DNA from: Thermoanaerobaculia bacterium
GTDB taxonomy: Bacteria > Acidobacteriota > Thermoanaerobaculia > UBA5066
DNA: 64,000 nucleotides
Direction of reading: 5' to 3'
Assembly: GCA_963816185.1 (NCBI GenBank)
Contig: CAWFJJ010000006.1
Coordinates: 1,326 to 65,325, forward strand
Part shown: positions 1 to 64,000 of the stretch, piece after piece
Layout of the letters: the number at the start of each line of letters is the position of its first letter
How positions within the stretch are numbered: the stretch's first letter is position 1
Notes under the pieces: model-generated
Told to the model about the DNA's origin: nothing
Database searches by the model: none
The model's input: only the letters and a program-made list of their open reading frames with translations
Program-made: the position numbers and the translations under genes

Positions 1-426
1 ATCGTCGCCCGTCACCTGGATCTGCGCGGCGAAGGCGCAGCTTTCATCGCCGGTCCGGCGCGCGGCCTTGCGATTCGCGGCCGACACCGTGTACGCGACG
101 CCTCCGAGCGATCCTCCGCTCTGGGCAAGGAGCTCCGTCGTGAGAGGCACGGGTTCGTCCCGACCCTGCACGACGGCCCAAAGCTCGAAGAAGGGAGCCA
201 CGGGACGGAACGCGGTACCGTCGCGAAACTGGATCGAGGAGGGGATGGTCGGCTGTACGGAGCCGTCCGACTTCACGAGAAGCGTCGTGGCAGGCTGGAT
301 CATCGTCGAAGCGCCGCCGTGCGTCGAGGGGTCTTCCACCCAGACGAAGCTCTCGAGCGGAACATCGCTTCCACCCAGGCGCGCGACGGCCATCGGCGGT
401 AGAAAGAAGAGCTGTTCGATTACACT
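1..426 (-). CDS. LodA-like quinoprotein (CTQ) amino-acid oxidase family, N-terminal ~142 aa only; the gene runs off the left edge
   Basis: Minus-strand ATG at 424-426, absent from the ORF track because there is no stop in the window. Translation MSVIEQLFFLPPMAVARLGGSD..PATTLLVKSDG..YTVSAANRKAARRTG aligns by eye with the LodA N-terminus (SIGVARLGN..TTVVNFKD..WTVHLANKKAAWYEF) as recalled from memory. Confidence 0.45.
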
Positions 427-488
427 CATTCGGGAGCTCCCTGCACGTCCCGTTTCGGAATCGCTCCGTCGTCTGCCTGAGCATTGCG

Positions 489-1655
489 ATGGACAAGTTC
501 GCAAATCGCGAGGTCGTAATCGCCGGGGCCGGAATTGCGGCCGCCGCGACCGCGCTGCGTCTCGTTTCGCTCGGTTTTCTCCCGCGGCTCATCTCGCTGG
601 GCCGCACCATGACGCCGGGAGTCGAGGCCGTTCCCGAGGGTGCGTTCCCGCTGATCGCGGAGCTCGGTCTGGAGGGAGCCGTGTCCCGCGCTGGCGGAAA
701 GACTTTCGAGGGATTCGAGAACGCGTGGAACTCTTCCGCGCCCCTCGTCCGCTCCGGGCGGTGGCTTCGGGTCGAGCGGAGCACCTTCGCCGCCGCCGCC
801 ATCGAGTGTGCCGTGACGCGGGGCGCTCGCGTTTCGCGCGCGAAGAAGCTGCCCCCCGCGCCGGACGGCTCGTTCATCGCGGTCGACGCCACAGGCCGAT
901 CCGCGGCCTGGTCGCAGCCCATCCGACGCCGGGGGAATCAGATCGCGGACCTTTTCGAGATGCCATCCTCGGTCGCCCGCGGCCGCATCGAGCGTTGCTC
1001 GGGAGGCTGGACGTATCGGGTCGGGACCACGTTGGGAGTCGTGAGCACGCACCGCGGCCGCCCGTGCGTTCCGGCCGGGGCTCGCTACATGGGCCGCCGG
1101 CCCGCGTTTCCCCAGTGGTGCGAAGAGCCGGTCCGAGGCCGCAGGATCGCCGTGGGCGACGCCGCCCTGGCCTACGATCCCCTGGCCGGTCAGGGCGTAC
1201 GGTTCGCGCTCGCGTCGGCCATCGCCGCCTCGACCGTCATCCGCGCCTGGGCCGGGACGGGCGATGCCGACGCCGCCACCCGCTTCTACCGTGACTTCGT
1301 CGCCCACGCCCGGACCCGCCACCTGGAGTTTCTCGCGAATCTGGATCGGGATGAGGCCCCCGAAGCATCGAAGCCCCTGCCCGCGCGGATTCGATTCTGC
1401 GGCCGCATCGGCAGAGCCGAGCTGAGCGTCGACTCGCGGGTCGTCACCGATCACGTGATCCTCCTCGCCGACAAGACCGCGGTCCGCTGGGTCGGCGGCG
1501 TCGATCTCCTGGAGATTTCGCGGCTGGCGCGATCGTCCATAACTTCGAAGTTCCTGATCAGCGAGCTCGAATCGGCGGGTATCGCCCCGGTCACGGCCGG
1601 GGCGGTTCTCGGCTGGTGCTTGCGCAAGGGCGTGCTCAGGGCGACGGATCGATGA
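489..1655 (+). CDS. FAD-dependent oxidoreductase (LodB-like / geranylgeranyl-reductase-fold flavoprotein) with a C-terminal PqqD/RRE-like segment
   Basis: Rossmann motif VIAGAGIAAAATALRL; GDAALAYDPLAGQGV motif of FAD monooxygenase/GG-reductase fold; divergent from the LodA-like gene with a 62-bp gap. The C-terminal ~85 aa (TAVRWVGGVDLLEISRLARSSITSKFLISELESAGIA..VLGWCLRKGVL) resembles a PqqD-type recognition element by eye. Confidence 0.6.
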   Translation: MDKFANREVVIAGAGIAAAATALRLVSLGFLPRLISLGRTMTPGVEAVPEGAFPLIAELGLEGAVSRAGGKTFEGFENAWNSSAPLVRSGRWLRVERSTFAAAAIECAVTRGARVSRAKKLPPAPDGSFIAVDATGRSAAWSQPIRRRGNQIADLFEMPSSVARGRIERCSGGWTYRVGTTLGVVSTHRGRPCVPAGARYMGRRPAFPQWCEEPVRGRRIAVGDAALAYDPLAGQGVRFALASAIAASTVIRAWAGTGDADAATRFYRDFVAHARTRHLEFLANLDRDEAPEASKPLPARIRFCGRIGRAELSVDSRVVTDHVILLADKTAVRWVGGVDLLEISRLARSSITSKFLISELESAGIAPVTAGAVLGWCLRKGVLRATDR

Positions 1656-1839
1656 GGGGCTGGAGCGGTCGGCGTCCTCTGTCCTCGTTTTGGGACTGCG
1701 TCTCAATATGGGCAGTAGCAGCGTCTCTGTCAAGGGTTCGCGGCGGATGAGCCCTCCCGAAAATTGCGCGAGCGACGAAGTCCGGGGTCAAACGCCCGGA
1801 TTCACTTGTCCGAATACCTGAGACACAGGGAGGTCACTC

Positions 1840-2178
1840 GTGGCACGTCACGATTTGAAACCAGGGCTCATGGGCGCCGGGCTCATCCGGGCGCTCGTCG
1901 TCGTCCTCGCCTTTGCGCGCGCCCCTCTCGACGCTCAGCGTCCCGATACATCCTGCAACGACAAGGCTCCGAGCGAGTGCGCGAACGTGAAGTTTCTGGG
2001 GGAAAGCGACGGCTGCGCGTGCTTCGTCTGCAACCCGAACACCCCGAAGCGCAAGGTCGTCTGCACCAAGAATGCCGCCGAGAAGAGAGCTCTCTACAAG
2101 CTTCGCGACCAGGCGGTAAAGCCTGCTTCAGCCGGAGCGGGCCCGACCGCTGGAAAGGCTTCCAGGAGGGATCTGTGA
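1840..2178 (+). CDS. small secreted Cys-rich protein (signal peptide plus 7 Cys), hypothetical
   Basis: GTG start 6 nt after AGGGAGG; N-terminal hydrophobic signal (LMGAGLIRALVVVLAFARAPLDAQ); C..C..CxC..C..C pattern. Confidence 0.5.
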   Translation: MARHDLKPGLMGAGLIRALVVVLAFARAPLDAQRPDTSCNDKAPSECANVKFLGESDGCACFVCNPNTPKRKVVCTKNAAEKRALYKLRDQAVKPASAGAGPTAGKASRRDL

Positions 2179-2813
2179 GCGCCACACAGCCGTCAGCTTC
2201 CCGAGAAGACGTCGCGCAGATGATCGAAAAGGCGAAGGCCGAGATCATCGCGGCCTTACCACGAGATGACTCTCGCGTCTGGAAGCTGACCTCCCTCATT
2301 CTTCCGATCGTCCTGACGAGTCTCCTCGGCCTCTTCGTCTACCTCATCCAGAGCGGCATAGAAGCTCGCTTGGACGACAGCTCGAAGCGCCTTCAAGCCA
2401 CGCTGAGCCTGACGCAGGACTTCTATCAAAGCCGCCTCAAGATCTACCTGGCGATCCACGAGGGCGCCGTGAGGATCGAGGAGAAAGCGGCCATCGCGGG
2501 CGGCGTCCCCGGCGGAGATTCGGGTCTCGAGGACAACGTCATCTCGTTCCACGACGCGTATTCGATCAATTCGATCCTTCTGTCGAGGGACCTTCGGCTC
2601 CTCTTGAAAGACTTCTGGAATGACGCGACCTCGGCCGTTCGTCGGGATGAGATCAGCCCGGACGATGTCTCCAAGATCCTGTCGGGCTTCGATAGGCTCG
2701 AGTGGCAGATGAGGCGCGATCTTCTCGTCGACGAGCTCTTTCCGCCGCAAGCCCCTCCCGCCCGGACGTCCTGGCCGACCCGCGCGTCTTCCGCATCCAC
2801 GGCCTCTCCCTAG
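2175..2813 (+). CDS. single-pass membrane protein, hypothetical; translationally coupled to the upstream Cys-rich gene
   Basis: GTG at 2175 overlaps the upstream stop (GTGA); RBS CCAGGAGGG upstream; one TM helix (LTSLILPIVLTSLLGLFVYLI). The ORF track fuses it with the upstream gene in one frame. Confidence 0.45.
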   Translation: MSATQPSASREDVAQMIEKAKAEIIAALPRDDSRVWKLTSLILPIVLTSLLGLFVYLIQSGIEARLDDSSKRLQATLSLTQDFYQSRLKIYLAIHEGAVRIEEKAAIAGGVPGGDSGLEDNVISFHDAYSINSILLSRDLRLLLKDFWNDATSAVRRDEISPDDVSKILSGFDRLEWQMRRDLLVDELFPPQAPPARTSWPTRASSASTASP

Positions 2814-2883
2814 GGGCGGGACGAGCGTCAGATTCCGCTTCGTGCTTTCACCTTCCCGGCCTTGATCGCCTTTAGGCGAGTCG

Positions 2884-5133
2884 TTATTTCGCGGCGAACT
2901 CGGGGTCCCCGGCGACGCGCAGGAAGAAGGCCCACACGTCGGCAATCTGGGCTACGGCCTGGTCGCGTGTCGAGCCCATGCCGTGCCCCGCGTCGGGGTC
3001 GATCCGGATCAGCACCGGCTTGCCGCTCTCCGTCGCCGCTTGCAGACGTGCCGCCATCTTGGCCGTCATCCACGGCGCGACCCGACGGTCGTTGAGTCCG
3101 ATCGTGAAGACGACCGCCGGATACGCCCCGCGAGGCGCCACGTGCTGGTACGGATCGACCTCGAGGATCGACTTGAAGCCGGCTTCCGCGTCCGGGTCTC
3201 CAAACTCCATCTTCTGGTTCGCGCCGTTCTCGGCGGCCAGGAGGCGCAGAGGGTTGACCATACCCACGGCGATGTGGGCGCCTGCGAACAGGTCGGGCCG
3301 CTCCGTGATCGCGCGGCCGACCAGAACCCCGCCGGCGCTGCCCCCTTGAGCGAAAAGGCGCGACGGAGTCGTCAGCTTCCTGGCGACGAGGTACTCGCCG
3401 CAGGCGATGAAGTCGCGGATGCCGTTCATCTTCTTCTCGTGGCTCCCGTCGACGTGCCAGCGTTCGCCTTTCTCGCCGCCGCCGCGCACGTGAGCCACCG
3501 CGAGAACGCCGCCGCGTTCGAGCCACGCCAGGAAGGAGGGGCGGAAGAACGGCGTCGCGGAGATGCCGTAGGCGCCGTACCCATGAAGGATCGCCGGGTG
3601 CGAGCCGTCGAGGACGAGGTCCTTGCGGTGCAGGATCGACAGCGGCACGTGCGCGCCGTCAGGGCTGACCGCCTCCACTTCCTCGGCGGCAATCTGCGAA
3701 AAGTCGGCGACCGAGGTGCTGCCGATGCCGATCGCCCGGACCTGCTTCGTTTCGGGACCGTAGGCGAAATAGGTACCGGGTCGAGTCCACGTCGTGAGGT
3801 CGAAGCTCGCACCGTCGCGGAGCGCGTCCGTCGCCAGGTCGTCGATCCACCCGTCCGCCGGAAGCGCGAGCGCCGCGGCGGTCTTCGCCTTCCAGGCGAG
3901 GCGCCAGAGCTGCGCGCGACCGTTCGCCATCTTCCGGACGTAGAGCGCGTCGCGCGCCGGCGCGATCGTGTCGATGGTCGCGTTCGGGTCCTCGGCGATC
4001 TCGACGCGTGCCTTGGCGAGATCCGGGTTCTCGAGCGGCACCGAAACGAGTCGCCGGTTCGAGGCGCCCTTGTAGGTGAGAAGGTAGAGGCGGCCGCCAT
4101 GGACGACGGCGGCCTCGACGTCGTCGTCGTAGTTCGCAACCGGACGCCATGCTGTCTTCGCGCTGCCGCTGCGGTCCAGATCCGCGATCGCGGCGACGGC
4201 GAACCGGCTGTTGCTGTGGGCGCCTCCAGCGGATGCGACGAGCCAGCGCGAATCGGGCGAGGCGGAAACACCCGGGAACTCGTCCGGCGCGATTTTCATG
4301 GTCTGCGAGTCGCCGCCTTCGAGGATCAGGACATCCTTCTCGACGGGTTCGCCAAGAACATGGAGCCGCACTTTCATGTTGAGCATCGGATCGGCGCCCG
4401 ATGCCGGCGCGGCCATTTGCGTGTAGAAAAAGCCTTTGCCGTCGGGCAGCCACTCCGCCGGAAACTCGCCCCAGATCCGCTCGACGACGTCGGGAAGCTG
4501 CTTCCCGCTGTCGACGTCGATCACGTGGATCGCGCAGACTTCGCTCCCGCCGGTCGAGAGGTTGTAGGCCACGCGTGCACCGTCGGGCGACGGCGCGTAG
4601 CTGTTGAGCGAGGCATGCGTGTCCTTGCCGCCGAGCGCAGCAGGGTCGACAAGAACCTTCATCTTCGCATCGGCGTCGCGGACGGAAAGCTTGGGAAGCT
4701 GCTCCCCGGCGGCGAGAGCCAAATAGAAGGCTCGCCCGCCGGCGAGCTGCATGGAGGATGCCGTCGACGTGTCGCTCGCGAGGTGGCGCACACGTTCGAA
4801 CAGCTTCGTACGGCCGGGGACGCCCGCGAGGAACGTAGTGGTGTATGCACCCTGCGCGCGGAGCCAACCCTCGAGCTCCGGGTTCTTGGCGCCCTCCATC
4901 CAACGGTACGGGTCGACCACCTTCACGCCGAAGCGCTCCTCGACGACATCCGTCTTTCGCGCCACCGGGAGAGTCGCATGGGGCGCAACCGCGGACGGCA
5001 CGGCCTGCCGCTCTTTCGTCGTCGGCGTCGTGAGGGCCGTGGGCGACGGCTGGCCGAAGCCGGCCCGCGCGAGGAACAAGATCGTCCAGGTCAGAAGCAC
5101 GAGGCGAACCGTTCGGGTCGTCATGTGACGCAT
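2884..5133 (-). CDS. prolyl oligopeptidase family S9A serine peptidase, secreted
   Basis: 749 aa; signal peptide; N-terminal beta-propeller (VDPYRWMEG); C-terminal catalytic domain with HGYGAYGIS, GGSAGG (nucleophile Ser) and a C-terminal GHG. Confidence 0.85.
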   Translation of the reverse strand: MRHMTTRTVRLVLLTWTILFLARAGFGQPSPTALTTPTTKERQAVPSAVAPHATLPVARKTDVVEERFGVKVVDPYRWMEGAKNPELEGWLRAQGAYTTTFLAGVPGRTKLFERVRHLASDTSTASSMQLAGGRAFYLALAAGEQLPKLSVRDADAKMKVLVDPAALGGKDTHASLNSYAPSPDGARVAYNLSTGGSEVCAIHVIDVDSGKQLPDVVERIWGEFPAEWLPDGKGFFYTQMAAPASGADPMLNMKVRLHVLGEPVEKDVLILEGGDSQTMKIAPDEFPGVSASPDSRWLVASAGGAHSNSRFAVAAIADLDRSGSAKTAWRPVANYDDDVEAAVVHGGRLYLLTYKGASNRRLVSVPLENPDLAKARVEIAEDPNATIDTIAPARDALYVRKMANGRAQLWRLAWKAKTAAALALPADGWIDDLATDALRDGASFDLTTWTRPGTYFAYGPETKQVRAIGIGSTSVADFSQIAAEEVEAVSPDGAHVPLSILHRKDLVLDGSHPAILHGYGAYGISATPFFRPSFLAWLERGGVLAVAHVRGGGEKGERWHVDGSHEKKMNGIRDFIACGEYLVARKLTTPSRLFAQGGSAGGVLVGRAITERPDLFAGAHIAVGMVNPLRLLAAENGANQKMEFGDPDAEAGFKSILEVDPYQHVAPRGAYPAVVFTIGLNDRRVAPWMTAKMAARLQAATESGKPVLIRIDPDAGHGMGSTRDQAVAQIADVWAFFLRVAGDPEFAAK

Positions 5134-5177
5134 CCTTCAACAATCCTCGTGCGTCGGCAAGGTCCTCGTGCAGGCGG

Positions 5178-5969
5178 TCATCCTTTCGGTGCCGTGCCGA
5201 CCTCGAACACCTCTCGCACCTCTCCGAGCGGCGCGCCGCCTTCCCCGAAGCTCCTCTCCGCGAACCGTGCCGTGCCGTCCGTTCCAACGACGAGGGCCGT
5301 CTGGGCACGCGTCCCGTAGCCTGGGAGCAGGACGAACGCCGCAGAGAGAGCCCGCTCCCAATCCGGCGGCAGGCCCGTCGCCGGGAGGTCGCCGTCGGGC
5401 GCAACGGTCCGGTCCGCGAGAAGGTCCAGGAGCCGGCGCTCGAGGTCTTCCGCGCCGTCGGCGGTCTCGAGCGCCGCCTGGACGCGCGAGCGGGCGGTCG
5501 TCACCTTGGGCCACGGCGTTTCGAGGAGGTGATTCGAGAGGCCCCAGACGCCGGGACCGAGGAGCTTGGGGTCTCCCTCCACGTTCGAGAAGGACCATAG
5601 CTCGGCTTCGTCCGAGACGAGGAGGTTGAAACCGTGGTAACGGCCTGCGCCGGCCCGAGCCGCGGCGACATAGTCCGCCGCGGCGGCATCGCCCCGCAGG
5701 AAGTCCGCAACGAGCGCGCCGCGCGAGGGCGCGCCGTCCTTCTTCGGAGCCGACGCGTCCCGGAAGTTCGTGAGCGCGGCGAACCGGCCCCGTCGCGTGA
5801 CTCCCATCCACGTCCCGCCCGCCTCGAGGTCGCGACCCGCGAGAACATCCGGCGCGTCGGCCCACCATGCGGCCGGTGCGGCGTGGCGCGCGAAGAACTC
5901 ATCGCGGTTGGCCGCGACGGCGAGGCGCGTCCTCGGCGACGCCTCCCACGCAAGGACGATCAGGCACAT
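5178..5969 (-). CDS. NRDE family protein (DUF833 / TANGO2-like)
   Basis: MCLIVLAW..AANRDEF N-terminal signature of the NRDE family. Confidence 0.8.
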   Translation of the reverse strand: MCLIVLAWEASPRTRLAVAANRDEFFARHAAPAAWWADAPDVLAGRDLEAGGTWMGVTRRGRFAALTNFRDASAPKKDGAPSRGALVADFLRGDAAAADYVAAARAGAGRYHGFNLLVSDEAELWSFSNVEGDPKLLGPGVWGLSNHLLETPWPKVTTARSRVQAALETADGAEDLERRLLDLLADRTVAPDGDLPATGLPPDWERALSAAFVLLPGYGTRAQTALVVGTDGTARFAERSFGEGGAPLGEVREVFEVGTAPKG

Positions 5970-6098
5970 GGCGGCATGCCCATTCCTCCGAGAGCGGGCA
6001 GCCCGTCAGGCCAGAACGGAATTTCGTGCGACACGATCTCAATCGCCATATCATTTCGCGCGGTTTCCGGGCGGTTGACCGACGCCAGAGAGGTCGGG

Positions 6099-7100
6099 GT
6101 GCAGGCTCTCTTTCGGCAGGAAGTATTCCACGCGGGCAGCCGGGTGTTCCGGTGGGAGGACGTCGTCCTGGCGGCGGAGCTGTGGGGCGACTGGAAGCTC
6201 ATCGAAGAGAGGGCGCTTCAGAATCTCGCCGTCCTCGCCTCCGTGGACTCCGGAACCGAATCCGCGGTGCCGGAAGATGAGATCGACAAGGCGGCGGACG
6301 ACTTCCGGTACGAGCGGGATCTCATCACGGCCGAGGAGCTCGAGCGTTGGCTCTCACGCTGGCGCCTCGACGCCGAGACCTGGCTCGGCTGGATTCACGC
6401 CACCCTGCTCCGCGACCGTCTGCCGGGCATCGTCTTTTCAGGCCGGCCGGAAGCAGAGGTTCGTCAGGTCGAGCTGGCCGTCCTCGCCGAGGCCGTCTGC
6501 TCCGGGGAACTGGAGCGTCTCGGTCGGCAGCTCGCCGCCCGCGCCGCGATCGCAGAGCGGGAGAGAGAACGAGAGAAGGTCGCCGACGACGAGGATCGAA
6601 ACTCGGCCGGGTCGCTCGCCGAGCGTCGGGAAGTCCTCGCCCGGCTGGAGCTTTCGTACGAGCGGTTCCGTGAGGAGGTGCTCACTCCGGACGCCCTGGC
6701 TGCGCGGGTCAAGGCGCGCCTTACCGATTGGACCCGAATCAGCTGCAGCGTCCTGAGGCTTTCGGCCGAAGACGCCGCGCGCGAGGCGGCGATGGCGGTG
6801 CGCCAGGAGGGAGTCGACCTCGGAACGCTGGCGGAGGAGATCGGCGAGGCCACGGAAGACGGCGTGGAGTTTCTCGAGGAGGCGGAGCCGGAGGTCCGTG
6901 ACATCCTTCTCTCGGCGAGGCCGGGAGAGCTCGTCGGGCCGGTGAACGTCGGCGACGAGTTCGTGCTCGTCTCTGTCCGCGCGAAGACCCCGCCGGCGCC
7001 CGACGATCCCGAGGTGCTCGAGAGAGCCGAGTCGAGCCTCCTGGAAGGGCTCGTCGCACGCGAGGTCGACAACAGGATCACGTGGACATGGAAGCCGTGA
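6099..7100 (+). CDS. PpiC-type (parvulin) peptidyl-prolyl isomerase domain protein; first gene of the exporter operon
   Basis: GTG at 6099 follows GAGAGG RBS; the ORF-track start at 5634 overlaps the divergent NRDE gene and is rejected. The C-terminus ARPGELVGPVNVGDEFVLVSVRA matches the parvulin core (G.SGPV.T.FGYH). Its stop overlaps the ABC gene start by 19 nt. Confidence 0.55.
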   Translation: MQALFRQEVFHAGSRVFRWEDVVLAAELWGDWKLIEERALQNLAVLASVDSGTESAVPEDEIDKAADDFRYERDLITAEELERWLSRWRLDAETWLGWIHATLLRDRLPGIVFSGRPEAEVRQVELAVLAEAVCSGELERLGRQLAARAAIAEREREREKVADDEDRNSAGSLAERREVLARLELSYERFREEVLTPDALAARVKARLTDWTRISCSVLRLSAEDAAREAAMAVRQEGVDLGTLAEEIGEATEDGVEFLEEAEPEVRDILLSARPGELVGPVNVGDEFVLVSVRAKTPPAPDDPEVLERAESSLLEGLVAREVDNRITWTWKP

Positions 7101-10100
7101 CGAGCAAGGCGAGCTCGGCCGCCGCATCGGAGATCGAGGCGGCCCGGATCTTCCTCGACGACCTGCCGCTCCTGAAGTTCCTCTCGCCCGCGTCGCGCGC
7201 CGCCGTGACCGCGAAGTTCGTTCCCGTCGCCTTTCCCTTCGGCGCCGTCATTCTCCGCGAGGGCGACCCCGCCGACGCCTTCTTCGTCGTCGTCGCCGGG
7301 AAAGCGCGGGCGGTGAAGACGGGGGAACAGGGCGAGGAGGTTTCGCTTGGCGTACTTCGGCCCGGAGACAGCTTCGGCGAGATGGGTCTTCTGGATCCTT
7401 CAGCAAAGCGGCAGGCCACCGTACGCGCCTCGAGCGCGGCGACGGTCCTCCGGCTCGACCGGAACGCCTTCGACGCGCTTCTTTCCGGTGATCCGGAGAT
7501 CCGGACCTGCCTGGAGCTCCACGTCAGGTACCGGAGCCTCCAGAACCTCTTCCGTCTCTACACTCCTTTTTCCACCCTTCCGCCGTCCGTCCTCGCCGGG
7601 CTCCTCCACCGGTTCGAGACGATCTCCGTCGCCGCCGGTGAGGCCGTCTTTCGACAGGGGGATGGCGAGGGGCCTCTCTTCGTCGTCGAGGAAGGGCGGC
7701 TTCGCGTCTTCACCGAAGACGATGGGCACCGGCGAAACATCGCTTATCTGCGAAAAGGCGACGTCTTCGGAGAGATCTCGGCCTTCACGGGGGAACCGAG
7801 AAAGGCCACGGTCGAGGCTGTCACGCCCTGCCGGCTCCTGAGCCTTCACCCGAGCGCCTTCCGGGCGGTCACGGACGCTCACCCGGAATTTCGCGCGGCC
7901 ATCGGACGACGTATCGCCCAGTACGACTATCGAAAAGAGGCCAGGGTGCCGCTCGACTTCGCCGACGAGCTCCTGCCCGCGGAGGCGCAGGTGGAGGAGG
8001 TGGGACCCGACCAGATCGACGAGGACGCCGATCGTCCGCCGGACGAATCTTCAGCGGAGGGATCCGCCGCTCCCTTCGCGACGGAAGACGGTCGGTTCGT
8101 CAAGGGGCCTCGGCGGATCCGCCGCTTTCGCTTCGTCCGGCAGATCGACGAAATGGACTGCGGCGCGGCCTCCCTCGCGATGGTCTGCCGCCACTTCGGC
8201 CGCGCGGTGAGCCTCGCGCGGATCCGGCAGCTCCTCTTCACGTCGACTGACGGCACCAGCCTCCGGGCGGTCTGCCGCGGTGCGGAGGAGCTGGGGCTCG
8301 CCGCGCGCTCCGTCAAGGCCTCGGCGAGGCACCTGGACCAGATGCCGCTCCCCGCGATCCTGCACTGGGGCGGCAACCACTGGGTCGTCCTTTACGACGT
8401 GAGCCCGACGGAGGCTCGCGTGGCCGACCCGGGGGTCGGGCTCAGGCGCCTTCCCCGCGCGGAGGTCGAGAAGGAGTGGACCGGCTACGCCGCCCTCTTC
8501 GACTACACGGAGGCGTTCGAGAAGGCTCCGGTGGGGCGCTCCAGCTTCGCCTGGCTCACCCGGTTCTTCCGGCCGCACGCGGGCGTCCTCGCGAAGGCGG
8601 CCGGCCTCGCCCTGATCGTCAGCGTCCTGCAGATGGTCCTCCCGGTCTTCAGCCAGGTCATCGTCGACCGGGTTCTCGTCGAGCGCGACGAGGGGCTGCT
8701 CCGGATCCTCCTTTTCGGGATGGGAGGCGTCCTCGTCTTCTCGACTCTCGCGATGGTCCTGCAGCGATATCTCCTGAGCTTCGCCGCGGTCCGGATCGAC
8801 GCCTCGACGCTCGACTTCGTCACGCGGCGCCTCCTGTCGCTTCCGATGTCCTACTTCTCGACGCGGAAGACAGGCGACATCCAGCGCCGCCTCATGGGCC
8901 TCCGGCAGGTGCGAGAGCTCCTCGTCCAGTACGGGGTCTCCTCGCTGACCGCCCTCTCGCAGCTCTCCGCGGTCCTGATCCTGATGTTCGTCTACAGCCC
9001 CCTCCTCGCGGGCGTCTTTCTCGCGACCGTCCCCCTCTACGCCCTTCTCATGCGGTACTCGAGGCGCCGGCTGCGTCCCGTCTTCGACACGCTCGAGGAG
9101 GCGTTCGGAAAGTATTCCGCCCAGCAGATCGACACCATCAAGGGGATCGAGACCGTCAAGTCGCTCGGGGCCGAAGGCTCCCTCCGTCAGCTGATGCTGG
9201 AGAGGTTCCTCGGCCTCGCCCGAAAGCAGTTCCGCGCCGACTTCACGGTCATGACCTACGAAGGCGCCGTCCAGGCCGTGAGCTTCCTCTCGACCGCCCT
9301 CTTCCTCTGGGCGGGGGCCGTCCAGGTGATGCGCGGGTCGCTCACCATCGGCGGGCTCGTCGCGTTCAACACCCTCGTCGCCCTCGCGAACGCCCCGATC
9401 GGGATCCTGCTCGCGACCTGGGACCACCTCCAGTACGGAACGGTTCTCCTCGACCGCCTGAACGACGTCTTCGAGCAGAAGCCCGAGCAGGGCGACGACC
9501 GGTCCCAGCTTCTCCCGGTCCGGACGCTCGCGGGAAAGGTGTCGCTCCGAAACGTCGGCTTCCGATTCGGCGGGCCCGAGTCGCCGTTGATCCTCGACGG
9601 CCTGACGTTCGACGTGGACCCGGGAAAGATGGTGGCGATCGTCGGCCGGAGCGGCTCCGGCAAGACGACCCTCGCCAAGCTCCTCTCCGGCCTCATGGAG
9701 CCGACCGAAGGATCGATTCTTTTCGACGGAGCGGACCTCAAGACGCTGAATTACCGGGACCTCAGGCGCCGCGTCGGCTTCGTCCTCCAGGAGAACTACC
9801 TCTTCGACGAGACGATCGCCCGGAACATCGCCTTCGGCGACGGCGAGCCCGACGTGGACCGGGTCCTTTGGGCCGCCCGGGTCGCGAGCGCCCACGAGTT
9901 CGTCGAGAGGTTTCCGCTCGGCTACGACACCCGGGTCGGCGAGTCGGGCCTCGCCCTCTCCGGCGGGCAGAAGCAGCGCGTCGCCATCGCGCGGGCCGTC
10001 TACAACCGTCCCCCGGTCCTGATCTTCGACGAGGCGACCAGCTCTCTCGACACCGAATCGGAGCGGGCGGTCAAGGAGAACCTCGACCGCCTTCTGGAGG

Positions 10101-10264
10101 GCCGGACGTCGTTCGTGATCGCCCACAGGCTCAGCACCATCCGCGACGCGGACGTCATCCTCGTCCTGGAGAAGGGACGTCTCGTCGAGCACGGGACTCA
10201 CGACGAGCTGATGGACCGCCAGGGGCTCTACTACTACCTGTCGAGCCAGCAGCTCGGGATCTAG
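7082..10264 (+). CDS. bacteriocin/RiPP-type ABC exporter: two cNMP-binding domains + C39 double-glycine peptidase domain + ABC TMD + NBD
   Basis: 1060 aa. Two cNMP-binding domains (GDSFGEMGLL..ATVRA and GDVFGEISAF..ATVEA); C39 active-site Cys (QIDEMDCGAASLAMVC) with HWGGNHWVVLY; six-helix TMD; Walker A GRSGSGKTT, signature LSGGQKQR, Walker B VLIFDEATS. Confidence 0.9.
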   Translation: MDMEAVTSKASSAAASEIEAARIFLDDLPLLKFLSPASRAAVTAKFVPVAFPFGAVILREGDPADAFFVVVAGKARAVKTGEQGEEVSLGVLRPGDSFGEMGLLDPSAKRQATVRASSAATVLRLDRNAFDALLSGDPEIRTCLELHVRYRSLQNLFRLYTPFSTLPPSVLAGLLHRFETISVAAGEAVFRQGDGEGPLFVVEEGRLRVFTEDDGHRRNIAYLRKGDVFGEISAFTGEPRKATVEAVTPCRLLSLHPSAFRAVTDAHPEFRAAIGRRIAQYDYRKEARVPLDFADELLPAEAQVEEVGPDQIDEDADRPPDESSAEGSAAPFATEDGRFVKGPRRIRRFRFVRQIDEMDCGAASLAMVCRHFGRAVSLARIRQLLFTSTDGTSLRAVCRGAEELGLAARSVKASARHLDQMPLPAILHWGGNHWVVLYDVSPTEARVADPGVGLRRLPRAEVEKEWTGYAALFDYTEAFEKAPVGRSSFAWLTRFFRPHAGVLAKAAGLALIVSVLQMVLPVFSQVIVDRVLVERDEGLLRILLFGMGGVLVFSTLAMVLQRYLLSFAAVRIDASTLDFVTRRLLSLPMSYFSTRKTGDIQRRLMGLRQVRELLVQYGVSSLTALSQLSAVLILMFVYSPLLAGVFLATVPLYALLMRYSRRRLRPVFDTLEEAFGKYSAQQIDTIKGIETVKSLGAEGSLRQLMLERFLGLARKQFRADFTVMTYEGAVQAVSFLSTALFLWAGAVQVMRGSLTIGGLVAFNTLVALANAPIGILLATWDHLQYGTVLLDRLNDVFEQKPEQGDDRSQLLPVRTLAGKVSLRNVGFRFGGPESPLILDGLTFDVDPGKMVAIVGRSGSGKTTLAKLLSGLMEPTEGSILFDGADLKTLNYRDLRRRVGFVLQENYLFDETIARNIAFGDGEPDVDRVLWAARVASAHEFVERFPLGYDTRVGESGLALSGGQKQRVAIARAVYNRPPVLIFDEATSSLDTESERAVKENLDRLLEGRTSFVIAHRLSTIRDADVILVLEKGRLVEHGTHDELMDRQGLYYYLSSQQLGI

Positions 10265-11466
10265 ATGGACGAGGCGCCGTTCCTCCCGAGCGACCCGCCG
10301 CCCTTCGCGGCCCGGAGCCTCGCATGGCTCCTGATCGCCCTCTTCGCAGTGGCCGCTGTCGTATCGGTGGCGGTCAAGGTTCCCGAAACGGTCGTCGCCC
10401 CGTTCGCCCTTGTGCCCATGCGCGGCACCGATCCGGTTCGCGCTCCGCACGGAGGCACGGTCACGGAGGCTCTTGCCGTCGAGGGGCGCCCCGTGGCCAA
10501 GGGCGCGAGGCTCTTTGCCATCCGGTCGCAGGAGTTCGGGGACAGGGCCTCCGAGCGGAAGGCGCTCGAAGCAGGCCTCGGCGGACTTGCCGAGAGCCTT
10601 TCCAACGCCCGGAAGAGATTCGACAGCGAGGCCGGCGAGAGGCGTGAGGAGGCCCGGAGTCTCGCCGATCGCGCGGCCTATCTCGATCGGATGCTGGCTT
10701 TGAAGAGGGAGCAGCTCGCCTTGACGCTGGAGCAGTCCGAGCGGGCGAAGAAGCTCGCCGACCAGGGGCTCGCGAGCTTCAACGACCGTTCCGACGCCCA
10801 GATCCGGCACAGCCAGACCGTCATGGAGCTCGAGCAGCTCCAGTCCGACCGGAGCGCGACCGGGAGCGCCATCGAGAAGCTTCGCGACACCGAAGCGGCG
10901 AAGGGGACCGAGTTCCACGAGGAGGAGCGGGTCCTCGAGGAGAAGATCGCTCAGGCGAGAATCAGGATCGGCGCGCTCAGCGGGGGGCGCCCTCCGCCGG
11001 CGGAGACGAATCTGGAAACGAGCTGGCCGTCACTTCTCCGTGCGACGGCACCGTTCTCGGCGTCACGGCGCGGCGGGCCGGGGCGGTGGTCCGCGAAGGC
11101 GACGTCCTCGCCGAGGTCGCCTGCTCCGCCGAGACCCTGCAGGCCGAGCTGAGCCTCCCGCAGGGAGGGCTCTCCCGGATCCACCCCGGCCAGAGCGTCC
11201 GCCTCCTCCTCGACGCGTTCCCGTACCAGCGCTACGGCGTCCGCGGGGGAAGGGTCCGGTGGGCCAGCCCCTCCGGGGTCGGGACCCGCGAGGCCGCGAC
11301 CTTCCCCGTCCTCGTCGACCTGGACGAGCAGGCCGTCCCGGCGGACGGCGAGCGCAAGCCGCTCCTGGCGGGAATGCGCGGCACCGCGCGCGTCGTCGTC
11401 GGCCGCCGCACGCTCGTCGAGTACGCCTTCGAGCCTCTCCGGCAGCTTCGGGAGAACCTCCGGTGA
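10265..11466 (+). CDS. HlyD-family membrane fusion/secretion adaptor; interrupted by a -1 frameshift at the G6 run 10981-10986
   Basis: ATG abuts the ABC stop (TAGATG). N-terminal TM plus coiled-coil in frame A (10265..~10985). C-terminal HlyD barrel (GNELAVTSPCDGTVLGV..GQSVRLLLDAFPYQRYG) in the frame of ORF 11086..11466. Adding one G to the G6 run restores a continuous protein (..IGALSGGAPSAGGDESGNELAV..). Confidence 0.75.
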
Positions 11467-11532
11467 CGCGGAAGAGCTTCGCTCGACGCGACGCAACTCA
11501 CGCTCGAGACCTTCCGGAGCGCCGACGCCGCG

Positions 11533-12438
11533 ATGCGCCGCTGCCTCGACGTGGCGCGTGCCGCCTGCCGGACCGAGCTTCCGCTCCTCCTCCTCGGCGA
11601 GTCGGGGACCGGAAAGACGCTCCTCGCCCAGGCGATCCACAACTCCTCTCCGAGAGCGTCGGCTCCCTTCGTCTCCTTCAACGCCGCGGCCCTCTCCGAC
11701 ACGCTCCTCGACAGCCAGCTCTTCGGCCACGAGAAAGGGGCGTTCACGGACGCCAAGCAGCCGCTGCGCGGCAAGTTCGAGGTCGCCGACGGCGGGACCC
11801 TCTTCATCGACGAGATCGCCGACATGAGCCCGCTCGCCCAGGCGAAGATCCTCCGGGCGGTCGAATACGGAGAGTTCGAGAGGCTCGGATCCGAGCGGCT
11901 CCGCAAGGCGGACGTCCGCCTGATCTCGGCCACCCGCCACCCGCTGGAGCGGTTTGCGAACACCGAGCAGTTCCGGAGCGATCTCTTCTACAGGCTCGCG
12001 GGGCTCACCGTCACCCTTCCCCCGCTGCGCGAGCGGCCGAACGACCTGCGCGAGCTCGTCGCGGCCTCGATCCATCGCGCCGCTCACGCACAGGGACGGA
12101 CCATCTCCGGTCTCTCCCAGAAGGCCGCCGATGCCCTTTTCTCGTATCACTGGCCCGGGAATCTCCGGGAGCTCGACCTCGTCATCCACGCCGCAGTCGC
12201 GATGACCGAGGGCTCGGTGATCGAGGAATTTGCGATCCTGGTCCGAAACAACGGCGGGCCCGGGACGTCCCCTTCCGCCGCGCGGCCGGTCCCTGCGGCC
12301 GACCTGAGCCTCCGGGCCGTCGAGCGAGACCACATTCACCGGGTCCTCCGGGAGCTCGGGGGGAACAAGACGAGGGCCGCCAGGACCCTCGGCATCTCGC
12401 GCTCCCGCCTCGAGAGGAAGCTCAACGACGCGAAGTGA
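11533..12438 (+). CDS. sigma-54-dependent transcriptional activator (bEBP), AAA+ central domain + Fis-type HTH, no N-terminal receiver/sensor domain
   Basis: Walker A GESGTGKT; GAFTGA-like region EKGAFTDA; R-finger/ESELFGH-like motifs; C-terminal HTH (KTRAARTLGISRSRLERKL). No in-frame start codon exists between the HlyD stop and ATG 11533, so the protein starts at the AAA+ domain, PspF-like. Confidence 0.85.
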   Translation: MRRCLDVARAACRTELPLLLLGESGTGKTLLAQAIHNSSPRASAPFVSFNAAALSDTLLDSQLFGHEKGAFTDAKQPLRGKFEVADGGTLFIDEIADMSPLAQAKILRAVEYGEFERLGSERLRKADVRLISATRHPLERFANTEQFRSDLFYRLAGLTVTLPPLRERPNDLRELVAASIHRAAHAQGRTISGLSQKAADALFSYHWPGNLRELDLVIHAAVAMTEGSVIEEFAILVRNNGGPGTSPSAARPVPAADLSLRAVERDHIHRVLRELGGNKTRAARTLGISRSRLERKLNDAK

Positions 12439-12573
12439 CCGGGCACGGGCGACGGCGACCGCGACAATGAGCCTCGGAACGAGCTACTCGAAACGATGCA
12501 GCAACGCATCGAAACGATACAGCCCGGGTCCGGAATTCACCGCCATCGCGCGCCTGAGACTGTTTCTCAGCGG

Positions 12574-12589
12574 TGGAACGGTCCTTGCT
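12574..12589 (+). promoter_or_regulatory. candidate sigma-54 (-24/-12) promoter TGGAACGGTCCTTGCT
   Basis: Matches TGGCACG-N4-TTGCW at 11 of 12 fixed positions with exact GG/GC spacing; lies 135 bp downstream of the bEBP gene and ~40 bp upstream of the first RBS of the precursor array; a 6-bp-stem inverted repeat (CTGAGActgttTCTCAG) sits immediately upstream. Confidence 0.5.
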
Positions 12590-12630
12590 CCGCCCGGGCC
12601 CGGTCCCGAATTCGAGAAAGGAGAAACGAC

Positions 12631-12912
12631 GTGAACCACGAAGAAAACCCCCTCGGGCTTCTACAAGAAGGCGGTGAAGGACCTCGACGTCAAGCCCGCC
12701 AAGGTGACGTCCGCCCGGGCGTCCAGTCTCGAACCGGCCGTCAGCGACCGCGAAGAAGGCGAAGAACCGATCATGAAGAAGACCCCGAAGAAAAGCGCCC
12801 GGACAAGCTTCTCAAAGAAGACGCGGTCAAGGACCTCGCACCAAGCTCCGCCAAGGGCAGGCGGCACGAGGCGGCACGGGAAGGTCTGTGACAGGGGTGG
12901 ATCGAGCATCTG
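12631..12912 (+). pseudogene. two decayed precursor-peptide gene copies at the head of the array (frame-disrupted)
   Basis: The DNA is clearly homologous to intact precursor genes, with the same RBS AGGAGAAACGAC then GTG, and AAGGCGGTGAAGGACCTCGACGTCAAGCCCGCCAAG. Small indels break the frame: copy 1 reads VNHEENPLG..; copy 2 from ATG 12773 reads MKKTPKKSA then out of frame; the leader-like KEDAVKDLAPSSAKG reappears in another frame. Confidence 0.5.
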
Positions 12913-13190
12913 ACGAGCGACCTCCAGCTCGGCAAGGTTCTCGTCCGAGAGATTCCTGTCACTGCGACATGAAGACGGGCCGCCGCAAGACGAAGCCGTC
13001 GCCGGGGTTCGTCCCCCTCAGGGACCTCGTCCCCCGAAACGACCCCAAGGGCGGGTCGGCCGGGAAGACGGTATTCGGTGAACGTCCCCCGATCGCTCGA
13101 GACAGAAGAAAAGCACCCCTTCAAGGATGTTCCGGCCGAACGAAGGCAGAAGCCGGGTCACGACCGAAACAGGAAGAAAGGAGAAACGCC
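12913..13190 (+). repeat. intergenic array repeat, copy R1 (divergent 5' part)
   Basis: Shares ~200 nt with the other copies (ATGAAGACGGGCCGCCG..GGTATTCGGTGAACGTCCCC..CCGGCCGAACGAAGGCAGAAGCCGGGTCACGACCGAAACAGGAAG) ending in the RBS of P1. Confidence 0.7.
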
Positions 13191-13376
13191 ATGAAGAAGA
13201 CCACGAAGAAAAGCTCCTCGAAGGCCTCTCACAAGAGAGCCCGCAAAAACCTCGACGTCACGCCTGCCAAGGGCGGGACCGTCCGGGGAGGCGGCAAGGC
13301 GGGCTCGGGCAGGACTACTGTCAGCGACCTCCAGATCAGCAAAGTTGTCGACAAGAGTTCAGCCGTGCTGTTCTGA
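13191..13376 (+). CDS. precursor peptide P1 (61 aa); leader MKKTTKKSSSKASHKRARKNLDVTPAKGGTVRGG + core GKAGSGRTTVSDLQISKVVDKSSAVLF
   Basis: Strong RBS AGGAGAAACGCC-ATG; conserved leader shared with 14 other genes; long Ser/Thr-rich core; stop 23 nt before the CxxCxxCC-1 start. Confidence 0.7.
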   Translation: MKKTTKKSSSKASHKRARKNLDVTPAKGGTVRGGGKAGSGRTTVSDLQISKVVDKSSAVLF

Positions 13377-13399
13377 GAGCGACCTGCTCGAAGACTGGC

Positions 13400-14542
13400 A
13401 TGGTACGGCTTCCGACGATCCCGGACACTCCCGCCAAAGGCCCGGCTCCGCTCCATGCACGCTGGCTCGAAGAGGCCCTCGGGGGAAAGATCCCCTCCGA
13501 GCCCCACGCCACGTGCGAGAGCTGCCCCATGCTCCCTGTGCCCGGCGGCGCGGACGGGGCCCGGGACGCGGTCTTCTTCAATCCCAAGACGAAGTGCTGC
13601 ACCTACCTGCCGAGGCTTCACAACTTTCTCGTCGGCGCGATCCTGGCAGACGAGGCGCCCGACATGGCCGAAGGGCAGGCGCGCGTTCTCGAGAGGATCG
13701 GAAAAAGGGTCGGCGTGACGCCGCTTTGGGTCGGCGCCGGTGGAGCGTACAGCCTCATGTACGACCACGGTGACGGGGTCTTCGGCCACAGCGAGGCGAT
13801 GCGCTGCCCCTACTACCTCGAGGATCGGATCGGCGGCGGCTGCGGGATATGGCGTCACCGCAATTCCATCTGCATGACCTGGTTCTGCAAGCACGAGCGC
13901 GGGGCCCGGGCGCTGCGGTTCTGGGACTCGGCCAAAGAGCTGCTGATGGCCGTCGAGGAGAACCTCGCGATCCACTGCCTCGTCACCCTCGGTTTCGACG
14001 ACGCGGCGCTCCGGACCAATTTCCCGTTCAAGGTTCCGAAGTCTCAGCGGACGGAAACCGTGAAGGGGGACGAGCTCGACGGCACGGTGAGCCCCGAGAG
14101 GTACAAGGCCCTCTGGGGAAGCTGGGCTGGCCGCGAGAAGGAGCTCTACCTCCTAAGCGACGGGATCGTCCGGAACATGGAGTGGAAGGACGTCGAGCGA
14201 ATCGGCGGCGCGAACGTCGCTCTCCTCTCGCAGCTCGCACGCGCTGCCTACCAGACGGCAGCCAGCGACGCTCTTCCGGAGCGCCTCGAAATCGGCAACC
14301 TCAACGTCATCGGCGCCGGGCGTAAGACCGTGCGCCTCGGCACCTACAGCCCATACGACCCCATCGATGCTCCTGCCGCGCTTCTTCCGGCATTGCCCGC
14401 CTTCGACGGCTCCAGGGTACCCGACGCCCTCCGCGCGATCGAGAAGGATCATGGGCTCGTCCTGAGCCCCGAGCTCGTCCGAAAGCTCGTCGACTACGGC
14501 CTGCTCCGCGCGGTGACCGCCCCCGAAGACGAGCGAGTCTAA
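13400..14542 (+). CDS. CxxCxxCC-motif protein (YkgJ / PF03692-like, family that includes flagellin lysine N-methylase FliB), paralog 1; candidate peptide-modifying enzyme
   Basis: 380 aa from ATG 13400 (the ORF-track start at 13127 is upstream repeat read-through). Motifs CESCPMLP..KTKCCTYLPRLHNF and CPYYLEDRIGGGCGIWRHRNSICMTWFCKHE match the recalled Cx2Cx..CC plus C..CxIY..RP..CR.FPF pattern of the family. 85-90% identical to paralog 2. Confidence 0.7.
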   Translation: MVRLPTIPDTPAKGPAPLHARWLEEALGGKIPSEPHATCESCPMLPVPGGADGARDAVFFNPKTKCCTYLPRLHNFLVGAILADEAPDMAEGQARVLERIGKRVGVTPLWVGAGGAYSLMYDHGDGVFGHSEAMRCPYYLEDRIGGGCGIWRHRNSICMTWFCKHERGARALRFWDSAKELLMAVEENLAIHCLVTLGFDDAALRTNFPFKVPKSQRTETVKGDELDGTVSPERYKALWGSWAGREKELYLLSDGIVRNMEWKDVERIGGANVALLSQLARAAYQTAASDALPERLEIGNLNVIGAGRKTVRLGTYSPYDPIDAPAALLPALPAFDGSRVPDALRAIEKDHGLVLSPELVRKLVDYGLLRAVTAPEDERV

Positions 14543-14605
14543 CCAGAACTCGATGAGAAGGCCGAAGCCGGGTCATGAACAAATCAGGGCAAAAGGAGAA
14601 ACGAC

Positions 14606-14737
14606 GTGAAGAAGACCACGAAGAAAAGCCCCTCGAAGGCATCTCACAAGAAGGCGGTCAAGAACCTCGAGCTCAAAACGGTTAAGAGCGGGACGGTCCG
14701 AGGAGGAGTACCCGCGGTCCAAAAGTCAGGGAGATAG
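14606..14737 (+). CDS. precursor peptide P2 (43 aa); leader VKKTTKKSPSKASHKKAVKNLELKTVKSGTVRGG + core VPAVQKSGR
   Basis: GTG start after AAAAGGAGAAACGAC; conserved leader; preceded by a truncated array repeat. Confidence 0.65.
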   Translation: MKKTTKKSPSKASHKKAVKNLELKTVKSGTVRGGVPAVQKSGR

Positions 14738-14747
14738 GAGGAGCAAC

Positions 14748-14885
14748 ATGAAAAAGATCGCGAAGAAGGGCGCCCCGAAGGCCTCTCACAAGAAATCGGT
14801 CAAGGACCTCGAGATCAAGCCCGCCAAGGGCGGGACGGGCGAGACGGTCCGTGGCGGCAAGATGATCGACAAGATCCACATCTGA
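14748..14885 (+). CDS. precursor peptide P3 (45 aa); leader MKKIAKKGAPKASHKKSVKDLEIKPAKGGTGETVRGG + core KMIDKIHI
   Basis: RBS GGAGGAGCAAC-ATG 10 nt after the P2 stop; core of the K..KIHI type. Confidence 0.7.
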   Translation: MKKIAKKGAPKASHKKSVKDLEIKPAKGGTGETVRGGKMIDKIHI

Positions 14886-15145
14886 CGAGCGCCGCCTGCT
14901 GCAAGGATCGCCCGACCTTCGATGATGAAGACAGGCCGCCGAGGACCAAGCCGTCGCCGGGGGTTCGTCCTCCTCAGAGATCTCATCCCTCGAAACGACC
15001 CCAAAGGCGGGTCGGCCGGGAAAACGGTATTCGGTGAACGTCCCACGGTCCTCGAGACAGAAGAAAAGCACCCCCATGAGGATGTTCCGGCCGAACGAAG
15101 GCAGACGCCGGGTCACGGCCGAAACAGGAGGAAAGGAGACACGAT
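14886..15145 (+). repeat. intergenic array repeat, full copy R2
   Basis: ~260 nt starting at TCTGACGAGCGCCGCCTGCTGCAAGG..ATGATGAAGACAGGCCGCCGAGGACCAAGCCGTCGCCGGGGG.. and ending in RBS AGGAGACACGAT before P4; contains the spurious 75-aa ORF 14922..15149. Confidence 0.75.
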
Positions 15146-15286
15146 ATGAAGAAGACCACGAAGAAGACCCCGAAGGCCTCGCACAAGAAGGCGGTCAGGA
15201 ACCTCGACGTCAAGCCCGCGAAGGGTGGAACGGTCCGTGGCGGAATACATGGTGGCTGGGACCAGCTCGCGAACAAGAAAGTTTGA
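15146..15286 (+). CDS. precursor peptide P4 (46 aa); leader MKKTTKKTPKASHKKAVRNLDVKPAKGGTVRGG + core IHGGWDQLANKKV
   Basis: Conserved RBS and leader; core of the HGGWDQ type shared with P13 and P14. Confidence 0.7.
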   Translation: MKKTTKKTPKASHKKAVRNLDVKPAKGGTVRGGIHGGWDQLANKKV

Positions 15287-15373
15287 GTTCCTGGAACACC
15301 CTTCTTAGAAAGTCCGGTCGAACGAAGGTAGAAGCCGGGTCACGACCGAAACAGGAAGTAAGGAGAAGACGTC

Positions 15374-15520
15374 ATGAACAACCCCAAGAAGAAGAGCGCC
15401 TCGAAGGCCTCCCACAAGAGGAAGGTGAAGGACCTCGAGATCAAGCCCGCCAAAGGAGGGACCGTCCGTGGAGGCAAGGTCTTTCCCAAGGTGACCACGG
15501 GTTTGCTCGACAAGTACTAG
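15374..15520 (+). CDS. precursor peptide P5 (48 aa); leader MNNPKKKSASKASHKRKVKDLEIKPAKGGTVRGG + core KVFPKVTTGLLDKY
   Basis: RBS AAGGAGAAGACGTC-ATG; MNNPKKK leader variant shared with P7. Confidence 0.7.
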   Translation: MNNPKKKSASKASHKRKVKDLEIKPAKGGTVRGGKVFPKVTTGLLDKY

Positions 15521-15596
15521 CGAGGCTGAAGTTACCCCTTTCGTCGCGCGACCTCGCGCTCGGTCACGACCGAAACAGGAAGAAGGGAGACACGAC

Positions 15597-15734
15597 ATGA
15601 AGAAGAACGCGAAGAAGAACCCTCCGAAGGGTTCCCGAAAGAACGCAATCAAGGACCTCGAGATCAAGCCCGCCAAGGGCGGGACGGACGGGACGGTCCG
15701 TGGCGGCAAGTTCGAGACCAAGATCCACATCTGA
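15597..15734 (+). CDS. precursor peptide P6 (45 aa); leader MKKNAKKNPPKGSRKNAIKDLEIKPAKGGTDGTVRGG + core KFETKIHI
   Basis: RBS GGGAGACACGAC-ATG; K..KIHI-type core; followed by full repeat R3. Confidence 0.7.
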   Translation: MKKNAKKNPPKGSRKNAIKDLEIKPAKGGTDGTVRGGKFETKIHI

Positions 15735-15996
15735 CGAGGGCCGCTTGCCGTAAGGGCCGATCGGCCCCTCGATGATGAAGACAGTCCGCCGAGGACCAAG
15801 CCTTCGCCAGGGATTCGTTCCCCTCAGGGACCTCGTGCCCTGAAACGACCCCAAGGGGGGGTCCGCTGGGAAGACGGTATTCGGCGAACGTCCCCCGGTT
15901 TCCGTGACAGAAATGACACAGCGCTTCCAGGATGTTCCGGCCGCACGAAGGCAGAAGCCGGGTCACGGTCGAAACAGTAAGTAAGGAGAAGACGTC
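15735..15996 (+). repeat. intergenic array repeat, full copy R3
   Basis: Same unit as R2 with point differences and single-base indels. Confidence 0.75.
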
Positions 15997-16128
15997 ATGA
16001 ACAACCCCAAGAAGAAGAGCGCCTCGAAGGCTTCCCACAAGAAGACGGTCAAGAACCTCGAGGTCACGCCCGTCAAGGGCGGGAAGGTCCGTGGGGGCTT
16101 CCCGACGCCATGGAAAAACAAGGTCTAA
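15997..16128 (+). CDS. precursor peptide P7 (43 aa); leader MNNPKKKSASKASHKKTVKNLEVTPVKGGKVRGG + core FPTPWKNKV
   Basis: RBS TAAGGAGAAGACGTC-ATG; conserved leader. Confidence 0.7.
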   Translation: MNNPKKKSASKASHKKTVKNLEVTPVKGGKVRGGFPTPWKNKV

Positions 16129-16174
16129 TGCCGCCCGAAATGACGCGCGAATCCAGAAGAAAGGAGAAACGAAC

Positions 16175-16306
16175 ATGAAAAAGACCTCGAAGAAGAGCGC
16201 CTCGAAGGCATCTCACAAGAAGGCGGTCAAGGACCTCGAGGTCAAGCACGCCAAGAGCGGGACGGTTCGCGGAGGACTGCCCCCCGGTCCACCAACCTAC
16301 AAATGA
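16175..16306 (+). CDS. precursor peptide P8 (43 aa); leader MKKTSKKSASKASHKKAVKDLEVKHAKSGTVRGG + core LPPGPPTYK
   Basis: RBS AAAGGAGAAACGAAC-ATG; Pro-rich core. Confidence 0.7.
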   Translation: MKKTSKKSASKASHKKAVKDLEVKHAKSGTVRGGLPPGPPTYK

Positions 16307-16327
16307 GTGGACAAAATGAGAACCGAC

Positions 16328-16453
16328 ATGAAGAAGACCACGAAGAAAGACCCTTCGAAGGCCTCTAAGAAGAAGGCGGTCAAAAACCTCGAGGTCAAGC
16401 CCGCGAGGGGTGGAACGGTCCGCGGAGGCTGGGACCCGACCAAAGCGCGATAG
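16328..16453 (+). CDS. precursor peptide P9 (41 aa); leader MKKTTKKDPSKASKKKAVKNLEVKPARGGTVRGG + core WDPTKAR
   Basis: Starts 21 nt after P8 with a weak SD, probably coupled; an in-frame alternative ATG at 16316 would add MRTD. Confidence 0.6.
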   Translation: MKKTTKKDPSKASKKKAVKNLEVKPARGGTVRGGWDPTKAR

Positions 16454-16725
16454 CGTCGAAACGAGTCACTCGAAACGACCCCTTCTCCGAAAGTGAACCG
16501 CGAGATGAAGACAGGCCGCGGTAAGACAAAGCCCTCGCCGGGGTTCGTCCCCCTCAGGGACCTCATCCCCCGAAACGATCCCAAGGGCGGGTCGGCCGGG
16601 AAGACGGTATTCGGCGAGCGTCCCCCGGTCCTCGAGGCAGAAGAAAAGCACCCCTTCAAGGATGTTCCGGCCGAACGAAGGCAAAAGCCGGGTCACGACC
16701 GAAACAGGAAGAGAGGAGAGACGAC
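16454..16725 (+). repeat. intergenic array repeat, full copy R4
   Basis: Same unit; contains the spurious ORF 16493..16729. Confidence 0.75.
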
Positions 16726-16914
16726 ATGAAGAAGAACACGAAGAAGACAGCCTCCAAGGCAAAGGGGCCCAAGGCGACGAAGAATCTCGACGTCAAGCCC
16801 GCCAAGGGCGCGAAGGTCCGTGGTGGAACTGTAAACAAGGGGTGGATCGAAGTTTCATCCTTCAGTTTTAATGCGGAACCCACCGTCAGTGTGACCGCGA
16901 AGAAGCCGTCCTGA
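16726..16914 (+). CDS. precursor peptide P10 (62 aa); leader MKKNTKKTASKAKGPKATKNLDVKPAKGAKVRGG + core TVNKGWIEVSSFSFNAEPTVSVTAKKPS
   Basis: Matches ORF-track 16726..16914; long Ser/Thr-rich core; its stop overlaps the GT41 gene start (TGATG). Confidence 0.7.
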   Translation: MKKNTKKTASKAKGPKATKNLDVKPAKGAKVRGGTVNKGWIEVSSFSFNAEPTVSVTAKKPS

Positions 16915-24353: not shown

Positions 24354-24966
24354 TCAGGTTGCAGCGGTTCCGGCATCGCGACGCCCGCCGTGCTCTGCCG
24401 TGTCAGTGTCTGCCTGAAATTTCTCGACTTGATAGACCGCAAGCTGCACGGCACCAGCCCAAAGGCCGGCGGGAACCCCGGCCTTTTGCTTGAGAAGAGC
24501 CATGAACTCGCGCGGCTCCGGGTGCTGGCTCCAGACCTGCGGCAGAAAAGTGGCGCGCCGCCCGCCGTACTGAAAAATGACGCCGTCGACGCCCGGACGA
24601 AGGAGGCTCAGGGCTTCCGCCTCGCTGCTGAACTGGAGCGGTTGCGGCGCGGTCAGCACGGAGACCTCGATGCTCACGGCAGACAATTCCTCGGATGCAA
24701 GGGTTGGAAAGCGCGGGTCGCCAAAAGCGGCGGCGCAGGCGTTCCGAGTCACGTCGTCGTAGAGGGAACGATGCGCCTCGAGCGAGCCGATGCAGCCGCG
24801 CAGCCGCCCGTGAAGGGTGAGGGTGACGAAGGTGGCAGCCGGCTCGTCGAGCCAGAGGGGACGTGGCAACGCGGGCCAAGCCTCGCCGAATTCGGCCGCT
24901 ATGGCGGCGCGTGCCAGTGAGGTGAGAAGCCGCCCTCTGGCCTGATGCTCCGTGAGCGAATGAGTT
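24354..24966 (-). CDS. AMMECR1-domain protein; start codon unresolved
   Basis: ATFVTLTLHGRLRGCIGSLEAHRSLYDDVTRNACAAAFGDPRFPTL..DGVIFQYGGRRATFLPQVW matches the AMMECR1 core (GvFVTl..g.LRGCIG); the ORF-track N-terminus (to 25262) is Arg-rich junk and there is no ATG/GTG/TTG near the expected domain start. Confidence 0.55.
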
Positions 24967-25161
24967 CCTTCCGTAAGGCCACCGCCGCGTAACCGACGAC
25001 GCGCCCTTTGTCGACGACCGCCTCGTCGGGAGTTCCGCGAGTCTATCAGGCGGGCACGAACGTGTCGCCGTGAACCGCGGACCTTTACGCTATAGAATCG
25101 TCGCGCGTTCAAACCAACCCGGCGCGACGCACGTTCGCGCCCTTTCCAGAAAGGAAGGTCC

Positions 25162-25602
25162 ATGAGACGTTTCCTCACTTTCACCGTCGCCGCGCTGTTC
25201 GTGGTCGCGGCCTTCTCCGTCTCCGCGGGCGATCCGCCGAAGGGCGGAGGCGACGCGGCCAAGAGCCCGCAGGCGAAGGTCTACCTCGACTGGGTCAAGG
25301 CCGTGAAGGCTGGGAACCTCGACGCGTGGAAGAAGGTCGTTCCGGCCGAGGCGTCGCAGCAGATCGAAGCCCAGGCCAAGGAGATGAAGAAGACGCCCAA
25401 GGACGTGCTCGAGTTCCTCGGGGCGATGACCCCGGACGACAGCAAGATCACGGGCCTCAAGGTCGACGGAAAGAAAGCCACGCTCAAGGTGACCGGGAAG
25501 ACGAAGGGCGATCCCAAGCCCTCGTATGGGAGCGTCGAGATGATCCAGGAGGGAGGCGGCTGGAAGGTCGGCAAGCAAAGCTGGAGCGACAAGCCGGAGT
25601 AG
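25162..25602 (+). CDS. small secreted Lys-rich hypothetical protein (signal peptide)
   Basis: RBS AAAGGAAGG then ATG; signal MRRFLTFTVAALFVVAAFSVSA; 146 aa. Confidence 0.55.
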   Translation: MRRFLTFTVAALFVVAAFSVSAGDPPKGGGDAAKSPQAKVYLDWVKAVKAGNLDAWKKVVPAEASQQIEAQAKEMKKTPKDVLEFLGAMTPDDSKITGLKVDGKKATLKVTGKTKGDPKPSYGSVEMIQEGGGWKVGKQSWSDKPE

Positions 25603-25652
25603 CGGGGATCGACGGAGCTCCTTCGACTGCCGGGCCTTTGAACATGAGACCC

Positions 25653-25680
25653 TAGGGGGGGCCGCTCTTGGCCCCCCCTA
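25653..25680. terminator. perfect 11-bp-stem hairpin TAGGGGGGGCC-gctctt-GGCCCCCCCTA between convergent genes
   Basis: Seen directly; GC-rich stem with a 6-nt loop; no U-tract on either strand, so the terminator function is presumptive. Confidence 0.45.
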
Positions 25681-27705
25681 GCGAGGTAGTCCCATCCCCC
25701 AGTAGTTCGCCTCGAAGAACGGCATGTAGTCCTTCTTCGTCAGGAAACCGAGCAAGCCGGCGACGTGCTTCGTCGTGCCGAACTTCCAACGAAACGTCTT
25801 TTGATACGACTTGAGGAACGTCAGGAAGGTCGCCTCGCCGATTTCCTTGTGCAGCACCGACAGAAGGTACGGACCCTTTCCGTACAGGAGCCCTGTACGG
25901 TATTGGTCCTCCATCTCGCGGTCGTTCGGCATGTCGATGCGGTTGGCGAGCGCGATCGGCGCGACGCCATTGGCGAGCTTCGCACGCGATTTCCAGCCCG
26001 CCACGAGCATCTCGTAGTCACCCTTGCCCTTGGCGTCGCGAATGAAGAGCGCCGCGCAGTATTCCGCGAATGCCTCCTCCAGCCACTGCTCTTCCGGGCC
26101 CGGGCTCTTCACCACCGTGCCCCAATACTGGTGGGCGATTTCGTGGGCGAAGCGGTGATTGACGCCTCCGGAGAAAAGCTGGTTCGCCTCACCCATGATC
26201 GGGTTGAACGCCTCCTTGGTGATGAAGAGAGTGCCCGGCGGCGCCTGCCCCCAGCCGTAGTCGTTGATCTCGATGATGTTGAGCTCCCGGAACGGGAAAG
26301 GCCCGAGGAAGCCTTCGTAGTACTTGATTACGCTGAATGCGAGGTTCGTGAGCTTCTTGAACGCGTGCGGATGGTTCATCGCGTACGAGGCCACGCGCAC
26401 GGTCATTCCCTCGCGCGTCTCCTCCTGGTAGCGGTAGTTGCCCGCCAAGACAACGGGAAAGTCCACTGGGTCGGCGATCTCCGTCTCGACGACGTTCTCG
26501 TCTCCGTCCACCCGACGGCTCGTTGTGACGCCAGGCGCGAACGGCAAGAACGGCTTCTTGACCCGCACCGTGGCGCGCATCGTGAATGAGCGGCCCGTCT
26601 GCTGCGGCAGCGGCAGCCAGTTGCCCTCCAGGAGCCAGAAGTTATCGCCCTGCGGGCGCACGAGAAAATCGCCTTCAACCTCGAAGGTCAGCTTGAACGG
26701 CCTGTTCGCTGCGGCGACCGTGGGGAGACCCACCAGGAGCGCGCCGCGGTCGTGGTGGAACGGTAGAGACGTCCCGTCCTCAGCCTTCACCGAGCGCAGC
26801 CGCTCGGAGCGCAACCGCACGACGCCCGTTCCCGTCACGTCCCAGCGCGTGTTCGTCAGGCCGAAGTCGAAGACGGAGCGCGGTCGCCGGAGGGGCACGA
26901 TCGTCTCGACGACCGTGAGGGTTGTGTCGCGGCCGTCCGTCGCGCGAAGCGTGTAGTCGATATTGGTCACGACGAAGGGGGCCGGCTGCAGGTCCCGTCG
27001 GTCTCGAGCGGACTGGCTCGATAGCGTCGTCCTCCAAAGGCGCTTCTTCACCTCGTCGTCGGCCAGACTGTCTTTGATCTTCCGGATCACGTCGAGGCGT
27101 TCGACGTCGCCCTCGATGGAATCGGAGACGTAGACGTAGGCCTCCTGCCCACCGGAGATCTCGAGGCGCAGCACTTTTGCCGAGGGCGCGTCGAGCCGCT
27201 GGAGGATGAACGGATGCGAAGGAGGGCTCTCCTGTATCCGCCCGAACCATCCTCGGTGCGCCTTGAACGCTCCGTCGAGTGGCGCGCCTTGCGCAGCGGC
27301 CGCGGCGGCATCGGGGTCCGTGGTCAGGACGAGGAGCTCCGTGAAGGTGTCCCTGAGCGTGAGGGACTTGTCGCCCTTCTCCAGCTTGAGCGACGTCGCC
27401 TTCTTGACGTTGAACTCGACGGCCGGCAGCTCGATCGGATCGGCGGCTCGATACTCGAAGGAGCCTCTTCCCGTGAAGAAGAAGCCGACGACGTCGTCAC
27501 CGGCCTTGACTGGCACACGCCAGCCGTCGGCTAGCAGCACCACCATGTGCCCGGACTCAATGCGGGTTCCTCGTACCTGTGTCGATGCGCCCGCCGCGGC
27601 AAGGGCTTCGTAGCTCTTCGCAAGCGCGGCCACACTCGGCGCAGCGGCGGATGCAGGACCGGAGAGCGCGAGGACTGCTCCTGCCATCCGGAAAAAGTCT
27701 CTCAT
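25678..27705 (-). CDS. M1-family zinc aminopeptidase (aminopeptidase N-like), secreted
   Basis: 675 aa; signal peptide; HEIAHQYWG (HExxH) with a downstream Glu in WLEEAFAEY. Confidence 0.85.
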   Translation of the reverse strand: MRDFFRMAGAVLALSGPASAAAPSVAALAKSYEALAAAGASTQVRGTRIESGHMVVLLADGWRVPVKAGDDVVGFFFTGRGSFEYRAADPIELPAVEFNVKKATSLKLEKGDKSLTLRDTFTELLVLTTDPDAAAAAAQGAPLDGAFKAHRGWFGRIQESPPSHPFILQRLDAPSAKVLRLEISGGQEAYVYVSDSIEGDVERLDVIRKIKDSLADDEVKKRLWRTTLSSQSARDRRDLQPAPFVVTNIDYTLRATDGRDTTLTVVETIVPLRRPRSVFDFGLTNTRWDVTGTGVVRLRSERLRSVKAEDGTSLPFHHDRGALLVGLPTVAAANRPFKLTFEVEGDFLVRPQGDNFWLLEGNWLPLPQQTGRSFTMRATVRVKKPFLPFAPGVTTSRRVDGDENVVETEIADPVDFPVVLAGNYRYQEETREGMTVRVASYAMNHPHAFKKLTNLAFSVIKYYEGFLGPFPFRELNIIEINDYGWGQAPPGTLFITKEAFNPIMGEANQLFSGGVNHRFAHEIAHQYWGTVVKSPGPEEQWLEEAFAEYCAALFIRDAKGKGDYEMLVAGWKSRAKLANGVAPIALANRIDMPNDREMEDQYRTGLLYGKGPYLLSVLHKEIGEATFLTFLKSYQKTFRWKFGTTKHVAGLLGFLTKKDYMPFFEANYWGMGLPR

Positions 27706-27846
27706 CTATGTTTATGCGGCTCCCACCGTGCGCTCTGACATGGCCAGCCACGCGCAACAAATCATCATACCCTTCCGATTTCATGAGCTCCCGCCCGTTT
27801 GGGCTCGAGAAGCTCGAAAGATCGTCGGCCGGAAGGACCGCACGGC

Positions 27847-29127
27847 CTACCTGCGGTCCGGCGACTGGATATGCCCGGCGCCCGTGTGGAGGTCGAGGCG
27901 GAGAATCCCCCTGCTCACCACGCTGGCTCGTGTGGAGTCCGTGACTCGGATGTCGCCTTGGCGCAGCCGCACGACGACCTGTTCCAGGCCGGCGGCTGGA
28001 ACGCGGAGGCTTGCGAAGCAATTCAGGTCCGTAAACAGGCCGCGCTGCTCGATCCGGAACAGGAGCCTCGGCACGGGACCCGGGATGAATTCGACGTGCG
28101 CGCCAAGCCGGCTCAGTGGCAGCCCGAAGCCGTGCAGCTCGCCCCGAATCGTCACCTGCGAAGACGGTGCGTCGACGAGAGCGATTTCGATCGTCCCTTT
28201 CGGGGCCTGGACCTCCAGAACCCGCGGCGCCTGCGGCAGGGAGGGGAGTGGCACGACCGAGTCGATCGGCGTGCCGTGCGGCGTCGCGAAGAGCGCGACG
28301 AGGACACCCGCAGCTCCGAGGACGGCTGTGACACTCGAAGCCCTGGGCCAGCGCCACTCGGGGCGGGCTGCAAGTGGAGCGGCGTCCAGCGCTTCGTCGC
28401 GGGGAAGGTGCAGCACATGGTAGTAGAGGACGTGCGATACCCCGGCCGCAAGGAGCGCCGACCAGAGGATATCGGAGAGGAAATGGGCGCCCGCGGCCAT
28501 GCGTCCCACCCCCAGGAGCCCTCCCGCGAGGAGACCCGTTGAGAGCGAAGTGAGCGCCGGCGCTCGGCGGCGTTTCCAGATCCACCAGCCGATGCCGTAG
28601 AGGAAGCCAACCGTGCAATGGCCGCAGGGAAACGAGGCCCCTCCTTCGCGACCGGGAAGAGGCGTCGGGACGTAGCGCAACGCCCCCCCGAATTCGACGA
28701 TCTCGCGGGGCCGCGGGTGATTCCAGTGATCCTTGAGCAGCACGTTGCCGAGAAGGCCGGGGCCCAGAACAACGCTCAGCAGGACGAAGACCCCGTGCCG
28801 GCTCCACGGCCTGCGCCTGAGGTGGGCGCCGGCCGCGAGCATCGCGAGGCCCGCGATCACGAGCGACGCCGTGATCCAGGGTGACGCGCGATAAAGCAAC
28901 GGCCAAGGGGCTTGCGTCGCGAGAGGCCAGTGGTCGGTGCCGGTCGGCCGGTAGAACCAGCGTGCGACGGCGACGTCGAGGGACGAGACGCCGAAGAGGA
29001 GCGTTACAGCCAGCGCCGACAGCACGAGCAGCGCCCCTTCCTGCAGCCGCCCTGATTCGGGCGGAGGCGAGCTGCCGACGATCACGCCGTCGTCCGTTCG
29101 CATCCGCCGATTATCGGTTTCGTCCAC
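27847..29127 (-). CDS. PAP2-superfamily phosphatase, membrane, with a C-terminal extracytoplasmic extension
   Basis: PAP2 motifs KDHWNHPRP, PCGHCT, GAHFLSDI; multiple TM helices. Confidence 0.75.
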   Translation of the reverse strand: MDETDNRRMRTDDGVIVGSSPPPESGRLQEGALLVLSALAVTLLFGVSSLDVAVARWFYRPTGTDHWPLATQAPWPLLYRASPWITASLVIAGLAMLAAGAHLRRRPWSRHGVFVLLSVVLGPGLLGNVLLKDHWNHPRPREIVEFGGALRYVPTPLPGREGGASFPCGHCTVGFLYGIGWWIWKRRRAPALTSLSTGLLAGGLLGVGRMAAGAHFLSDILWSALLAAGVSHVLYYHVLHLPRDEALDAAPLAARPEWRWPRASSVTAVLGAAGVLVALFATPHGTPIDSVVPLPSLPQAPRVLEVQAPKGTIEIALVDAPSSQVTIRGELHGFGLPLSRLGAHVEFIPGPVPRLLFRIEQRGLFTDLNCFASLRVPAAGLEQVVVRLRQGDIRVTDSTRASVVSRGILRLDLHTGAGHIQSPDRR

Positions 29128-29255
29128 CGTCGGGCTCCCGACATCGGGTACGACGTCGAGACCACTGATATCCGCCCACTCACGTGCCCGCCGTCGGACA
29201 CGATATCGTCAGCTCGTCGAGTGCCAGATTCGCTCGACCGGGTCGGAGGGCGTCG

Positions 29256-30935
29256 ATGAATACGGCGGGAAAAGAGTTTCTCAAGGCTCGCGACTTTCTG
29301 CAGGAGCATCGCGAGGACTACGAATCGGCGTACCGCGGCTTCCGCTGGCCCGAGCTCGAGGAGTTCAACTGGGCCCTCGACTTCTTCGACCCCTGGGCCG
29401 AGGGTAACCAACGCCCGGCTCTCTGGATCGTCGACGAACAGGGTCGCGAGTGGAAATACTCGTTCGCCGAGATGCGGGAACGCTCGAACCGCGTCGCGAA
29501 CTTCCTCCGACGGCTGGGGCTTCAGCGCGGAGGCCGGGTCCTTCTCATGCTCGACAACCAGCCCGAGCTGTGGGAGACGGTTCTGGCCGCCATCAAGCTC
29601 GGCGCGGTCCTCATCCCGTCGTCGCTTCTCCTGACGAAGAGCGACCTTCAGGACCGGATTCGCCGCGGACAGGTGACGCTCGTCGCCGCGACACCCGAGA
29701 ACACTGGCAAGTTCGAGGGGCTCGAAGGGAGTTTCGTGAAGGTCCTCGTCGGCGGAAAAGCGGACGGCTGGGTCTCGTACGAGGAGGCGGGCGAGGCCCC
29801 CGCAGCCTTCCGCGCCGACTTCGTGACGAAGATCTCCGACGCCCTCTTCCTCTATTTCACGTCCGGAACGACCGCGCTTCCCAAGATGGTGCTTCACACG
29901 AACGGCTCCTATCCGGTCGGGCATCTTTCGACGATGTACTGGGTCGGGCTGAAGGAGGGCGACCTTCACCTGAACATCAGCTCGCCGGGGTGGGCCAAGC
30001 ACGCATGGAGCTCTTTCTTCGCGCCCTGGAACGCCGGCGCGACGATCTTCGTCCACAAGTACGCACGCTTTTCCCCGGCTTCCCTTCTCGAGACGCTGCG
30101 GAAATACCGGATCAACACGCTCTGCGCACCGCCGACCGTCTGGAGGATGGTGATCCTCGAGACCCTGGGAGCGCGGCCCGAAGGGCTGCGCGAGCTCGTG
30201 AGCGCCGGCGAGCCGCTGAACCCGGAGGTCATTGCACGGGTCGAGAAGGAGTGGGGCCTCACGATCCGCGACGGCTACGGCCAAACGGAGACGACGCTGC
30301 AGGTGGGAAACATGCCCGGCCTCCCCGTGAAGGTCGGCTCCATGGGGCGTCCCGCGCCCGGCTACCGGCTGGAGTTGCTCGACTCCGACGGCCGGGAGGC
30401 CGACGAAGGAGAGCTGGCTGTCCACCTCGAGCCGCGCCCCCTCGGTTTGATGGTCAACTACGCGGACGATCTCGCCCGCACCCGCGCTGCGATGTCGGGG
30501 GGCTACTACCGGACGGGCGACACGGCCTCGCGCGATTCGGAGGGGTACTTCTGGTTCATCGGCCGCGCGGACGACGTCTTCAAGAGCTCGGACTACCGGA
30601 TCAGCCCGTTCGAGATCGAGAGCTCCCTCCTCGAGTGCGGCCCCGTCGCCGAGGCGGCCGTCGTTCCCTCTCCCGACCCGATCCGCGGCTTCGTTCCGAA
30701 GGCCTACGTCACGCTCAAGCCCGGCTTCAAGCCGGATGCGGCGACCGCGGCGATGATCTTCGAGACGCTCCGGGCGAAGGTGGCCCCTTTCCGCCGCGTC
30801 CGGCGCCTCGAGTTCGTCACGGACCTCCCGAAGACCGTATCGGGCAAGATCCGCCGCGTCCAGCTTCGCGGCCAGGAGACGAACCGCGACGCGATGAGGC
30901 CGCAAGAGTTCCGCGAGGAGAGTTCGAAGGGTTGA
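29256..30935 (+). CDS. AMP-dependent synthetase/ligase (acyl-CoA synthetase family)
   Basis: RBS GGAGGG then ATG 29256; AMP-binding motif YFTSGTTALPKMV; YGQTETT; YRTGD; C-terminal GKIRR. Confidence 0.85.
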   Translation: MNTAGKEFLKARDFLQEHREDYESAYRGFRWPELEEFNWALDFFDPWAEGNQRPALWIVDEQGREWKYSFAEMRERSNRVANFLRRLGLQRGGRVLLMLDNQPELWETVLAAIKLGAVLIPSSLLLTKSDLQDRIRRGQVTLVAATPENTGKFEGLEGSFVKVLVGGKADGWVSYEEAGEAPAAFRADFVTKISDALFLYFTSGTTALPKMVLHTNGSYPVGHLSTMYWVGLKEGDLHLNISSPGWAKHAWSSFFAPWNAGATIFVHKYARFSPASLLETLRKYRINTLCAPPTVWRMVILETLGARPEGLRELVSAGEPLNPEVIARVEKEWGLTIRDGYGQTETTLQVGNMPGLPVKVGSMGRPAPGYRLELLDSDGREADEGELAVHLEPRPLGLMVNYADDLARTRAAMSGGYYRTGDTASRDSEGYFWFIGRADDVFKSSDYRISPFEIESSLLECGPVAEAAVVPSPDPIRGFVPKAYVTLKPGFKPDAATAAMIFETLRAKVAPFRRVRRLEFVTDLPKTVSGKIRRVQLRGQETNRDAMRPQEFREESSKG

Positions 30936-31091
30936 GGGGCGGACTTTTCGCCTCGGGATCAAGCAGCTGAATGTCCGTCCTCTATGAACTGCCTCCGCGT
31001 ACCCTTCCAGCGACAGTGCCGTGGCATAGGTGTTGCTGCGCCCTGTCATGGGTCCCGTTCGGCGTGAACCAAGACCCAGCGGAGGTATGAG

Positions 31092-32522
31092 ATGGCATAC
31101 CGAATGGCCCGGCAGGTCTGTGTCTTAGCGGCTATGTCAGGAAGTCCGCTTCTCTTGATGGCTCAGGAGCAGGGGCCGGCAGCAGAGGCTTCCGGGAACG
31201 AGGCATCGGTCCAGTCGCAAAATCTGGCCCCGGAGCAACTCGCCGACCTGGTCGCGCCCATCGCGCTGTATCCCGATCCGCTTCTGAGTCAGGTCCTGGT
31301 CGCGAGCACCTACCCGTTGGAGGTCGTCGAGGCGCAGCAGTGGCTGCAACGGAATAGACGTCTGAGGGGCCGGCAGCTGATGGACGCAGCCCAGGAGCAG
31401 AACTGGGACGCCAGCGTTCAGGGACTGGTGGCCTTTCCGGACGTGCTGGACACGCTGAACCAGGACGTCCAATGGACCACGGCATTGGGCAATGCCTTCC
31501 TCGCGCAGCAAGCGGACGTCATGAACGCGGTGCAGCGACTGCGCGCACGGGCGCAGGCGAACGGTACGCTCTCCTCCACCCGGGAGCAGACGGTTACCAC
31601 CGAGACGCCGGGCGAGCAGTCGGTCATAGAGATCGTGCCGGCCGATCCGCAGGTGATTTACGTGCCGGAATACGATCCAGACTCCATCTGGGGACCCCCG
31701 GAGTGGGGCACCTATCCGCCGCTGGATTACGTCAGCTACGGCTTCGGTTTCGGTCCGGCGATTGACATCGGATTTTGCTTCGGCGGGTGGAACGGCTGGG
31801 GCTGGCGCGGCTGGGGTTGGGGCTGGGGCCCGAACTGGTTTGGCGGCTCGGTGTTCGTCAACGGAGCGTTCTTCCGACATCATGGTTTCCACGGCCGGTT
31901 CCTGGCCGGCGGGTTTGCCGGCAGGAGGGTGTGGCGGCACGATCCAGGCCACCGGTCGGGAGTCTCGTACCCGAACGCTCGACTGGCAGCCCGGTATCAG
32001 TCTGCCTCGCTGGCTTCCCGGAGCACGATGGCAAGGCCGGAAAGCTTCAATTCGGCCCGATCGGCCGGCACGGGAAGCTGGAACCGGCTCGGGCCTGGGA
32101 CCGCGTCGACACGCGGAAGCCGACCGGTCACGCAGGGCGTTCGCGCCGCGACACCGCGGAGCACACGGCGCACAACCGAGGAAGCGTGGCGACGCTCTCC
32201 CGGTGCGCAACGCGAGCAGGTTCCCGTGCAGCGTTACTCGGCTCCGATGCGGCGCTATTCGGCCCCGGTGCGGCAGTACTCGGCTCCGGTGCAGCGGTAT
32301 TCGGCTCCGATCCAGCGGTATTCGGCTCCGGTGCAGCGGTATTCGGCTCCGGTCCAGCGCTACCCTTCTTCTACGCCGCGAGTGTCCCCGACGGGAAGTG
32401 GCGGGCGCAGCTTCGGCGGCGGTGCCGGCTCATACGGCTCAAGCCGTGGCGGAGGCGTGAGCAGCACGGGCGGCGGCCATGCCTCCGGTGGCGGCTCACA
32501 CGTTGGCGGCCACCGCCGGTGA
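31092..32522 (+). CDS. DUF3300-domain secreted protein with Gly/Trp-rich low-complexity region and 7x RYSAPVQ tandem repeat
   Basis: [32 protein letters not shown] matches DUF3300; signal peptide; repeats at ~32229..32362. Confidence 0.6.
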
Positions 32523-32682
32523 CTCGGATGAAGGAGTCGACCGCCTAGACGCCCCCGCGGCGCCCCCGCGCGCCTCGCCCGCGCTCCGCATCGCTCACGG
32601 GTCGGCCCTCGGTCGGCTTCCGGCTCTCCGCTTGATGATTGACGCGGGAAGAGCGGGAGTTCACTTTAGCCACGGAGGTTCC

Positions 32683-35214
32683 GTGCCGAAGATCGCTTTG
32701 TCGCTGCTGGAGGCGACCCTCGAGTCCACGGCGGACGGCATCCTCGTGGTGGACCTGAACGGGCGCATCGTCTCGTACAACCAACGGTTCGCCGAGATGT
32801 GGCGGATTCCCCCGGAAGTCCTGCAGACACACGACGACGATCGGGCGCTCGGCTTCGTCATCGAGCAACTCGCGGATCCGGAGGCCTTCCTCGAAAAGGT
32901 ACGGGAACTGTACGCAACCCCCGAGGCGGAGAGCATGGACGTCCTCACATTTCGCGACGGCCGGGTCTTCGAGCGCCTCTCGAGACCCCAGCTTCTGCAG
33001 GGACGCCCCGCGGGACGAGTCTGGAGCTTCCGAGACGTCACCGAGAGGAAGCGCTCCGAACTGCTACAGCAGGCGACCTATCGGATTTCCGAATCGGCGC
33101 ACGAGGCCACGAGCCTCGAGGAGCTCTTCCGGGCTCTTCACGCCATCGTCAGCGAGCTGATGCCGGCCCAGAATTTCTACATCGCTCTCCACGACCGGCA
33201 GAGCGACACCATCAGCTTCCCCTACTTCGTCGACGAGTTCGATGCTCCGCCCGCCCCCAAGCCCCTCGGACGGGGGCTCACCGAATACGTTCTTCGGACC
33301 GGCCAGCCGATCCTGGCCTCTCCGGAGGTTTTCGAGGAGCTTGTTCGCCGGGGGGAAGTCGAGCTCCTCGGCGCCCCCTCGGTCGACTGGCTCGGCGTTC
33401 CGTTGCGGACGGCTCAGGAGACGATCGGGATCGTCGTGGTCCAGAGCTACACGGAAGGTGTCCGGTTCCGCGACACCGACCGGGACCTCCTCGCGTTCGT
33501 GTCGACCCAGCTCGCGATGGCCATCGAGCGCAAGGCAGCCGAAGCGGCCATGCGGGCGTCAGAGCTTCGCTACCGACTTCTGTTCGAGCGGGGTCTGGCC
33601 GGCGTGTACCGGATGACTGCCGACGGGTACGTCGTGGAATGCAACCGGGCTCTCGCCAGCCTGCTCGGGTACGCTTCGCCCGGTGAAGTTCGCGGCCTCG
33701 GCCCCGCCGAGCTCTTCGTGGACCCTGCCGAGCGGCTGGCCGGACTCGAGCGTTTGCGCACACAGCGCATCGCCGTCAACCAGGAGGTGTGGATGCGTCG
33801 CCGCGACGACACATCCGTCTGGGTTCTCCTGAACGAGAGTCTCGTCCAGGAGGCCGGTGCCCCTCCCGTCGTGGACGGCAGTCTCATCGACATCACCGAC
33901 CGGAAGGTGGCGGAGGAGAAGAGCTGGAAGATGGCGCACCACGACTCGCTGACCGGCCTTCCCAATCGGACGCTCTTCAACGACCGTCTCGAGCTGGCCA
34001 TCCAGCGAGCTCGGCGAGGCAGCCAGCGGCTCGCCATCATGTTTCTGGACCTGGACGACTTCAAGCACGTCAACGACACGCTCGGGCATTCGGCAGGGGA
34101 CGAGCTGCTCGTGCAGGTCGGAGGGCGCCTCCGGCATATTCTTCGCGGAGAGGACACGGTGGCGCGACTGGGAGGAGACGAGTTTCTTCTCCTGATAACC
34201 GACGTTAAGGATTCGACCGGCGTCGGCGTGATGGCACGGAAGGTCCTCGCGGTCTTTGAATCTCCCTTCCTCGTCAAGAAAAGGGAGCTCTTTCTCTCCG
34301 CCAGCCTCGGCATCGTGCTCTACCCTGAAGACGGAAGCGACCCGGAGGTCCTGCTCTCCAACGTCGACACCGCGATGTACCGGGCGAAGAAGATCGGTCG
34401 TAACAACTACCAGTTCTTCACCGCCGAGATGCAGCAGCACGCACAGGAGCGGGCCCGGCTCGAGAGCGGTCTCAGGCGCGCCTTGCCGCGAGACGAGTTC
34501 GTGCTCCACTATCAGCCTATCCGGGACCTGCGCAGCAGAAAAATCGTCGGTCTCGAGGCGCTCGTGCGATGGCAGCACCCCGAGCACGGTTTGCTTCCCC
34601 CGCGAAACTTCGTTGCGCTCGCCGAGGACGTTGGCCTGATCATGCCGCTGGGAGCCTGGGTTCTCCGACGGGCCTGCGAACGAACGCGCGCCTGGCGGGA
34701 GCAAAACGTCCGCAACCTCACGATCGCCGTGAATCTGTCGGCCCGCCAGGTCCAGAGCGAGGAATTCGCGCGCCAGGTGACCCAGATTCTCCATGAAACA
34801 GGTCTGCCGCCGATCGGCCTCGACCTGGAGATCACCGAGTCCGCCGCCATGCAGAACGTCGAGGTCACCGGCCATGTCCTCGGTCAACTCTCGGCGCTGG
34901 GAGTGAGGATCTCCATCGACGACTTCGGCACGGGGCACTCGTCGCTCAGCTACCTGAAGCACTTCCCCATCAATCGCCTGAAGATAGACCGCTCGTTCAT
35001 CGACGGAATGACTCGCGACACGCGCGACCGCGCCATCGTCGCCGGAATCCTTTCCATCGCCCACAATCTCGGACTGAGGGTCGTAGCCGAAGGCGTCGAA
35101 ACCAAAGAGCAGGCTGCCCTCCTCGGAGATCTCGACTGTGACGAGGTGCAGGGGTTCTTCTTTGGCGCGCCTGTGCCCGAGAGCCAGGTCGAGAAGCTGC
35201 TTGCCGAGGGATAG
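32683..35214 (+). CDS. PAS-GAF-PAS-GGDEF-EAL signalling protein (c-di-GMP turnover)
   Basis: GTG 32683 after GGAGG; PAS ([17 protein letters not shown]), GAF, GGDEF (RLGGDEFLL), EAL (EALVRW..; [13 protein letters not shown]; EGVETKEQ). Confidence 0.85.
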
Positions 35215-35431
35215 GACCGGGTACTCAGGGTAGGTTCCGGGGGGTCAACCAGTTGCGCGCCTGAGTCGCCATCAACTGAAGACTGCCCTCTCTCGCGCAG
35301 GTTCCAGACTGCCGGCTTAGGCGGGCTGGCCGTCGGCCGCGCAGGCCGGCAATTTTTCGATGTCAACTTCAAGCCGTGGGGAATATTCCCGGGCTTCCGC
35401 CAGTCCACTCATCAGCTTGGAGGGAGGCGTG

Positions 35432-35887
35432 ATGAGAAACGTCCGCCCACGCATGGAGTCTGCTCTGCTCGACGCCTCGTCCGTGTCGTCGGCGAGACGG
35501 CAGACTCCTGCGGTTGCAGCGCACGAACATGACGGACAGTGCAGACTTGCGGTATCCGCCACGACGTGGGTGTGTGCGCTCTTCCTGGCGTTCGCCTTGC
35601 TCGGCCCAAGCGGCGGCAACGCGCAAGCCCAGGTCGTCACCGAGTTCAGTTCCGGCATTACCGCCAGCGCAAGCCCCCTCGGCATCACGGCAGGCCCCGA
35701 CGGCAACCTGTGGTTCACGGAATACAGCGGCCACCGCATCGGGCGGATCACCCCGCTCGGAGCCGTGACCGAGTTCAGCGCCGGCATCACCGCCGGCGCG
35801 CGGCCCGTCGGCATCGCGTCCGGCCCCGATGGCGATTTGTGGTTCGCGGAAGACGACGGCAACCGGGTGAACGGCTTCTTCAGGTGA
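35432..35887 (+). CDS. truncated Vgb-like (streptogramin B lyase family) beta-propeller fragment, two blades only
   Basis: Signal-like [15 protein letters not shown] then two repeats ITAGxxPxGIxxGPDGxLWFxE; ends after ~150 aa. The ORF-track start at 35360 is probably upstream read-through. Confidence 0.45.
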
Positions 35888-35954
35888 GCACTTGCGATCT
35901 TTCCGCCCGGAATCACTTTCAATGTGGGCACTTCTCAAGGAGGAGATTCGAATC

Positions 35955-36794
35955 ATGAAGTCACCGGCCGTTCGGGGGTACGCAGTCATCTTCGCTTTCG
36001 CTCTGCAACTCGTCGTCATGGGCCGCGCCTTGGCCGACGACCAAAAACACGATCCGCTCATCCTGGCGGCCGTGCCGGACTCGTCCGTCAGCCCGACTCA
36101 ACTCACGATCATGGGAGAGAACTTCGGTACGCTGAAGCCGGCAGTCACCCTCGATTCGATCCCGCTGACGGTCGTCAACTTCGGATCCACTTCTGTCACG
36201 GCGCTGCTTCCGGCAGGGCTGACTCCGGGCTCCTACCTGCTGACGTTGCAGCGGAACGGACAAAAGCAGAACACGGCGGAGTTCGATGTCGCACTCGGCG
36301 CGATCGGGCCAAAAGGCGAGAAGGGCGATCCGGGGGCTCTCGGACCGGCGGGGCCAGCGGGGCCATCCGGACCGACGGGGCCCGTCGGACCGACGGGTCC
36401 ACAGGGTCCAGAGGGAGCACCGGGCGCCGGTGCGAGTGACGTCTTCTCCGTCACGGGGCCGAGTGTCTCACTTCGCATCTTCGCCAAGAGCGTGGCCACC
36501 CTGGACGTGCCGGCTGGCGAATACTGGATCGTGTTCACGTCCACCGTGACGAATACGACGGGCGATATCTTGAACCCGACGGATACGATTGCGTGCTCGA
36601 TCGCCGGCGTCGGATCTCCGAACTCGGTTCGCCTTGGGCAGGACGCCAATCAGGGCGTCATGGCGCTTCAAGGGGTGGCCGCCTTTGGCGCGCCGACTTC
36701 GATAGACGTCACGTGTCAGGGATCCACCATATTCTTCAGTGGACGGTCCGACAACAACGTGCTGACCGCATTGAAGGTAGGCGCGATTCACTGA
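35955..36794 (+). CDS. secreted collagen-like triple-helix repeat protein (signal peptide, IPT/TIG-like N-domain, ~14 G-X-Y triplets, C-terminal globular domain)
   Basis: RBS AAGGAGGAG then ATG 35955; [42 protein letters not shown] at ~36306..36432. Confidence 0.65.
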
Positions 36795-36847
36795 GCCCGA
36801 TCCGTTTGTCGACCGATTCGTGCGCGTAAACTGCGGCGAGGGAGTCG

Positions 36848-37309
36848 GTGCCACAGCGTCTTCAGATCTCCGGTTCGCGGGCGATCATCCTCATCCGGCT
36901 GATGGTGGGGATCGTGTTCCTCTCCGAGGGGATCCAGAAATTCCTCCACCCGGCTGAGATGGGGGCGGGACGCTTCGCGAAGATCGGAATCCCGTCGCCC
37001 GAGCTCATGGGACCCTTCGTCGGCGTGGCCGAGATCGTGTGCGGGACCCTGGTCCTCTTAGGGCTCTTCATCCGTCTCGCGGCCGCCGTCATGCTGATCA
37101 ACATCTCGGTCGCGCTGCTGTCGACGAAGCTGCCGATCCTGCTCGGACGTGCCATAGGACCTTTTGCTCTCCCGAAGGTCCCGCGATACGGCGTCTGGAG
37201 CTCGCTGCACGAGGCGCGCGTCGATCTCTGCATGTGGCTCGGCTCGCTCTTCCTGATCCTGGTGTCGGCGAAAACGAGAGCCGGGCAGGTCAAGGATCCG
37301 CCTCGTTAG
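36848..37309 (+). CDS. DoxX-family membrane protein
   Basis: Four TM helices; LIRLMVGIVFLSEGIQKF.. typical DoxX N-terminus. Confidence 0.65.
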   Translation: MPQRLQISGSRAIILIRLMVGIVFLSEGIQKFLHPAEMGAGRFAKIGIPSPELMGPFVGVAEIVCGTLVLLGLFIRLAAAVMLINISVALLSTKLPILLGRAIGPFALPKVPRYGVWSSLHEARVDLCMWLGSLFLILVSAKTRAGQVKDPPR

Positions 37310-37348
37310 AAGGCGACCGCCGCCCCGTGCGCGGGCGATAATGAGTTC

Positions 37349-37708
37349 ATGAATCTTTTGAACGAGCGTCTCCATGGCGTTCTCGACCTCGTCACCGTAG
37401 CCGTCTTTCTTCTCGCGCCATCTTTCTTCGGGCTCGGTGGCTACGTGGCCGCCGTGGCTTGGGCGCTCGCGGTCGTCCATCTTCTGATGACACTCTTCAC
37501 GCGTTTTCCGCTTGGCGTCGTCAAGGTGATCCCTTTCCCGATTCACGGGGTGGTCGAGCTCGTCGCCGGAGTCGTCCTCGTGCTCGCCATGCCGCGTTTG
37601 CTCCGCGCCGGCCCCGGCTCGCCTGCACGAACGTTCTTCATCGGCGCGGGCGTGGCCATCCTCATCGTCTGGCTGCTGACGCGCTACCGGGAGTCTCCGC
37701 GGCGCTGA
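37349..37708 (+). CDS. small integral membrane protein, hypothetical
   Basis: 119 aa, 4 predicted TM segments. Confidence 0.4.
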   Translation: MNLLNERLHGVLDLVTVAVFLLAPSFFGLGGYVAAVAWALAVVHLLMTLFTRFPLGVVKVIPFPIHGVVELVAGVVLVLAMPRLLRAGPGSPARTFFIGAGVAILIVWLLTRYRESPRR

Positions 37709-37728
37709 CGCTCGGGGCCTTACGCAGC

Positions 37729-40425
37729 TCACGGCTTCGCCGCGAGCCGCGCGTCCAGGTTCTCGAGCCAGTGGAACGTGGCGATCACGGTGCGGGTCGG
37801 GGCCGTCCCGTCCTGCGAGCTGGTCGGCTCGAGGAAGACGAAGGAGCCGTCCGGAAAAACGTCGTAGGTGGTATGCGCGGCACCCTGCGGCCGCGCGAAG
37901 CGGTCCTTGAAAACGGTGACCGGCGGCTGGAAGGCGGGCGCCGGAGCCGTGCCGAGGCGCGCCACCATCAGATCGGCGTCGGAGCGGAAGTAGAGTGACC
38001 GGCCGTCGCGCGCCCAGACGGGCTGGATACCCCCGTCGGTCGAGATCGGTACTTTGCCGCCACCGTTCGGCAAGGGCTGCAGATAGACCTCGTCCCGCCC
38101 GGACTCGTTCGACCGGTACGCGAGCCACCGGCCGTCGGGGGAGACCCGGCCCGAGGACTCGTCGAACGGCGTTTCGAGGAAAGGCCGCGGCATCGGCTTC
38201 TCTTCCAGGTCCAGGCGCACGATGTCGGTGCGCGATTTCGTTCGATACACGTCCACCAACAGGAACCGGCCGTCGGGGGACCAGTCGGTCACGTGGGCGT
38301 GGTCGGAAAGAGTCCAGAGCACCTCCTCGGCGCCGCTGCCGTCGGCGGGCCTCCGGATCACGCGCCGCTTCTCCCCCCGCGTTGCGCTGAACGCGATCCA
38401 CCGGCCGTCGGGGGACCAGACCGGCGTCTCGTCCTCCCCCGGCTCGAACGTCAGCCGCGTCAGCGAGTCGCGCACGAGGTCGAGCGTCCAGACGTCGTCT
38501 CCCTCTTCCTGCACGTGGAGCGCGAGGCGGCGTCCGTCGGGCGAAACGCGCGAGTCCGAGTACTCGTGGACCGTCTTCGACAGGGGCGTGGCGAGACCGG
38601 TCGCCTTCACGCGCCGCAGGAGACAGGGCGACTCGTTGAGGACGCTCCCCGGCAGGTGGACCAGAGTACCCGTCTCCGAGACGTCGTATTGCGCGGCGCT
38701 GCCCACCAGCGCGACTCCCGGGACCACGAGGACGGGCTCCTTCGTGAGCCGTCGCTCGCGGAGCGACAGGGGCGCCGCGAATAGGCCTTCGGCGCGGGCC
38801 ACGAGCAGCATCCCGGTGGCGAGCCAGGTCGGGCTGGTTCCCGTCGTGAGCGTGGTCTCCTTCCCGTCCTCGAGCGACCGCAGGACGACCTGGCCGTCGG
38901 GCGCGAACGAGATCGCCGCCTGGCGAGCGTAGAGAAGCCAGCGGGAGCCCGGGAGCATCTGCGGGTGTGCGAGGCTCGAGCCGGCGACGACCAGCTGCGA
39001 CGTGCCTCCGGTCGCCGGGACGACGCGGATACCGTCGAGCGCGCCGAAGTAGATGAGGCCGTTGTCTCCCCATGCGATGCCGCTCGGACCGGACGAGAGG
39101 TTCGTCCCGATCTCCGCCACGAGCACGACCTCGCTCGACCCGACCGCGACCTTCTTGATGGCGGTGTCGGTGGTGAAGCCGATGAAGCGGCTGTCGGGCG
39201 AGAAGAAGACGCTCTGGATCCCGTCCGATCCCGGGACCCGCGACGACCCCAGCTCGTCGAGGTGCCGGACCTCGAGGTACGAGCCCGTTCCGACCGACCC
39301 AACGACCGAGGCGAGGGTGCGGCCGTCGGGCGCGATCGCGAGAAGGCGCCGCTGGATCGTGAGGCCGAGTCGGGGTCCCATCGGGTAGCTCGTCCGGATG
39401 AGCGGGTGCCGGCGGACCGCCGGCGCGGGCTTCAGCATCCACGCCGCGGCGGCCGCGAGGGCGGCCGCACCGAGCACGGCGATTGCGAGGGGGAGAGAAG
39501 GGCTCCGGCGGGTCGCGGCGGGGGCTTCGGCGAGCCGGTCGGTGCCGGCGACGTCGAGCTCGAGGCGCGCGTCGCCGATGTCGCGGAGCCGCAGTTTCGG
39601 TTCGCGCACGAGGCAGCGGATCAGGAGGCGGCGAACGTGGTCGGGAGTCTCCGCCGGGAGCGCGGCAAGGTCCAGGTCCTGCCTCAGGACCGCAGCCAGC
39701 GTGTCGCTGACCGTCTCGCCACCGAAGAGGCGCTTGCCCGCGAGCATCTCGTGGAGGACGACGCCGAAGGACCAGATGTCGGTCCTCTTGTCGACCGGTT
39801 TGCCGCGCGCCTGCTCGGGGCTCATGTAAGCCGCGGTGCCGAGGATCATTCCCGCCTCGGTCAAATGTCGAGACATCGTCGGCGACTGCGTGAGGGACGC
39901 TACACTCGAGGCCGCGGCGTCGTCTCCCCCGAACGCCTTCGCGAGCCCGAAGTCGAGGATCTTCACGACCCCGTCGCGCGTGAGTTTCACGTTCGCGGGC
40001 TTCAGGTCGCGGTGGACGATCCCCTTCTCGTGCGCCGCCTCGAGCCCCTCGGCGATCTGCTTCGCGATCGCGATTGCCTCGTCCACCGGGATCGCGCCGC
40101 GCGCGAGGCGCCGCGCGAGGTCCTCGCCGTCGACGAGCTCCATGACGAGGATGTGGCGCGTCGAAGAGGAAGAGGAAGAGGGGATTTCTTCGAAGGAATA
40201 GATGGCGGCGATCCCGGGATGGTTCAGGCTAGCCAGCGTGCGGGCTTCCCTTTCGAAGCGCGCTCTTCTTTCTTCACCTTCAAAGAATTTTTCCGGCAGC
40301 ACCTTGATCGCAACGTCTCTCGCGAGCCGAGGGTCCCGGGCGCGGTAGACCTCGCCCATCCCGCCCGCGCCGAGAGGCGAGGACACCTCGTAGGGACCGA
40401 GCCTAGTACCGGGCTCGAGAGCCAT
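37729..40425 (-). CDS. Ser/Thr protein kinase fused to TolB-like (PD40/WD40) beta-propeller
   Basis: GAGGMGEVYRA, AIKVL, HRDLKPANV, DFGLAK, SPEQ; TM segment; C-terminal repeated PD40-like blades (SPDGRRLA..). Confidence 0.85.
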   Translation of the reverse strand: MALEPGTRLGPYEVSSPLGAGGMGEVYRARDPRLARDVAIKVLPEKFFEGEERRARFEREARTLASLNHPGIAAIYSFEEIPSSSSSSTRHILVMELVDGEDLARRLARGAIPVDEAIAIAKQIAEGLEAAHEKGIVHRDLKPANVKLTRDGVVKILDFGLAKAFGGDDAAASSVASLTQSPTMSRHLTEAGMILGTAAYMSPEQARGKPVDKRTDIWSFGVVLHEMLAGKRLFGGETVSDTLAAVLRQDLDLAALPAETPDHVRRLLIRCLVREPKLRLRDIGDARLELDVAGTDRLAEAPAATRRSPSLPLAIAVLGAAALAAAAAWMLKPAPAVRRHPLIRTSYPMGPRLGLTIQRRLLAIAPDGRTLASVVGSVGTGSYLEVRHLDELGSSRVPGSDGIQSVFFSPDSRFIGFTTDTAIKKVAVGSSEVVLVAEIGTNLSSGPSGIAWGDNGLIYFGALDGIRVVPATGGTSQLVVAGSSLAHPQMLPGSRWLLYARQAAISFAPDGQVVLRSLEDGKETTLTTGTSPTWLATGMLLVARAEGLFAAPLSLRERRLTKEPVLVVPGVALVGSAAQYDVSETGTLVHLPGSVLNESPCLLRRVKATGLATPLSKTVHEYSDSRVSPDGRRLALHVQEEGDDVWTLDLVRDSLTRLTFEPGEDETPVWSPDGRWIAFSATRGEKRRVIRRPADGSGAEEVLWTLSDHAHVTDWSPDGRFLLVDVYRTKSRTDIVRLDLEEKPMPRPFLETPFDESSGRVSPDGRWLAYRSNESGRDEVYLQPLPNGGGKVPISTDGGIQPVWARDGRSLYFRSDADLMVARLGTAPAPAFQPPVTVFKDRFARPQGAAHTTYDVFPDGSFVFLEPTSSQDGTAPTRTVIATFHWLENLDARLAAKP

Positions 40426-40538
40426 CCGCCCCCTCCGACTCGACGGGTTACGTGGTCCGAGCTGTCGGCGGGCAGTCTACCCTTCACCTCAAGAGGCGGA
40501 TGCCTCATCCGAGCCCGGCTCCGCGGCCGAAGAATGAA

Positions 40539-41204
40539 TCAAGGCACGGCGTCCTGAACCACGACCTCTACGCGGCGGTTCTGACTCCGGCCCTCTGGCG
40601 TGCCGTTACTCGCTACCGGTTTTGTCGAACCGTAACCGTGGGTCTCGATTCGGTCCCCCGAAACGCCGTTCTTGATGAAGATGGCTCTTACGGACTCGGC
40701 CCTGAGCTCTGAGAGCCTCATGTTGAACTTGGCCGGCCCGGTCGAGTCGGTGTGGCCTTCCACGAGGATTTTTCCGTCGGCGGCGCCGGCCAGCGCCTGA
40801 CCGATCCGGGCGAGGCGCTCGCGGGCGCGACGCTTCACATCCGAGTGGCCGGAATCGAAGTACACGCTACCGGGAAGCGTCAGAACGATCCCTCGCGGCT
40901 CGATCCGCGCGGACTGCTCGATCTGCTGGAGACGGACCAGGAGCTCGCCTTGCCTCTTCTCGCGCTCGGCGGCCTGCCTCCGGGCTTCGTCGGCCCGGGC
41001 GCGCTCTTCATCCGCCCGCCGGGCAGCGGCAACCTGCTCGTCGGCCTGGCGCTTCTCTGCGGCAGCCTGCTCCTCGGTCTGCTTCTTCTCCTCTCCGTCC
41101 GGCTTAGGTTTCGTTTCCGCGCAGGCGCCGAGGAAGAGGAGAACGGCGGCCGCAGAGAGGACCGCCGACGCGGAGGTCCGTCGCGAGAGAGCGTCACGAA
41201 TCAT
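40539..41204 (-). CDS. OmpA-family lipoprotein (OmpA-like C-terminal peptidoglycan-binding domain)
   Basis: RBS GGGAGGA then ATG (MIRDALSRR); signal plus Cys (LGACAET); NMRLSELRAESV..RRVEV OmpA-C motif. Confidence 0.75.
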   Translation of the reverse strand: MIRDALSRRTSASAVLSAAAVLLFLGACAETKPKPDGEEKKQTEEQAAAEKRQADEQVAAARRADEERARADEARRQAAEREKRQGELLVRLQQIEQSARIEPRGIVLTLPGSVYFDSGHSDVKRRARERLARIGQALAGAADGKILVEGHTDSTGPAKFNMRLSELRAESVRAIFIKNGVSGDRIETHGYGSTKPVASNGTPEGRSQNRRVEVVVQDAVP

Positions 41205-41380
41205 TGTCATTCCTCCCACGGGCCCCGCGCTTGCGCGTTGAATTCCCGATTCCGCTTGTCGAGGTCGTCGAGCTGTTCTTGGAGCGTGGCCGCTTGCTCC
41301 GCGAGCTGAACAGAGCACGCTTTACCCCAAGGCGGCACGGGAGGGCCTCGATCCACTGGTGGCGCGCCCCGCGTGCGCGC

Positions 41381-41444
41381 CGATGATCGAGATCACTGAA
41401 GCGCGCCGGCAAAGCCCGCGCTCCCGGATCCCCGGGTCCTTCCC
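41381..41444 (+). repeat. 64-bp repeat, copy 1 (copy 2 at 46174..46237, ~85% identity)
   Basis: CGATGATCGAGATCACTGAAGCGCGCCGGCAAAGCCCGCGCTCCCGGATCCCCGGGTCCTTCCC versus CGACGATCGAGATCACTGAAGCGCGCTGGCAAAGTCTGCGCGCCCGGATCTCCGGCTCCTTCCC; contains a GCGCG..CGCGC hairpin. Confidence 0.6.
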
Positions 41445-41977
41445 ACCCTCGCCTCACTGACGACCGCAACAGCGACCGGATCCCGATTGGGAATCCCGCG
41501 GTCGAGGGCCTTCTCAACCTTGGTGGCGACCTCGCTCTCCGGCAGTCCGTTGATCTGCGCGATCTCGGAGACGATGAGATACCGGGCGTGCTCGTACATC
41601 TTCTTCTCTTGAGAGGAGAGCGCCTTCTGCGTCTGGGCACACGCCAGGTTCCTGAGGACGTCGGCGATATCCGTGAGGTGGCCCGAGCGCATTCTGTCTA
41701 GGTTCTGCTTGTACCGGCCTTTCCAGTCGGCGCTCGGCGGGAGCGTCGCGTTCTCGAGGACGCGGAACACCGACCCCACATCCGTGCGCCGTGTGAGCAG
41801 GCGCAGCCCAATGCGGTCGGAGTTTCCCACCGGCACCATCACGCGCGAATTGTTTCCGAAAAGGCGAAGGTGGTACCAGGGGACGGGCGAGCCTCCGAGG
41901 AGGGAGTCCTGAATCGTTTCGACGACCCCGACACCGTAGTTCGGGTAAACAAGCCTATCGCCGATCTTGAAGGACAC
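41393..41977 (-). CDS. CarD/CdnL-family transcriptional regulator (RNA polymerase-binding)
   Basis: MSFKIGDRLVYPNYGVGVVETI.. CarD N-terminal Tudor-like domain; the C-terminal ~20 codons fall in a 64-bp DNA repeat, so the true stop may be earlier. Confidence 0.7.
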   Translation of the reverse strand: MSFKIGDRLVYPNYGVGVVETIQDSLLGGSPVPWYHLRLFGNNSRVMVPVGNSDRIGLRLLTRRTDVGSVFRVLENATLPPSADWKGRYKQNLDRMRSGHLTDIADVLRNLACAQTQKALSSQEKKMYEHARYLIVSEIAQINGLPESEVATKVEKALDRGIPNRDPVAVAVVSEARVGRTRGSGSAGFAGALQ

Positions 41978-42289
41978 GGAATTGCCTCCTTTAGAAGCGC
42001 AACTGCGAGGATACTCCTACGCCTCTCATCCGTCAATGGCGTCTATGGCGGACGCGGCCGATGGCGGACTGTTGCAAGCATGCGAAACATACGTCCTATG
42101 GTGGGAGATTGGTTAACTGCGCCGGCCTCGCAAAGAGAAGCAGAGCTTGCAAGCCTCTAAGAACCGTACCCCACGAACGTACGCGCGCCGACGTAGTCGT
42201 ATCCCTCGGTCGAAGGGGTTATAAGCTAGCGGGAGTCCGCCCCTGCGGATTTCTGCCTGATCGGATGGCTCCTGAAAGGAGAACAACCC

Positions 42290-44437
42290 ATGAAGCGGTT
42301 CGCCCCCCTCGCTCTCGTTTTGCTGACGGCCGCCCCCTGCGCCGCGCAGTGGCGCTACCCACCCTCCAGGACTGTCGACGCTGCGGATACGTACTTCGGG
42401 AAGACCTACAAGGATCCCTACCGCTGGCTGGAGAACCTCAAGGACAAGGAGGCCGAGGCATGGTTCAAGGCGCAGGGGGAGCTGACGGAACGCCTCCTGG
42501 CGAAGATCCCGGCACGGGATGCCCTCGCCAAGGAGTGGATGGAGCTGGACAAGCTGAAGCCCGCAACGTACTCGTCCATCACCTACGAGAACGGGCGGAT
42601 CTTCTACAAGAAGACCCTCGGAGGCGAGAACGTGGGCAAGCTCTTCTTCCGCCAGGGTTGGAACGGGACGGAAAAGCTGCTCTTCGACGCCTCCACCTAC
42701 AAGGCGGGGGTGACGACGACGATCGAGAGCCTGCTCCCCTCTGTTGACGGGCATTACGTCGCCATAGGCCTCTCAGCGAACGGGGCCGAATACTCCGAGA
42801 TCCGGATCCTGGACGTCGACCGGGGGGCCCTGCTCCCCGAGAGCATCTACCCTTCCTACGGCCCGTATGGTTGGACGCTGGACAGCAAGTCTCTCTTCTA
42901 CGACGCAGGGAAGGTCACCGACATCAAGAGCCTCGACATCGAACTGAACCGCAAGACCAGGCTGCACAAGATCGGCACGAACTTCGCCGCCGACCGCGAC
43001 TTCTTCAGCAACGAGAGCAACCCCGAACTCGGGATCGCTCCGAAGGAATTCCCGTCGGCCTTCATCGACGAGTCGTACCCCGACACGATCGTGGGAACGG
43101 CCGGCACGGTGCAGAACGAGATGCGGGTCTTCTACGCTCCTGCTTCCGAGTTGAAGTCCCCGAAGATCAAATGGAAGGTCCTCTGTACACCTTCGGACAA
43201 CCTCGTCCGCGGCATGGCCTTCCACAAGGGCTTCGTCTACGCCGTCACCCATACGAACGCCCCCCGCTACAAAGTGGTCCGGACAAGCGTGAAGCATCCC
43301 GACTGGGCGCACGCGGAGACCGTCCTTCCGGAAGCGAAGGACTCCATCCAGTCCATTACCAAGACCAAGGACTTCCTCTTCGTCGTGTACTCCAACGGGA
43401 TCCTCGCCCGCATCGTCAAGTACGAATTCGCGACCGGGAAGGCGAACGAGATCAAGCTTCCCGGTTCGGGTACGGTCTTTGTAGTCTGTCCCGACTGGCA
43501 TACCAACCGGTGCATCGTCTACCTAACCTCGTGGACCAGCCCCACGACCCTCTACGATTTCGACGGGGACAAGGACACCTTCGCAAAGAGCATCTTCAAC
43601 ACGGACGTCTCGTACCCGGGCTTCGACACCCTCGTCACGGAAGAGGTGGAGGTTCCGGGACACGACGGCGCCCTGATCCCCCTCTCCATCATCCACAAGA
43701 AGGGCATTCCGCTCGACGGGAGCAGCAGCTGCATCCTGGGGGGCTATGGCGCCTACGGGATCAGCGCTTCGCCGTACTTCGACGTGAAGCGTTCGATCGC
43801 CTTGCGGGGTGTCGTCCTGGCCTACGCTCATCCCAGGGGTGGAAGTGAGAAGGGCGAGGCCTGGTACAAGGCGGGCTACAAGACGACCAAGCCGAACACT
43901 TGGAAGGACTTCATCTCCTGCGCGGAATTCCTGGTGAAGAAGGGCTATACCAGCCCCGAGCATCTCGCGGGCACCGGCACCAGTGCCGGAGGGATCCTGA
44001 TCAGCCGGGCCGTCACCTCGCGCCCGGACCTCTTCGCCGCCGCCGTCTGTAACGTCGGATGCGCCAACGCCATGCGCATGGAGTTCTCCCCGAACGGCCC
44101 TGTCAATACTCCCGAATTCGGCACGGTCAAGGATCCCGTCGAATGTGAAGCCCTATACGAGATGGACGGGGTCCAGCACGTCCAGCCGGGGGTGAAGTAC
44201 CCGGCCGTGCTCTGCGTCGGCGGCTGGAACGATCCGCGCGTCGCCCCGTGGGAGCCCGGGAAGTTCGCGGCCGCCCTCCAGAACGCGAGCACCTCGGGAA
44301 AGCCCGTCCTGATGAAGGTCAACTACGACAACGGCCACTTCACCGAGGAGAAGATCGTCACCTTCAAGAATTTCGCGGGCCAGTTCGCGTTTCTGCTCTG
44401 GCAGACCGGCCACAAGGAGTTCCAACCGGTGAACTAG
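42290..44437 (+). CDS. prolyl oligopeptidase family S9A serine peptidase, secreted (second copy in the window)
   Basis: 715 aa; signal peptide; YRWLEN propeller start; GGYGAYGIS, GTSAGG, C-terminal DNGHF. Confidence 0.85.
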   Translation: MKRFAPLALVLLTAAPCAAQWRYPPSRTVDAADTYFGKTYKDPYRWLENLKDKEAEAWFKAQGELTERLLAKIPARDALAKEWMELDKLKPATYSSITYENGRIFYKKTLGGENVGKLFFRQGWNGTEKLLFDASTYKAGVTTTIESLLPSVDGHYVAIGLSANGAEYSEIRILDVDRGALLPESIYPSYGPYGWTLDSKSLFYDAGKVTDIKSLDIELNRKTRLHKIGTNFAADRDFFSNESNPELGIAPKEFPSAFIDESYPDTIVGTAGTVQNEMRVFYAPASELKSPKIKWKVLCTPSDNLVRGMAFHKGFVYAVTHTNAPRYKVVRTSVKHPDWAHAETVLPEAKDSIQSITKTKDFLFVVYSNGILARIVKYEFATGKANEIKLPGSGTVFVVCPDWHTNRCIVYLTSWTSPTTLYDFDGDKDTFAKSIFNTDVSYPGFDTLVTEEVEVPGHDGALIPLSIIHKKGIPLDGSSSCILGGYGAYGISASPYFDVKRSIALRGVVLAYAHPRGGSEKGEAWYKAGYKTTKPNTWKDFISCAEFLVKKGYTSPEHLAGTGTSAGGILISRAVTSRPDLFAAAVCNVGCANAMRMEFSPNGPVNTPEFGTVKDPVECEALYEMDGVQHVQPGVKYPAVLCVGGWNDPRVAPWEPGKFAAALQNASTSGKPVLMKVNYDNGHFTEEKIVTFKNFAGQFAFLLWQTGHKEFQPVN

Positions 44438-44581
44438 GGGGCTTGGCCCTGTCGGTGAGGATTCTCTGAGATCGGCTAGCTTCGGTATTCGCGCAGGAAC
44501 AATGGCTCCAACCCTCGGGTGCAGAGAGGAAGGTGTAATCGATGAGGCCGAGATCGTCCATGACTTGCGGGCCAGCCGGGG

Positions 44582-45526
44582 TTATGGGACGACGTGGGTG
44601 CCCGCCTTGCCGGCGAGGGCGAGGCCGACGTGGGCAGGGTCGGTGATGATCGCCTCGCGGCCGCCTCCCTCCAGGAAGTCGATCACCGCCTCGATCTTCG
44701 GAAGCATGCTCCCCGCCTTGAAATGACCTTCGGCCATGTAGCGCCGCGCATCGGCGACGGTCATCCGGTCGATGTCCTTCTGGTGCGGCGTCCCGAAGTC
44801 GAGGCAAACCGTCGCGACGCCCGTCGAAACGACGAACAACGCGGCTCCCAGCTCGCGCGCCAGGAGGCTCGACGCATGGTCTTTGTCGATGACCGCGGCC
44901 GCGCCCCGGATAACCCCCGCGGCGTCTTCGACCACGGCGATCCCCCCTCCGCCCGCCGCGACGACCACGAAGCCGGCGTCGAGCAGACTCTTTACCGCGC
45001 CGAGCTGAAGGATCGCGGTCGGCGCCGGCGAGGCGACGACGCGCCGCCATCCCCGCCCAGCGTCCTCGACCAGGTCCCACCCGTCCGCCGCGCGGTGGAA
45101 CTCCGCCTGCTCCTTAGACAGGAACGATCCGATGGGTTTGTTCGGCTTCTCGAACGCGGGATCGGCGCGGTCCACGAGACAGAGCGTGACCAACGTGGCC
45201 GTTGCCTTCTCGATGCCGAGACGCCGGAACTCATTGAAGAGCGCGAGCTGGATGTGGTAGCCGAGCGCCCCCTGCGTGTCCGCCACGCAGGAGTCAAGCG
45301 GCACCGTGTGGAGCTCTTTCGACGCGAGCTCGGACCGGCGCAGGATGAAGCCCACCTGCGGGCCGTTTCCGTGCGTGATCACGAGCCTGAGGTTCGGCTC
45401 TCGGAGGAGCGGCGCGATGTGGCGGCACGTTTCGGAGCACGCCTGGTATTGGTCCGGGACGCGCTGGTGCTCCTTGTCCGTGATGAGCGAGTTCCCGCCG
45501 ATTGCGATGACGGCCGTCCTGATCAC
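44582..45526 (-). CDS. arcC: carbamate kinase
   Basis: GTG after GGAAGGAGGT; IAIGGNSL, ITHGNGPQVG, AAGGGGIAVV motifs of the carbamate kinase / amino-acid kinase family. The ORF-track N-terminal extension to 45853 is rejected. Confidence 0.8.
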   Translation of the reverse strand: MIRTAVIAIGGNSLITDKEHQRVPDQYQACSETCRHIAPLLREPNLRLVITHGNGPQVGFILRRSELASKELHTVPLDSCVADTQGALGYHIQLALFNEFRRLGIEKATATLVTLCLVDRADPAFEKPNKPIGSFLSKEQAEFHRAADGWDLVEDAGRGWRRVVASPAPTAILQLGAVKSLLDAGFVVVAAGGGGIAVVEDAAGVIRGAAAVIDKDHASSLLARELGAALFVVSTGVATVCLDFGTPHQKDIDRMTVADARRYMAEGHFKAGSMLPKIEAVIDFLEGGGREAIITDPAHVGLALAGKAGTHVVP

Positions 45527-45989
45527 GTGAACCTCCTTCCTCCGGCACGCCGAGGATGTCAGTCCGCCGCCCGCTACGCTTTCTGGCGTCAGTCTAACAT
45601 CAAGCGGTAGAGAGACCTGTGACGCAGGTGGCCAGTCTTGCCCCTTGAGTGTAGGGGTGCAATCGGAATTGGCGAAGGCACGATGGATCTGCCGTTTCGC
45701 GTCGACTACCTCGACGCCGAGCGGATGCTGCCGGTGCTGAATCGAAAAGCAGCCTGAAGGGTGGTTACGAAAGGCGTGGGCCGTGTGCGCGCCGAGAAAG
45801 GAGCCGAGGGCGTGACTCTGGTCTCTACCCGCTACAGCGTCCCGCAATCCCACTGCCTCTTACACCGTCGGTCACGTTCTCAATCCCCGGCCCCGTAGAC
45901 GGCACTCTGTCCAGACTGATATCGTCGGGCGAACCACCCGGAGTCGACGGCAACGCAGACAACGAGATCGGACCGAAGGGGACACGCTC

Positions 45990-46262
45990 GTGAAGGTCAA
46001 CGTATCGAGGTTCAACGCGTCCATTTTCGAGCTCGTCTACCCGGACAAGAAGGAGCGCGCCTTCCTGCGCCGCGTGGACCCGGAGTTCCTCGAAGCCCTG
46101 CAAGCCGAGGCCGCGTACGAGAGCAAGCTCAAGAAATTGCCGTTCGGCCTGGGGAAGAAACTGCTCTCCCCGCCGACGATCGAGATCACTGAAGCGCGCT
46201 GGCAAAGTCTGCGCGCCCGGATCTCCGGCTCCTTCCCGGCCGTGAAGATCGGTGGATCATGA
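45990..46262 (+). CDS. hypothetical 90-aa protein whose C-terminus lies in the 64-bp repeat
   Basis: ORF only; the C-terminal ..PPTIEITEARWQSLRARISGSFP is the repeat-encoded tail. Confidence 0.3.
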   Translation: MKVNVSRFNASIFELVYPDKKERAFLRRVDPEFLEALQAEAAYESKLKKLPFGLGKKLLSPPTIEITEARWQSLRARISGSFPAVKIGGS

Positions 46263-46743
46263 GGCTAGTCCTCACCAGGATCGCATCCGACTCTCGAATG
46301 GGACGCCGGTGAGCGAGGAAAGCGTTCTCTTGGTGGTTCCACGGCTCAGTCTCGATGGAGATAGCCGCGAGGTTGGAGACCTCGTCTTCACAACCCGGCA
46401 AGTCTTCCTGGTCAAGACGGCCGACAACGCGGTCGCACGAACGTTCGGCCTTATCGAAGCAGCCGCAGCAGCGGCCCAACGCAGCAGAAACTCCTTCCAA
46501 CAGCTTCAGGCTCGGCCTCTCAAGACTCTTCTCGCCATGGCGGAGCCACGCACGCGGTTCGAGTATCGTGAGCTTCAGAGCATCACCGTCAAGCTCGGCG
46601 GCCTCTTTTCCTGCCCCGCCGTCAGGATGATCCCCCACCACGGCCGGCGCCTCAAGCTCTCGGGTAAGCGGTCGACTCTCATACACCTCGCCACCGCCAT
46701 TTCCCTCCTGGCTCGTGTTGGAGCACCTATATCGCTTTCGTAG
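46252..46743 (+). CDS. hypothetical protein (possible bacterial PH-like domain)
   Basis: GTG start overlapping the upstream stop; chosen over the overlapping junk-like minus ORF 46186..46920; weak. Confidence 0.3.
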   Translation: MDHEASPHQDRIRLSNGTPVSEESVLLVVPRLSLDGDSREVGDLVFTTRQVFLVKTADNAVARTFGLIEAAAAAAQRSRNSFQQLQARPLKTLLAMAEPRTRFEYRELQSITVKLGGLFSCPAVRMIPHHGRRLKLSGKRSTLIHLATAISLLARVGAPISLS

Positions 46744-47023
46744 CGTCGCGTCGCCCAACCCCGCGCTCAGGCCTGGGCGCCTGACGCCGGCAAGCTCGCC
46801 GAATGGCCCTCGAAGGCGAGGCGCGCAGCGTCGGCGTGTCGTGATACAGCCTGCAGCAGTCGCTGAGCCAGATTTTGTCTGATGAAAGTGACCGGCAGGC
46901 ATCAAAAACTGGCATCGCAAGCGCTTCTAGCCAAGGCATCGCCCTGGTCCACAACTTGCGTAAAGGGCACGCGACCAGCTCCGGTCCGTCCGGAGTCTAT
47001 TGCCTAACCGATAGGAGGCTTGC

Positions 47024-47218
47024 TTGACGTTCGCTGTTTCGTTGCAGGCTGTTCTGCTCGCGGGAACTTCTTCTGGGCGCGGCACGCGCGTCCGCTATCC
47101 TGGCATCCACGAGGACGCCGAGTACTTTGCTAAGCGCTGGAATCAGGGGAGCGACTTGCTCCACATCAACCAGGATGGGCGCTCGCTGCGTCTTGATGGG
47201 GGGGTGGAAAGTGAGTAG
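47024..47218 (+). CDS. small hypothetical protein (64 aa) in a lower-GC islet
   Basis: TTG start 5 nt after TAGGAGG; MTFAVSLQAVLLAGTSSG.. Confidence 0.3.
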   Translation: MTFAVSLQAVLLAGTSSGRGTRVRYPGIHEDAEYFAKRWNQGSDLLHINQDGRSLRLDGGVESE

Positions 47219-47474
47219 GGTCTATGCTTGTCCTGCCTGCCGTGATTCAGGGTTCCGTTTCGTCGCAGTCCACGATGCGGCCAACACCAACGTCAATTCG
47301 ACAGGATATGTGTTTCGCTGGCAACCATGCAACGCTAATCCGTGCCTCGCTCCCGATGACGAAGAGACACTTTCCGTCCGGAGGAAGAACGAGCCAAGAC
47401 ACGCTCCGAGCGGACTTGAATCAAGCGGCGTCGAGAATCGCTCGACACGTGCCCATCAGATTCCTCGTTCCTAG
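47211..47474 (+). CDS. small zinc-ribbon-like protein (87 aa), coupled to the upstream small gene
   Basis: GTG overlapping the upstream stop; CPAC..(26 aa)..CNANPC Cys pattern. Confidence 0.3.
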   Translation: MSRVYACPACRDSGFRFVAVHDAANTNVNSTGYVFRWQPCNANPCLAPDDEETLSVRRKNEPRHAPSGLESSGVENRSTRAHQIPRS

Positions 47475-47535
47475 CCGCTTTCCCCCGTCCGGTTCAAATA
47501 GCCAGTCGTTCATTCAGTAGGGGTTTTGGCGGTGC

Positions 47536-47736
47536 TCAACTCTTCGGCTTCCAGACCGCCGCGTCAATCGTGGCGAGGATGTGTCCTATCCAGCCGAGGA
47601 GGAGGAACCAAAGAACGCCGGACAGAATGAAGAACCCGAGGGCGGCGAGTACACGCCCCTGAATGAGCTGCCCGAGCCCCGGGATGAAGAAGCTGACGAG
47701 CGCGGCGATCACGTTCCCAGCCGATCCCTGTCCCAT
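47536..47736 (-). CDS. small TM2-domain-like membrane protein (67 aa)
   Basis: MGQGSAGNVIAALVSFFIPGLGQLIQGR..GFFILSGVLWFLLLGWIGHILATIDA resembles the TM2/YccA-like two-helix family. Confidence 0.4.
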   Translation of the reverse strand: MGQGSAGNVIAALVSFFIPGLGQLIQGRVLAALGFFILSGVLWFLLLGWIGHILATIDAAVWKPKS

Positions 47737-47990
47737 GCCGGAATGATACGGCTCGGCGACGAGGCGGTTTTCCCGCGGGTTCTGCAGCCGACGAGCGCGC
47801 CCACACCGCCTTGCCTCGATCATCGGCAGTCCTGTTAACCAGCGAAGCATCGCCCCAGCGGATCTGTTGACCGTTCTCAGCCGCTCTCGACACTTCAGGC
47901 CCCGAATCCACCAAAGAGGCCCTGCTGACAAACACTCGGAACAGGGCCATTCTGGGCTCGCGTCGCGAGGCGCGGCCGCGAAGGAGGACG

Positions 47991-49001
47991 ATGGACAATT
48001 CACGGACGTACCGCGCCGTGATGCTCACGAGGAAAGGCGGCCCGGAGGCGCTAGAGGTGGTGGAGCTGCCTGTCCGCGAGCCGGCCCCAGACGAGCTGCG
48101 TGTGCGCGTACGCGCAGCGGGCGTCGGCTCCACCGACGTCGTCATGCTCAGCGGTTCGTACCCGTACGCGCCGAAGATCCCCTTCGTGCCGGGCTACGAG
48201 GTGGCCGGCGTCGTCGACGCGGTCGGGTCGGGCGTGACGGGCTTCGCGCCCGGACAGCGCGTCGCCGCGCTCACGGTTCACGGCGGCTTCGGCGAGCTCC
48301 TCTATCGCGAGGCGGAGCATTTCCTGCCGATACCCGACGGGGTGTCCGATGTCGAAGCAGCTGCGGTCATCCTCAACTACGTGACCGCCTGGCAGGCGAT
48401 CCACCGCAAGGCCAAGGTCCGCGAAGGAAGGACCGCGCTCGTCACGGCGGCGGCCGGCGGCGTTGGCACGGCGGTACTGCAGCTCTTGCGGCTCGCCGGA
48501 CTGAGGACCTACGGCGCGGCGTCGGCCGGCAAGCACGGCACCGTGCGCGCGCTCGGCGCCACGCCGATCGACTACCGCGCCGGGCGCCTCGACCGCCTCG
48601 TTCGCGCATTCGAGCCACAGGGCGTCGACTACGTCTTCGACGGCGTGGGCGGAAGCGGCCTAAGCGCGTGCATCGGCGCGCTCCGCCGCGACGGCACGCT
48701 GGTCGGCTATGGTTTCATGGCAACCCGAGGACCGGTCGAAACCGTAGCAATGTTCGCGCGGATCTTCGTCGGCGCGCGCCTTCGTGGGCGGCGCGGAGCC
48801 TTCTACGGCATCACCATGCTCTACCGCAAAGACCCGCAGCCTCTGCGCGAGGACCTGCCCAAGATCTTCACGCTTCTCACCGAGAAGAAGATCGACCCGC
48901 TGGTGACGCGCCGCTTCCCGCTGCTCGGAGCGCGCCAGGCGATCGAGCTGCTGGCCGCCGGCAGCGTAGAGGGCAAGATCGTGCTCGAGAACCCGGGATG
49001 A
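47991..49001 (+). CDS. zinc-type alcohol dehydrogenase-like quinone oxidoreductase (MDR superfamily)
   Basis: GroES-like N-terminus; PFVPGYEVAGVV; Rossmann AAAGGVGTAVLQL. Confidence 0.8.
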   Translation: MDNSRTYRAVMLTRKGGPEALEVVELPVREPAPDELRVRVRAAGVGSTDVVMLSGSYPYAPKIPFVPGYEVAGVVDAVGSGVTGFAPGQRVAALTVHGGFGELLYREAEHFLPIPDGVSDVEAAAVILNYVTAWQAIHRKAKVREGRTALVTAAAGGVGTAVLQLLRLAGLRTYGAASAGKHGTVRALGATPIDYRAGRLDRLVRAFEPQGVDYVFDGVGGSGLSACIGALRRDGTLVGYGFMATRGPVETVAMFARIFVGARLRGRRGAFYGITMLYRKDPQPLREDLPKIFTLLTEKKIDPLVTRRFPLLGARQAIELLAAGSVEGKIVLENPG

Positions 49002-49183
49002 GCGCCGGTGAGCCCGCTCAATAGGCGGTACGGCCAAGCCTCTCGTTGTCGCGTCAGTCGTGCTTGCTGCCGAGCTCTGCGAACCGGAATCTCTGATGAG
49101 ACATTCAGCTTCAACCCGCTCTCAACGGATAACCGAAGGCAGCTCTGTGTCTTACAGATCGTCGACCGATAGGACCGAACACT

Positions 49184-49355
49184 GCCCCGGGGATTGACTT
49201 TTGCCGCGCCCAGCACCACGTTGAGACGAAGACGATGTTGAGGCGTTGACCTGCCGGGCCCTTCGTGGCCACCCATGCCCGTCAGCGAGCCACTAGTGAA
49301 ACCGGCAACGTCTCGTTGCCGGTTCTTGCTTTCTCCGACGGTTTGAGGGGGCCCT
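49184..49355 (+). repeat. ~170-bp repeat, copy A (copy B at 63427..63595, ~90% identity); ends in an intrinsic terminator
   Basis: GCCCCGGGGATTGACTTTTGCCG..GTTGAGGCGTTGACCTGCCGGGCCCTTCGTGG.CACC.A.GCCCGTCAGCGAGCCACTAGTGAAACCGGCAACGTC..TGCTTTCTCCGACGG shared by both copies. Confidence 0.75.
49303..49336 (+). terminator. rho-independent terminator inside repeat A (CCGGCAACG-tct-CGTTGCCGG + TTCTTGCTTTCTCC)
   Basis: 9-bp perfect stem, 3-nt loop, T-rich tail. Confidence 0.55.
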
Positions 49356-49447
49356 CGTATCTCTCAACCCTCTCAAACTCCTGGCCACACAGCTTCTCGC
49401 CCTTCTCCATCTTCTGCTCGTGGGATTTCCCCCAAGGAGGTTTCTCG

Positions 49448-51634
49448 ATGAGTATAGGAATACTTCGATCCACCTTTCTGCTCGGTGTCGCGGCTCTGTT
49501 GACCGCGGCCGAGCTCGCAGCGGACCAGGCGGTCATCGTGCGGACGATGAAACCGTACGGCGCGGTCAAGCAGAAGATTGCCGCCCTCGGCGGGACCGTG
49601 ACATACGAGTTCAAGAATGCGAACGGTCTGGCGGTGAGCATTCCCGACAACAAGCTCGACGCGTTGAACCTGACCGACGGAGTCCTTTACACCGTGCGCG
49701 ATGAAACCGTGCCTGCCCCGAAGCCCAAGCTGATCGTCGACGTCACAGGCGACGTTCAGTCGGACCTGGGCTCGGATGCGGCACCGGCGAACTACTACCC
49801 CTACAACAGCGATCTGACCGATGCGCTGCCGCTGCAGACGGCGGGAATTCTCGGGCAGGGGGTCGTGGTCGGAGTCATCGACACGGGCACCTCTCGCTCG
49901 GCGACGGCTCTCTGCACGGGCGCCTGCGCGACGGGGACACGCGTCCTCGGCGGCGAGAGCTTCGTCCCGGGCGAGCCGGACGCCACGGCCCCCACAAACG
50001 GCGCTCACGGAACCTGGGTCGCCTGCATGATCGGCGCGAATCGCACGTTCGGGTTCGCCAGCACCAGCGCGCTCGCGATCGCTGTCCGCACGTACTGCAC
50101 ACCGGCGGCTTCCTCCCCCTGCTCGTTCACGGCGGCTCCGGGTGTCGATGGGATCCCGATGGTCGGCCAGGCTCCCGCAGTGCAATTCTTTGCCCTGAAG
50201 GTCTTCCCGGCGTCGGGAGCCGGAGCGCCGACCAGCCGCATCATGGCGGCCATGGATCGCGCGATCGATCTGAAGAACTCCACCCAGCCGAATATGAAGG
50301 TCGTCAACATGAGCCTGGGCGGGCCGACGCTTCTTGCGGGCGGAGACATCGAAGATGAGCTCGCGACTTCCATGGCCAACTCAGGCATCACCCTCGCCGT
50401 CTCGGCAGGCAACGCGGGGCCGAGCGGCATGACGGTCGGAAGCCCCGGTACGGCGCACGGCATCCTGACGGTGGGCGCGGCCTCGAGCCCCGTCCATGAG
50501 CGCATCCTGCGAGACCTACAGTACGGGGCCGGCGTCGGGCCGCTCTATCGCCCGGACAACAACCAGCAGATGGCCTACTTCAGCTCGCGCGGCCCCGACG
50601 CGGATGGCCGCATCGATCCGGAGGTCGTCGCCAACGGCTTCGCCTCCTACGCCCAGGGCGCCGACGGCTCGATCTCCCTGGTCTCCGGAACTTCCTTCTC
50701 CGCGCCGACCATCTCCGGCGTCGCGGCCCTCCTCTACAGCGCGAAGCCGTCGGCGACGCCGGCGCAAATCCGCTCCGCGATCGTCGGCTCGGCGCGTTCG
50801 ACAGTCATTCCGACCGCGACCGCTGTCGATCAGGGCCACGGCTACGTCGACGCGGCTGCTGCGGAGACGCTTCTGAATACGAATCCCGGCCCGATCGCCG
50901 ACACCGGTCCCGCAAAGAAGAAGGTGACGCAGAATGTCCAGGAGGGCGCCGGCATTCAGCCGATCAACAGCTCCTCGTTCACCACGCACGTTGCCGATCT
51001 GCGGCCCGCGGAGCGCCGCGAGTACTACTACGTCGTCAGCAAGAACACGGCCCAAGTCCGCGTTACCCTCTCCAACGTGACGCCGGCGCTCCCGGCCTCA
51101 CAGCAGAACGCGTTGTTCGGCGACGACCTCCTCTTTGCCGTCCACTCCGCCAAGACCTCGGCGATCGGCGAAGGGGACTACCTCGCCTTCGATTTCGTCA
51201 ACGGCGCGAGATCCTTCGTTTTCGACCGGCCGGAAAACGGCGTCATGCGCGTCACCGTCAACGGAGACTGGACCAACGCCGGGAAGATCGCGACCGACCT
51301 CGCGATCGAGGAAGTCACGGCGCCCCGCTCCAAGAAAGACTTCAAGGGGAAGATCTCGCAGGGCGAGCTCGTCACGCAGACAGTCGACATCCCGGCGGGA
51401 ACCGCGTCCGTCACGTTCAGCCTCTCCTGGGACAACGACTGGAGCAGCTACCCAACCAACGATCTCGATCTGTACCTCGTGTCTCCCGGCGGCGTCCTGA
51501 ACACCAGCGGTGCGACGTTGAACAGCCCGGAAGTCGTCACGATCACGAACCCGCTGCCGGGCACCTGGACGATCTTCGCCGACGGGTTCACGATCTTCGG
51601 CAAGGATGACAAGTACGAAATCCGGATCGACTAA
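49448..51634 (+). CDS. S8-family subtilisin-like serine peptidase, secreted, with C-terminal pre-peptidase / beta-sandwich domains
   Basis: RBS AAGGAGG then ATG 49448; signal peptide; catalytic triad contexts VIDTG (Asp), HGTWVA (His), GTSFSAP (Ser). Confidence 0.85.
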   Translation: MSIGILRSTFLLGVAALLTAAELAADQAVIVRTMKPYGAVKQKIAALGGTVTYEFKNANGLAVSIPDNKLDALNLTDGVLYTVRDETVPAPKPKLIVDVTGDVQSDLGSDAAPANYYPYNSDLTDALPLQTAGILGQGVVVGVIDTGTSRSATALCTGACATGTRVLGGESFVPGEPDATAPTNGAHGTWVACMIGANRTFGFASTSALAIAVRTYCTPAASSPCSFTAAPGVDGIPMVGQAPAVQFFALKVFPASGAGAPTSRIMAAMDRAIDLKNSTQPNMKVVNMSLGGPTLLAGGDIEDELATSMANSGITLAVSAGNAGPSGMTVGSPGTAHGILTVGAASSPVHERILRDLQYGAGVGPLYRPDNNQQMAYFSSRGPDADGRIDPEVVANGFASYAQGADGSISLVSGTSFSAPTISGVAALLYSAKPSATPAQIRSAIVGSARSTVIPTATAVDQGHGYVDAAAAETLLNTNPGPIADTGPAKKKVTQNVQEGAGIQPINSSSFTTHVADLRPAERREYYYVVSKNTAQVRVTLSNVTPALPASQQNALFGDDLLFAVHSAKTSAIGEGDYLAFDFVNGARSFVFDRPENGVMRVTVNGDWTNAGKIATDLAIEEVTAPRSKKDFKGKISQGELVTQTVDIPAGTASVTFSLSWDNDWSSYPTNDLDLYLVSPGGVLNTSGATLNSPEVVTITNPLPGTWTIFADGFTIFGKDDKYEIRID

Positions 51635-51948
51635 TTTCTGGCTTCACTGATATCGAGAGGCCGCCCGAGAGGGCGGCCTCTCTTTCTAGGCTCCTCGCGC
51701 TTGGCCCGAAGGGTTGCCTCCTGAGATGTCCGTCGCTTTCACCTGCCGCTAGCCTGAACATGGCCCGAGAAAGCGCGCCGGCGACGAAAACGCGGCGGCT
51801 TTCCCAGAATCCCACGCGGAAAGTGAACCGCTCGTGATCTCCGACACTCTCGCTGCGTTCAATGTGGTGAGACGCTGGGAAGCGTCCGCCATTTCGGGCG
51901 GACACGCGTCGCGGCCGCCCCTTGCGACGCATTGAGAGGAGCAACTCG

Positions 51949-53004
51949 ATGAGAACACCGGCGTCCGTACGTTTCGTCACACCCCTCGCTTTGACCCTCG
52001 CGTTTGCCGCCGCCGCGGCGAGGGCCGACGTCGTGATCCCGTCGACTGTCTACCGCCGCGGCGCCGGCGGCGCCGAGTTCCGGAGCGACGTCCGGGTCTT
52101 AAACCCGACCGCCTCGCCGATCAACTACACGCCCGTCCTCTACGACCAGGTCTCCGGCCAGACGCTCACGGCTCCCCTTCAGACGATCCCCGCACGGACA
52201 CAACAGTCCTTCGACAACATCGTCGGGACGCTCTTCGGCAAGACGCTCGTGGACGGTGCGTTCGGGCCGATCCGTTTCCAGACGTCCGGCGCCATCCTCG
52301 TCTCGTCCTCCGTCAACAACTACAACGCCTGCGGCAACGGCGCGATCTCCGGCCAGTGGCTGCCCGGACTCGACGCGACGGCCGCCGTGAAGGCCGGGAC
52401 GCTTGTTCAACTGGCCTCGAGCGTGGACCTGAACAGCGGGTACCGGACGAACGTCGTCTTCACGAATCCCGGCACGCAGCCCGCGATCGTCACGGCGAAG
52501 GTGCGGAAGGGCGACGGTTCGCAGGTCTCGAGCGCGACGCTCGACCCGCTCGGGGCGAACGGGTTCGTCCAGATCGGCAACTGGGGCTCGTTCCCGGGCG
52601 TCGCGGGCACCGCAGACACGAATCTCTGGCTCGAGTTCACGAGCGACCAGCCCGTCCTCGCCTTCGCGTCCGTCATCAACAACGCGTCCGGAGATCCGTT
52701 CGCGATTGTCATGACGGCCGAGCCGAACGTCTCGTCGCCGGCTCCCGTCGCCTCCTATACCGTCTCCGACAGCCCCACGACGGGCCAGCTGGTCACGTTC
52801 ACCGACACGTCCTCGAATTCCCCCGTGAATCGGTTCTGGGCGTTCGGCGACGGCACGGTCAGCACGACGACGACCAGCACCACGACGCATACATACTCGA
52901 CGTCAGGGACGTACCACTCGGCGTTCTTCGTCGAAAATGCGAGCGGCTCGAGCAGCGCGACCAAGGACGTCGTCGTGGTGGGCAAACCCCCGGTGGGGTA
53001 CTGA
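51949..53004 (+). CDS. secreted protein with C-terminal PKD domain
   Basis: RBS GAGAGGA then ATG 51949; signal; C-terminal FTDTSSNSPVNRFWAFGDGTVS..HTYSTSGTYH PKD signature. Confidence 0.6.
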   Translation: MRTPASVRFVTPLALTLAFAAAAARADVVIPSTVYRRGAGGAEFRSDVRVLNPTASPINYTPVLYDQVSGQTLTAPLQTIPARTQQSFDNIVGTLFGKTLVDGAFGPIRFQTSGAILVSSSVNNYNACGNGAISGQWLPGLDATAAVKAGTLVQLASSVDLNSGYRTNVVFTNPGTQPAIVTAKVRKGDGSQVSSATLDPLGANGFVQIGNWGSFPGVAGTADTNLWLEFTSDQPVLAFASVINNASGDPFAIVMTAEPNVSSPAPVASYTVSDSPTTGQLVTFTDTSSNSPVNRFWAFGDGTVSTTTTSTTTHTYSTSGTYHSAFFVENASGSSSATKDVVVVGKPPVGY

Positions 53005-53092
53005 TTCACTGGAAGAAGGTAGATCTCCGGAAAGCCGAACTCCCGCGGGAATAGAATCGCAGCCGCTCTTCGTCTCCGGAGGTTTCACGCCG

Positions 53093-55663
53093 ATGCTCGC
53101 CCCGGGGACCCGGCTGGGCCCGTACGAGATTCTCTCTCCGCTCGGGGCCGGCGGAATGGGGGAAGTCTACCGGGCAGTCGACGAGCGGCTGAAGCGCGAG
53201 GTCGCCGTGAAGGTGCTGTCGCGTTTCGGCAGCCACGACCCGGAGCGTCTGAAGCGCTTCGAGCAGGAGGCGCGCGCCGCCTCGGCGCTCTCCCACCCAA
53301 ACATCCTGACGATCTTCGATGTCGGCGAAAACGAAGGCGTCCCGTTCGTCGTGTCGGAGCTCCTCGAGGGCGAGACGCTGAGGGAGCGTCTCGCCCGGGG
53401 ACCGCTCCCGTCACGGAAGGTCGTCGAGCTCGCCCGGGAACTGGCGCGCGGCCTCGCCGCCGCGCACGAGGCCGGCATCGTGCACCGCGATCTGAAGCCG
53501 GAAAACGTCTTCCTGACAAAGGATGGGAGGCTGAAGATCCTCGACTTCGGCCTCGCGAAGATCGTCTCGGGGTCCGAGGGCCGGAAGGCCGCCCCTGAGG
53601 CGACGACGATGACGGTCCTGACGGATTCCGGCTTCGTCGTGGGGACGGCGGGTTACATGTCGCCGGAGCAGGTGCGGGGCTTGCCCGTGGATCACAGGTC
53701 GGACATCTTTTCGTTCGGCTCGATCCTCTACGAGATGCTGACGGCACGGCGTGCGTTCCAAGGCGCGTCGGCCGTCGAGACGATGAACGCCGTTCTCACG
53801 ACGGACCCGCCCGAGCTCGCGGGAATTTCGGCGGTCATGCCGCCGGGTCTCGAGAGAATCCTTCGGCACTGTCTCGAGAAGGAGCGGGACGACCGCTTCC
53901 AGTCGACGCGCGACCTCGCGTTCCACCTCGACGCGCTCTCGTCGATCTCGTCGGCTGCCCTTCCGGTTCCCGCCGTACCCGCGGTGCCGCGGCGACGGCC
54001 GCTTCTCCTCGCCGGCGCGGGCGTCCTCGCGGCAGCCGTCGTGGCGGGTGCGGTCTGGCTTCTTGCGACGCTGAATACGGTGGAGCCGGCCCGGTACCGC
54101 CAGCTCACGTTCCGACGGGGAACGATCCTGACGGCGCGCTTCGCGAAGGACGGCGAGTCGATCGTCTACGGCGCCGCCTGGGATGGCGAGCCGTTCCGCG
54201 TCTTCTCCATGCGCGCGGGGAGTCCCGAGTCGGCGGCGGTCGCGCTTCCGCCCGCCGACGTCCTCTCGATTTCGGCGTCCGAGGAGCTCGCCCTCGCGCT
54301 GAACCAGCGCTTCGCGTTCGGATGGATCACCTCCGGGACGCTCGCTCGGGTGCCGTTCGCGGGCGGGGCGCCGCGGGAGCTCCTCGAGCGCGTGCAGGAG
54401 GCTGACTGGGCGCCGGACGGGAGCCTTGCCATCGTCCGGCGGGTCGAAGGACGGACGCGGCTCGAATGTCCGCAGGGACGCGTCCTGTTCGAGACGCCGA
54501 GCTGGGTCAGCCACCCGCGCGTCTCGCCCGACGGCAGCCGGATCGCGTTCCTCGACCATCCGGTCTACGCCGACGACCACGGCGCCGTGACCGTCGTCCG
54601 CGCCGGCGAGGCGCCGCGCCGTCTGACGCTCGTCTACGCCTCTGCGCAGGGGATCTCCTGGACCCCGAACGGCCGCGAGATCTGGTTCTCGGCCTCCGAG
54701 AAGGGAGCGAATACGGCGCTCCTTGCGGTCACCCCCGCGGGCCGGGTCCGGACGGTGGTCCGGGCTCTCGGGCGTCTGCGGCTCCTCGACATCTCCCGCG
54801 CGGGGCGAGTCCTCGTCACCCGGGAAAGCTCGGTCGCCAGCGTCTTCGTCCGCGGACCCGGGGGCCGCGAGGAACGTGATCTCTCGTGGCTCGACCGCTC
54901 CACCGCCGAGGACCTTTCGGCCGACGGTACGAAGCTGCTCCTCAACGAGGAAGGGGAAGGGGCCGGCGCCTCGTCGAGCGTCTACCTCCGCGGGACCGAC
55001 GGCTCCCCGGCCGTGCGGCTCGGCGAAGGGGTCGGCACGTCGCTCTCCGCCGACGGGAAATGGGCGGTCGCCATCAACTACGGCTCACCGCCCCAGCTCT
55101 GGCTCCTTCCCACCGGACCCGGAGAGCCGAGGCTCGTTCCCCGGGGGCCGATGGAGCAATACCACTGGGCGCGCGTGCTCCCCGACGGGCGGCGCGTTTT
55201 GATCTCGGGCAATGAGAAGGGTGGAGGCGTCCGGCTCTTCGTCCAGGAGATCACCGGGGCAACCGCGCGTCCGATCACGCCGGAAGGAACCGGCTACCTC
55301 CTGCCCCCGTCGCCGGACGGCAGGTTCGTCCCGTCGGCCGATCCGGAAGGACGGGTGAATCTCTACCCGGTCGACGGCGGCGAGCCCCGGCCGCTTCCCG
55401 GCATCGCGCGCGGGGACGAGGTCCTTCTCTGGAAGGCCGACGGCCGCTCGTTGCTCGTCCGGCGTGGGCTCAGCATGCCCGTCCGCATCGACCGCGTCGA
55501 CGTCGCCACGGGCAAGGCAGAACTCTGGCGCGAGATCGCTCCGGCCGACCGGACAGGGATGACCGAGGTCCCTTCGATCCGGGTTTCGGCGGACGAAAGC
55601 ACGTTCACGTATACGGTGCATCGGCTTCTCTCCGAGCTCTACGTCGCCGACGGGTTACGCTGA
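53093..55663 (+). CDS. Ser/Thr protein kinase fused to TolB-like beta-propeller (paralog of 37729..40425)
   Basis: GAGGMGEVYRA, HRDLKPENV, DFGLAK; TM; C-terminal PD40-like repeats. Confidence 0.85.
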   Translation: MLAPGTRLGPYEILSPLGAGGMGEVYRAVDERLKREVAVKVLSRFGSHDPERLKRFEQEARAASALSHPNILTIFDVGENEGVPFVVSELLEGETLRERLARGPLPSRKVVELARELARGLAAAHEAGIVHRDLKPENVFLTKDGRLKILDFGLAKIVSGSEGRKAAPEATTMTVLTDSGFVVGTAGYMSPEQVRGLPVDHRSDIFSFGSILYEMLTARRAFQGASAVETMNAVLTTDPPELAGISAVMPPGLERILRHCLEKERDDRFQSTRDLAFHLDALSSISSAALPVPAVPAVPRRRPLLLAGAGVLAAAVVAGAVWLLATLNTVEPARYRQLTFRRGTILTARFAKDGESIVYGAAWDGEPFRVFSMRAGSPESAAVALPPADVLSISASEELALALNQRFAFGWITSGTLARVPFAGGAPRELLERVQEADWAPDGSLAIVRRVEGRTRLECPQGRVLFETPSWVSHPRVSPDGSRIAFLDHPVYADDHGAVTVVRAGEAPRRLTLVYASAQGISWTPNGREIWFSASEKGANTALLAVTPAGRVRTVVRALGRLRLLDISRAGRVLVTRESSVASVFVRGPGGREERDLSWLDRSTAEDLSADGTKLLLNEEGEGAGASSSVYLRGTDGSPAVRLGEGVGTSLSADGKWAVAINYGSPPQLWLLPTGPGEPRLVPRGPMEQYHWARVLPDGRRVLISGNEKGGGVRLFVQEITGATARPITPEGTGYLLPPSPDGRFVPSADPEGRVNLYPVDGGEPRPLPGIARGDEVLLWKADGRSLLVRRGLSMPVRIDRVDVATGKAELWREIAPADRTGMTEVPSIRVSADESTFTYTVHRLLSELYVADGLR

Positions 55664-55758
55664 TTGCGCCCACCTGTGACGCAGATCAACTCTGGAGACG
55701 AGGCGATGGAGCTAGCATCGCGGCCGGGAGCCGGCCCAGCAGCGGCGCCGAAACATCG

Positions 55759-56463
55759 ATGCAGAGTGCGGAACAGGTTGCACGGATACGCTCGATCTTC
55801 GGGGGCACCGCTTCTGTCTACGACGAAATCGTGGACGCGGCGACGCAGGGTGAGGATCGCTACTGGAAAGAGCGGGTGCTGGAGAAACTGGACCAGCCAC
55901 GGCGTGTCCTCGACCTCGCCTGCGGGACCGGAATTCTCGCCTTCATGATCAGGGACCGCTTTCCCGCCACGCGGGTGGTCGGCCTCGACATCTCGGAGGA
56001 GTACCTCGACCGCGCTCGGGCGCGCGCCCACGGGCGGCGCGACGACGGCGTCGAGTTCGTGTGCGGGGCCGCCGAGGAGCTGGACGTCCCGAAGGCCTTC
56101 GACGCCATCACCTCGTGCTACCTCCCGAAATACGCGAACCTGCCGCTCCTCGCGAGCCGCCTCGGAGAAAAGCTCGAGAGAGGAGCGCGCCTCGTGATGC
56201 AGGACTTCGACTACCCCGAGCGCGCGGAGGTTCAGGCCGTCTGGGAGGCCCGCTTCGAATCGCTTCGCCGCTGGGCGCACGCGTCGCGGCCCGAGGCCGA
56301 GCGCATGATGACCGTGCTTCCCGGGATCATCCGGGAGTCACGGTGGAGTCGCAACCTGCCGGAACTGCTCGTTCGGGAGGGTTTCACCGACGTGACGCTC
56401 GAGCGGCTGAGTCTTGGAACGTCCTCGATCGTGTCGGCACGATGGAAACTTCCGGTCCAGTAG
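55759..56463 (+). CDS. class I SAM-dependent methyltransferase
   Basis: VLDLACGTGILA motif I; 234 aa. Confidence 0.75.
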   Translation: MQSAEQVARIRSIFGGTASVYDEIVDAATQGEDRYWKERVLEKLDQPRRVLDLACGTGILAFMIRDRFPATRVVGLDISEEYLDRARARAHGRRDDGVEFVCGAAEELDVPKAFDAITSCYLPKYANLPLLASRLGEKLERGARLVMQDFDYPERAEVQAVWEARFESLRRWAHASRPEAERMMTVLPGIIRESRWSRNLPELLVREGFTDVTLERLSLGTSSIVSARWKLPVQ

Positions 56464-56605
56464 CCTCTCCCTAAGGCAAGAAAGTCGCTCGGAAGCTCTT
56501 CGACGAAACCCTAAACAAGGGTGAGTGGGACACCTACCTCGCCACCCACGCCCCGGCGTTTCAGGCGCACTCCCTTGACAGAATCCGAGTCGCAATCGAG
56601 ACTGA

Positions 56606-64000: not shown

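Follow-up and report, generated by a model that had tools for sequence, protein, structure and literature searches.

Wang et al. 2011 (PMC3140520) reported a rotamase/SurA gene, a long-type transporter gene and an HlyD gene side by side in bacteriocin gene clusters of cyanobacteria (groups I, II and VI). HetC of Nostoc PCC 7120 requires its peptidase (catalytic Cys/His), its ATPase and its cNMP region, and its N-terminal domain, the only one of its kind tested biochemically, binds ppGpp/GTP and not cAMP (PMC10986499). PteB of Synechococcus elongatus PCC 7942 secretes GG-motif proteins and needs its Cys (PMC4997328). MirC, a TIGR04500 protein of rosaritide biosynthesis, is a required partner or chaperone for which PPIase action was not shown (PMC13097080), and Haft et al. 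2010 describe an exporter made up of TIGR03796, TIGR03797 and TIGR03794.

The operon type that we analyze here is already known from cyanobacteria; the present case comes from an acidobacterial genome, that of a Thermoanaerobaculia bacterium, within a 64,000-nucleotide stretch hereafter called the window. What is new is a recurrent five-gene cassette across three phyla that is widely conserved and apparently unstudied. We propose that the operon, a 'long-type PCAT + SurA-like protein + HlyD' cassette, is probably a processing and export module of type I secretion (peptidase-containing ABC transporter, PCAT) design.

A SurA/PrsA-like gene, a long-type PCAT and an HlyD adaptor form a conserved operon

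6099-7100, + strand: SurA/PrsA-like ('PpiC-like') protein, 333 aa; ORF from GTG 6099
7082-10264, + strand: long-type PCAT, 1060 aa (Pfam); GTG 7082, alternatives ATG 7088 and GTG 7097
7229-7486, + strand: cNMP-binding domain 1, aa 50-135; cassette F98-G-E100...R110-Q-A-T
7568-7870, + strand: cNMP-binding domain 2, about aa 163-263; cassette F229-G-E231...R240-K-A-T
8126-8503, + strand: C39 peptidase domain, aa 349-474; Q354, C360, H433, D449
8606-10042, + strand: six-helix ABC transmembrane domain (aa 509-770) and nucleotide-binding domain (aa 838-987), from Pfam and motifs
10265-11466, + strand: HlyD-family periplasmic adaptor, 400 aa when repaired; frame broken in the window (TIGR01843)
10981-10986, + strand: G6 run, HlyD frameshift site (DNA alignment with L001, L006 and L007)
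11463-12438, + strand: sigma-54-dependent activator; AAA+ domain and Fis-type HTH, no sensor domain; loop GAFTDA
12574-12588, + strand: candidate sigma-54 -24/-12 promoter TGGAACGGTCCTTGC, between the activator gene and the peptide array

The original prediction for this region, made from the letters of the window, is partly confirmed in its observations and partly supported in its interpretation. It placed the three genes and their domains correctly at 6099-7100, 7082-10264 and 10265-11466 but read HlyD as one open frame, which a base missing at 10981-10986 interrupts. The TAGATG junction that it noted is exact, the ABC stop (TAG 10262-10264) abutting the HlyD ATG at 10265 with zero gap. The overlap between the PpiC-like and ABC genes is set by the choice of ABC start codon: the proposed 19 nt holds for GTG 7082, and becomes 13 nt from ATG 7088, the start called in the ortholog L001, or a 4-nt GTGA overlap from GTG 7097. 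All three candidate starts are kept in orthologs.

Beside the PpiC-like gene we found a cNMP-ABC gene in 77 of 77 species genomes, HlyD in 66 of 68 and the activator in 47 of 54, each denominator counting only genomes whose sequence extends far enough, and this recurrence of gene order is far beyond chance. Because the genes overlap or abut and their synteny is kept in about 80 genomes, PpiC-like, ABC and HlyD form a single operon, as had been proposed. The operon extends beyond 11466, with the sigma-54 activator coming next. Three phyla, Acidobacteriota, Gemmatimonadota and Verrucomicrobiota, share a five-gene order of PpiC-like protein, cNMP-PCAT, HlyD, sensor-less sigma-54 activator and a small GG peptide that is itself conserved; after these come variable peptides whose leaders are Lys-rich. 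An Actinomycetota version is without HlyD, as expected for a monoderm, and GG-leader peptides adjoin the cassette in each lineage inspected. Neither an outer-membrane factor nor a nucleotide cyclase is encoded within the window or conserved near the cassette.

The cassette adjoins an array of Gly-Gly peptide genes

12632-20910, + strand: cargo gene array, 16 leader-coding repeats
12632-12913, + strand: decayed leader copies
13191-13376, 14606-14737, 14748-14885, 15146-15286, 15374-15520, + strand: intact type-1 precursors 1-5
15597-15734, 15997-16128, 16175-16306, 16328-16453, 16726-16914, + strand: intact type-1 precursors 6-10
18607-18741, 18777-18908, 19169-19312, 19394-19537, 20779-20910, + strand: intact type-1 precursors 11-15
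14925-15149, 16505-16729, 18386-18610, 18948-19172, + strand: type-2 peptide gene, four intact copies
12969 and 15775, + strand: type-2 peptide gene, two damaged copies
13400-14542, 19538-20782, + strand: Cys-rich protein, putative tailoring gene, two copies
16914-18386, + strand: TPR-GT41 protein, putative tailoring gene

The 15 intact type-1 precursors share the leader MKKxxKKxxxKASHKKAVKDLEVKPAKGGTVRGG, which precedes a core of 7-28 aa, and their cores are hypervariable. The conserved type-2 gene is scattered through the array in six copies, one with an in-frame stop and another frame-fused. The leader family falls outside NHLP/Nif11, in keeping with the earlier assignment. Among PCAT substrates the leader is atypical, with an internal Gly-Gly and Pro and with Gly at position -7, so its recognition by the transporter is an assumption. 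A role of the operon in export and leader cleavage of these adjacent Gly-Gly peptides is supported.

A reading of the cargo that we take seriously, while giving it less than an even chance, is that the peptides are unmodified secreted signals or matrix peptides, as in EbfG/PteB biofilm formation and HetC-dependent differentiation, rather than antimicrobial RiPPs, and that the tailoring genes are a late add-on. Flanking genes at most loci, those of Verrucomicrobiota above all, are housekeeping genes with no conserved enzyme beside the cassette; the small type-2 peptide is conserved in three phyla, unlike hypervariable toxins; and PteB (PMC4997328) and HetC (PMC10986499) provide precedents. Against this, genes for a GT41-like glycosyltransferase and, in duplicate, for a Cys-rich protein lie inside the array in the window and its close relatives, locus L003 has an extra B12-radical SAM enzyme, and the variability of the type-1 cores is that of a bacteriocin array.

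Frame disruptions in the HlyD and activator genes are most simply assembly errors

The HlyD gene is split over two frames (A, 10265 to about 10984; B, about 10987 to 11466), and DNA alignment shows that its G6 run is one base short relative to the orthologs in L001, L006 and L007. TIGR01843 matches the C-terminal fragment with E 2e-20 and the repaired 400-aa protein with E 1.9e-40, the latter match spanning the junction, and the L001 ortholog is intact at 400 aa; the HlyD identity stands. In orthologs the start codon of the activator, a GTG (as in L001) or a TTG, overlaps the stop of HlyD. The equivalent GTG 11463 of the window is out of frame through a 1-nt insertion near 11481, and the earliest in-frame start is ATG 11533.

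Both indels are most simply explained as assembly errors but could be real inactivating mutations, and because HlyD is frameshifted and the 5' end of the activator is disrupted, the present copy may be inactive. We consider it unlikely that the module is, in this genome, a decaying, non-functional remnant in which the HlyD frameshift, the damage to the activator start and the damage to the peptide copies are all real. That view draws on two 1-nt indels inside 500 nt relative to three orthologs, on the decayed leaders and on the stop-bearing and frame-fused type-2 copies. Yet intact frames with strong coding GC3 remain for the 3.2-kb ABC gene, the PpiC-like gene, 15 precursors and the two tailoring paralogs. 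The missing base falls in a G6 homopolymer, a classic error site, of a metagenome-type assembly with 68% GC, and past each indel the conserved protein is still encoded at 85-91% identity to orthologs.

Between the activator gene and the array, TGGAACGGTCCTTGC is the sole exact match in the window for a sigma-54 -24/-12 promoter and may function as one. Similar elements occur at L001/L008, L010, L011 and L022/L039, giving 7 of 52 loci where about 1.7 would be expected.

The transporter retains peptidase and nucleotide-binding residues

Pfam finds cNMP_binding twice (155.7 bits), Peptidase_C39 (113 bits, aa 349-474), ABC_membrane (aa 509-770) and ABC_tran (aa 838-987) in the ABC protein, so the two N-terminal cNMP-binding domains ahead of C39 were correctly predicted; the other expected families were also recovered, HlyD through TIGR01843 and Rotamase_2 marginally. 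ATPase motifs are in place (Walker A at aa 855, signature at 959, Walker B at 980, H-loop at 1014). The C39 catalytic pair, on which the assignment had been staked beforehand, is present as C360 and H433 together with Q354 and D449. All four line up with catalytic residues of the PCAT1, ComA and LahT150 chains, whose C39 domains are the closest with solved structures (E 4e-20 to 1e-17), and none of them varies among the 75 orthologs. We take the PCAT1 counterparts to be C21, H99 and D115.

The tandem N-terminal domains are similar to the regulatory subunits of PKA (E about 1e-21), and domain 2 can be aligned with the CNB domains of PKA RI-alpha. Since both retain the canonical FGE...R-x-A-T cassette, nucleotide sensing by the N-terminus is plausible. 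E100 is kept in 74 of 74 orthologs and R110 in 66 of 75, and E231 and R240 are kept in all 75. The proposed restriction of gating to a cyclic nucleotide is not borne out by HetC. It is doubtful that the domains sense no cyclic nucleotide and instead bind another ligand, such as (p)ppGpp/GTP, or serve as a protein-interaction platform on which the SurA-like protein, the leader or the sensor-less activator would dock. Diverse ligands are known for CRP/FNR-type domains, no cyclase gene is found close to the cassette, and the HetC domain is protected by GTP, GDP and ppGpp and not by cAMP or 2-oxoglutarate (PMC10986499). However, the Glu and Arg that contact ribose and cyclic phosphate in PKA/CAP-type domains are nearly invariant in both domains across 75 orthologs, whereas the FGE...R residues are lost from the other long-type PCATs examined, one cyanobacterial and one alphaproteobacterial.

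The SurA/PrsA-like protein has a degenerate parvulin fold

The PpiC-like ORF is accompanied by an RBS-like GAGAGG. Its C-terminus matches Rotamase_2 marginally (27.3 bits, cut-off 27). The protein scores 30 bits against TIGR04500 (cut-off 180), to which 34 of 42 family members have weak matches (best E in the family 1e-12), and on this basis the family is a distant sister of TIGR04500. In Foldseek searches the AF2 model (pLDDT 93.4) best matches SurA and PrsA, isolated parvulin domains match with TMt 0.6-0.75, and the SurA C-terminal helix can be aligned; the modeled protein combines a single degenerate parvulin fold with a helical chaperone module and a helix at the C-terminus. The protein is predicted to be cytoplasmic and is very acidic, with a net charge of -29 (family median -21.5), opposite to the +8 to +11 of the leaders. 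Histidines are not strictly essential to catalysis in every parvulin, so the protein may still have PPIase activity. No catalytic His was found at the equivalent positions of this protein, where Val289 occupies one such site, nor is one conserved in the family (position 289 is V15/L7/T6/H5 across 42 members).

A PPIase as first gene had been regarded as unusual, and a chaperoning of Pro-rich cores had been suggested for it. The gene is instead a hallmark and conserved partner of the long-type transporter whatever the core composition, and such chaperoning is unlikely. That the operon encodes an active parvulin PPIase isomerizing prolines of Pro-rich cores, with export gated specifically by cAMP/cGMP as in NHLP/Nif11 exporters, is highly improbable. 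In its favor are a genuine parvulin fold, canonical phosphate-binding cassettes and one or two Pro-rich cores among the 15 (e.g. LPPGPPTYK). Against it, the His equivalents are missing, the gene also occurs at loci without Pro-rich cores, HetC binds ppGpp/GTP, not cAMP (PMC10986499), the TIGR03796 and TIGR03794 cut-offs are not reached, a second ABC gene is absent, and Haft et al. 2010, to whom the architecture had been credited, contains neither 'cyclic nucleotide' nor 'cNMP', the description being that of Wang et al. 2011 (PMC3140520).

A model for peptide export

For the processing and export module that we favor, we infer the following scheme. Small genes beside the cassette would yield peptides whose strongly basic leader ends in V-R-G-G, and the acidic cytoplasmic SurA/PrsA-like protein would act as a non-catalytic holdase or adaptor that keeps them export-competent or hands them to the transporter or tailoring enzymes. 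The C39 domain would cleave after Gly-Gly, and the core would be pumped out by the ABC dimer via the HlyD adaptor and then an outer-membrane channel whose gene lies elsewhere. A small nucleotide ligand on the two cNMP-type domains may control cleavage or transport, and the co-transcribed sensor-less sigma-54 activator may drive the peptide array.

Comparison with known systems

The NHLP/Nif11 system of Haft et al. 2010 also pairs a C39-ABC exporter and HlyD-like adaptor with large paralogous families of GG-leader precursors. The window falls under all three of its model cut-offs (TIGR03796, the best-scoring NCBIfam model for the ABC protein, gives 527 bits against 853; HlyD gives 31 against 156), has no second, peptidase-less ABC gene and has precursors that are neither NHLP nor Nif11, and the NHLP/Nif11 description is without cNMP domains. 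PCAT1 (PDB 4RY2), ComA and LahT150 are without an N-terminal nucleotide-binding extension or SurA-like partner and act with helical LSxxELxxIxGG-type leaders. TIGR04500 'putative peptide maturation system' proteins (PpiC-related) such as MirC are likewise SurA-like chaperone-domain proteins whose genes neighbor that of a PCAT within a peptide cluster. MirC, however, partners a graspetide ATP-grasp ligase that has no counterpart here, and its C-domain is unlike a PPIase domain according to its authors (PMC13097080), whereas the window protein has a clear parvulin fold.

Compared by description, HetC and PteB are, like the window ABC protein, PCATs with an N-terminal cNMP-type domain ahead of C39. 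Their cargo is related to differentiation or biofilm, and hetC differs in having no adjacent adaptor gene and one reported Pfam cNMP domain. In the cyanobacterial clusters of groups I, II and VI, of which plasmid pLBY of Leptolyngbya boryana carries an example, the same trio lies beside double-glycine precursors (PMC3140520) and the 'long-type' C39 ABC protein likewise begins with some 300 extra residues of CAP_ED/cNMP type. The pLBY partner protein is also without the C-terminal parvulin His (GYNLF), but its relation to that of the window is confined to the parvulin domain (hhalign probability 83%, E 9e-6). Neither the C39 Cys/His nor the cNMP Arg survives in the long PCAT of pLBY; the present family, from another phylum, retains both, adds a sigma-54 activator and a conserved type-2 peptide, and has Lys-rich leaders.

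Organization of the export operon

GC content across the window is 61-74%, and judged by GC at third positions the frames of the + strand are coding. Four genes follow one another there with no gaps between them, encoding a PpiC-like protein, an ABC transporter, an HlyD-type protein and a sigma-54 activator.

Genes of the operon and Pfam domains of the ABC protein
6099-7100, + strand: PpiC-like protein, 333 aa, GTG 6099 (preceded by GAGAGG) to TGA 7100
7082-10264, + strand: ABC protein, 1060 aa, candidate starts GTG 7082, ATG 7088 and GTG 7097
ABC protein, within aa 50-263: two cNMP_binding domains
ABC protein, aa 349-474: Peptidase_C39
ABC protein, aa 509-770: ABC_membrane, 147.5 bits
ABC protein, aa 838-987: ABC_tran, 124.6 bits
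10265-11466, + strand: HlyD-type gene, ATG 10265 directly 3' of TAG, split between two frames
11533-12438, + strand: sigma-54 activator, first in-frame ATG at 11533, Sigma54_activat and HTH_8

The genes, coordinates and domain order of the original prediction were correct, as was the TAGATG junction that places the HlyD start at 10265 immediately after the ABC stop; the HlyD gene lies in two frames. The 19-nt overlap that it reported between the PpiC-like and ABC genes holds only if the ABC protein starts at GTG 7082, and becomes 13 nt with ATG 7088 or 4 nt with GTG 7097. All three codons are kept in close orthologs, and the ATG is the one used in the ortholog gene call.

The N-terminal half of HlyD runs from 10265 to about 10984 and the C-terminal half, in another frame, from about 10987 to 11466. 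DNA alignment with three orthologs, from loci whose PpiC-like proteins are 83-86% and 79% identical to that of the window, placed the break at a G6 run (10981-10986) that is one base shorter in the window. Adding one base yields a protein of 400 aa, equal in length to the intact ortholog in L001, the locus of a close relative. The repaired protein matches TIGR01843 (type_I_hlyD) across the junction (aa 108-394; E 1.9e-40) with 139.2 bits, below the curated cut-off of 208.65 bits, and the ORF in the window is broken; it is a HlyD-superfamily adaptor outside curated TIGR01843 membership. About 500 nt past this site, near 11481, the activator gene carries one extra base at its 5' end. Ortholog activators start at a GTG or TTG overlapping the HlyD stop (GTG in L001), a start that is out of frame in the window, where ATG 11533 is the earliest in-frame start.

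These two opposite 1-nt indels are most simply read as errors in a high-GC, probably metagenome-derived assembly. Real inactivation of the window's copy is a live rival, favored by the damaged copies that the peptide array also holds. A programmed frameshift in HlyD was rejected because the reading frame is uninterrupted in three orthologs.

The ABC protein retains peptidase and nucleotide-binding residues

The C39 domain aligned with those of PCAT1, ComA and LahT150 (E 4e-20 to 1e-17), with Q354, C360, H433 and D449 at the positions of the oxyanion Gln and the catalytic Cys, His and Asp of PCAT1, the latter three presumably C21, H99 and D115 in PCAT1 numbering. All four residues are invariant in 75 non-identical orthologs wherever the column is occupied. 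The original prediction hinged on a C39 Cys/His pair being present on alignment, and C360 and H433 provide it, since Q/C/H/D align to PCAT1 and are invariant in orthologs. Walker A (aa 855), signature (959), Walker B (980) and H-loop (1014) motifs mark the ATPase. With C39 catalytic residues and a type I exporter TMD and ATPase, the protein has the predicted make-up of a PCAT.

The first 300 residues aligned as a tandem pair with the CNB domains of PKA/PKG regulatory subunits (E about 1e-21). An intact phosphate-binding cassette is present in both domains (FGE100...R110-Q-A-T and FGE231...R240-K-A-T), that is, the G-E plus R-x-A-[TS] signature of CAP/PKA-type domains in nearly invariant residues: E100 is conserved in 74/74 orthologs, E231 in 75/75, R110 in 66/75 and R240 in 75/75. 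Binding of a nucleotide-type ligand by the N-terminal domains is thus plausible. The original observation is real, and judged from these sequences its reading as a module for export and leader cleavage appears sound.

A SurA-like protein lacking the parvulin catalytic histidines

The PpiC-like protein matched Pfam Rotamase_2 marginally (27.3 bits; cut-off 27). An AlphaFold2 model built with 42 homologs (pLDDT 93.4, pTM 0.87) was closest by Foldseek to the SurA and PrsA foldases among solved structures, its C-terminal 100 residues superposing on isolated parvulin domains (rmsd 2.3-3.9 A, TMt 0.55-0.75), and the family profile aligns with the SurA parvulin strands and C-terminal helix. Although the parvulin fold is present, the catalytic His pair equivalent to Pin1 H59/H157 is absent. 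The SurA 'GFHIL' catalytic His corresponds to Val289, a position held by V, L or T across 42 relatives with His in only 5/42, and no His was found in parvulin strand 1 in the alignment of these relatives.

Sequence inspection revealed no signal peptide or membrane segment in the PpiC-like protein. It is strongly acidic (net charge -29, pI 4.6; family median -21.5), opposite to leaders that carry +8 to +11 over 33-37 residues. It scored 30.2 bits against TIGR04500 (cut-off 180), and 34/42 relatives also matched this family weakly (best E 1e-12), which points to a distant sister family of these PpiC-related 'putative peptide maturation system proteins'. The only TIGR04500 protein studied, MirC, serves a graspetide ligase as an obligatory partner or chaperone, and its cluster likewise contains a PCAT (PMC13097080). 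We infer that the PpiC-like protein may be a cytoplasmic holdase or adaptor for basic leaders and not an isomerase for Pro-rich cores. With the catalytic His equivalents absent, the active PPIase that had been proposed to serve such cores is unlikely; nor is a PPIase gene in first position unusual, a SurA-like gene being a hallmark of the long-type PCAT architecture.

The cassette recurs across soil phyla

Neighborhoods of homologs held the PpiC-like, cNMP-C39-ABC, HlyD and sigma-54 activator genes and several small genes in the same order in several lineages. L001 has the gene order of the window; an acidobacterial locus (L003, 35% identical) holds it as well and adds a B12-radical SAM enzyme, and an Actinomycetota version lacks both HlyD and the activator. 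Scanning GTDB with a single genome for each species, and with a 13-sequence subset as query, confirmed 250 loci, the best 80 of which were analyzed. Where the neighboring position was visible in these 80, a cNMP-type ABC gene lay directly downstream of the PpiC-like gene in 77/77 loci, HlyD was nearby in 66/68 and the activator in 47/54; this recurrence, with the lack of gaps in the window, upholds the proposed single operon. Hosts include Acidobacteriota (Thermoanaerobaculia, Vicinamibacteria), Gemmatimonadota, Verrucomicrobiota (Chthoniobacterales) and Binatia, and the family numbers 1024 representatives at 50% identity with E <1e-30, or 2915 with E <1e-3. No non-core gene was common to more than 12/80 loci, and those shared were housekeeping genes (PolX, ADH, FAA hydrolase, aminotransferase).

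Several other genes and elements were seen in the window. Prolyl oligopeptidase (S9) genes lie at 2884-5133 (-) and 42230-44437 (+), the first a short way upstream of the operon, with a TANGO2/NRDE gene in between. It is probably unrelated to the cassette because it is not beside it in L001, and was rejected as a cluster member on this ground and on the 12/80 ceiling for non-core genes. Two c-di-GMP-II-GAG riboswitch aptamers (49230-49316 and 63472-63558) scored 49 and 49.8 bits, above Rfam gathering scores, the former where an S8 subtilase ORF (49250-51634) begins, and a GGDEF-EAL protein is encoded at 32461-35214. Among the 20 larger window ORFs scanned, we found no TolC-like outer-membrane factor or nucleotide cyclase.

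A sensor-less sigma-54 activator precedes the peptide array

The activator combines a Sigma54_activat AAA+ domain (196.8 bits) with HTH_8 and has no sensor domain. Its loop reads GAFTDA in this Thermoanaerobaculia lineage, seen in the window, L001 and two further cassette loci (L007 and L008), and the canonical GAFTGA in 57 other cassette loci. Between the activator and the peptide array lies a candidate sigma-54 -24/-12 element, TGGAACGGTCCTTGC (12574-12588), the single exact match to TGGNAC-N5-TTGC in the window, on which ground such a promoter before every precursor was rejected. Similar elements occur at some orthologous positions; the strict pattern follows the activator in only 7/52 loci, and looser scans were uninformative. 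The activator would be expected to drive the peptide array. Terminator-scan matches within the array were artefacts of A-rich Lys codons, on the opposite strand.

Downstream of the activator are 16 leader-coding repeats and 15 intact precursor genes. The type-1 leader, MKKxxKKxxxKASHKKAVKDLEVKPAKGGTVRGG, precedes a core of 7-28 residues. In all 15 intact precursors, which adjoin the PCAT genes, the leader ends in VRGG and departs from the canonical helical motif, and no type-1 precursor matched a Pfam or NCBIfam family. All other lineages inspected have related K-rich leaders, in which DL is followed by 8-15 residues and V-[KR]-G-G. Core families are defined by C-terminal GWDxxxNKK[VYI], ...KIHI, LPPGPPTYK and an Hcp-like VDKSSAVLF.

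The core end GWDxxxNKK[VIYA] is common to 15146-15286, 19169-19312 and 19394-19537 of the window and 18166-18351 of L003, loci whose PpiC-like proteins are just 35% identical; KIHI-ending cores occur at 14748, 15597 and 18777. Neither family has an obvious modifiable Cys/Ser/Thr pattern. The core ...ISKVVDKSSAVLF (window 13191-13376), with ITKLVDKSSAVLFQKC in L003 (17455-17619), resembles a stretch of Hcp, a type VI secretion protein (Pfam T6SS_HCP, E 1e-3). The first two leader-coding copies (12632-12913) appear frame-damaged, one reading ..KKAVKDLDVKPAK and then out of frame and the other MKKTPKKSA..., through either further assembly indels or decay of precursor genes.

A conserved small peptide and probable tailoring genes

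Interspersed in the array is a second, type-2 gene encoding a 74-aa peptide, MKTGRR...LRDLVPRNDPKGG-SAGKTVFGERP...; in the window its stop codon and the start codon of the precursor that follows overlap (ATGA/GTGA).

Type-2 genes in the window and in cassette loci of other genomes
14925-15149, 16505-16729, 18386-18610 and 18948-19172, window: intact
12969 and 15775, window: damaged
L001, 18535-18759: homologue
L003, 17231-17392: homologue
L026, 15960-16151: homologue
L060, 15549-15758: homologue

In 34/51 loci, from three phyla, the gene that comes first after the activator encodes a type-2 homologue with conservation at the protein level, a Verrucomicrobiota example being LIRLDDLIPKGNVSGGRQLLFGATD. 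The pattern had no match on reverse strands, and the sequence none among known protein or RNA families. The corresponding 225-nt repeat, found upstream of several precursors, was rejected as a riboswitch or known RNA for want of an Rfam match; we read it as a small coding gene because its indels compensate one another, its third positions show a mild excess (8/11/18) and the peptide is conserved across phyla.

The array also holds two paralogs of a Cys-rich protein of ~380 aa (13400-14542 and 19538-20782; motifs CxxC...CC and ...CMTWFCKHERG), which matched no Pfam or NCBIfam family, and a TPR plus GT41 (O-GlcNAc-transferase-like) protein (16914-18386). Both are probable tailoring enzymes, and their genes are common to close relatives only (L001 and the related locus L006).

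Proposed role and significance

A speculative and on balance improbable extension of these data is that the five-part cassette of SurA-like protein, cNMP-PCAT, HlyD, sensor-less activator and type-2 peptide forms a self-contained, second-messenger-gated circuit for peptide signalling or secretion in soil bacteria. Its ancestral cargo would be the type-2 peptide, which might act as an autoinducer. The activator, having no sensor, would take its control from the nucleotide-binding domains of the exporter or from the SurA-like protein, and transcription of the hypervariable array would then respond to the nucleotide level and to the status of export. Such a five-gene circuit, if true, would be previously undescribed in soil bacteria. 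Because the family keeps canonical cyclic-nucleotide-binding residues and, by alignment, an active C39 site, it should offer a clean system for tests of the ligand and of what the SurA-like partner does. The cassette is abundant in hard-to-culture soil phyla, and its unclassified Lys-rich leaders and small conserved peptide would escape genome-mining tools that rely on known families of leaders or enzymes.

Comparison with known systems

For the original finding, the gain is mainly corrective: the architecture is unsurprising, the citation wrong and the PPIase idea unlikely. The architecture had been attributed to Haft et al. 2010, a paper that defines TIGR03796, TIGR03797 and TIGR03794 and in which cyclic nucleotides go unmentioned. 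NHLP/Nif11 membership was rejected on scores of 527 bits for the ABC protein (cut-off 853.3) and 30.9 bits for HlyD (cut-off 156.2); unlike those systems, the cassette has no second, peptidase-less ABC gene, and its precursors match no family.

The combination of a long-type PCAT, a SurA-like protein and HlyD is already known. Wang et al. 2011 (PMC3140520) described, for groups I, II and VI of cyanobacterial clusters, 'long type' C39 transporters with N-terminal CAP_ED that occur alongside HlyD and a SurA protein carrying a rotamase domain. The window shares the CAP_ED/cNMP extension, some 300 aa long, that precedes C39 and the adjoining rotamase/SurA-like and HlyD genes, the latter frameshifted here and intact in orthologs. 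A product called 'cyclic nucleotide-regulated ABC bacteriocin/lantibiotic exporter' appears in GenBank. Of the two studied transporters of this architecture, PteB is needed to secrete GG-motif biofilm proteins (PMC4997328), and HetC function requires its peptidase, ATPase and cNMP region, the last of which bound ppGpp and GTP but failed to bind cAMP (PMC10986499). We found no papers on the cassette outside cyanobacteria, which, in a literature of incomplete coverage, is weak evidence of novelty.

The annotated Leptolyngbya boryana pLBY locus (L087) carries a peptidylprolyl isomerase, a long PCAT and HlyD in that order. Its isomerase is related to the PpiC-like family over the parvulin domain only and also has no second His, and its PCAT (5968-8985) has lost the cNMP phosphate-binding Arg and both the C39 Cys and His. 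The PCAT of the Skermanella pTT6-2 locus (L088, 5953-9162) has likewise lost the Arg and the C39 Cys but kept the His. Because both have lost the cNMP Arg and the C39 Cys, long-type PCATs are predicted to form at least two functional classes. The present cassette goes beyond the known kind in its stable pairing with a sigma-54 activator that lacks a sensor and with a small GG peptide that is conserved, its new Lys-rich leader family, its retention of canonical cNMP-binding residues and its wide distribution in soil phyla.

Follow-up and report, generated by a model that had tools for sequence, protein, structure and literature searches.

Several described systems come close to the locus reported here, each in a different respect. 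PspF, the phage-shock activator of E. coli, has nothing but an AAA+ domain and a helix-turn-helix (HTH) at its C-terminus, lacks an N-terminal sensory domain and works at a -24/-12 promoter adjacent to the gene that encodes it, the target being an envelope-stress operon. HrpR and HrpS of Pseudomonas syringae are also receiver-less, work as a pair of paralogues restrained by HrpV, and control a horizontally acquired, secretion-linked gene set. Class II bacteriocins combine GG-leader peptides, a C39-ABC transporter with an accessory protein and a cluster-encoded regulator of the peptide operons. Their regulation is three-component, by an inducer peptide, a histidine kinase and a response regulator, and the phosphorylated response regulator acts on housekeeping-sigma promoters. 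The NHLP/Nif11 export systems, which supply the nearest named exporter and adaptor models (TIGR03796 and TIGR03794), likewise have multi-copy GG-leader precursors. DVU2106 of Desulfovibrio vulgaris is a single-component activator with a natural GAFTDA loop, whose sigma-54 targets have been assigned (PMC4641369) and are cell-division related. In the literature searched we found no description of the cassette treated below or of ribosomal peptide arrays under sigma-54 control. The nearest published work is that on Myxococcus, where enhancer-binding proteins and -24/-12 promoters directly govern PKS/NRPS genes (PMC7910581), and the report that Acidobacteriota gene clusters are statistically enriched in sigma-54-dependent regulators (PMC13642348).

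The window, by which we mean the whole 64-kb stretch of DNA that was analysed, holds an exporter operon followed by an array of small peptide genes (Table 1). We propose, with a probability of about 0.8, that the two are joined by a dedicated sigma-54 regulatory module, part of a cassette that produces and exports peptides. The activator has the architecture of PspF and a -24/-12 element beside its gene, but that gene closes an exporter operon, with translational coupling, and the target would be a peptide array; no PspA-type inhibitor was seen among the 19 ORFs of the window scanned with Pfam. In contrast to the HrpR/HrpS pair the window encodes just one activator, and a counterpart of HrpV was not identified. 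DVU2106 shares the single-component build and the same loop, although its targets have no link to peptide export. The Myxococcus activators are encoded elsewhere and RiPPs are not discussed in that work, whereas the present one is dedicated and encoded within a cassette for ribosomal-peptide export. Unlike the class II bacteriocin clusters, the locus has no kinase, no receiver domain and a sigma-54-type promoter, and it differs from the NHLP/Nif11 systems in that exporter and adaptor fall below both model cut-offs and the leaders match no NCBIfam precursor family.

Table 1. Features of the cassette and peptide array, in window coordinates
Feature	Position	Strand	Basis or remark
PpiC-related protein, ~333 aa, first cassette gene	6099..7100	+	weak profile matches, synteny
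Exporter, 1060 aa	7082..10264	+	Pfam cNMP_binding x2, Peptidase_C39, ABC_membrane, ABC_tran
HlyD-type adaptor, two frames	10265..11466	+	1-nt deletion in G run near 10984
Sigma-54 activator (bEBP), without receiver domain	11463..12438	+	Pfam; annotated ORF restarts at ATG 11533
L1-loop motif GAFTDA, GAFTGA variant	11737..11754	+	six-frame scan
Fis-type helix-turn-helix (HTH_8), C-terminal	12307..12426	+	Pfam, residues 259-298 of 301-aa ORF, E=2e-11
Candidate enhancer (UAS), three direct repeats	12474..12522	+	TCGGAACGAGCTAC 12474, TCGAAACGATGCAG 12488, TCGAAACGATACAG 12509
Block CTGAGActgttTCTCAG just before -24 element	12554..12570	+	three-way alignment, kept only in window/L001/L089 clade
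Sigma-54 -24/-12 element TGGAAC-GGTCC-TTGCT (TGGAACGGTCCTTGCT)	12574..12589	+	consensus match, predicted transcription start near 12600
Two decayed peptide-gene copies	12631-12772, 12773-12913	+	out of frame with leader consensus
Peptide array	12969..20910	+	ORF list, repeat families, leader-motif scan
GG-leader starts 1-8	13191, 14606, 14748, 15146, 15374, 15597, 15997, 16175	+	
GG-leader starts 9-15	16328, 16726, 18607, 18777, 19169, 19394, 20779	+	
'D1' peptide gene, 75 aa, six copies	12969, 14922, 15772, 16505, 18383, 18945	+	
Two paralogous Cys-rich proteins, ~380 aa	13400-14542, 19577-20782	+	hypothetical
Enhancer remnant within array, TCGAAACGAGTCAC then TCGAAACGACCCC	16456..16483	+	repeat match
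TPR + GT41 glycosyltransferase	16914-18386	+	Pfam Glyco_transf_41, TPR
GT41 gene fragment	20979-21095		

The first gene of the cassette encodes a PpiC-related protein with weak matches to NCBIfam TIGR04500 ("putative peptide maturation system protein", E=2.6e-7, below cut-off) and Pfam Rotamase_2; orthologues occupy the same position in the related loci L001, L083, L085 and L086. The exporter scores 527 bits against its best NCBIfam model, TIGR03796 (cut-off 853.3), and aligns in one frame with the L001 orthologue at 91% identity. The adaptor reaches 37 bits against TIGR03794 (cut-off 156.2), and the intact HlyD protein of L001 gives E=2.6e-38 and 132.1 bits against TIGR01843 type_I_hlyD (cut-off 208.65). 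As judged from gene content and order, at least 17 related clusters of uncultured soil bacteria share this cassette. It was found in L001, L002, L083, L085, L086, L089, L095 and L098, and also in L102, L103, L108, L127, L133 and L145-147. All 17 loci have the PpiC-related gene, the cNMP-C39-ABC exporter, usually HlyD, a receiver-less activator of 310-340 aa, a -24/-12 element and then GG-leader peptide genes. This synteny, together with the conservation described below, supports the proposal of the earlier note that the activator and the adjoining -24/-12 promoter would serve the peptide array. The same note had called sigma-54 control of RiPP precursors uncommon, which holds for the literature, while in metagenomes the arrangement is common.

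The activator ORF at 11533-12438 starts with ATG and encodes 301 aa. It matches Pfam Sigma54_activat (PF00158) with E=2.7e-58 over profile positions 8-167 of 168, from residue 1 on, and also AAA_lid_14; Walker A (GESGTGKT) and Walker B (FIDE, within TLFIDE) can be read in the translation. With the Fis-type HTH at its C-terminus, it is indeed the receiver-less sigma-54 activator it had been taken for. The best 120 homologues are all 299-362 aa long, which leaves no room for a receiver domain, so that the whole family is receiver-less; loci encoding this size clade number in the hundreds. Its likeness to PspF and HrpRS, also claimed earlier, is one of architecture: the protein scores 251 bits against the PspF equivalog TIGR02974 (cut-off 443.55), and one activator stands in place of a pair. 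It reaches no NCBIfam equivalog cut-off (216.9 bits against NF008622, cut-off 529), and the nearest solved structures are those of NifA, ZraR, NtrC1 and PspF (E of about 3e-54 for PspF). No second GAFTGA-like motif occurs in the six-frame translation of the 64-kb window. A scan of the genome collection with generic back-translated activator patterns gave, among the matches listed, only unrelated activators of at most 44% identity. The 301-aa product has no exact match on record, and the names attached to homologues point to Acidobacteriota, possibly Thermoanaerobaculia.

The array, all of whose genes lie on the + strand, encodes 15 intact GG-leader peptides with the leader MKK..K(N/D)L(D/E)VKPAKGG.VRGG. 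Neither the leaders nor the D1 peptide match any NCBIfam family, the family of Cys-rich proteins of about 380 aa has no Pfam domain, and a homology search with D1 found only 15 close, unnamed relatives. The 225-nt D1 repeat corresponds to no known RNA, since Rfam gave nothing meaningful between 11000 and 22000; it proved to be a conserved peptide gene. Some of the peptide cores resemble fragments of the type VI secretion (T6SS) tube protein Hcp.

Two single-base differences set this copy of the cassette apart. Comparison with orthologues places the native activator start at GTG 11463, 23 codons before the annotated ATG and overlapping the HlyD stop as GTGA, with a Shine-Dalgarno sequence GGGAG 8 nt upstream. 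The orthologues, whose N-termini read M/LTR(D/E)SF.DA..LTLESFRSADAAM, show the same overlap in L001, L002, L145 and L147. Tblastn and DNA alignment against the intact L001 orthologue locate a 1-nt insertion near 11481, which puts the first seven activator codons out of frame with the remainder and is the reason why the protein appears to start directly at its AAA+ domain. The statement of the earlier note that no earlier start codon exists is correct for the frame of the ORF, which has no ATG, GTG or TTG from the HlyD stop (TGA 11464-11466) to 11533, but it overlooks the native GTG, which the insertion puts out of frame. In HlyD, the intact 400-aa L001 protein aligned by tblastn from residue 1 to 243 in frame 2 and from 242 to 400 in frame 1, and the indel is visible in the DNA alignment with L001. 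With one frameshift of 1 nt in the activator and another in the adaptor, either the assembly is wrong at two bases or the module is inactive here; the indels would be assembly errors in the first case and inactivating mutations in the second.

If the frameshifts are genuine, the module would be real by descent and dead in this genome, its array silent or an eroding relic. Signs of erosion are present: the two decayed leader copies that open the array (as shown by comparison with repeat family D4 and with the first L001 precursor, which is intact), the in-frame stops in the D1 copy at 15772, the GT41 gene fragment, and the enhancer remnant inside the array, which has no -24/-12 element after it and is laid out like repeats one and two of the enhancer in L089. 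Against this, the genes for the exporter, the PpiC-related protein, the GT41 enzyme, both 380-aa proteins and the 15 peptides each retain one unbroken frame, and these genes are 79-91% identical to those of L001. Runs of six G, such as the one that holds the HlyD indel, are typical sites of long-read error, and the Flye-style contig names of related records suggest long-read assemblies. Restarting at ATG 11533 would cost only the first seven positions of the AAA+ profile. We regard a dead module as unlikely, though it deserves to be kept in mind.

The -24/-12 element, with GG at 12575-76 and GC at 12587-88, has the canonical 12-nt offset and departs from TGGCAC-N5-TTGCW at one of the 12 specified positions. 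Direct reading confirmed the element and its exact GG/GC spacing as first noted. The gap from the -12 element to the ribosome-binding site is 30 nt (Shine-Dalgarno GGAG at 12620-12623, GTG at 12631) and not the ~40 bp given before, and this site, taken to be the first of the array, precedes a decayed peptide gene. Sites with at most one mismatch to the consensus number three in the window against 0.55 expected, a count reached in none of 100 shuffles, and each of the three lies between genes and is directed into a + strand gene. The two others suggest that the organism uses sigma-54, to judge from such near-consensus matches; neither rpoN nor an RpoN box was found in the 64-kb window. Since sites with up to two mismatches are not enriched (17 found, 13.2 expected), the motif alone is weak evidence, and the argument for a promoter rests on its position and conservation.

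Counterparts stand at the equivalent position in L001 (TGGAATggcccTTGCT), L089 (TGGAACagtacTTGCT), L083 (TGGCCCgtcgaTTGCT), L086 (TGGCCGggcgaTTGCT), L098 (TGGCTCgacggTTGCT) and L085 (TGGCACacacaTTGCA), and also in L095, L133, L102/103/108, L127, L145-147 and L002. GG and TTGC are invariant at all 17 sites while the flanks diverge, and in the 15 loci that keep the element behind the activator it lies 53-224 nt past the stop codon. A consensus heuristic of our own (no trained matrix; threshold 18) was applied to the 250 nt behind the activator stop. The threshold is reached in 12 of the 14 loci tested, compared with 1.4% of 2210 background windows, the loci being phylogenetically related and hence independent only in part. 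The two exceptions have the element beside peptide genes elsewhere (L089 at 18119, L002 at 4364 on the minus strand), so that inversion (L002) or displacement (L089) of these genes has carried it along; in L089 enhancer and promoter have shifted as a unit to behind the GT41 gene. Three further loci have a TGG-N9-TTGC core before the first peptide gene that scores 17.0-17.5, just under the threshold. In the window no second element exists in the 8.3-kb array, as had been noted for its internal repeats: GG-N9-TGC is absent from the leader and intergenic repeats between 12600 and 21000, and the nine loose matches there all fall within three large enzyme genes, none with TTGC. Related arrays, in contrast, carry several -24/-12 elements, which precede sub-arrays in L083 (three copies), L147 and L002. 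A separate idea, autoregulation of the exporter operon through a second -24/-12 element, was dropped: no score of at least 18 was found before the PpiC-related gene in the 13 loci scanned. All three loci with a GAFTDA activator have TGGAAY at -24, and L146 also has TGGAAT; a link between loop variant and -24 sequence was considered on this basis but not adopted.

Upstream of the promoter, 65-100 bp before the -24 element, lie the tandem TCGAAACGA repeats, spaced by 14 and 21 bp, two of them exact matches 21 bp apart. They are likely the enhancer, as their conservation indicates. L001 and L089 share all three repeats, L086 and L095 have pairs with a spacing of about 21 bp (20 bp in L095), and further pairs were seen by eye in L083 and L098. 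The upstream motif is present in 14 of the 17 loci against 11.5% of background windows, and the pair in 5 of 17 against 0.16%. The CGAAACGA-containing upstream region, suggested earlier as the target of the activator, is thus supported by repeat conservation as a candidate site.

A fortuitous -24/-12 match, with the array read through from the exporter operon or served by housekeeping-sigma promoters that a consensus scan fails to pick up in this phylum, is on these grounds very improbable. No terminator was found between the activator stop (12438) and the promoter (12574), and since none separates activator from array, read-through could contribute. The sigma-70-type promoters of this lineage may deviate from the E. 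coli consensus, a scan for which found none within the array and a single hit at 21152, downstream of it. Together with the missing enrichment of two-mismatch sites these points speak for chance, but they do not account for a core that is invariant in 17 of 17 loci, follows inverted or displaced peptide genes and recurs before sub-arrays.

The L1 loop of the activator reads GAFTDA, a G-to-D change in the sigma-54 contact loop that is found in the window, L001 and L089. GAFTGA is present in 98 and GAFTDA in 10 of the best 120 homologues; the five closest among those read in sequence (P0002-P0005, P0009) all have GAFTDA, and 12 of the 17 loci compared have canonical GAFTGA, each beside the same kind of promoter. 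TyrR and Rhodobacter NtrC are examples of activator kin that work without sigma-54. That the present protein does so too, as a conventional activator or repressor, is hardly credible: although VfmH also has GAFTDA, RpoN was not found in its pull-down and it was left open whether G-to-D weakens sigma-54 contact (PMC10714721), the variant is listed among those expected to retain activity and is carried by DVU2106 with its assigned sigma-54 targets (PMC4641369), and the three GAFTDA loci keep -24/-12 element and enhancer intact.

From the domain content, the position and spacing of the motif, the synteny, and the conservation of promoter and repeats across 17 loci, we infer the following course for the dedicated sigma-54 module. 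The activator is the last gene of an operon with the PpiC-related protein, the cNMP-C39-ABC exporter and HlyD, and would be made together with the exporter because its GTG start overlaps the HlyD stop. Its HTH would bind the tandem repeats, and the protein, using ATP, would remodel sigma-54 RNA polymerase in the closed complex at the -24/-12 element. Transcription would start at the predicted site, and the whole 8.3-kb array would form one long transcript, as a further -24/-12 element, a sigma-70 consensus and a convincing + strand terminator are all missing from it. Our preferred guess is that transcription of the exporter operon, through the amount of activator made, sets the activity of the protein, and not an obligatory partner of the kind supposed in the earlier note. 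With the activator coming last in that operon and coupled to it in translation, the arrangement suggests that peptide production waits until the export machinery is being made.

A more elaborate scheme, which we consider doubtful, would make of the locus a portable, self-contained peptide platform comprising the PpiC-related protein, exporter, HlyD, activator, enhancer, promoter and conserved D1 peptide. A peptide signal would replace the missing sensor of the activator: D1, or leader fragments cut by the C39 peptidase and left in the cytoplasm, would feed back on it, and this peptide-gated sigma-54 circuit would drive hypervariable cargo, Hcp-fragment peptides included. The D1 peptide has the motif L.DL.PR...KGG-.GK.VFGE and is often the first gene after the promoter.

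For the dedicated module, the choice of sigma factor matters because sigma-54 promoters are silent without their activator and could thus provide a tight switch for possibly toxic peptides. In practical terms, silent ribosomal-peptide clusters of uncultured Acidobacteriota might be woken by supplying the cognate activator of 320-340 aa in a sigma-54 host. One regulator-exporter cassette accompanies varied chemistries, with LanB/LanC, YcaO, or GT41 and the unknown Cys-rich enzyme, and some of its arrays are without any recognised modification enzyme. The cassette itself occurs in Acidobacteriota, and homologues of the activator are annotated in metagenome bins of Gemmatimonadota and Methylomirabilota.

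The region has a G+C content of 66% and all genes under discussion lie on the + strand. Further loci (designated L001, L002, etc.) were gathered by a look-up of activator homologues and by a metagenome scan using the PpiC-related protein. Sixteen additional loci have the identical order of PpiC-related protein, cNMP-C39-ABC exporter, HlyD, sigma-54 activator and small peptide genes; L085, which has no HlyD, is an exception among the related loci. The domain content, motifs, synteny and conservation of this module are evident at the level of sequence. Enzymes encoded downstream are LanB and LanC in L083 and L086, and YcaO and a flavoprotein-LanC in L002; GT41 and an uncharacterised Cys-rich protein of ~380 aa are common to the window, L001 and L089, and no recognised enzyme follows the cassette in L145–L147. 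The cargo thus varies between loci, and the exporter-plus-regulator part is constant. The two paralogous Cys-rich proteins of the window have no match in Pfam or NCBIfam; hundreds of unnamed proteins belong to their family, and JGI labels a few of them 'Fe-S-cluster containing protein'. The family presumably supplies the enzyme that modifies the peptides in clusters of this type.

Coordinates of the cassette, array genes and Hcp-like peptides
Feature	Locus	Position	Strand	Remarks
PpiC-related protein	window	6099–7100	+	first gene of cassette order
Exporter	window	7082–10264	+	1060 aa; two cyclic-nucleotide-binding domains, C39 peptidase domain, ABC domains
HlyD-type adaptor	window	10265–11466	+	
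Sigma-54 activator	window	11533–12438	+	as annotated
Spacer, activator to array	window			193 nt
Peptide array	window		+	8.3 kb; small peptide genes with three larger genes interspersed
D1, 225-nt repeat	window	12969–13190, 14922–15149, 15772–15993, 16505–16729, 18383–18610, 18945–19172	+	six copies
Cys-rich protein	window	13400–14542	+	~380 aa, paralogue
Cys-rich protein	window	19577–20782	+	~380 aa, paralogue
Hcp-like peptides	window	13191–13376, 16726–16914, 15146–15286, 19169–19312, 19394–19537	+	
Hcp-like peptides	L089	18379–18552, 18605–18766		
Hcp-like peptides	L001	13394–13573, 13625–13762, 16030–16194		

Pfam places Sigma54_activat (E=2.7e-58), AAA_lid_14 and HTH_8 in the activator, whose nearest solved structures are NifA, ZraR, NtrC1 and PspF. 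The 120 best homologues are all 299–362 aa long, and the whole family therefore is without a receiver domain. An earlier note on this DNA had called the protein receiver-less, starting directly at its AAA+ domain, because no other start codon was found upstream. ATG, GTG and TTG are indeed absent in this frame between the TGA at 11464–11466 and the ATG at 11533. The receiver-less architecture stands whatever the origin of the indels described here, but the lack of another start codon no longer serves as an argument for it, since the start at 11533 is a frameshift artefact. The closest homologues (83–92% identity) are 322–324 aa long with the N-terminus M/LTR(D/E)SF.DA..LTLESFRSADAAM. In the window, a GTG at 11463, in a GTGA overlap with the HlyD stop and with GGGAG 8 nt upstream, begins a sequence encoding VTRKSF; an additional base near 11481 then leads into the frame of LDATQLTLETFRSADAAM. 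At 89% identity, the L001 activator is intact, and its start overlaps the HlyD stop as GTGA in the same way. Relative to L001, the extra base falls in codon 7 of the activator, and HlyD has a 1-nt deletion within a G run near 10984; these two single-base indels lie less than 500 nt apart, and the remaining cassette genes align in a single frame. Both indels could stem from errors in a long-read assembly or be genuine mutations that inactivate the genes.

The predicted promoter, TGGAACGGTCCTTGCT, lies at 12574–12589 as originally noted, with the consensus GG-to-GC distance of 12 nt. A Shine-Dalgarno GGAG follows at 12620, with a GTG codon at 12631; the gap between the -12 element and the ribosome-binding site is 30 nt, not the ~40 bp first given. 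With at most one mismatch, TGGCACN5TTGCW matches three times in the window (0.55 expected; three reached in 0/100 shuffles), always in intergenic sequence and oriented toward + strand genes. At two or fewer mismatches no enrichment was seen in the window, and the motif by itself is therefore not convincing. A weighted consensus (maximum 20.5) was applied to every position. The top-scoring + strand site in the 250 nt past the activator stop reached 18 or more in 12 of 14 loci, compared with 1.4% of 2210 background windows drawn from the same loci. In the two exceptions the -24/-12 element stands next to the peptide genes: enhancer and promoter of L089 lie together 3' of the GT41 gene, with TGGAACagtacTTGCT at 18119, and the inverted array of L002 is headed by TGGCAGcggtcTTGCA. 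In L145, L146 and L147, TGGTCC-N5-TTGCT or TGGAAT-N5-TTGCC (scores 17.0–17.5) precedes the first peptide gene. GG and TTGC are invariant at 17/17 sites, and spacer and flanks differ. The loci are related and hence not fully independent; even so, element and position were kept as the flanks diverged.

Two other near-consensus elements of the window are also intergenic and correctly oriented: TGGCAGcgtacTTGCT at 22564–22579, ~60 nt before a cytidylate-kinase-like gene (start 22638), and TGGCATaggtgTTGCT at 31022–31037, ~55 nt before an ORF (start 31093). They suggest wide use of sigma-54 by this organism.

Upstream of the -24 element are three repeats, TCGGAACGAGCTAC at 12474, TCGAAACGATGCAG at 12488 and TCGAAACGATACAG at 12509, at distances of 100, 86 and 65 bp. 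L001 and L089 share all three; L086 and L095 have pairs with a spacing of ~21 bp (20 bp in L095) and, judged by eye, pairs are also present in L083 and L098. The repeat motif matches in 14/17 upstream regions versus 11.5% of background windows, and a pair in 5/17 versus 0.16%. This region, which the earlier note had proposed for a gel shift, is the best candidate for the activator binding site. An inverted repeat, CTGAGA-ctgtt-TCTCAG (12554–12570), immediately 5' of the -24 element, is kept in the window, L001 and L089 and not in more distant loci.

Within 12600–21000, the leader and intergenic repeats contain neither a site scoring 17 or more nor GG-N9-TGC, in agreement with the initial claim that they hold no comparable element; loose GG-N9-TGC matches all fall within the three large genes. 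A sigma-70 consensus, an Rfam match and a convincing + strand terminator are all missing from the array. The proposal that downstream genes rely on read-through is consistent with the sequence because internal promoter elements of either type and a convincing terminator are lacking. Related arrays do contain promoter copies (three identical ones in L083, several in L147 and L002). The array bears traces of repeated duplication and decay: an enhancer remnant at 16456–16483 with no promoter after it, a GT41 C-terminus fragment at the array end (20979–21095), and decayed leader copies in the first two peptide genes past the promoter (12631–12913), which are out of frame relative to the leader consensus. 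The first intact array genes are the D1 copy at 12969 and the precursor at 13191.

We propose that the start-stop overlap would allow the activator to be made along with the exporter. The activator would bind the tandem repeats and, using ATP, open the sigma-54 closed complex at 12574–12589, and a long transcript from ~12600 would carry the array. Repeat binding, the transcription start, polycistronic read-through and an 'exporter first, peptides second' logic are what we infer from this arrangement. Near the activator, neither a PspA-like nor an HrpV-like gene was recognised, and we favour control of its activity by its amount over the external partner that the earlier note had presumed. The initial comparison to PspF and HrpRS holds for architecture, the activator being, like PspF, of a minimal type; with 251 bits it does not reach the PspF equivalog cut-off (443.55), nor does it belong to a pair of the HrpR/HrpS type. 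The exporter and adaptor of the window differ from NHLP systems in scoring below their cut-offs. Direct sigma-54 control of PKS/NRPS genes is described in Myxococcus (PMC7910581), and sigma-54-dependent regulators are reportedly enriched in Acidobacteriota gene clusters (PMC13642348). The literature searched describes neither the cassette nor sigma-54 control of ribosomal peptide arrays.

The L1 loop of the activator reads GAFTDA. Of the 120 best homologues, GAFTGA is carried by 98 and GAFTDA by 10, the latter including all five closest among those with sequences read. A survey of Desulfovibrio vulgaris activators placed GAFTDA among variants expected to keep activity and assigned sigma-54 targets to DVU2106, which carries it (PMC4641369); for VfmH the effect of the change was called unknown (PMC10714721). 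Promoter and enhancer are both kept in the three GAFTDA loci, which argues for retained function.

The six D1 copies (mean column identity 87%) encode a conserved ~75-aa peptide, MKTGRR..FV.LRDLVPRNDPKGG-SAGKTVFGERPP....; the copy at 15772 is interrupted by in-frame stops. The peptide also occurs in L001, L002, L083, L085, L086, L089, L095, L098, L102–105, L133, L145 and L147, and the motif L.DL.PR...KGG-.GK.(V/L)FG(E/Q) is present in nearly all related loci. D1 is the first gene past the sigma-54 promoter in L086, L089, L095, L098 and L127. It has no NCBIfam family, and a homology search returned only close, unnamed relatives.

The cores of several GG-leader peptides resemble consecutive pieces of Hcp, the tube protein of type VI secretion. 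To our knowledge, no peptide family of this kind has been described. Pfam T6SS_HCP is independently the best match of three separate peptides at successive profile positions, 2–20 (E=0.027), 36–67 (E=1.1e-3) and 40–70 (E=9.6e-4). When three cores are artificially linked in the order of Hcp, the match rises to 52.9 bits (E=6e-14, profile 2–67 of 129), above the cut-off of 23.5. Cores such as VHGGWDQIANKKI may be the counterpart of the Hcp C-terminus.

Follow-up and report, generated by a model that had tools for sequence, protein, structure and literature searches.

Two paralogous genes lying in an array of small peptide genes within the window (the whole stretch of 64,000 nucleotides that was analysed) encode three-domain proteins, which we lean towards reading as leader-guided modifying enzymes of the neighbouring peptides. 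Two kinds of evidence speak for this reading: a C-terminal domain predicted to have the fold of a RiPP recognition element (RRE), and a tight adjacency of the enzyme family to GG-leader peptide genes in many phyla. Both support what had been proposed from the letters alone, namely that the two proteins are candidate tailoring enzymes of GG-leader peptides.

The open reading frames of two paralogous proteins of about 380 residues, which the sequence-only reading had picked out, were present (Table 1), and BLASTP aligned them with 332 of 379 residues identical (88%). We also confirmed that each lies directly 3' of a precursor gene, as that reading had said: 23 nt separate the end of precursor P1 (13376) from the start of paralog 1, while the end of precursor P14 (19537) directly abuts the TTG start of paralog 2, with a spacing of 0 nt. 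The stop codon at which paralog 1 ends is absent from paralog 2, whose C-terminal extension of 22 codons reaches the start of the following precursor at 20779. The two genes share 87.7% nucleotide identity with a dN/dS of 0.16 and their flanks could not be aligned without gaps, so both paralogs are intact and under purifying selection, and they are two maintained copies rather than the outcome of a recent block duplication. The G+C content of the window is high (61-74%). Its closest public relative is a Thermoanaerobaculia (Acidobacteriota) MAG with a syntenic cluster, in which the enzyme is 90% and the transporter 91% identical.

Table 1 Positions of the two paralogs, their domains and the neighbouring genes within the window.
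Feature	Position	Strand	Description
Peptidase-containing ABC transporter (PCAT)	7082..10264	+	two cNMP-binding domains, C39 peptidase (PF03412), PF00664, PF00005 (Pfam)
HlyD/AprE-type membrane fusion protein	10265..11466	+	split by a frameshift near 10990
Sigma-54 activator, AAA+ and Fis-type HTH	11533..12438	+	Pfam; conserved in at least 12 related loci
Precursor P1	13191..13376	+	Lys-rich leader ending VRGG, 27-aa core GKAGSGRTTVSDLQISKVVDKSSAVLF
Paralog 1	13400..14542	+	380 aa, ATG start; eight-Cys domain, helical domain and RRE-like domain
N-terminal cysteine-cluster domain, paralog 1	13442..13900	+	residues ~15-167; alignment A1; weak collinear PF03692 match
Central all-helical domain, paralog 1	13901..14263	+	residues ~168-288; AF2 helices H168-197 to H262-288
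C-terminal RiPP-recognition-element-like domain (predicted), paralog 1	14264..14515	+	residues ~289-372; three strands, then three helices
First precursor 3' of paralog 1	14606..14737	+	GTG start; core VPAVQKSGR
Precursor P14	19394..19537	+	leader ending VRGG, core VHGGWDQVGNKKY
Paralog 2	19538..20782	+	414 aa from TTG 19538; alternative start GTG 19553
RRE-like domain (predicted), paralog 2	20438..20689	+	placed by alignment to paralog 1; domain 88% identical
Precursor directly 3' of paralog 2, overlapping paralog 2	20779..20910	+	core ATRLDKWPG

The surroundings of both genes are those of a PCAT-exported GG-leader cluster, with leaders ending in GG and an ABC transporter carrying a C39 peptidase. 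Judging from its domains, this transporter, which also matched the NCBIfam NHLP-type exporter model below the cut-off, presumably cleaves the GG leader and exports the peptides. The frameshift in the HlyD/AprE-type gene was located by tblastn with the intact 400-aa ortholog of a related locus (L001), which switches frame at residue 242/243. The leaders of the window share the conserved form ...K-N/D-L-x-V-K-P-A-K-G-G-T-V-R-G-G, and a profile built from these same leaders gave 20 matches in the window, counted as domain-level rows.

The AlphaFold2 (AF2) model of paralog 1, computed with the family alignment, reached a pLDDT of 87 and a pTM of 0.88 and resolved into three domains. In an alignment of 56 family members (A1), the cysteine pattern reads C39-x2-C42-x23-C66-C67, followed by C136, C148, C158 and C163; these eight do not vary in any of the 56 homologs, and C193 is nearly invariant (52/56). 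The same alignment contains the signature blocks GxCGIWRHR and CxTWFCKHxRG, and its strictly conserved residues other than cysteine include E34, W151, R154, K164, H165 and E186. The cysteine pattern described earlier from the sequence is real. The canonical contiguous CxxCxxCC is split by an insert of 23 residues. A whole-protein Foldseek search against the PDB gave no significant match, leaving the N-terminal and helical domains without a solved relative, and the central helical domain on its own had no informative structural match. When profiles of the whole family and of the C-terminal domain were run against PDB sequences, SpsA was the sole match and was judged to be due to chance.

The enzyme family is large and has no Pfam or NCBIfam model. 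A word-indexed search returned 219 homolog clusters at 90% identity, none of them with a Pfam domain, and a few homologs carry the JGI name 'Fe-S-cluster containining protein'. An exhaustive profile search of 1.84 billion representatives extended the family to about 2,000 clusters at 50% identity (1,995 at E <= 1e-3, 1,706 at E <= 1e-10 and 1,204 at E <= 1e-30), and most of the 150 family matches listed were 340-400 aa long and aligned over nearly the full profile. Relatives of the enzyme are encoded in 259 of 185,579 species genomes (one genome per species), from Acidobacteriota, Methylomirabilota/Rokubacteria, Chloroflexota, Gemmatimonadota, Myxococcota, Alpha- and other Proteobacteria, Planctomycetota and Bacteroidota; among the 80 species matches listed, nearly all were MAGs or uncultured isolates.

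The C-terminal domain is predicted to have an RRE fold. In the AF2 model, it forms a unit (residues 295-371) with three or four strands and, after them, three helices, and its structural matches were the dehydratases TbtB, MibB, NisB and MadB from lanthipeptide and thiopeptide pathways, McbB, ThcOx and TglI, as well as the lasso-peptide RREs TbiB1 and TfuB1. With a separate model of residues 286-380, Foldseek recovered LynD, TigE (probability 0.99, TM 0.65), TruD, ThcOx and TbiB1 (probability 0.96, 87/88 residues); the E-values for the domain were weak (0.07-0.2), and classical winged-helix transcription factors were absent from the top matches. The excised domain had no PF05402, other Pfam or PDB sequence match, which is usual for RREs, known for their strong sequence divergence (PMC12710340). 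The accessible part of this structure-based RRE census makes no mention of PF03692 or YkgJ. In the models, the domain has the architecture of known RREs, with a three-stranded sheet, then three helices, and a structural match to them. Compared to the RRE-fused RiPP enzymes (TigE, LynD/TruD, MccB, NisB and the PbtF/TbiB1-type RREs), the partner domain in the present family is neither radical SAM nor YcaO, ThiF-like or a dehydratase. The RRE-like domain predicted here also differs from that group in being C-terminal and in having no PF05402 match.

The genomic context was surveyed in 82 non-redundant loci, each taken with flanks of at most 10 kb on either side. A C39 PCAT, mostly of the type with two cNMP domains, accompanied the enzyme in about 23 of the 82 loci, an HlyD-type protein and a sigma-54 activator were often present, and no other long gene was conserved beside the enzyme in this survey. 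The first leader profile proved too narrow, covering close relatives only, and was replaced by a right-anchored profile of 22 residues and by a second leader class. Class 1 leaders (...K.L..K.A..VKGG, last 22 residues) gave 97 matches at >= 10 bits, 68 of which lie within 2 kb of the enzyme, compared to 24% expected from the share of this zone in the sequence searched (P about 2e-21). Class 2 leaders have a hydrophobic or Tat-like start and end in ...LGADAxVQPNGG; in 12 more loci, none with a PCAT within 10 kb, they lie on the strand of the enzyme, 140-300 nt upstream of it. A recognisable GG-type leader peptide was present in 53 of the 82 loci, with the GG site within 300 nt in 45 of them (median 211 nt), and in 26 of the 37 loci with full flanks a GG-type peptide lay within 2 kb. 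The setting typical of RREs, with precursor genes adjacent, is thus found in these 45 loci and for both copies in the window, and the co-occurrence with the leader family, which had been suggested as a check on the tailoring role, was borne out. About 29 loci, roughly a third of the 82, had neither a recognisable peptide nor another conserved neighbour.

The assignment of both proteins to PF03692 in the sequence-only reading was not confirmed. Neither paralog matched Pfam even at E <= 10, the outcome which that reading itself had named as speaking against it, and neither had a match in NCBIfam (E <= 0.1) or PADLOC. PF03692 was the only Pfam family that recurred among the homologs (19/56, all below the gathering threshold, best E 0.0021), and an NCBIfam scan of all 56 returned noise only, with no recurring model. 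When A1 was compared by hhalign to an alignment of 26 true PF03692 proteins (A2), a weak match was obtained (E about 0.04-0.05, probability about 1% (1.3%)), pairing residues 117-158 of A1 with residues 81-117 of A2 and thus only the second cysteine block (E 0.042; 'FG..C.YL...CGIW.HR..C.TW' in A1, 'FG..C.FL...CTIY.ARP..C.EF' in A2). At a relaxed threshold, both alignments were collinear from the CC pair onward, and the order CC, helix, FG..C..L...C.I(Y/W)..R(P)..C may be common to the present family and the YkgJ family of PF03692. Typical PF03692 members measure about 100-140 aa, compared to about 370 aa with two extra domains here, and a stretch of 23 residues separates Cx2C from CC in the N-terminal motif, where A2 members have the contiguous C-x2-C-x3-CC. 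The spacing of this motif varies (CX4CX3CC in FliB, CxxxCxxCC in DpdM, Cx2Cx3CC in A2), but a distance of 23 residues between CxxC and CC is unlike any characterised member. A distant relationship to the PF03692 cysteine-cluster superfamily is plausible but unproven, as homology to PF03692, FliB or DpdM had no significant sequence support.

Two proteins with such cysteine motifs have been characterised. FliB of Salmonella is a SAM-dependent N-methylase of flagellin lysines with a CX4CX3CC motif, a [4Fe-4S] cluster and eight conserved cysteines (PMC8598068). Both FliB and the present family have eight conserved cysteines including an N-terminal C..C..CC-type motif, although its spacing differs (Cx2Cx23CC here); FliB acts in the cytosol, on lysines of a protein that is secreted afterwards, and does so without a Rossmann or SET domain. 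No sequence relationship to FliB was detected between the NCBIfam models, through which alone FliB was compared, and the 56 members. While FliB is tied to flagellin genes, the present family is tied to GG-leader peptides: no flagellin or flagellar genes were seen beside the enzyme, whose neighbours are GG-leader peptides, PCAT, HlyD-type protein and sigma-54 activator. No RRE has been reported for FliB, in contrast to the RRE-like domain predicted here. The phage protein DpdM (DUF3109, a YkgJ homolog) N-methylates the aminomethyl group of dPreQ1, as validated in vivo, and has a CxxxCxxCC motif and two predicted four-cysteine metal sites, the second of which comprises the fourth motif cysteine and three downstream cysteines about 10 residues apart (PMC10516641, Cui et al. 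2023). Compared by motif only, this second site resembles C67 with C136/C148/C158, and we infer that C39/C42/C66 with one further cysteine could supply the other half of a DpdM-like two-site layout. DpdM differs in its substrate, which is modified DNA and not a peptide, in being much smaller and in lacking an RRE.

The 119 distinct cores, with a median length of 19 aa, agree with the earlier description of Lys-rich peptides: lysine makes up 12.5% of core residues compared to 2.8% in the enzyme family, which served as background, and is present in 116 of the 119 cores compared to 41% expected, only 3 being without it. At 0.2%, cysteine hardly occurs in the cores, and thioether chemistry can thus be ruled out. 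Among the cores of class 2, some consist almost wholly of lysine (such as VYAAEGDTDKKKKKKKKKAD in locus L060), and the very short cores LARQK and RLRLK hold little besides lysine to modify. A modification of lysine would be consistent with the near-universal core lysine and with the precedents of FliB and DpdM. Among possible reactions, N-methylation of lysine is favoured because the only two characterised proteins with such a cysteine motif both methylate primary amines; by this analogy, lysine methylation is a tentative assignment that we consider less likely than not to be right. The lysine richness of the cores could simply reflect a cationic function or their Hcp origin (see below), and no SAM-binding motif was identifiable in the enzyme.

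An alternative explanation, which we regard as unlikely, is that the protein is a leader-guided enzyme with another chemistry at its metal or iron-sulfur centre, radical or oxidative, such as a Lys-aromatic cross-link, hydroxylation or epimerisation. It shares the RRE and genomic-context evidence with the favoured explanation, Wang et al. 2021 have suggested that FliB might work by a radical mechanism through its [4Fe-4S] cluster (PMC8598068), and many window cores pair lysine with a nearby Trp, His or Tyr (WDQLANKK, PWKNKV, LDKWPG, KIHI). However, the poly-Lys cores and the very short ones offer no aromatic partner, and both characterised relatives, FliB and DpdM, are N-methylases. Furthermore, a radical-SAM CX3CX2C motif was absent from A1 and PF04055 had no match in the Pfam scans of paralogs and homologs.

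Less probable still is a non-catalytic role: the protein would bind leaders as a chaperone, scaffold or gatekeeper, carry a structural zinc or a redox-sensing cluster, and either hand precursors to the PCAT or couple export to the state of the cell. The RRE fold speaks for peptide binding only, the annotation of YkgJ-type domains goes no further than zinc or iron chelation, and the cluster already has regulatory layers in the cNMP domains of the PCAT and in the sigma-54 activator. On the other hand, the eight invariant cysteines together with the other residues strictly conserved across about 2,000 clusters suggest an active site, in class 2 loci the enzyme and a peptide occur without any PCAT within 10 kb, and in known systems an RRE that is fused to a large domain brings the substrate to an enzyme. 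That the paralogs are housekeeping cysteine-cluster proteins, brought into the array by chance or local duplication, is extremely improbable. In its favour, most YkgJ-like proteins have no known function and about a third of the loci have no recognisable adjacent peptide, but the peptide genes within 300 nt in more than half of the loci from many phyla, in two leader classes, the RRE fold, and a distribution too sparse for housekeeping all stand against it, and coincidental placement beside peptides is essentially excluded.

In the mechanism that we infer for a leader-guided modifying enzyme, each paralog would be a three-domain cytoplasmic protein that acts on the adjacent ribosomal peptides before their export. 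The C-terminal ~85 residues would serve as the RRE and bind the conserved Lys-rich leader, thereby bringing the core, which is short, highly variable and Lys-containing, to the N-terminal domain. There, by analogy with FliB and DpdM, the eight invariant cysteines would most likely bind one or two metal or iron-sulfur centres, and the domain would modify the core, with methyl transfer to lysine epsilon-amines as the favoured chemistry. The cNMP-gated PCAT would then cut after GG and, together with its HlyD-type partner, export the product. Through their shared leader, about 20 precursors may be served by one or two enzyme copies, as the prochlorosins are by ProcM. The logic of that system is the same, with one or two enzyme copies, about 20 precursors with a shared GG leader and a C39 PCAT; however, ProcM belongs to an unrelated enzyme family, and the present cores are without cysteine, so that, unlike in prochlorosins, no lanthionine can form.

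[quoted passage not shown] Cores resembling the Hcp N-terminus, 'A(V/I)D(I/V)FAK(I/L)GDIKGES', occur in loci L028, L030, L032 and L057, and a window precursor at 16726 has the Hcp-like core 'KGWIEVSSFSF'. Further Hcp-like cores are DLQISKVVDKSSAVLF (window P1), ITKLVDKSSAVLFQKCATGEHF (L016) and TTLQDISFVHSVDKASPVLLQK and RKAGKEQHEYLIVKMNDILIT (both L032), while 'GGWDQ..NKK' (window, three copies) and 'SGWDLMANKKA' (L016) resemble the Hcp C-terminus. A Pfam scan covered ten cores (21-29 aa). Five of them matched PF05638 T6SS_HCP and no other family; it was also the only family to recur, its matches falling at the successive profile positions 16-39, 43-67, 47-68, 55-77 and 85-108 (E 1e-4 to 0.17); the P1 core matched PF05638 only, at positions 43-67 (E 0.003), and one other core had a weak, unrelated match to PF09282 Mago-bind (E 0.072). 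Decayed Hcp genes were considered as the source of the cores and rejected: neither the window nor 84 loci had a full-length Hcp gene close to the enzyme, and no Hcp-like sequence was found past the peptide stop codons, so the cores are discrete genes. A description of Hcp together with double-glycine leaders was not found in the literature. Read jointly, these observations would amount to a new RiPP class, in which a FliB/DpdM-like iron-sulfur methyltransferase, made leader-guided by RRE fusion, decorates lysines in exported peptide libraries; many of these peptides would be Hcp fragments (the set of one locus covers most of Hcp) and might act as strand mimics, either disturbing type VI secretion between bacteria or reporting on it. 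Taken as a whole, this reading is speculative and we consider it improbable.

The presumed catalytic domain is in none of the established RiPP enzyme families, and a literature search found no paper linking PF03692, YkgJ, CxxCxxCC or COG0727 to RiPPs, in line with the earlier remark that this family had not been implicated in RiPP maturation. RiPP discovery relies on recognising class-defining enzymes, and the present family is a candidate for one, in which a predicted leader-binding fold is coupled to a candidate catalytic domain of a type never linked to peptides. The protein probably represents a new kind of peptide-modifying enzyme, spread over many phyla of soil bacteria. If its chemistry is FliB-like, the small, defined peptides would be far easier substrates than flagellin, and the system would be a better model for the iron-sulfur-dependent methyl transfer proposed for FliB, the mechanism of which is still unsettled. 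In the genomes that encode it, the enzyme marks a widespread set of exported peptides, including the Hcp-fragment cores.

The cores of many GG-leader peptides were found to be discrete pieces of Hcp, the tube protein of the type VI secretion system, and the peptides of a single locus, such as L016 or L032 (two of the loci around relatives of the enzyme), jointly cover most of Hcp. When 10 short cores were tested, PF05638 was the sole Pfam match for half of them (5/10; E 1e-4 to 0.17) and the sole recurrent Pfam family. No full-length Hcp gene was found near the enzyme in the window or the 84 loci, and we found no description of Hcp fragments as cores of GG-leader peptides in the literature searched. 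Two more core motifs, LPAVQK(V/S)... and KAKTA.KA.D.ID.YIRG, were also recurrent across phyla.

A third family of small peptides is interspersed among the precursors, with an Arg-rich leader (...V.LL(K/R)DL.PR.D(V/I)KGG) and a core that begins with a conserved S.GK..FGE. The window holds five copies, each of which is followed by a Lys-rich precursor and stops at that precursor's start codon. Because conservation at the protein level spans distant taxa, the family is probably a real gene rather than a mere repeated untranslated spacer, and its product is perhaps a signal peptide.

Locations of the features in the window and in the loci around enzyme relatives (L numbers)
Feature	Location	Strand	Remark
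Hcp-fragment cores	window 13290..13373, 16828..16911, 15245..15283, 19268..19309, 19496..19534; L015, L016, L020, L028, L030, L032, L033, L045, L057, L062, L063, L072		
LPAVQK(V/S)... cores	window 14606..14737; L002, L008, L012, L057		
KAKTA.KA.D.ID.YIRG cores	L004, L009, L031, L044, L082		
Third small-peptide family	window GG sites about 13056, 15012, 16592, 18473, 19035; L005, L015, L016, L020, L032, L033, L059, L084		example ORFs 14922..15149, 16493..16729, 18945..19172
Second partner-leader class	L003, L013, L017, L023, L025, L029, L036, L041, L045, L046, L048, L060		140-300 nt upstream of enzyme gene
TPR + GT41 (OGT-like) glycosyltransferase	window 16914..18386		intact; inside precursor array
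83-aa ORF	window 20898..21149		follows enzyme paralog 2
PF03692 (YkgJ family) protein	L003 7307..7723	-	
HlyD/AprE-type membrane fusion gene	window 10265..11466		frame change near 10990
PCAT-adjacent protein	window about 6100..7100	+	just upstream of PCAT

The GT41 gene sits within the precursor array, and its product is a second candidate tailoring enzyme, seen only in this lineage (the window and L001). The 83-aa ORF, which shares 60% identity (E 3e-14) with the last ~45 residues of this glycosyltransferase, is a relic of a second copy. In L003, a canonical PF03692 protein of 138 aa, which was used in building our PF03692 reference alignment, lies 2.3 kb away from the enzyme homolog; this closeness is probably a coincidence.

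Among the export genes, the HlyD/AprE-type membrane fusion gene of the window is divided by a frameshift into two overlapping ORFs, while its L001 ortholog is intact (400 aa). The frameshift is either an artefact of the assembly or a sign that this component of the export machinery has been inactivated. A protein of ~330-355 aa is conserved immediately beside the peptidase-containing ABC transporter with cNMP-binding domains (PCAT) in 16 loci and may serve the export system as an accessory chaperone. It carries no confident Pfam domain, and the L001 copy gave a faint Rotamase_2/SurA-like match.

We also observed a second class of partner leader, with a hydrophobic or twin-arginine-like N-terminus (e.g. 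SRRGLLKGALIALGAS) and the ending VQPNGG. The cores behind these leaders have an extreme Lys content, some being poly-Lys. No PCAT was found within 10 kb of the enzyme in these loci, and the peptides may therefore be exported via Sec or Tat.
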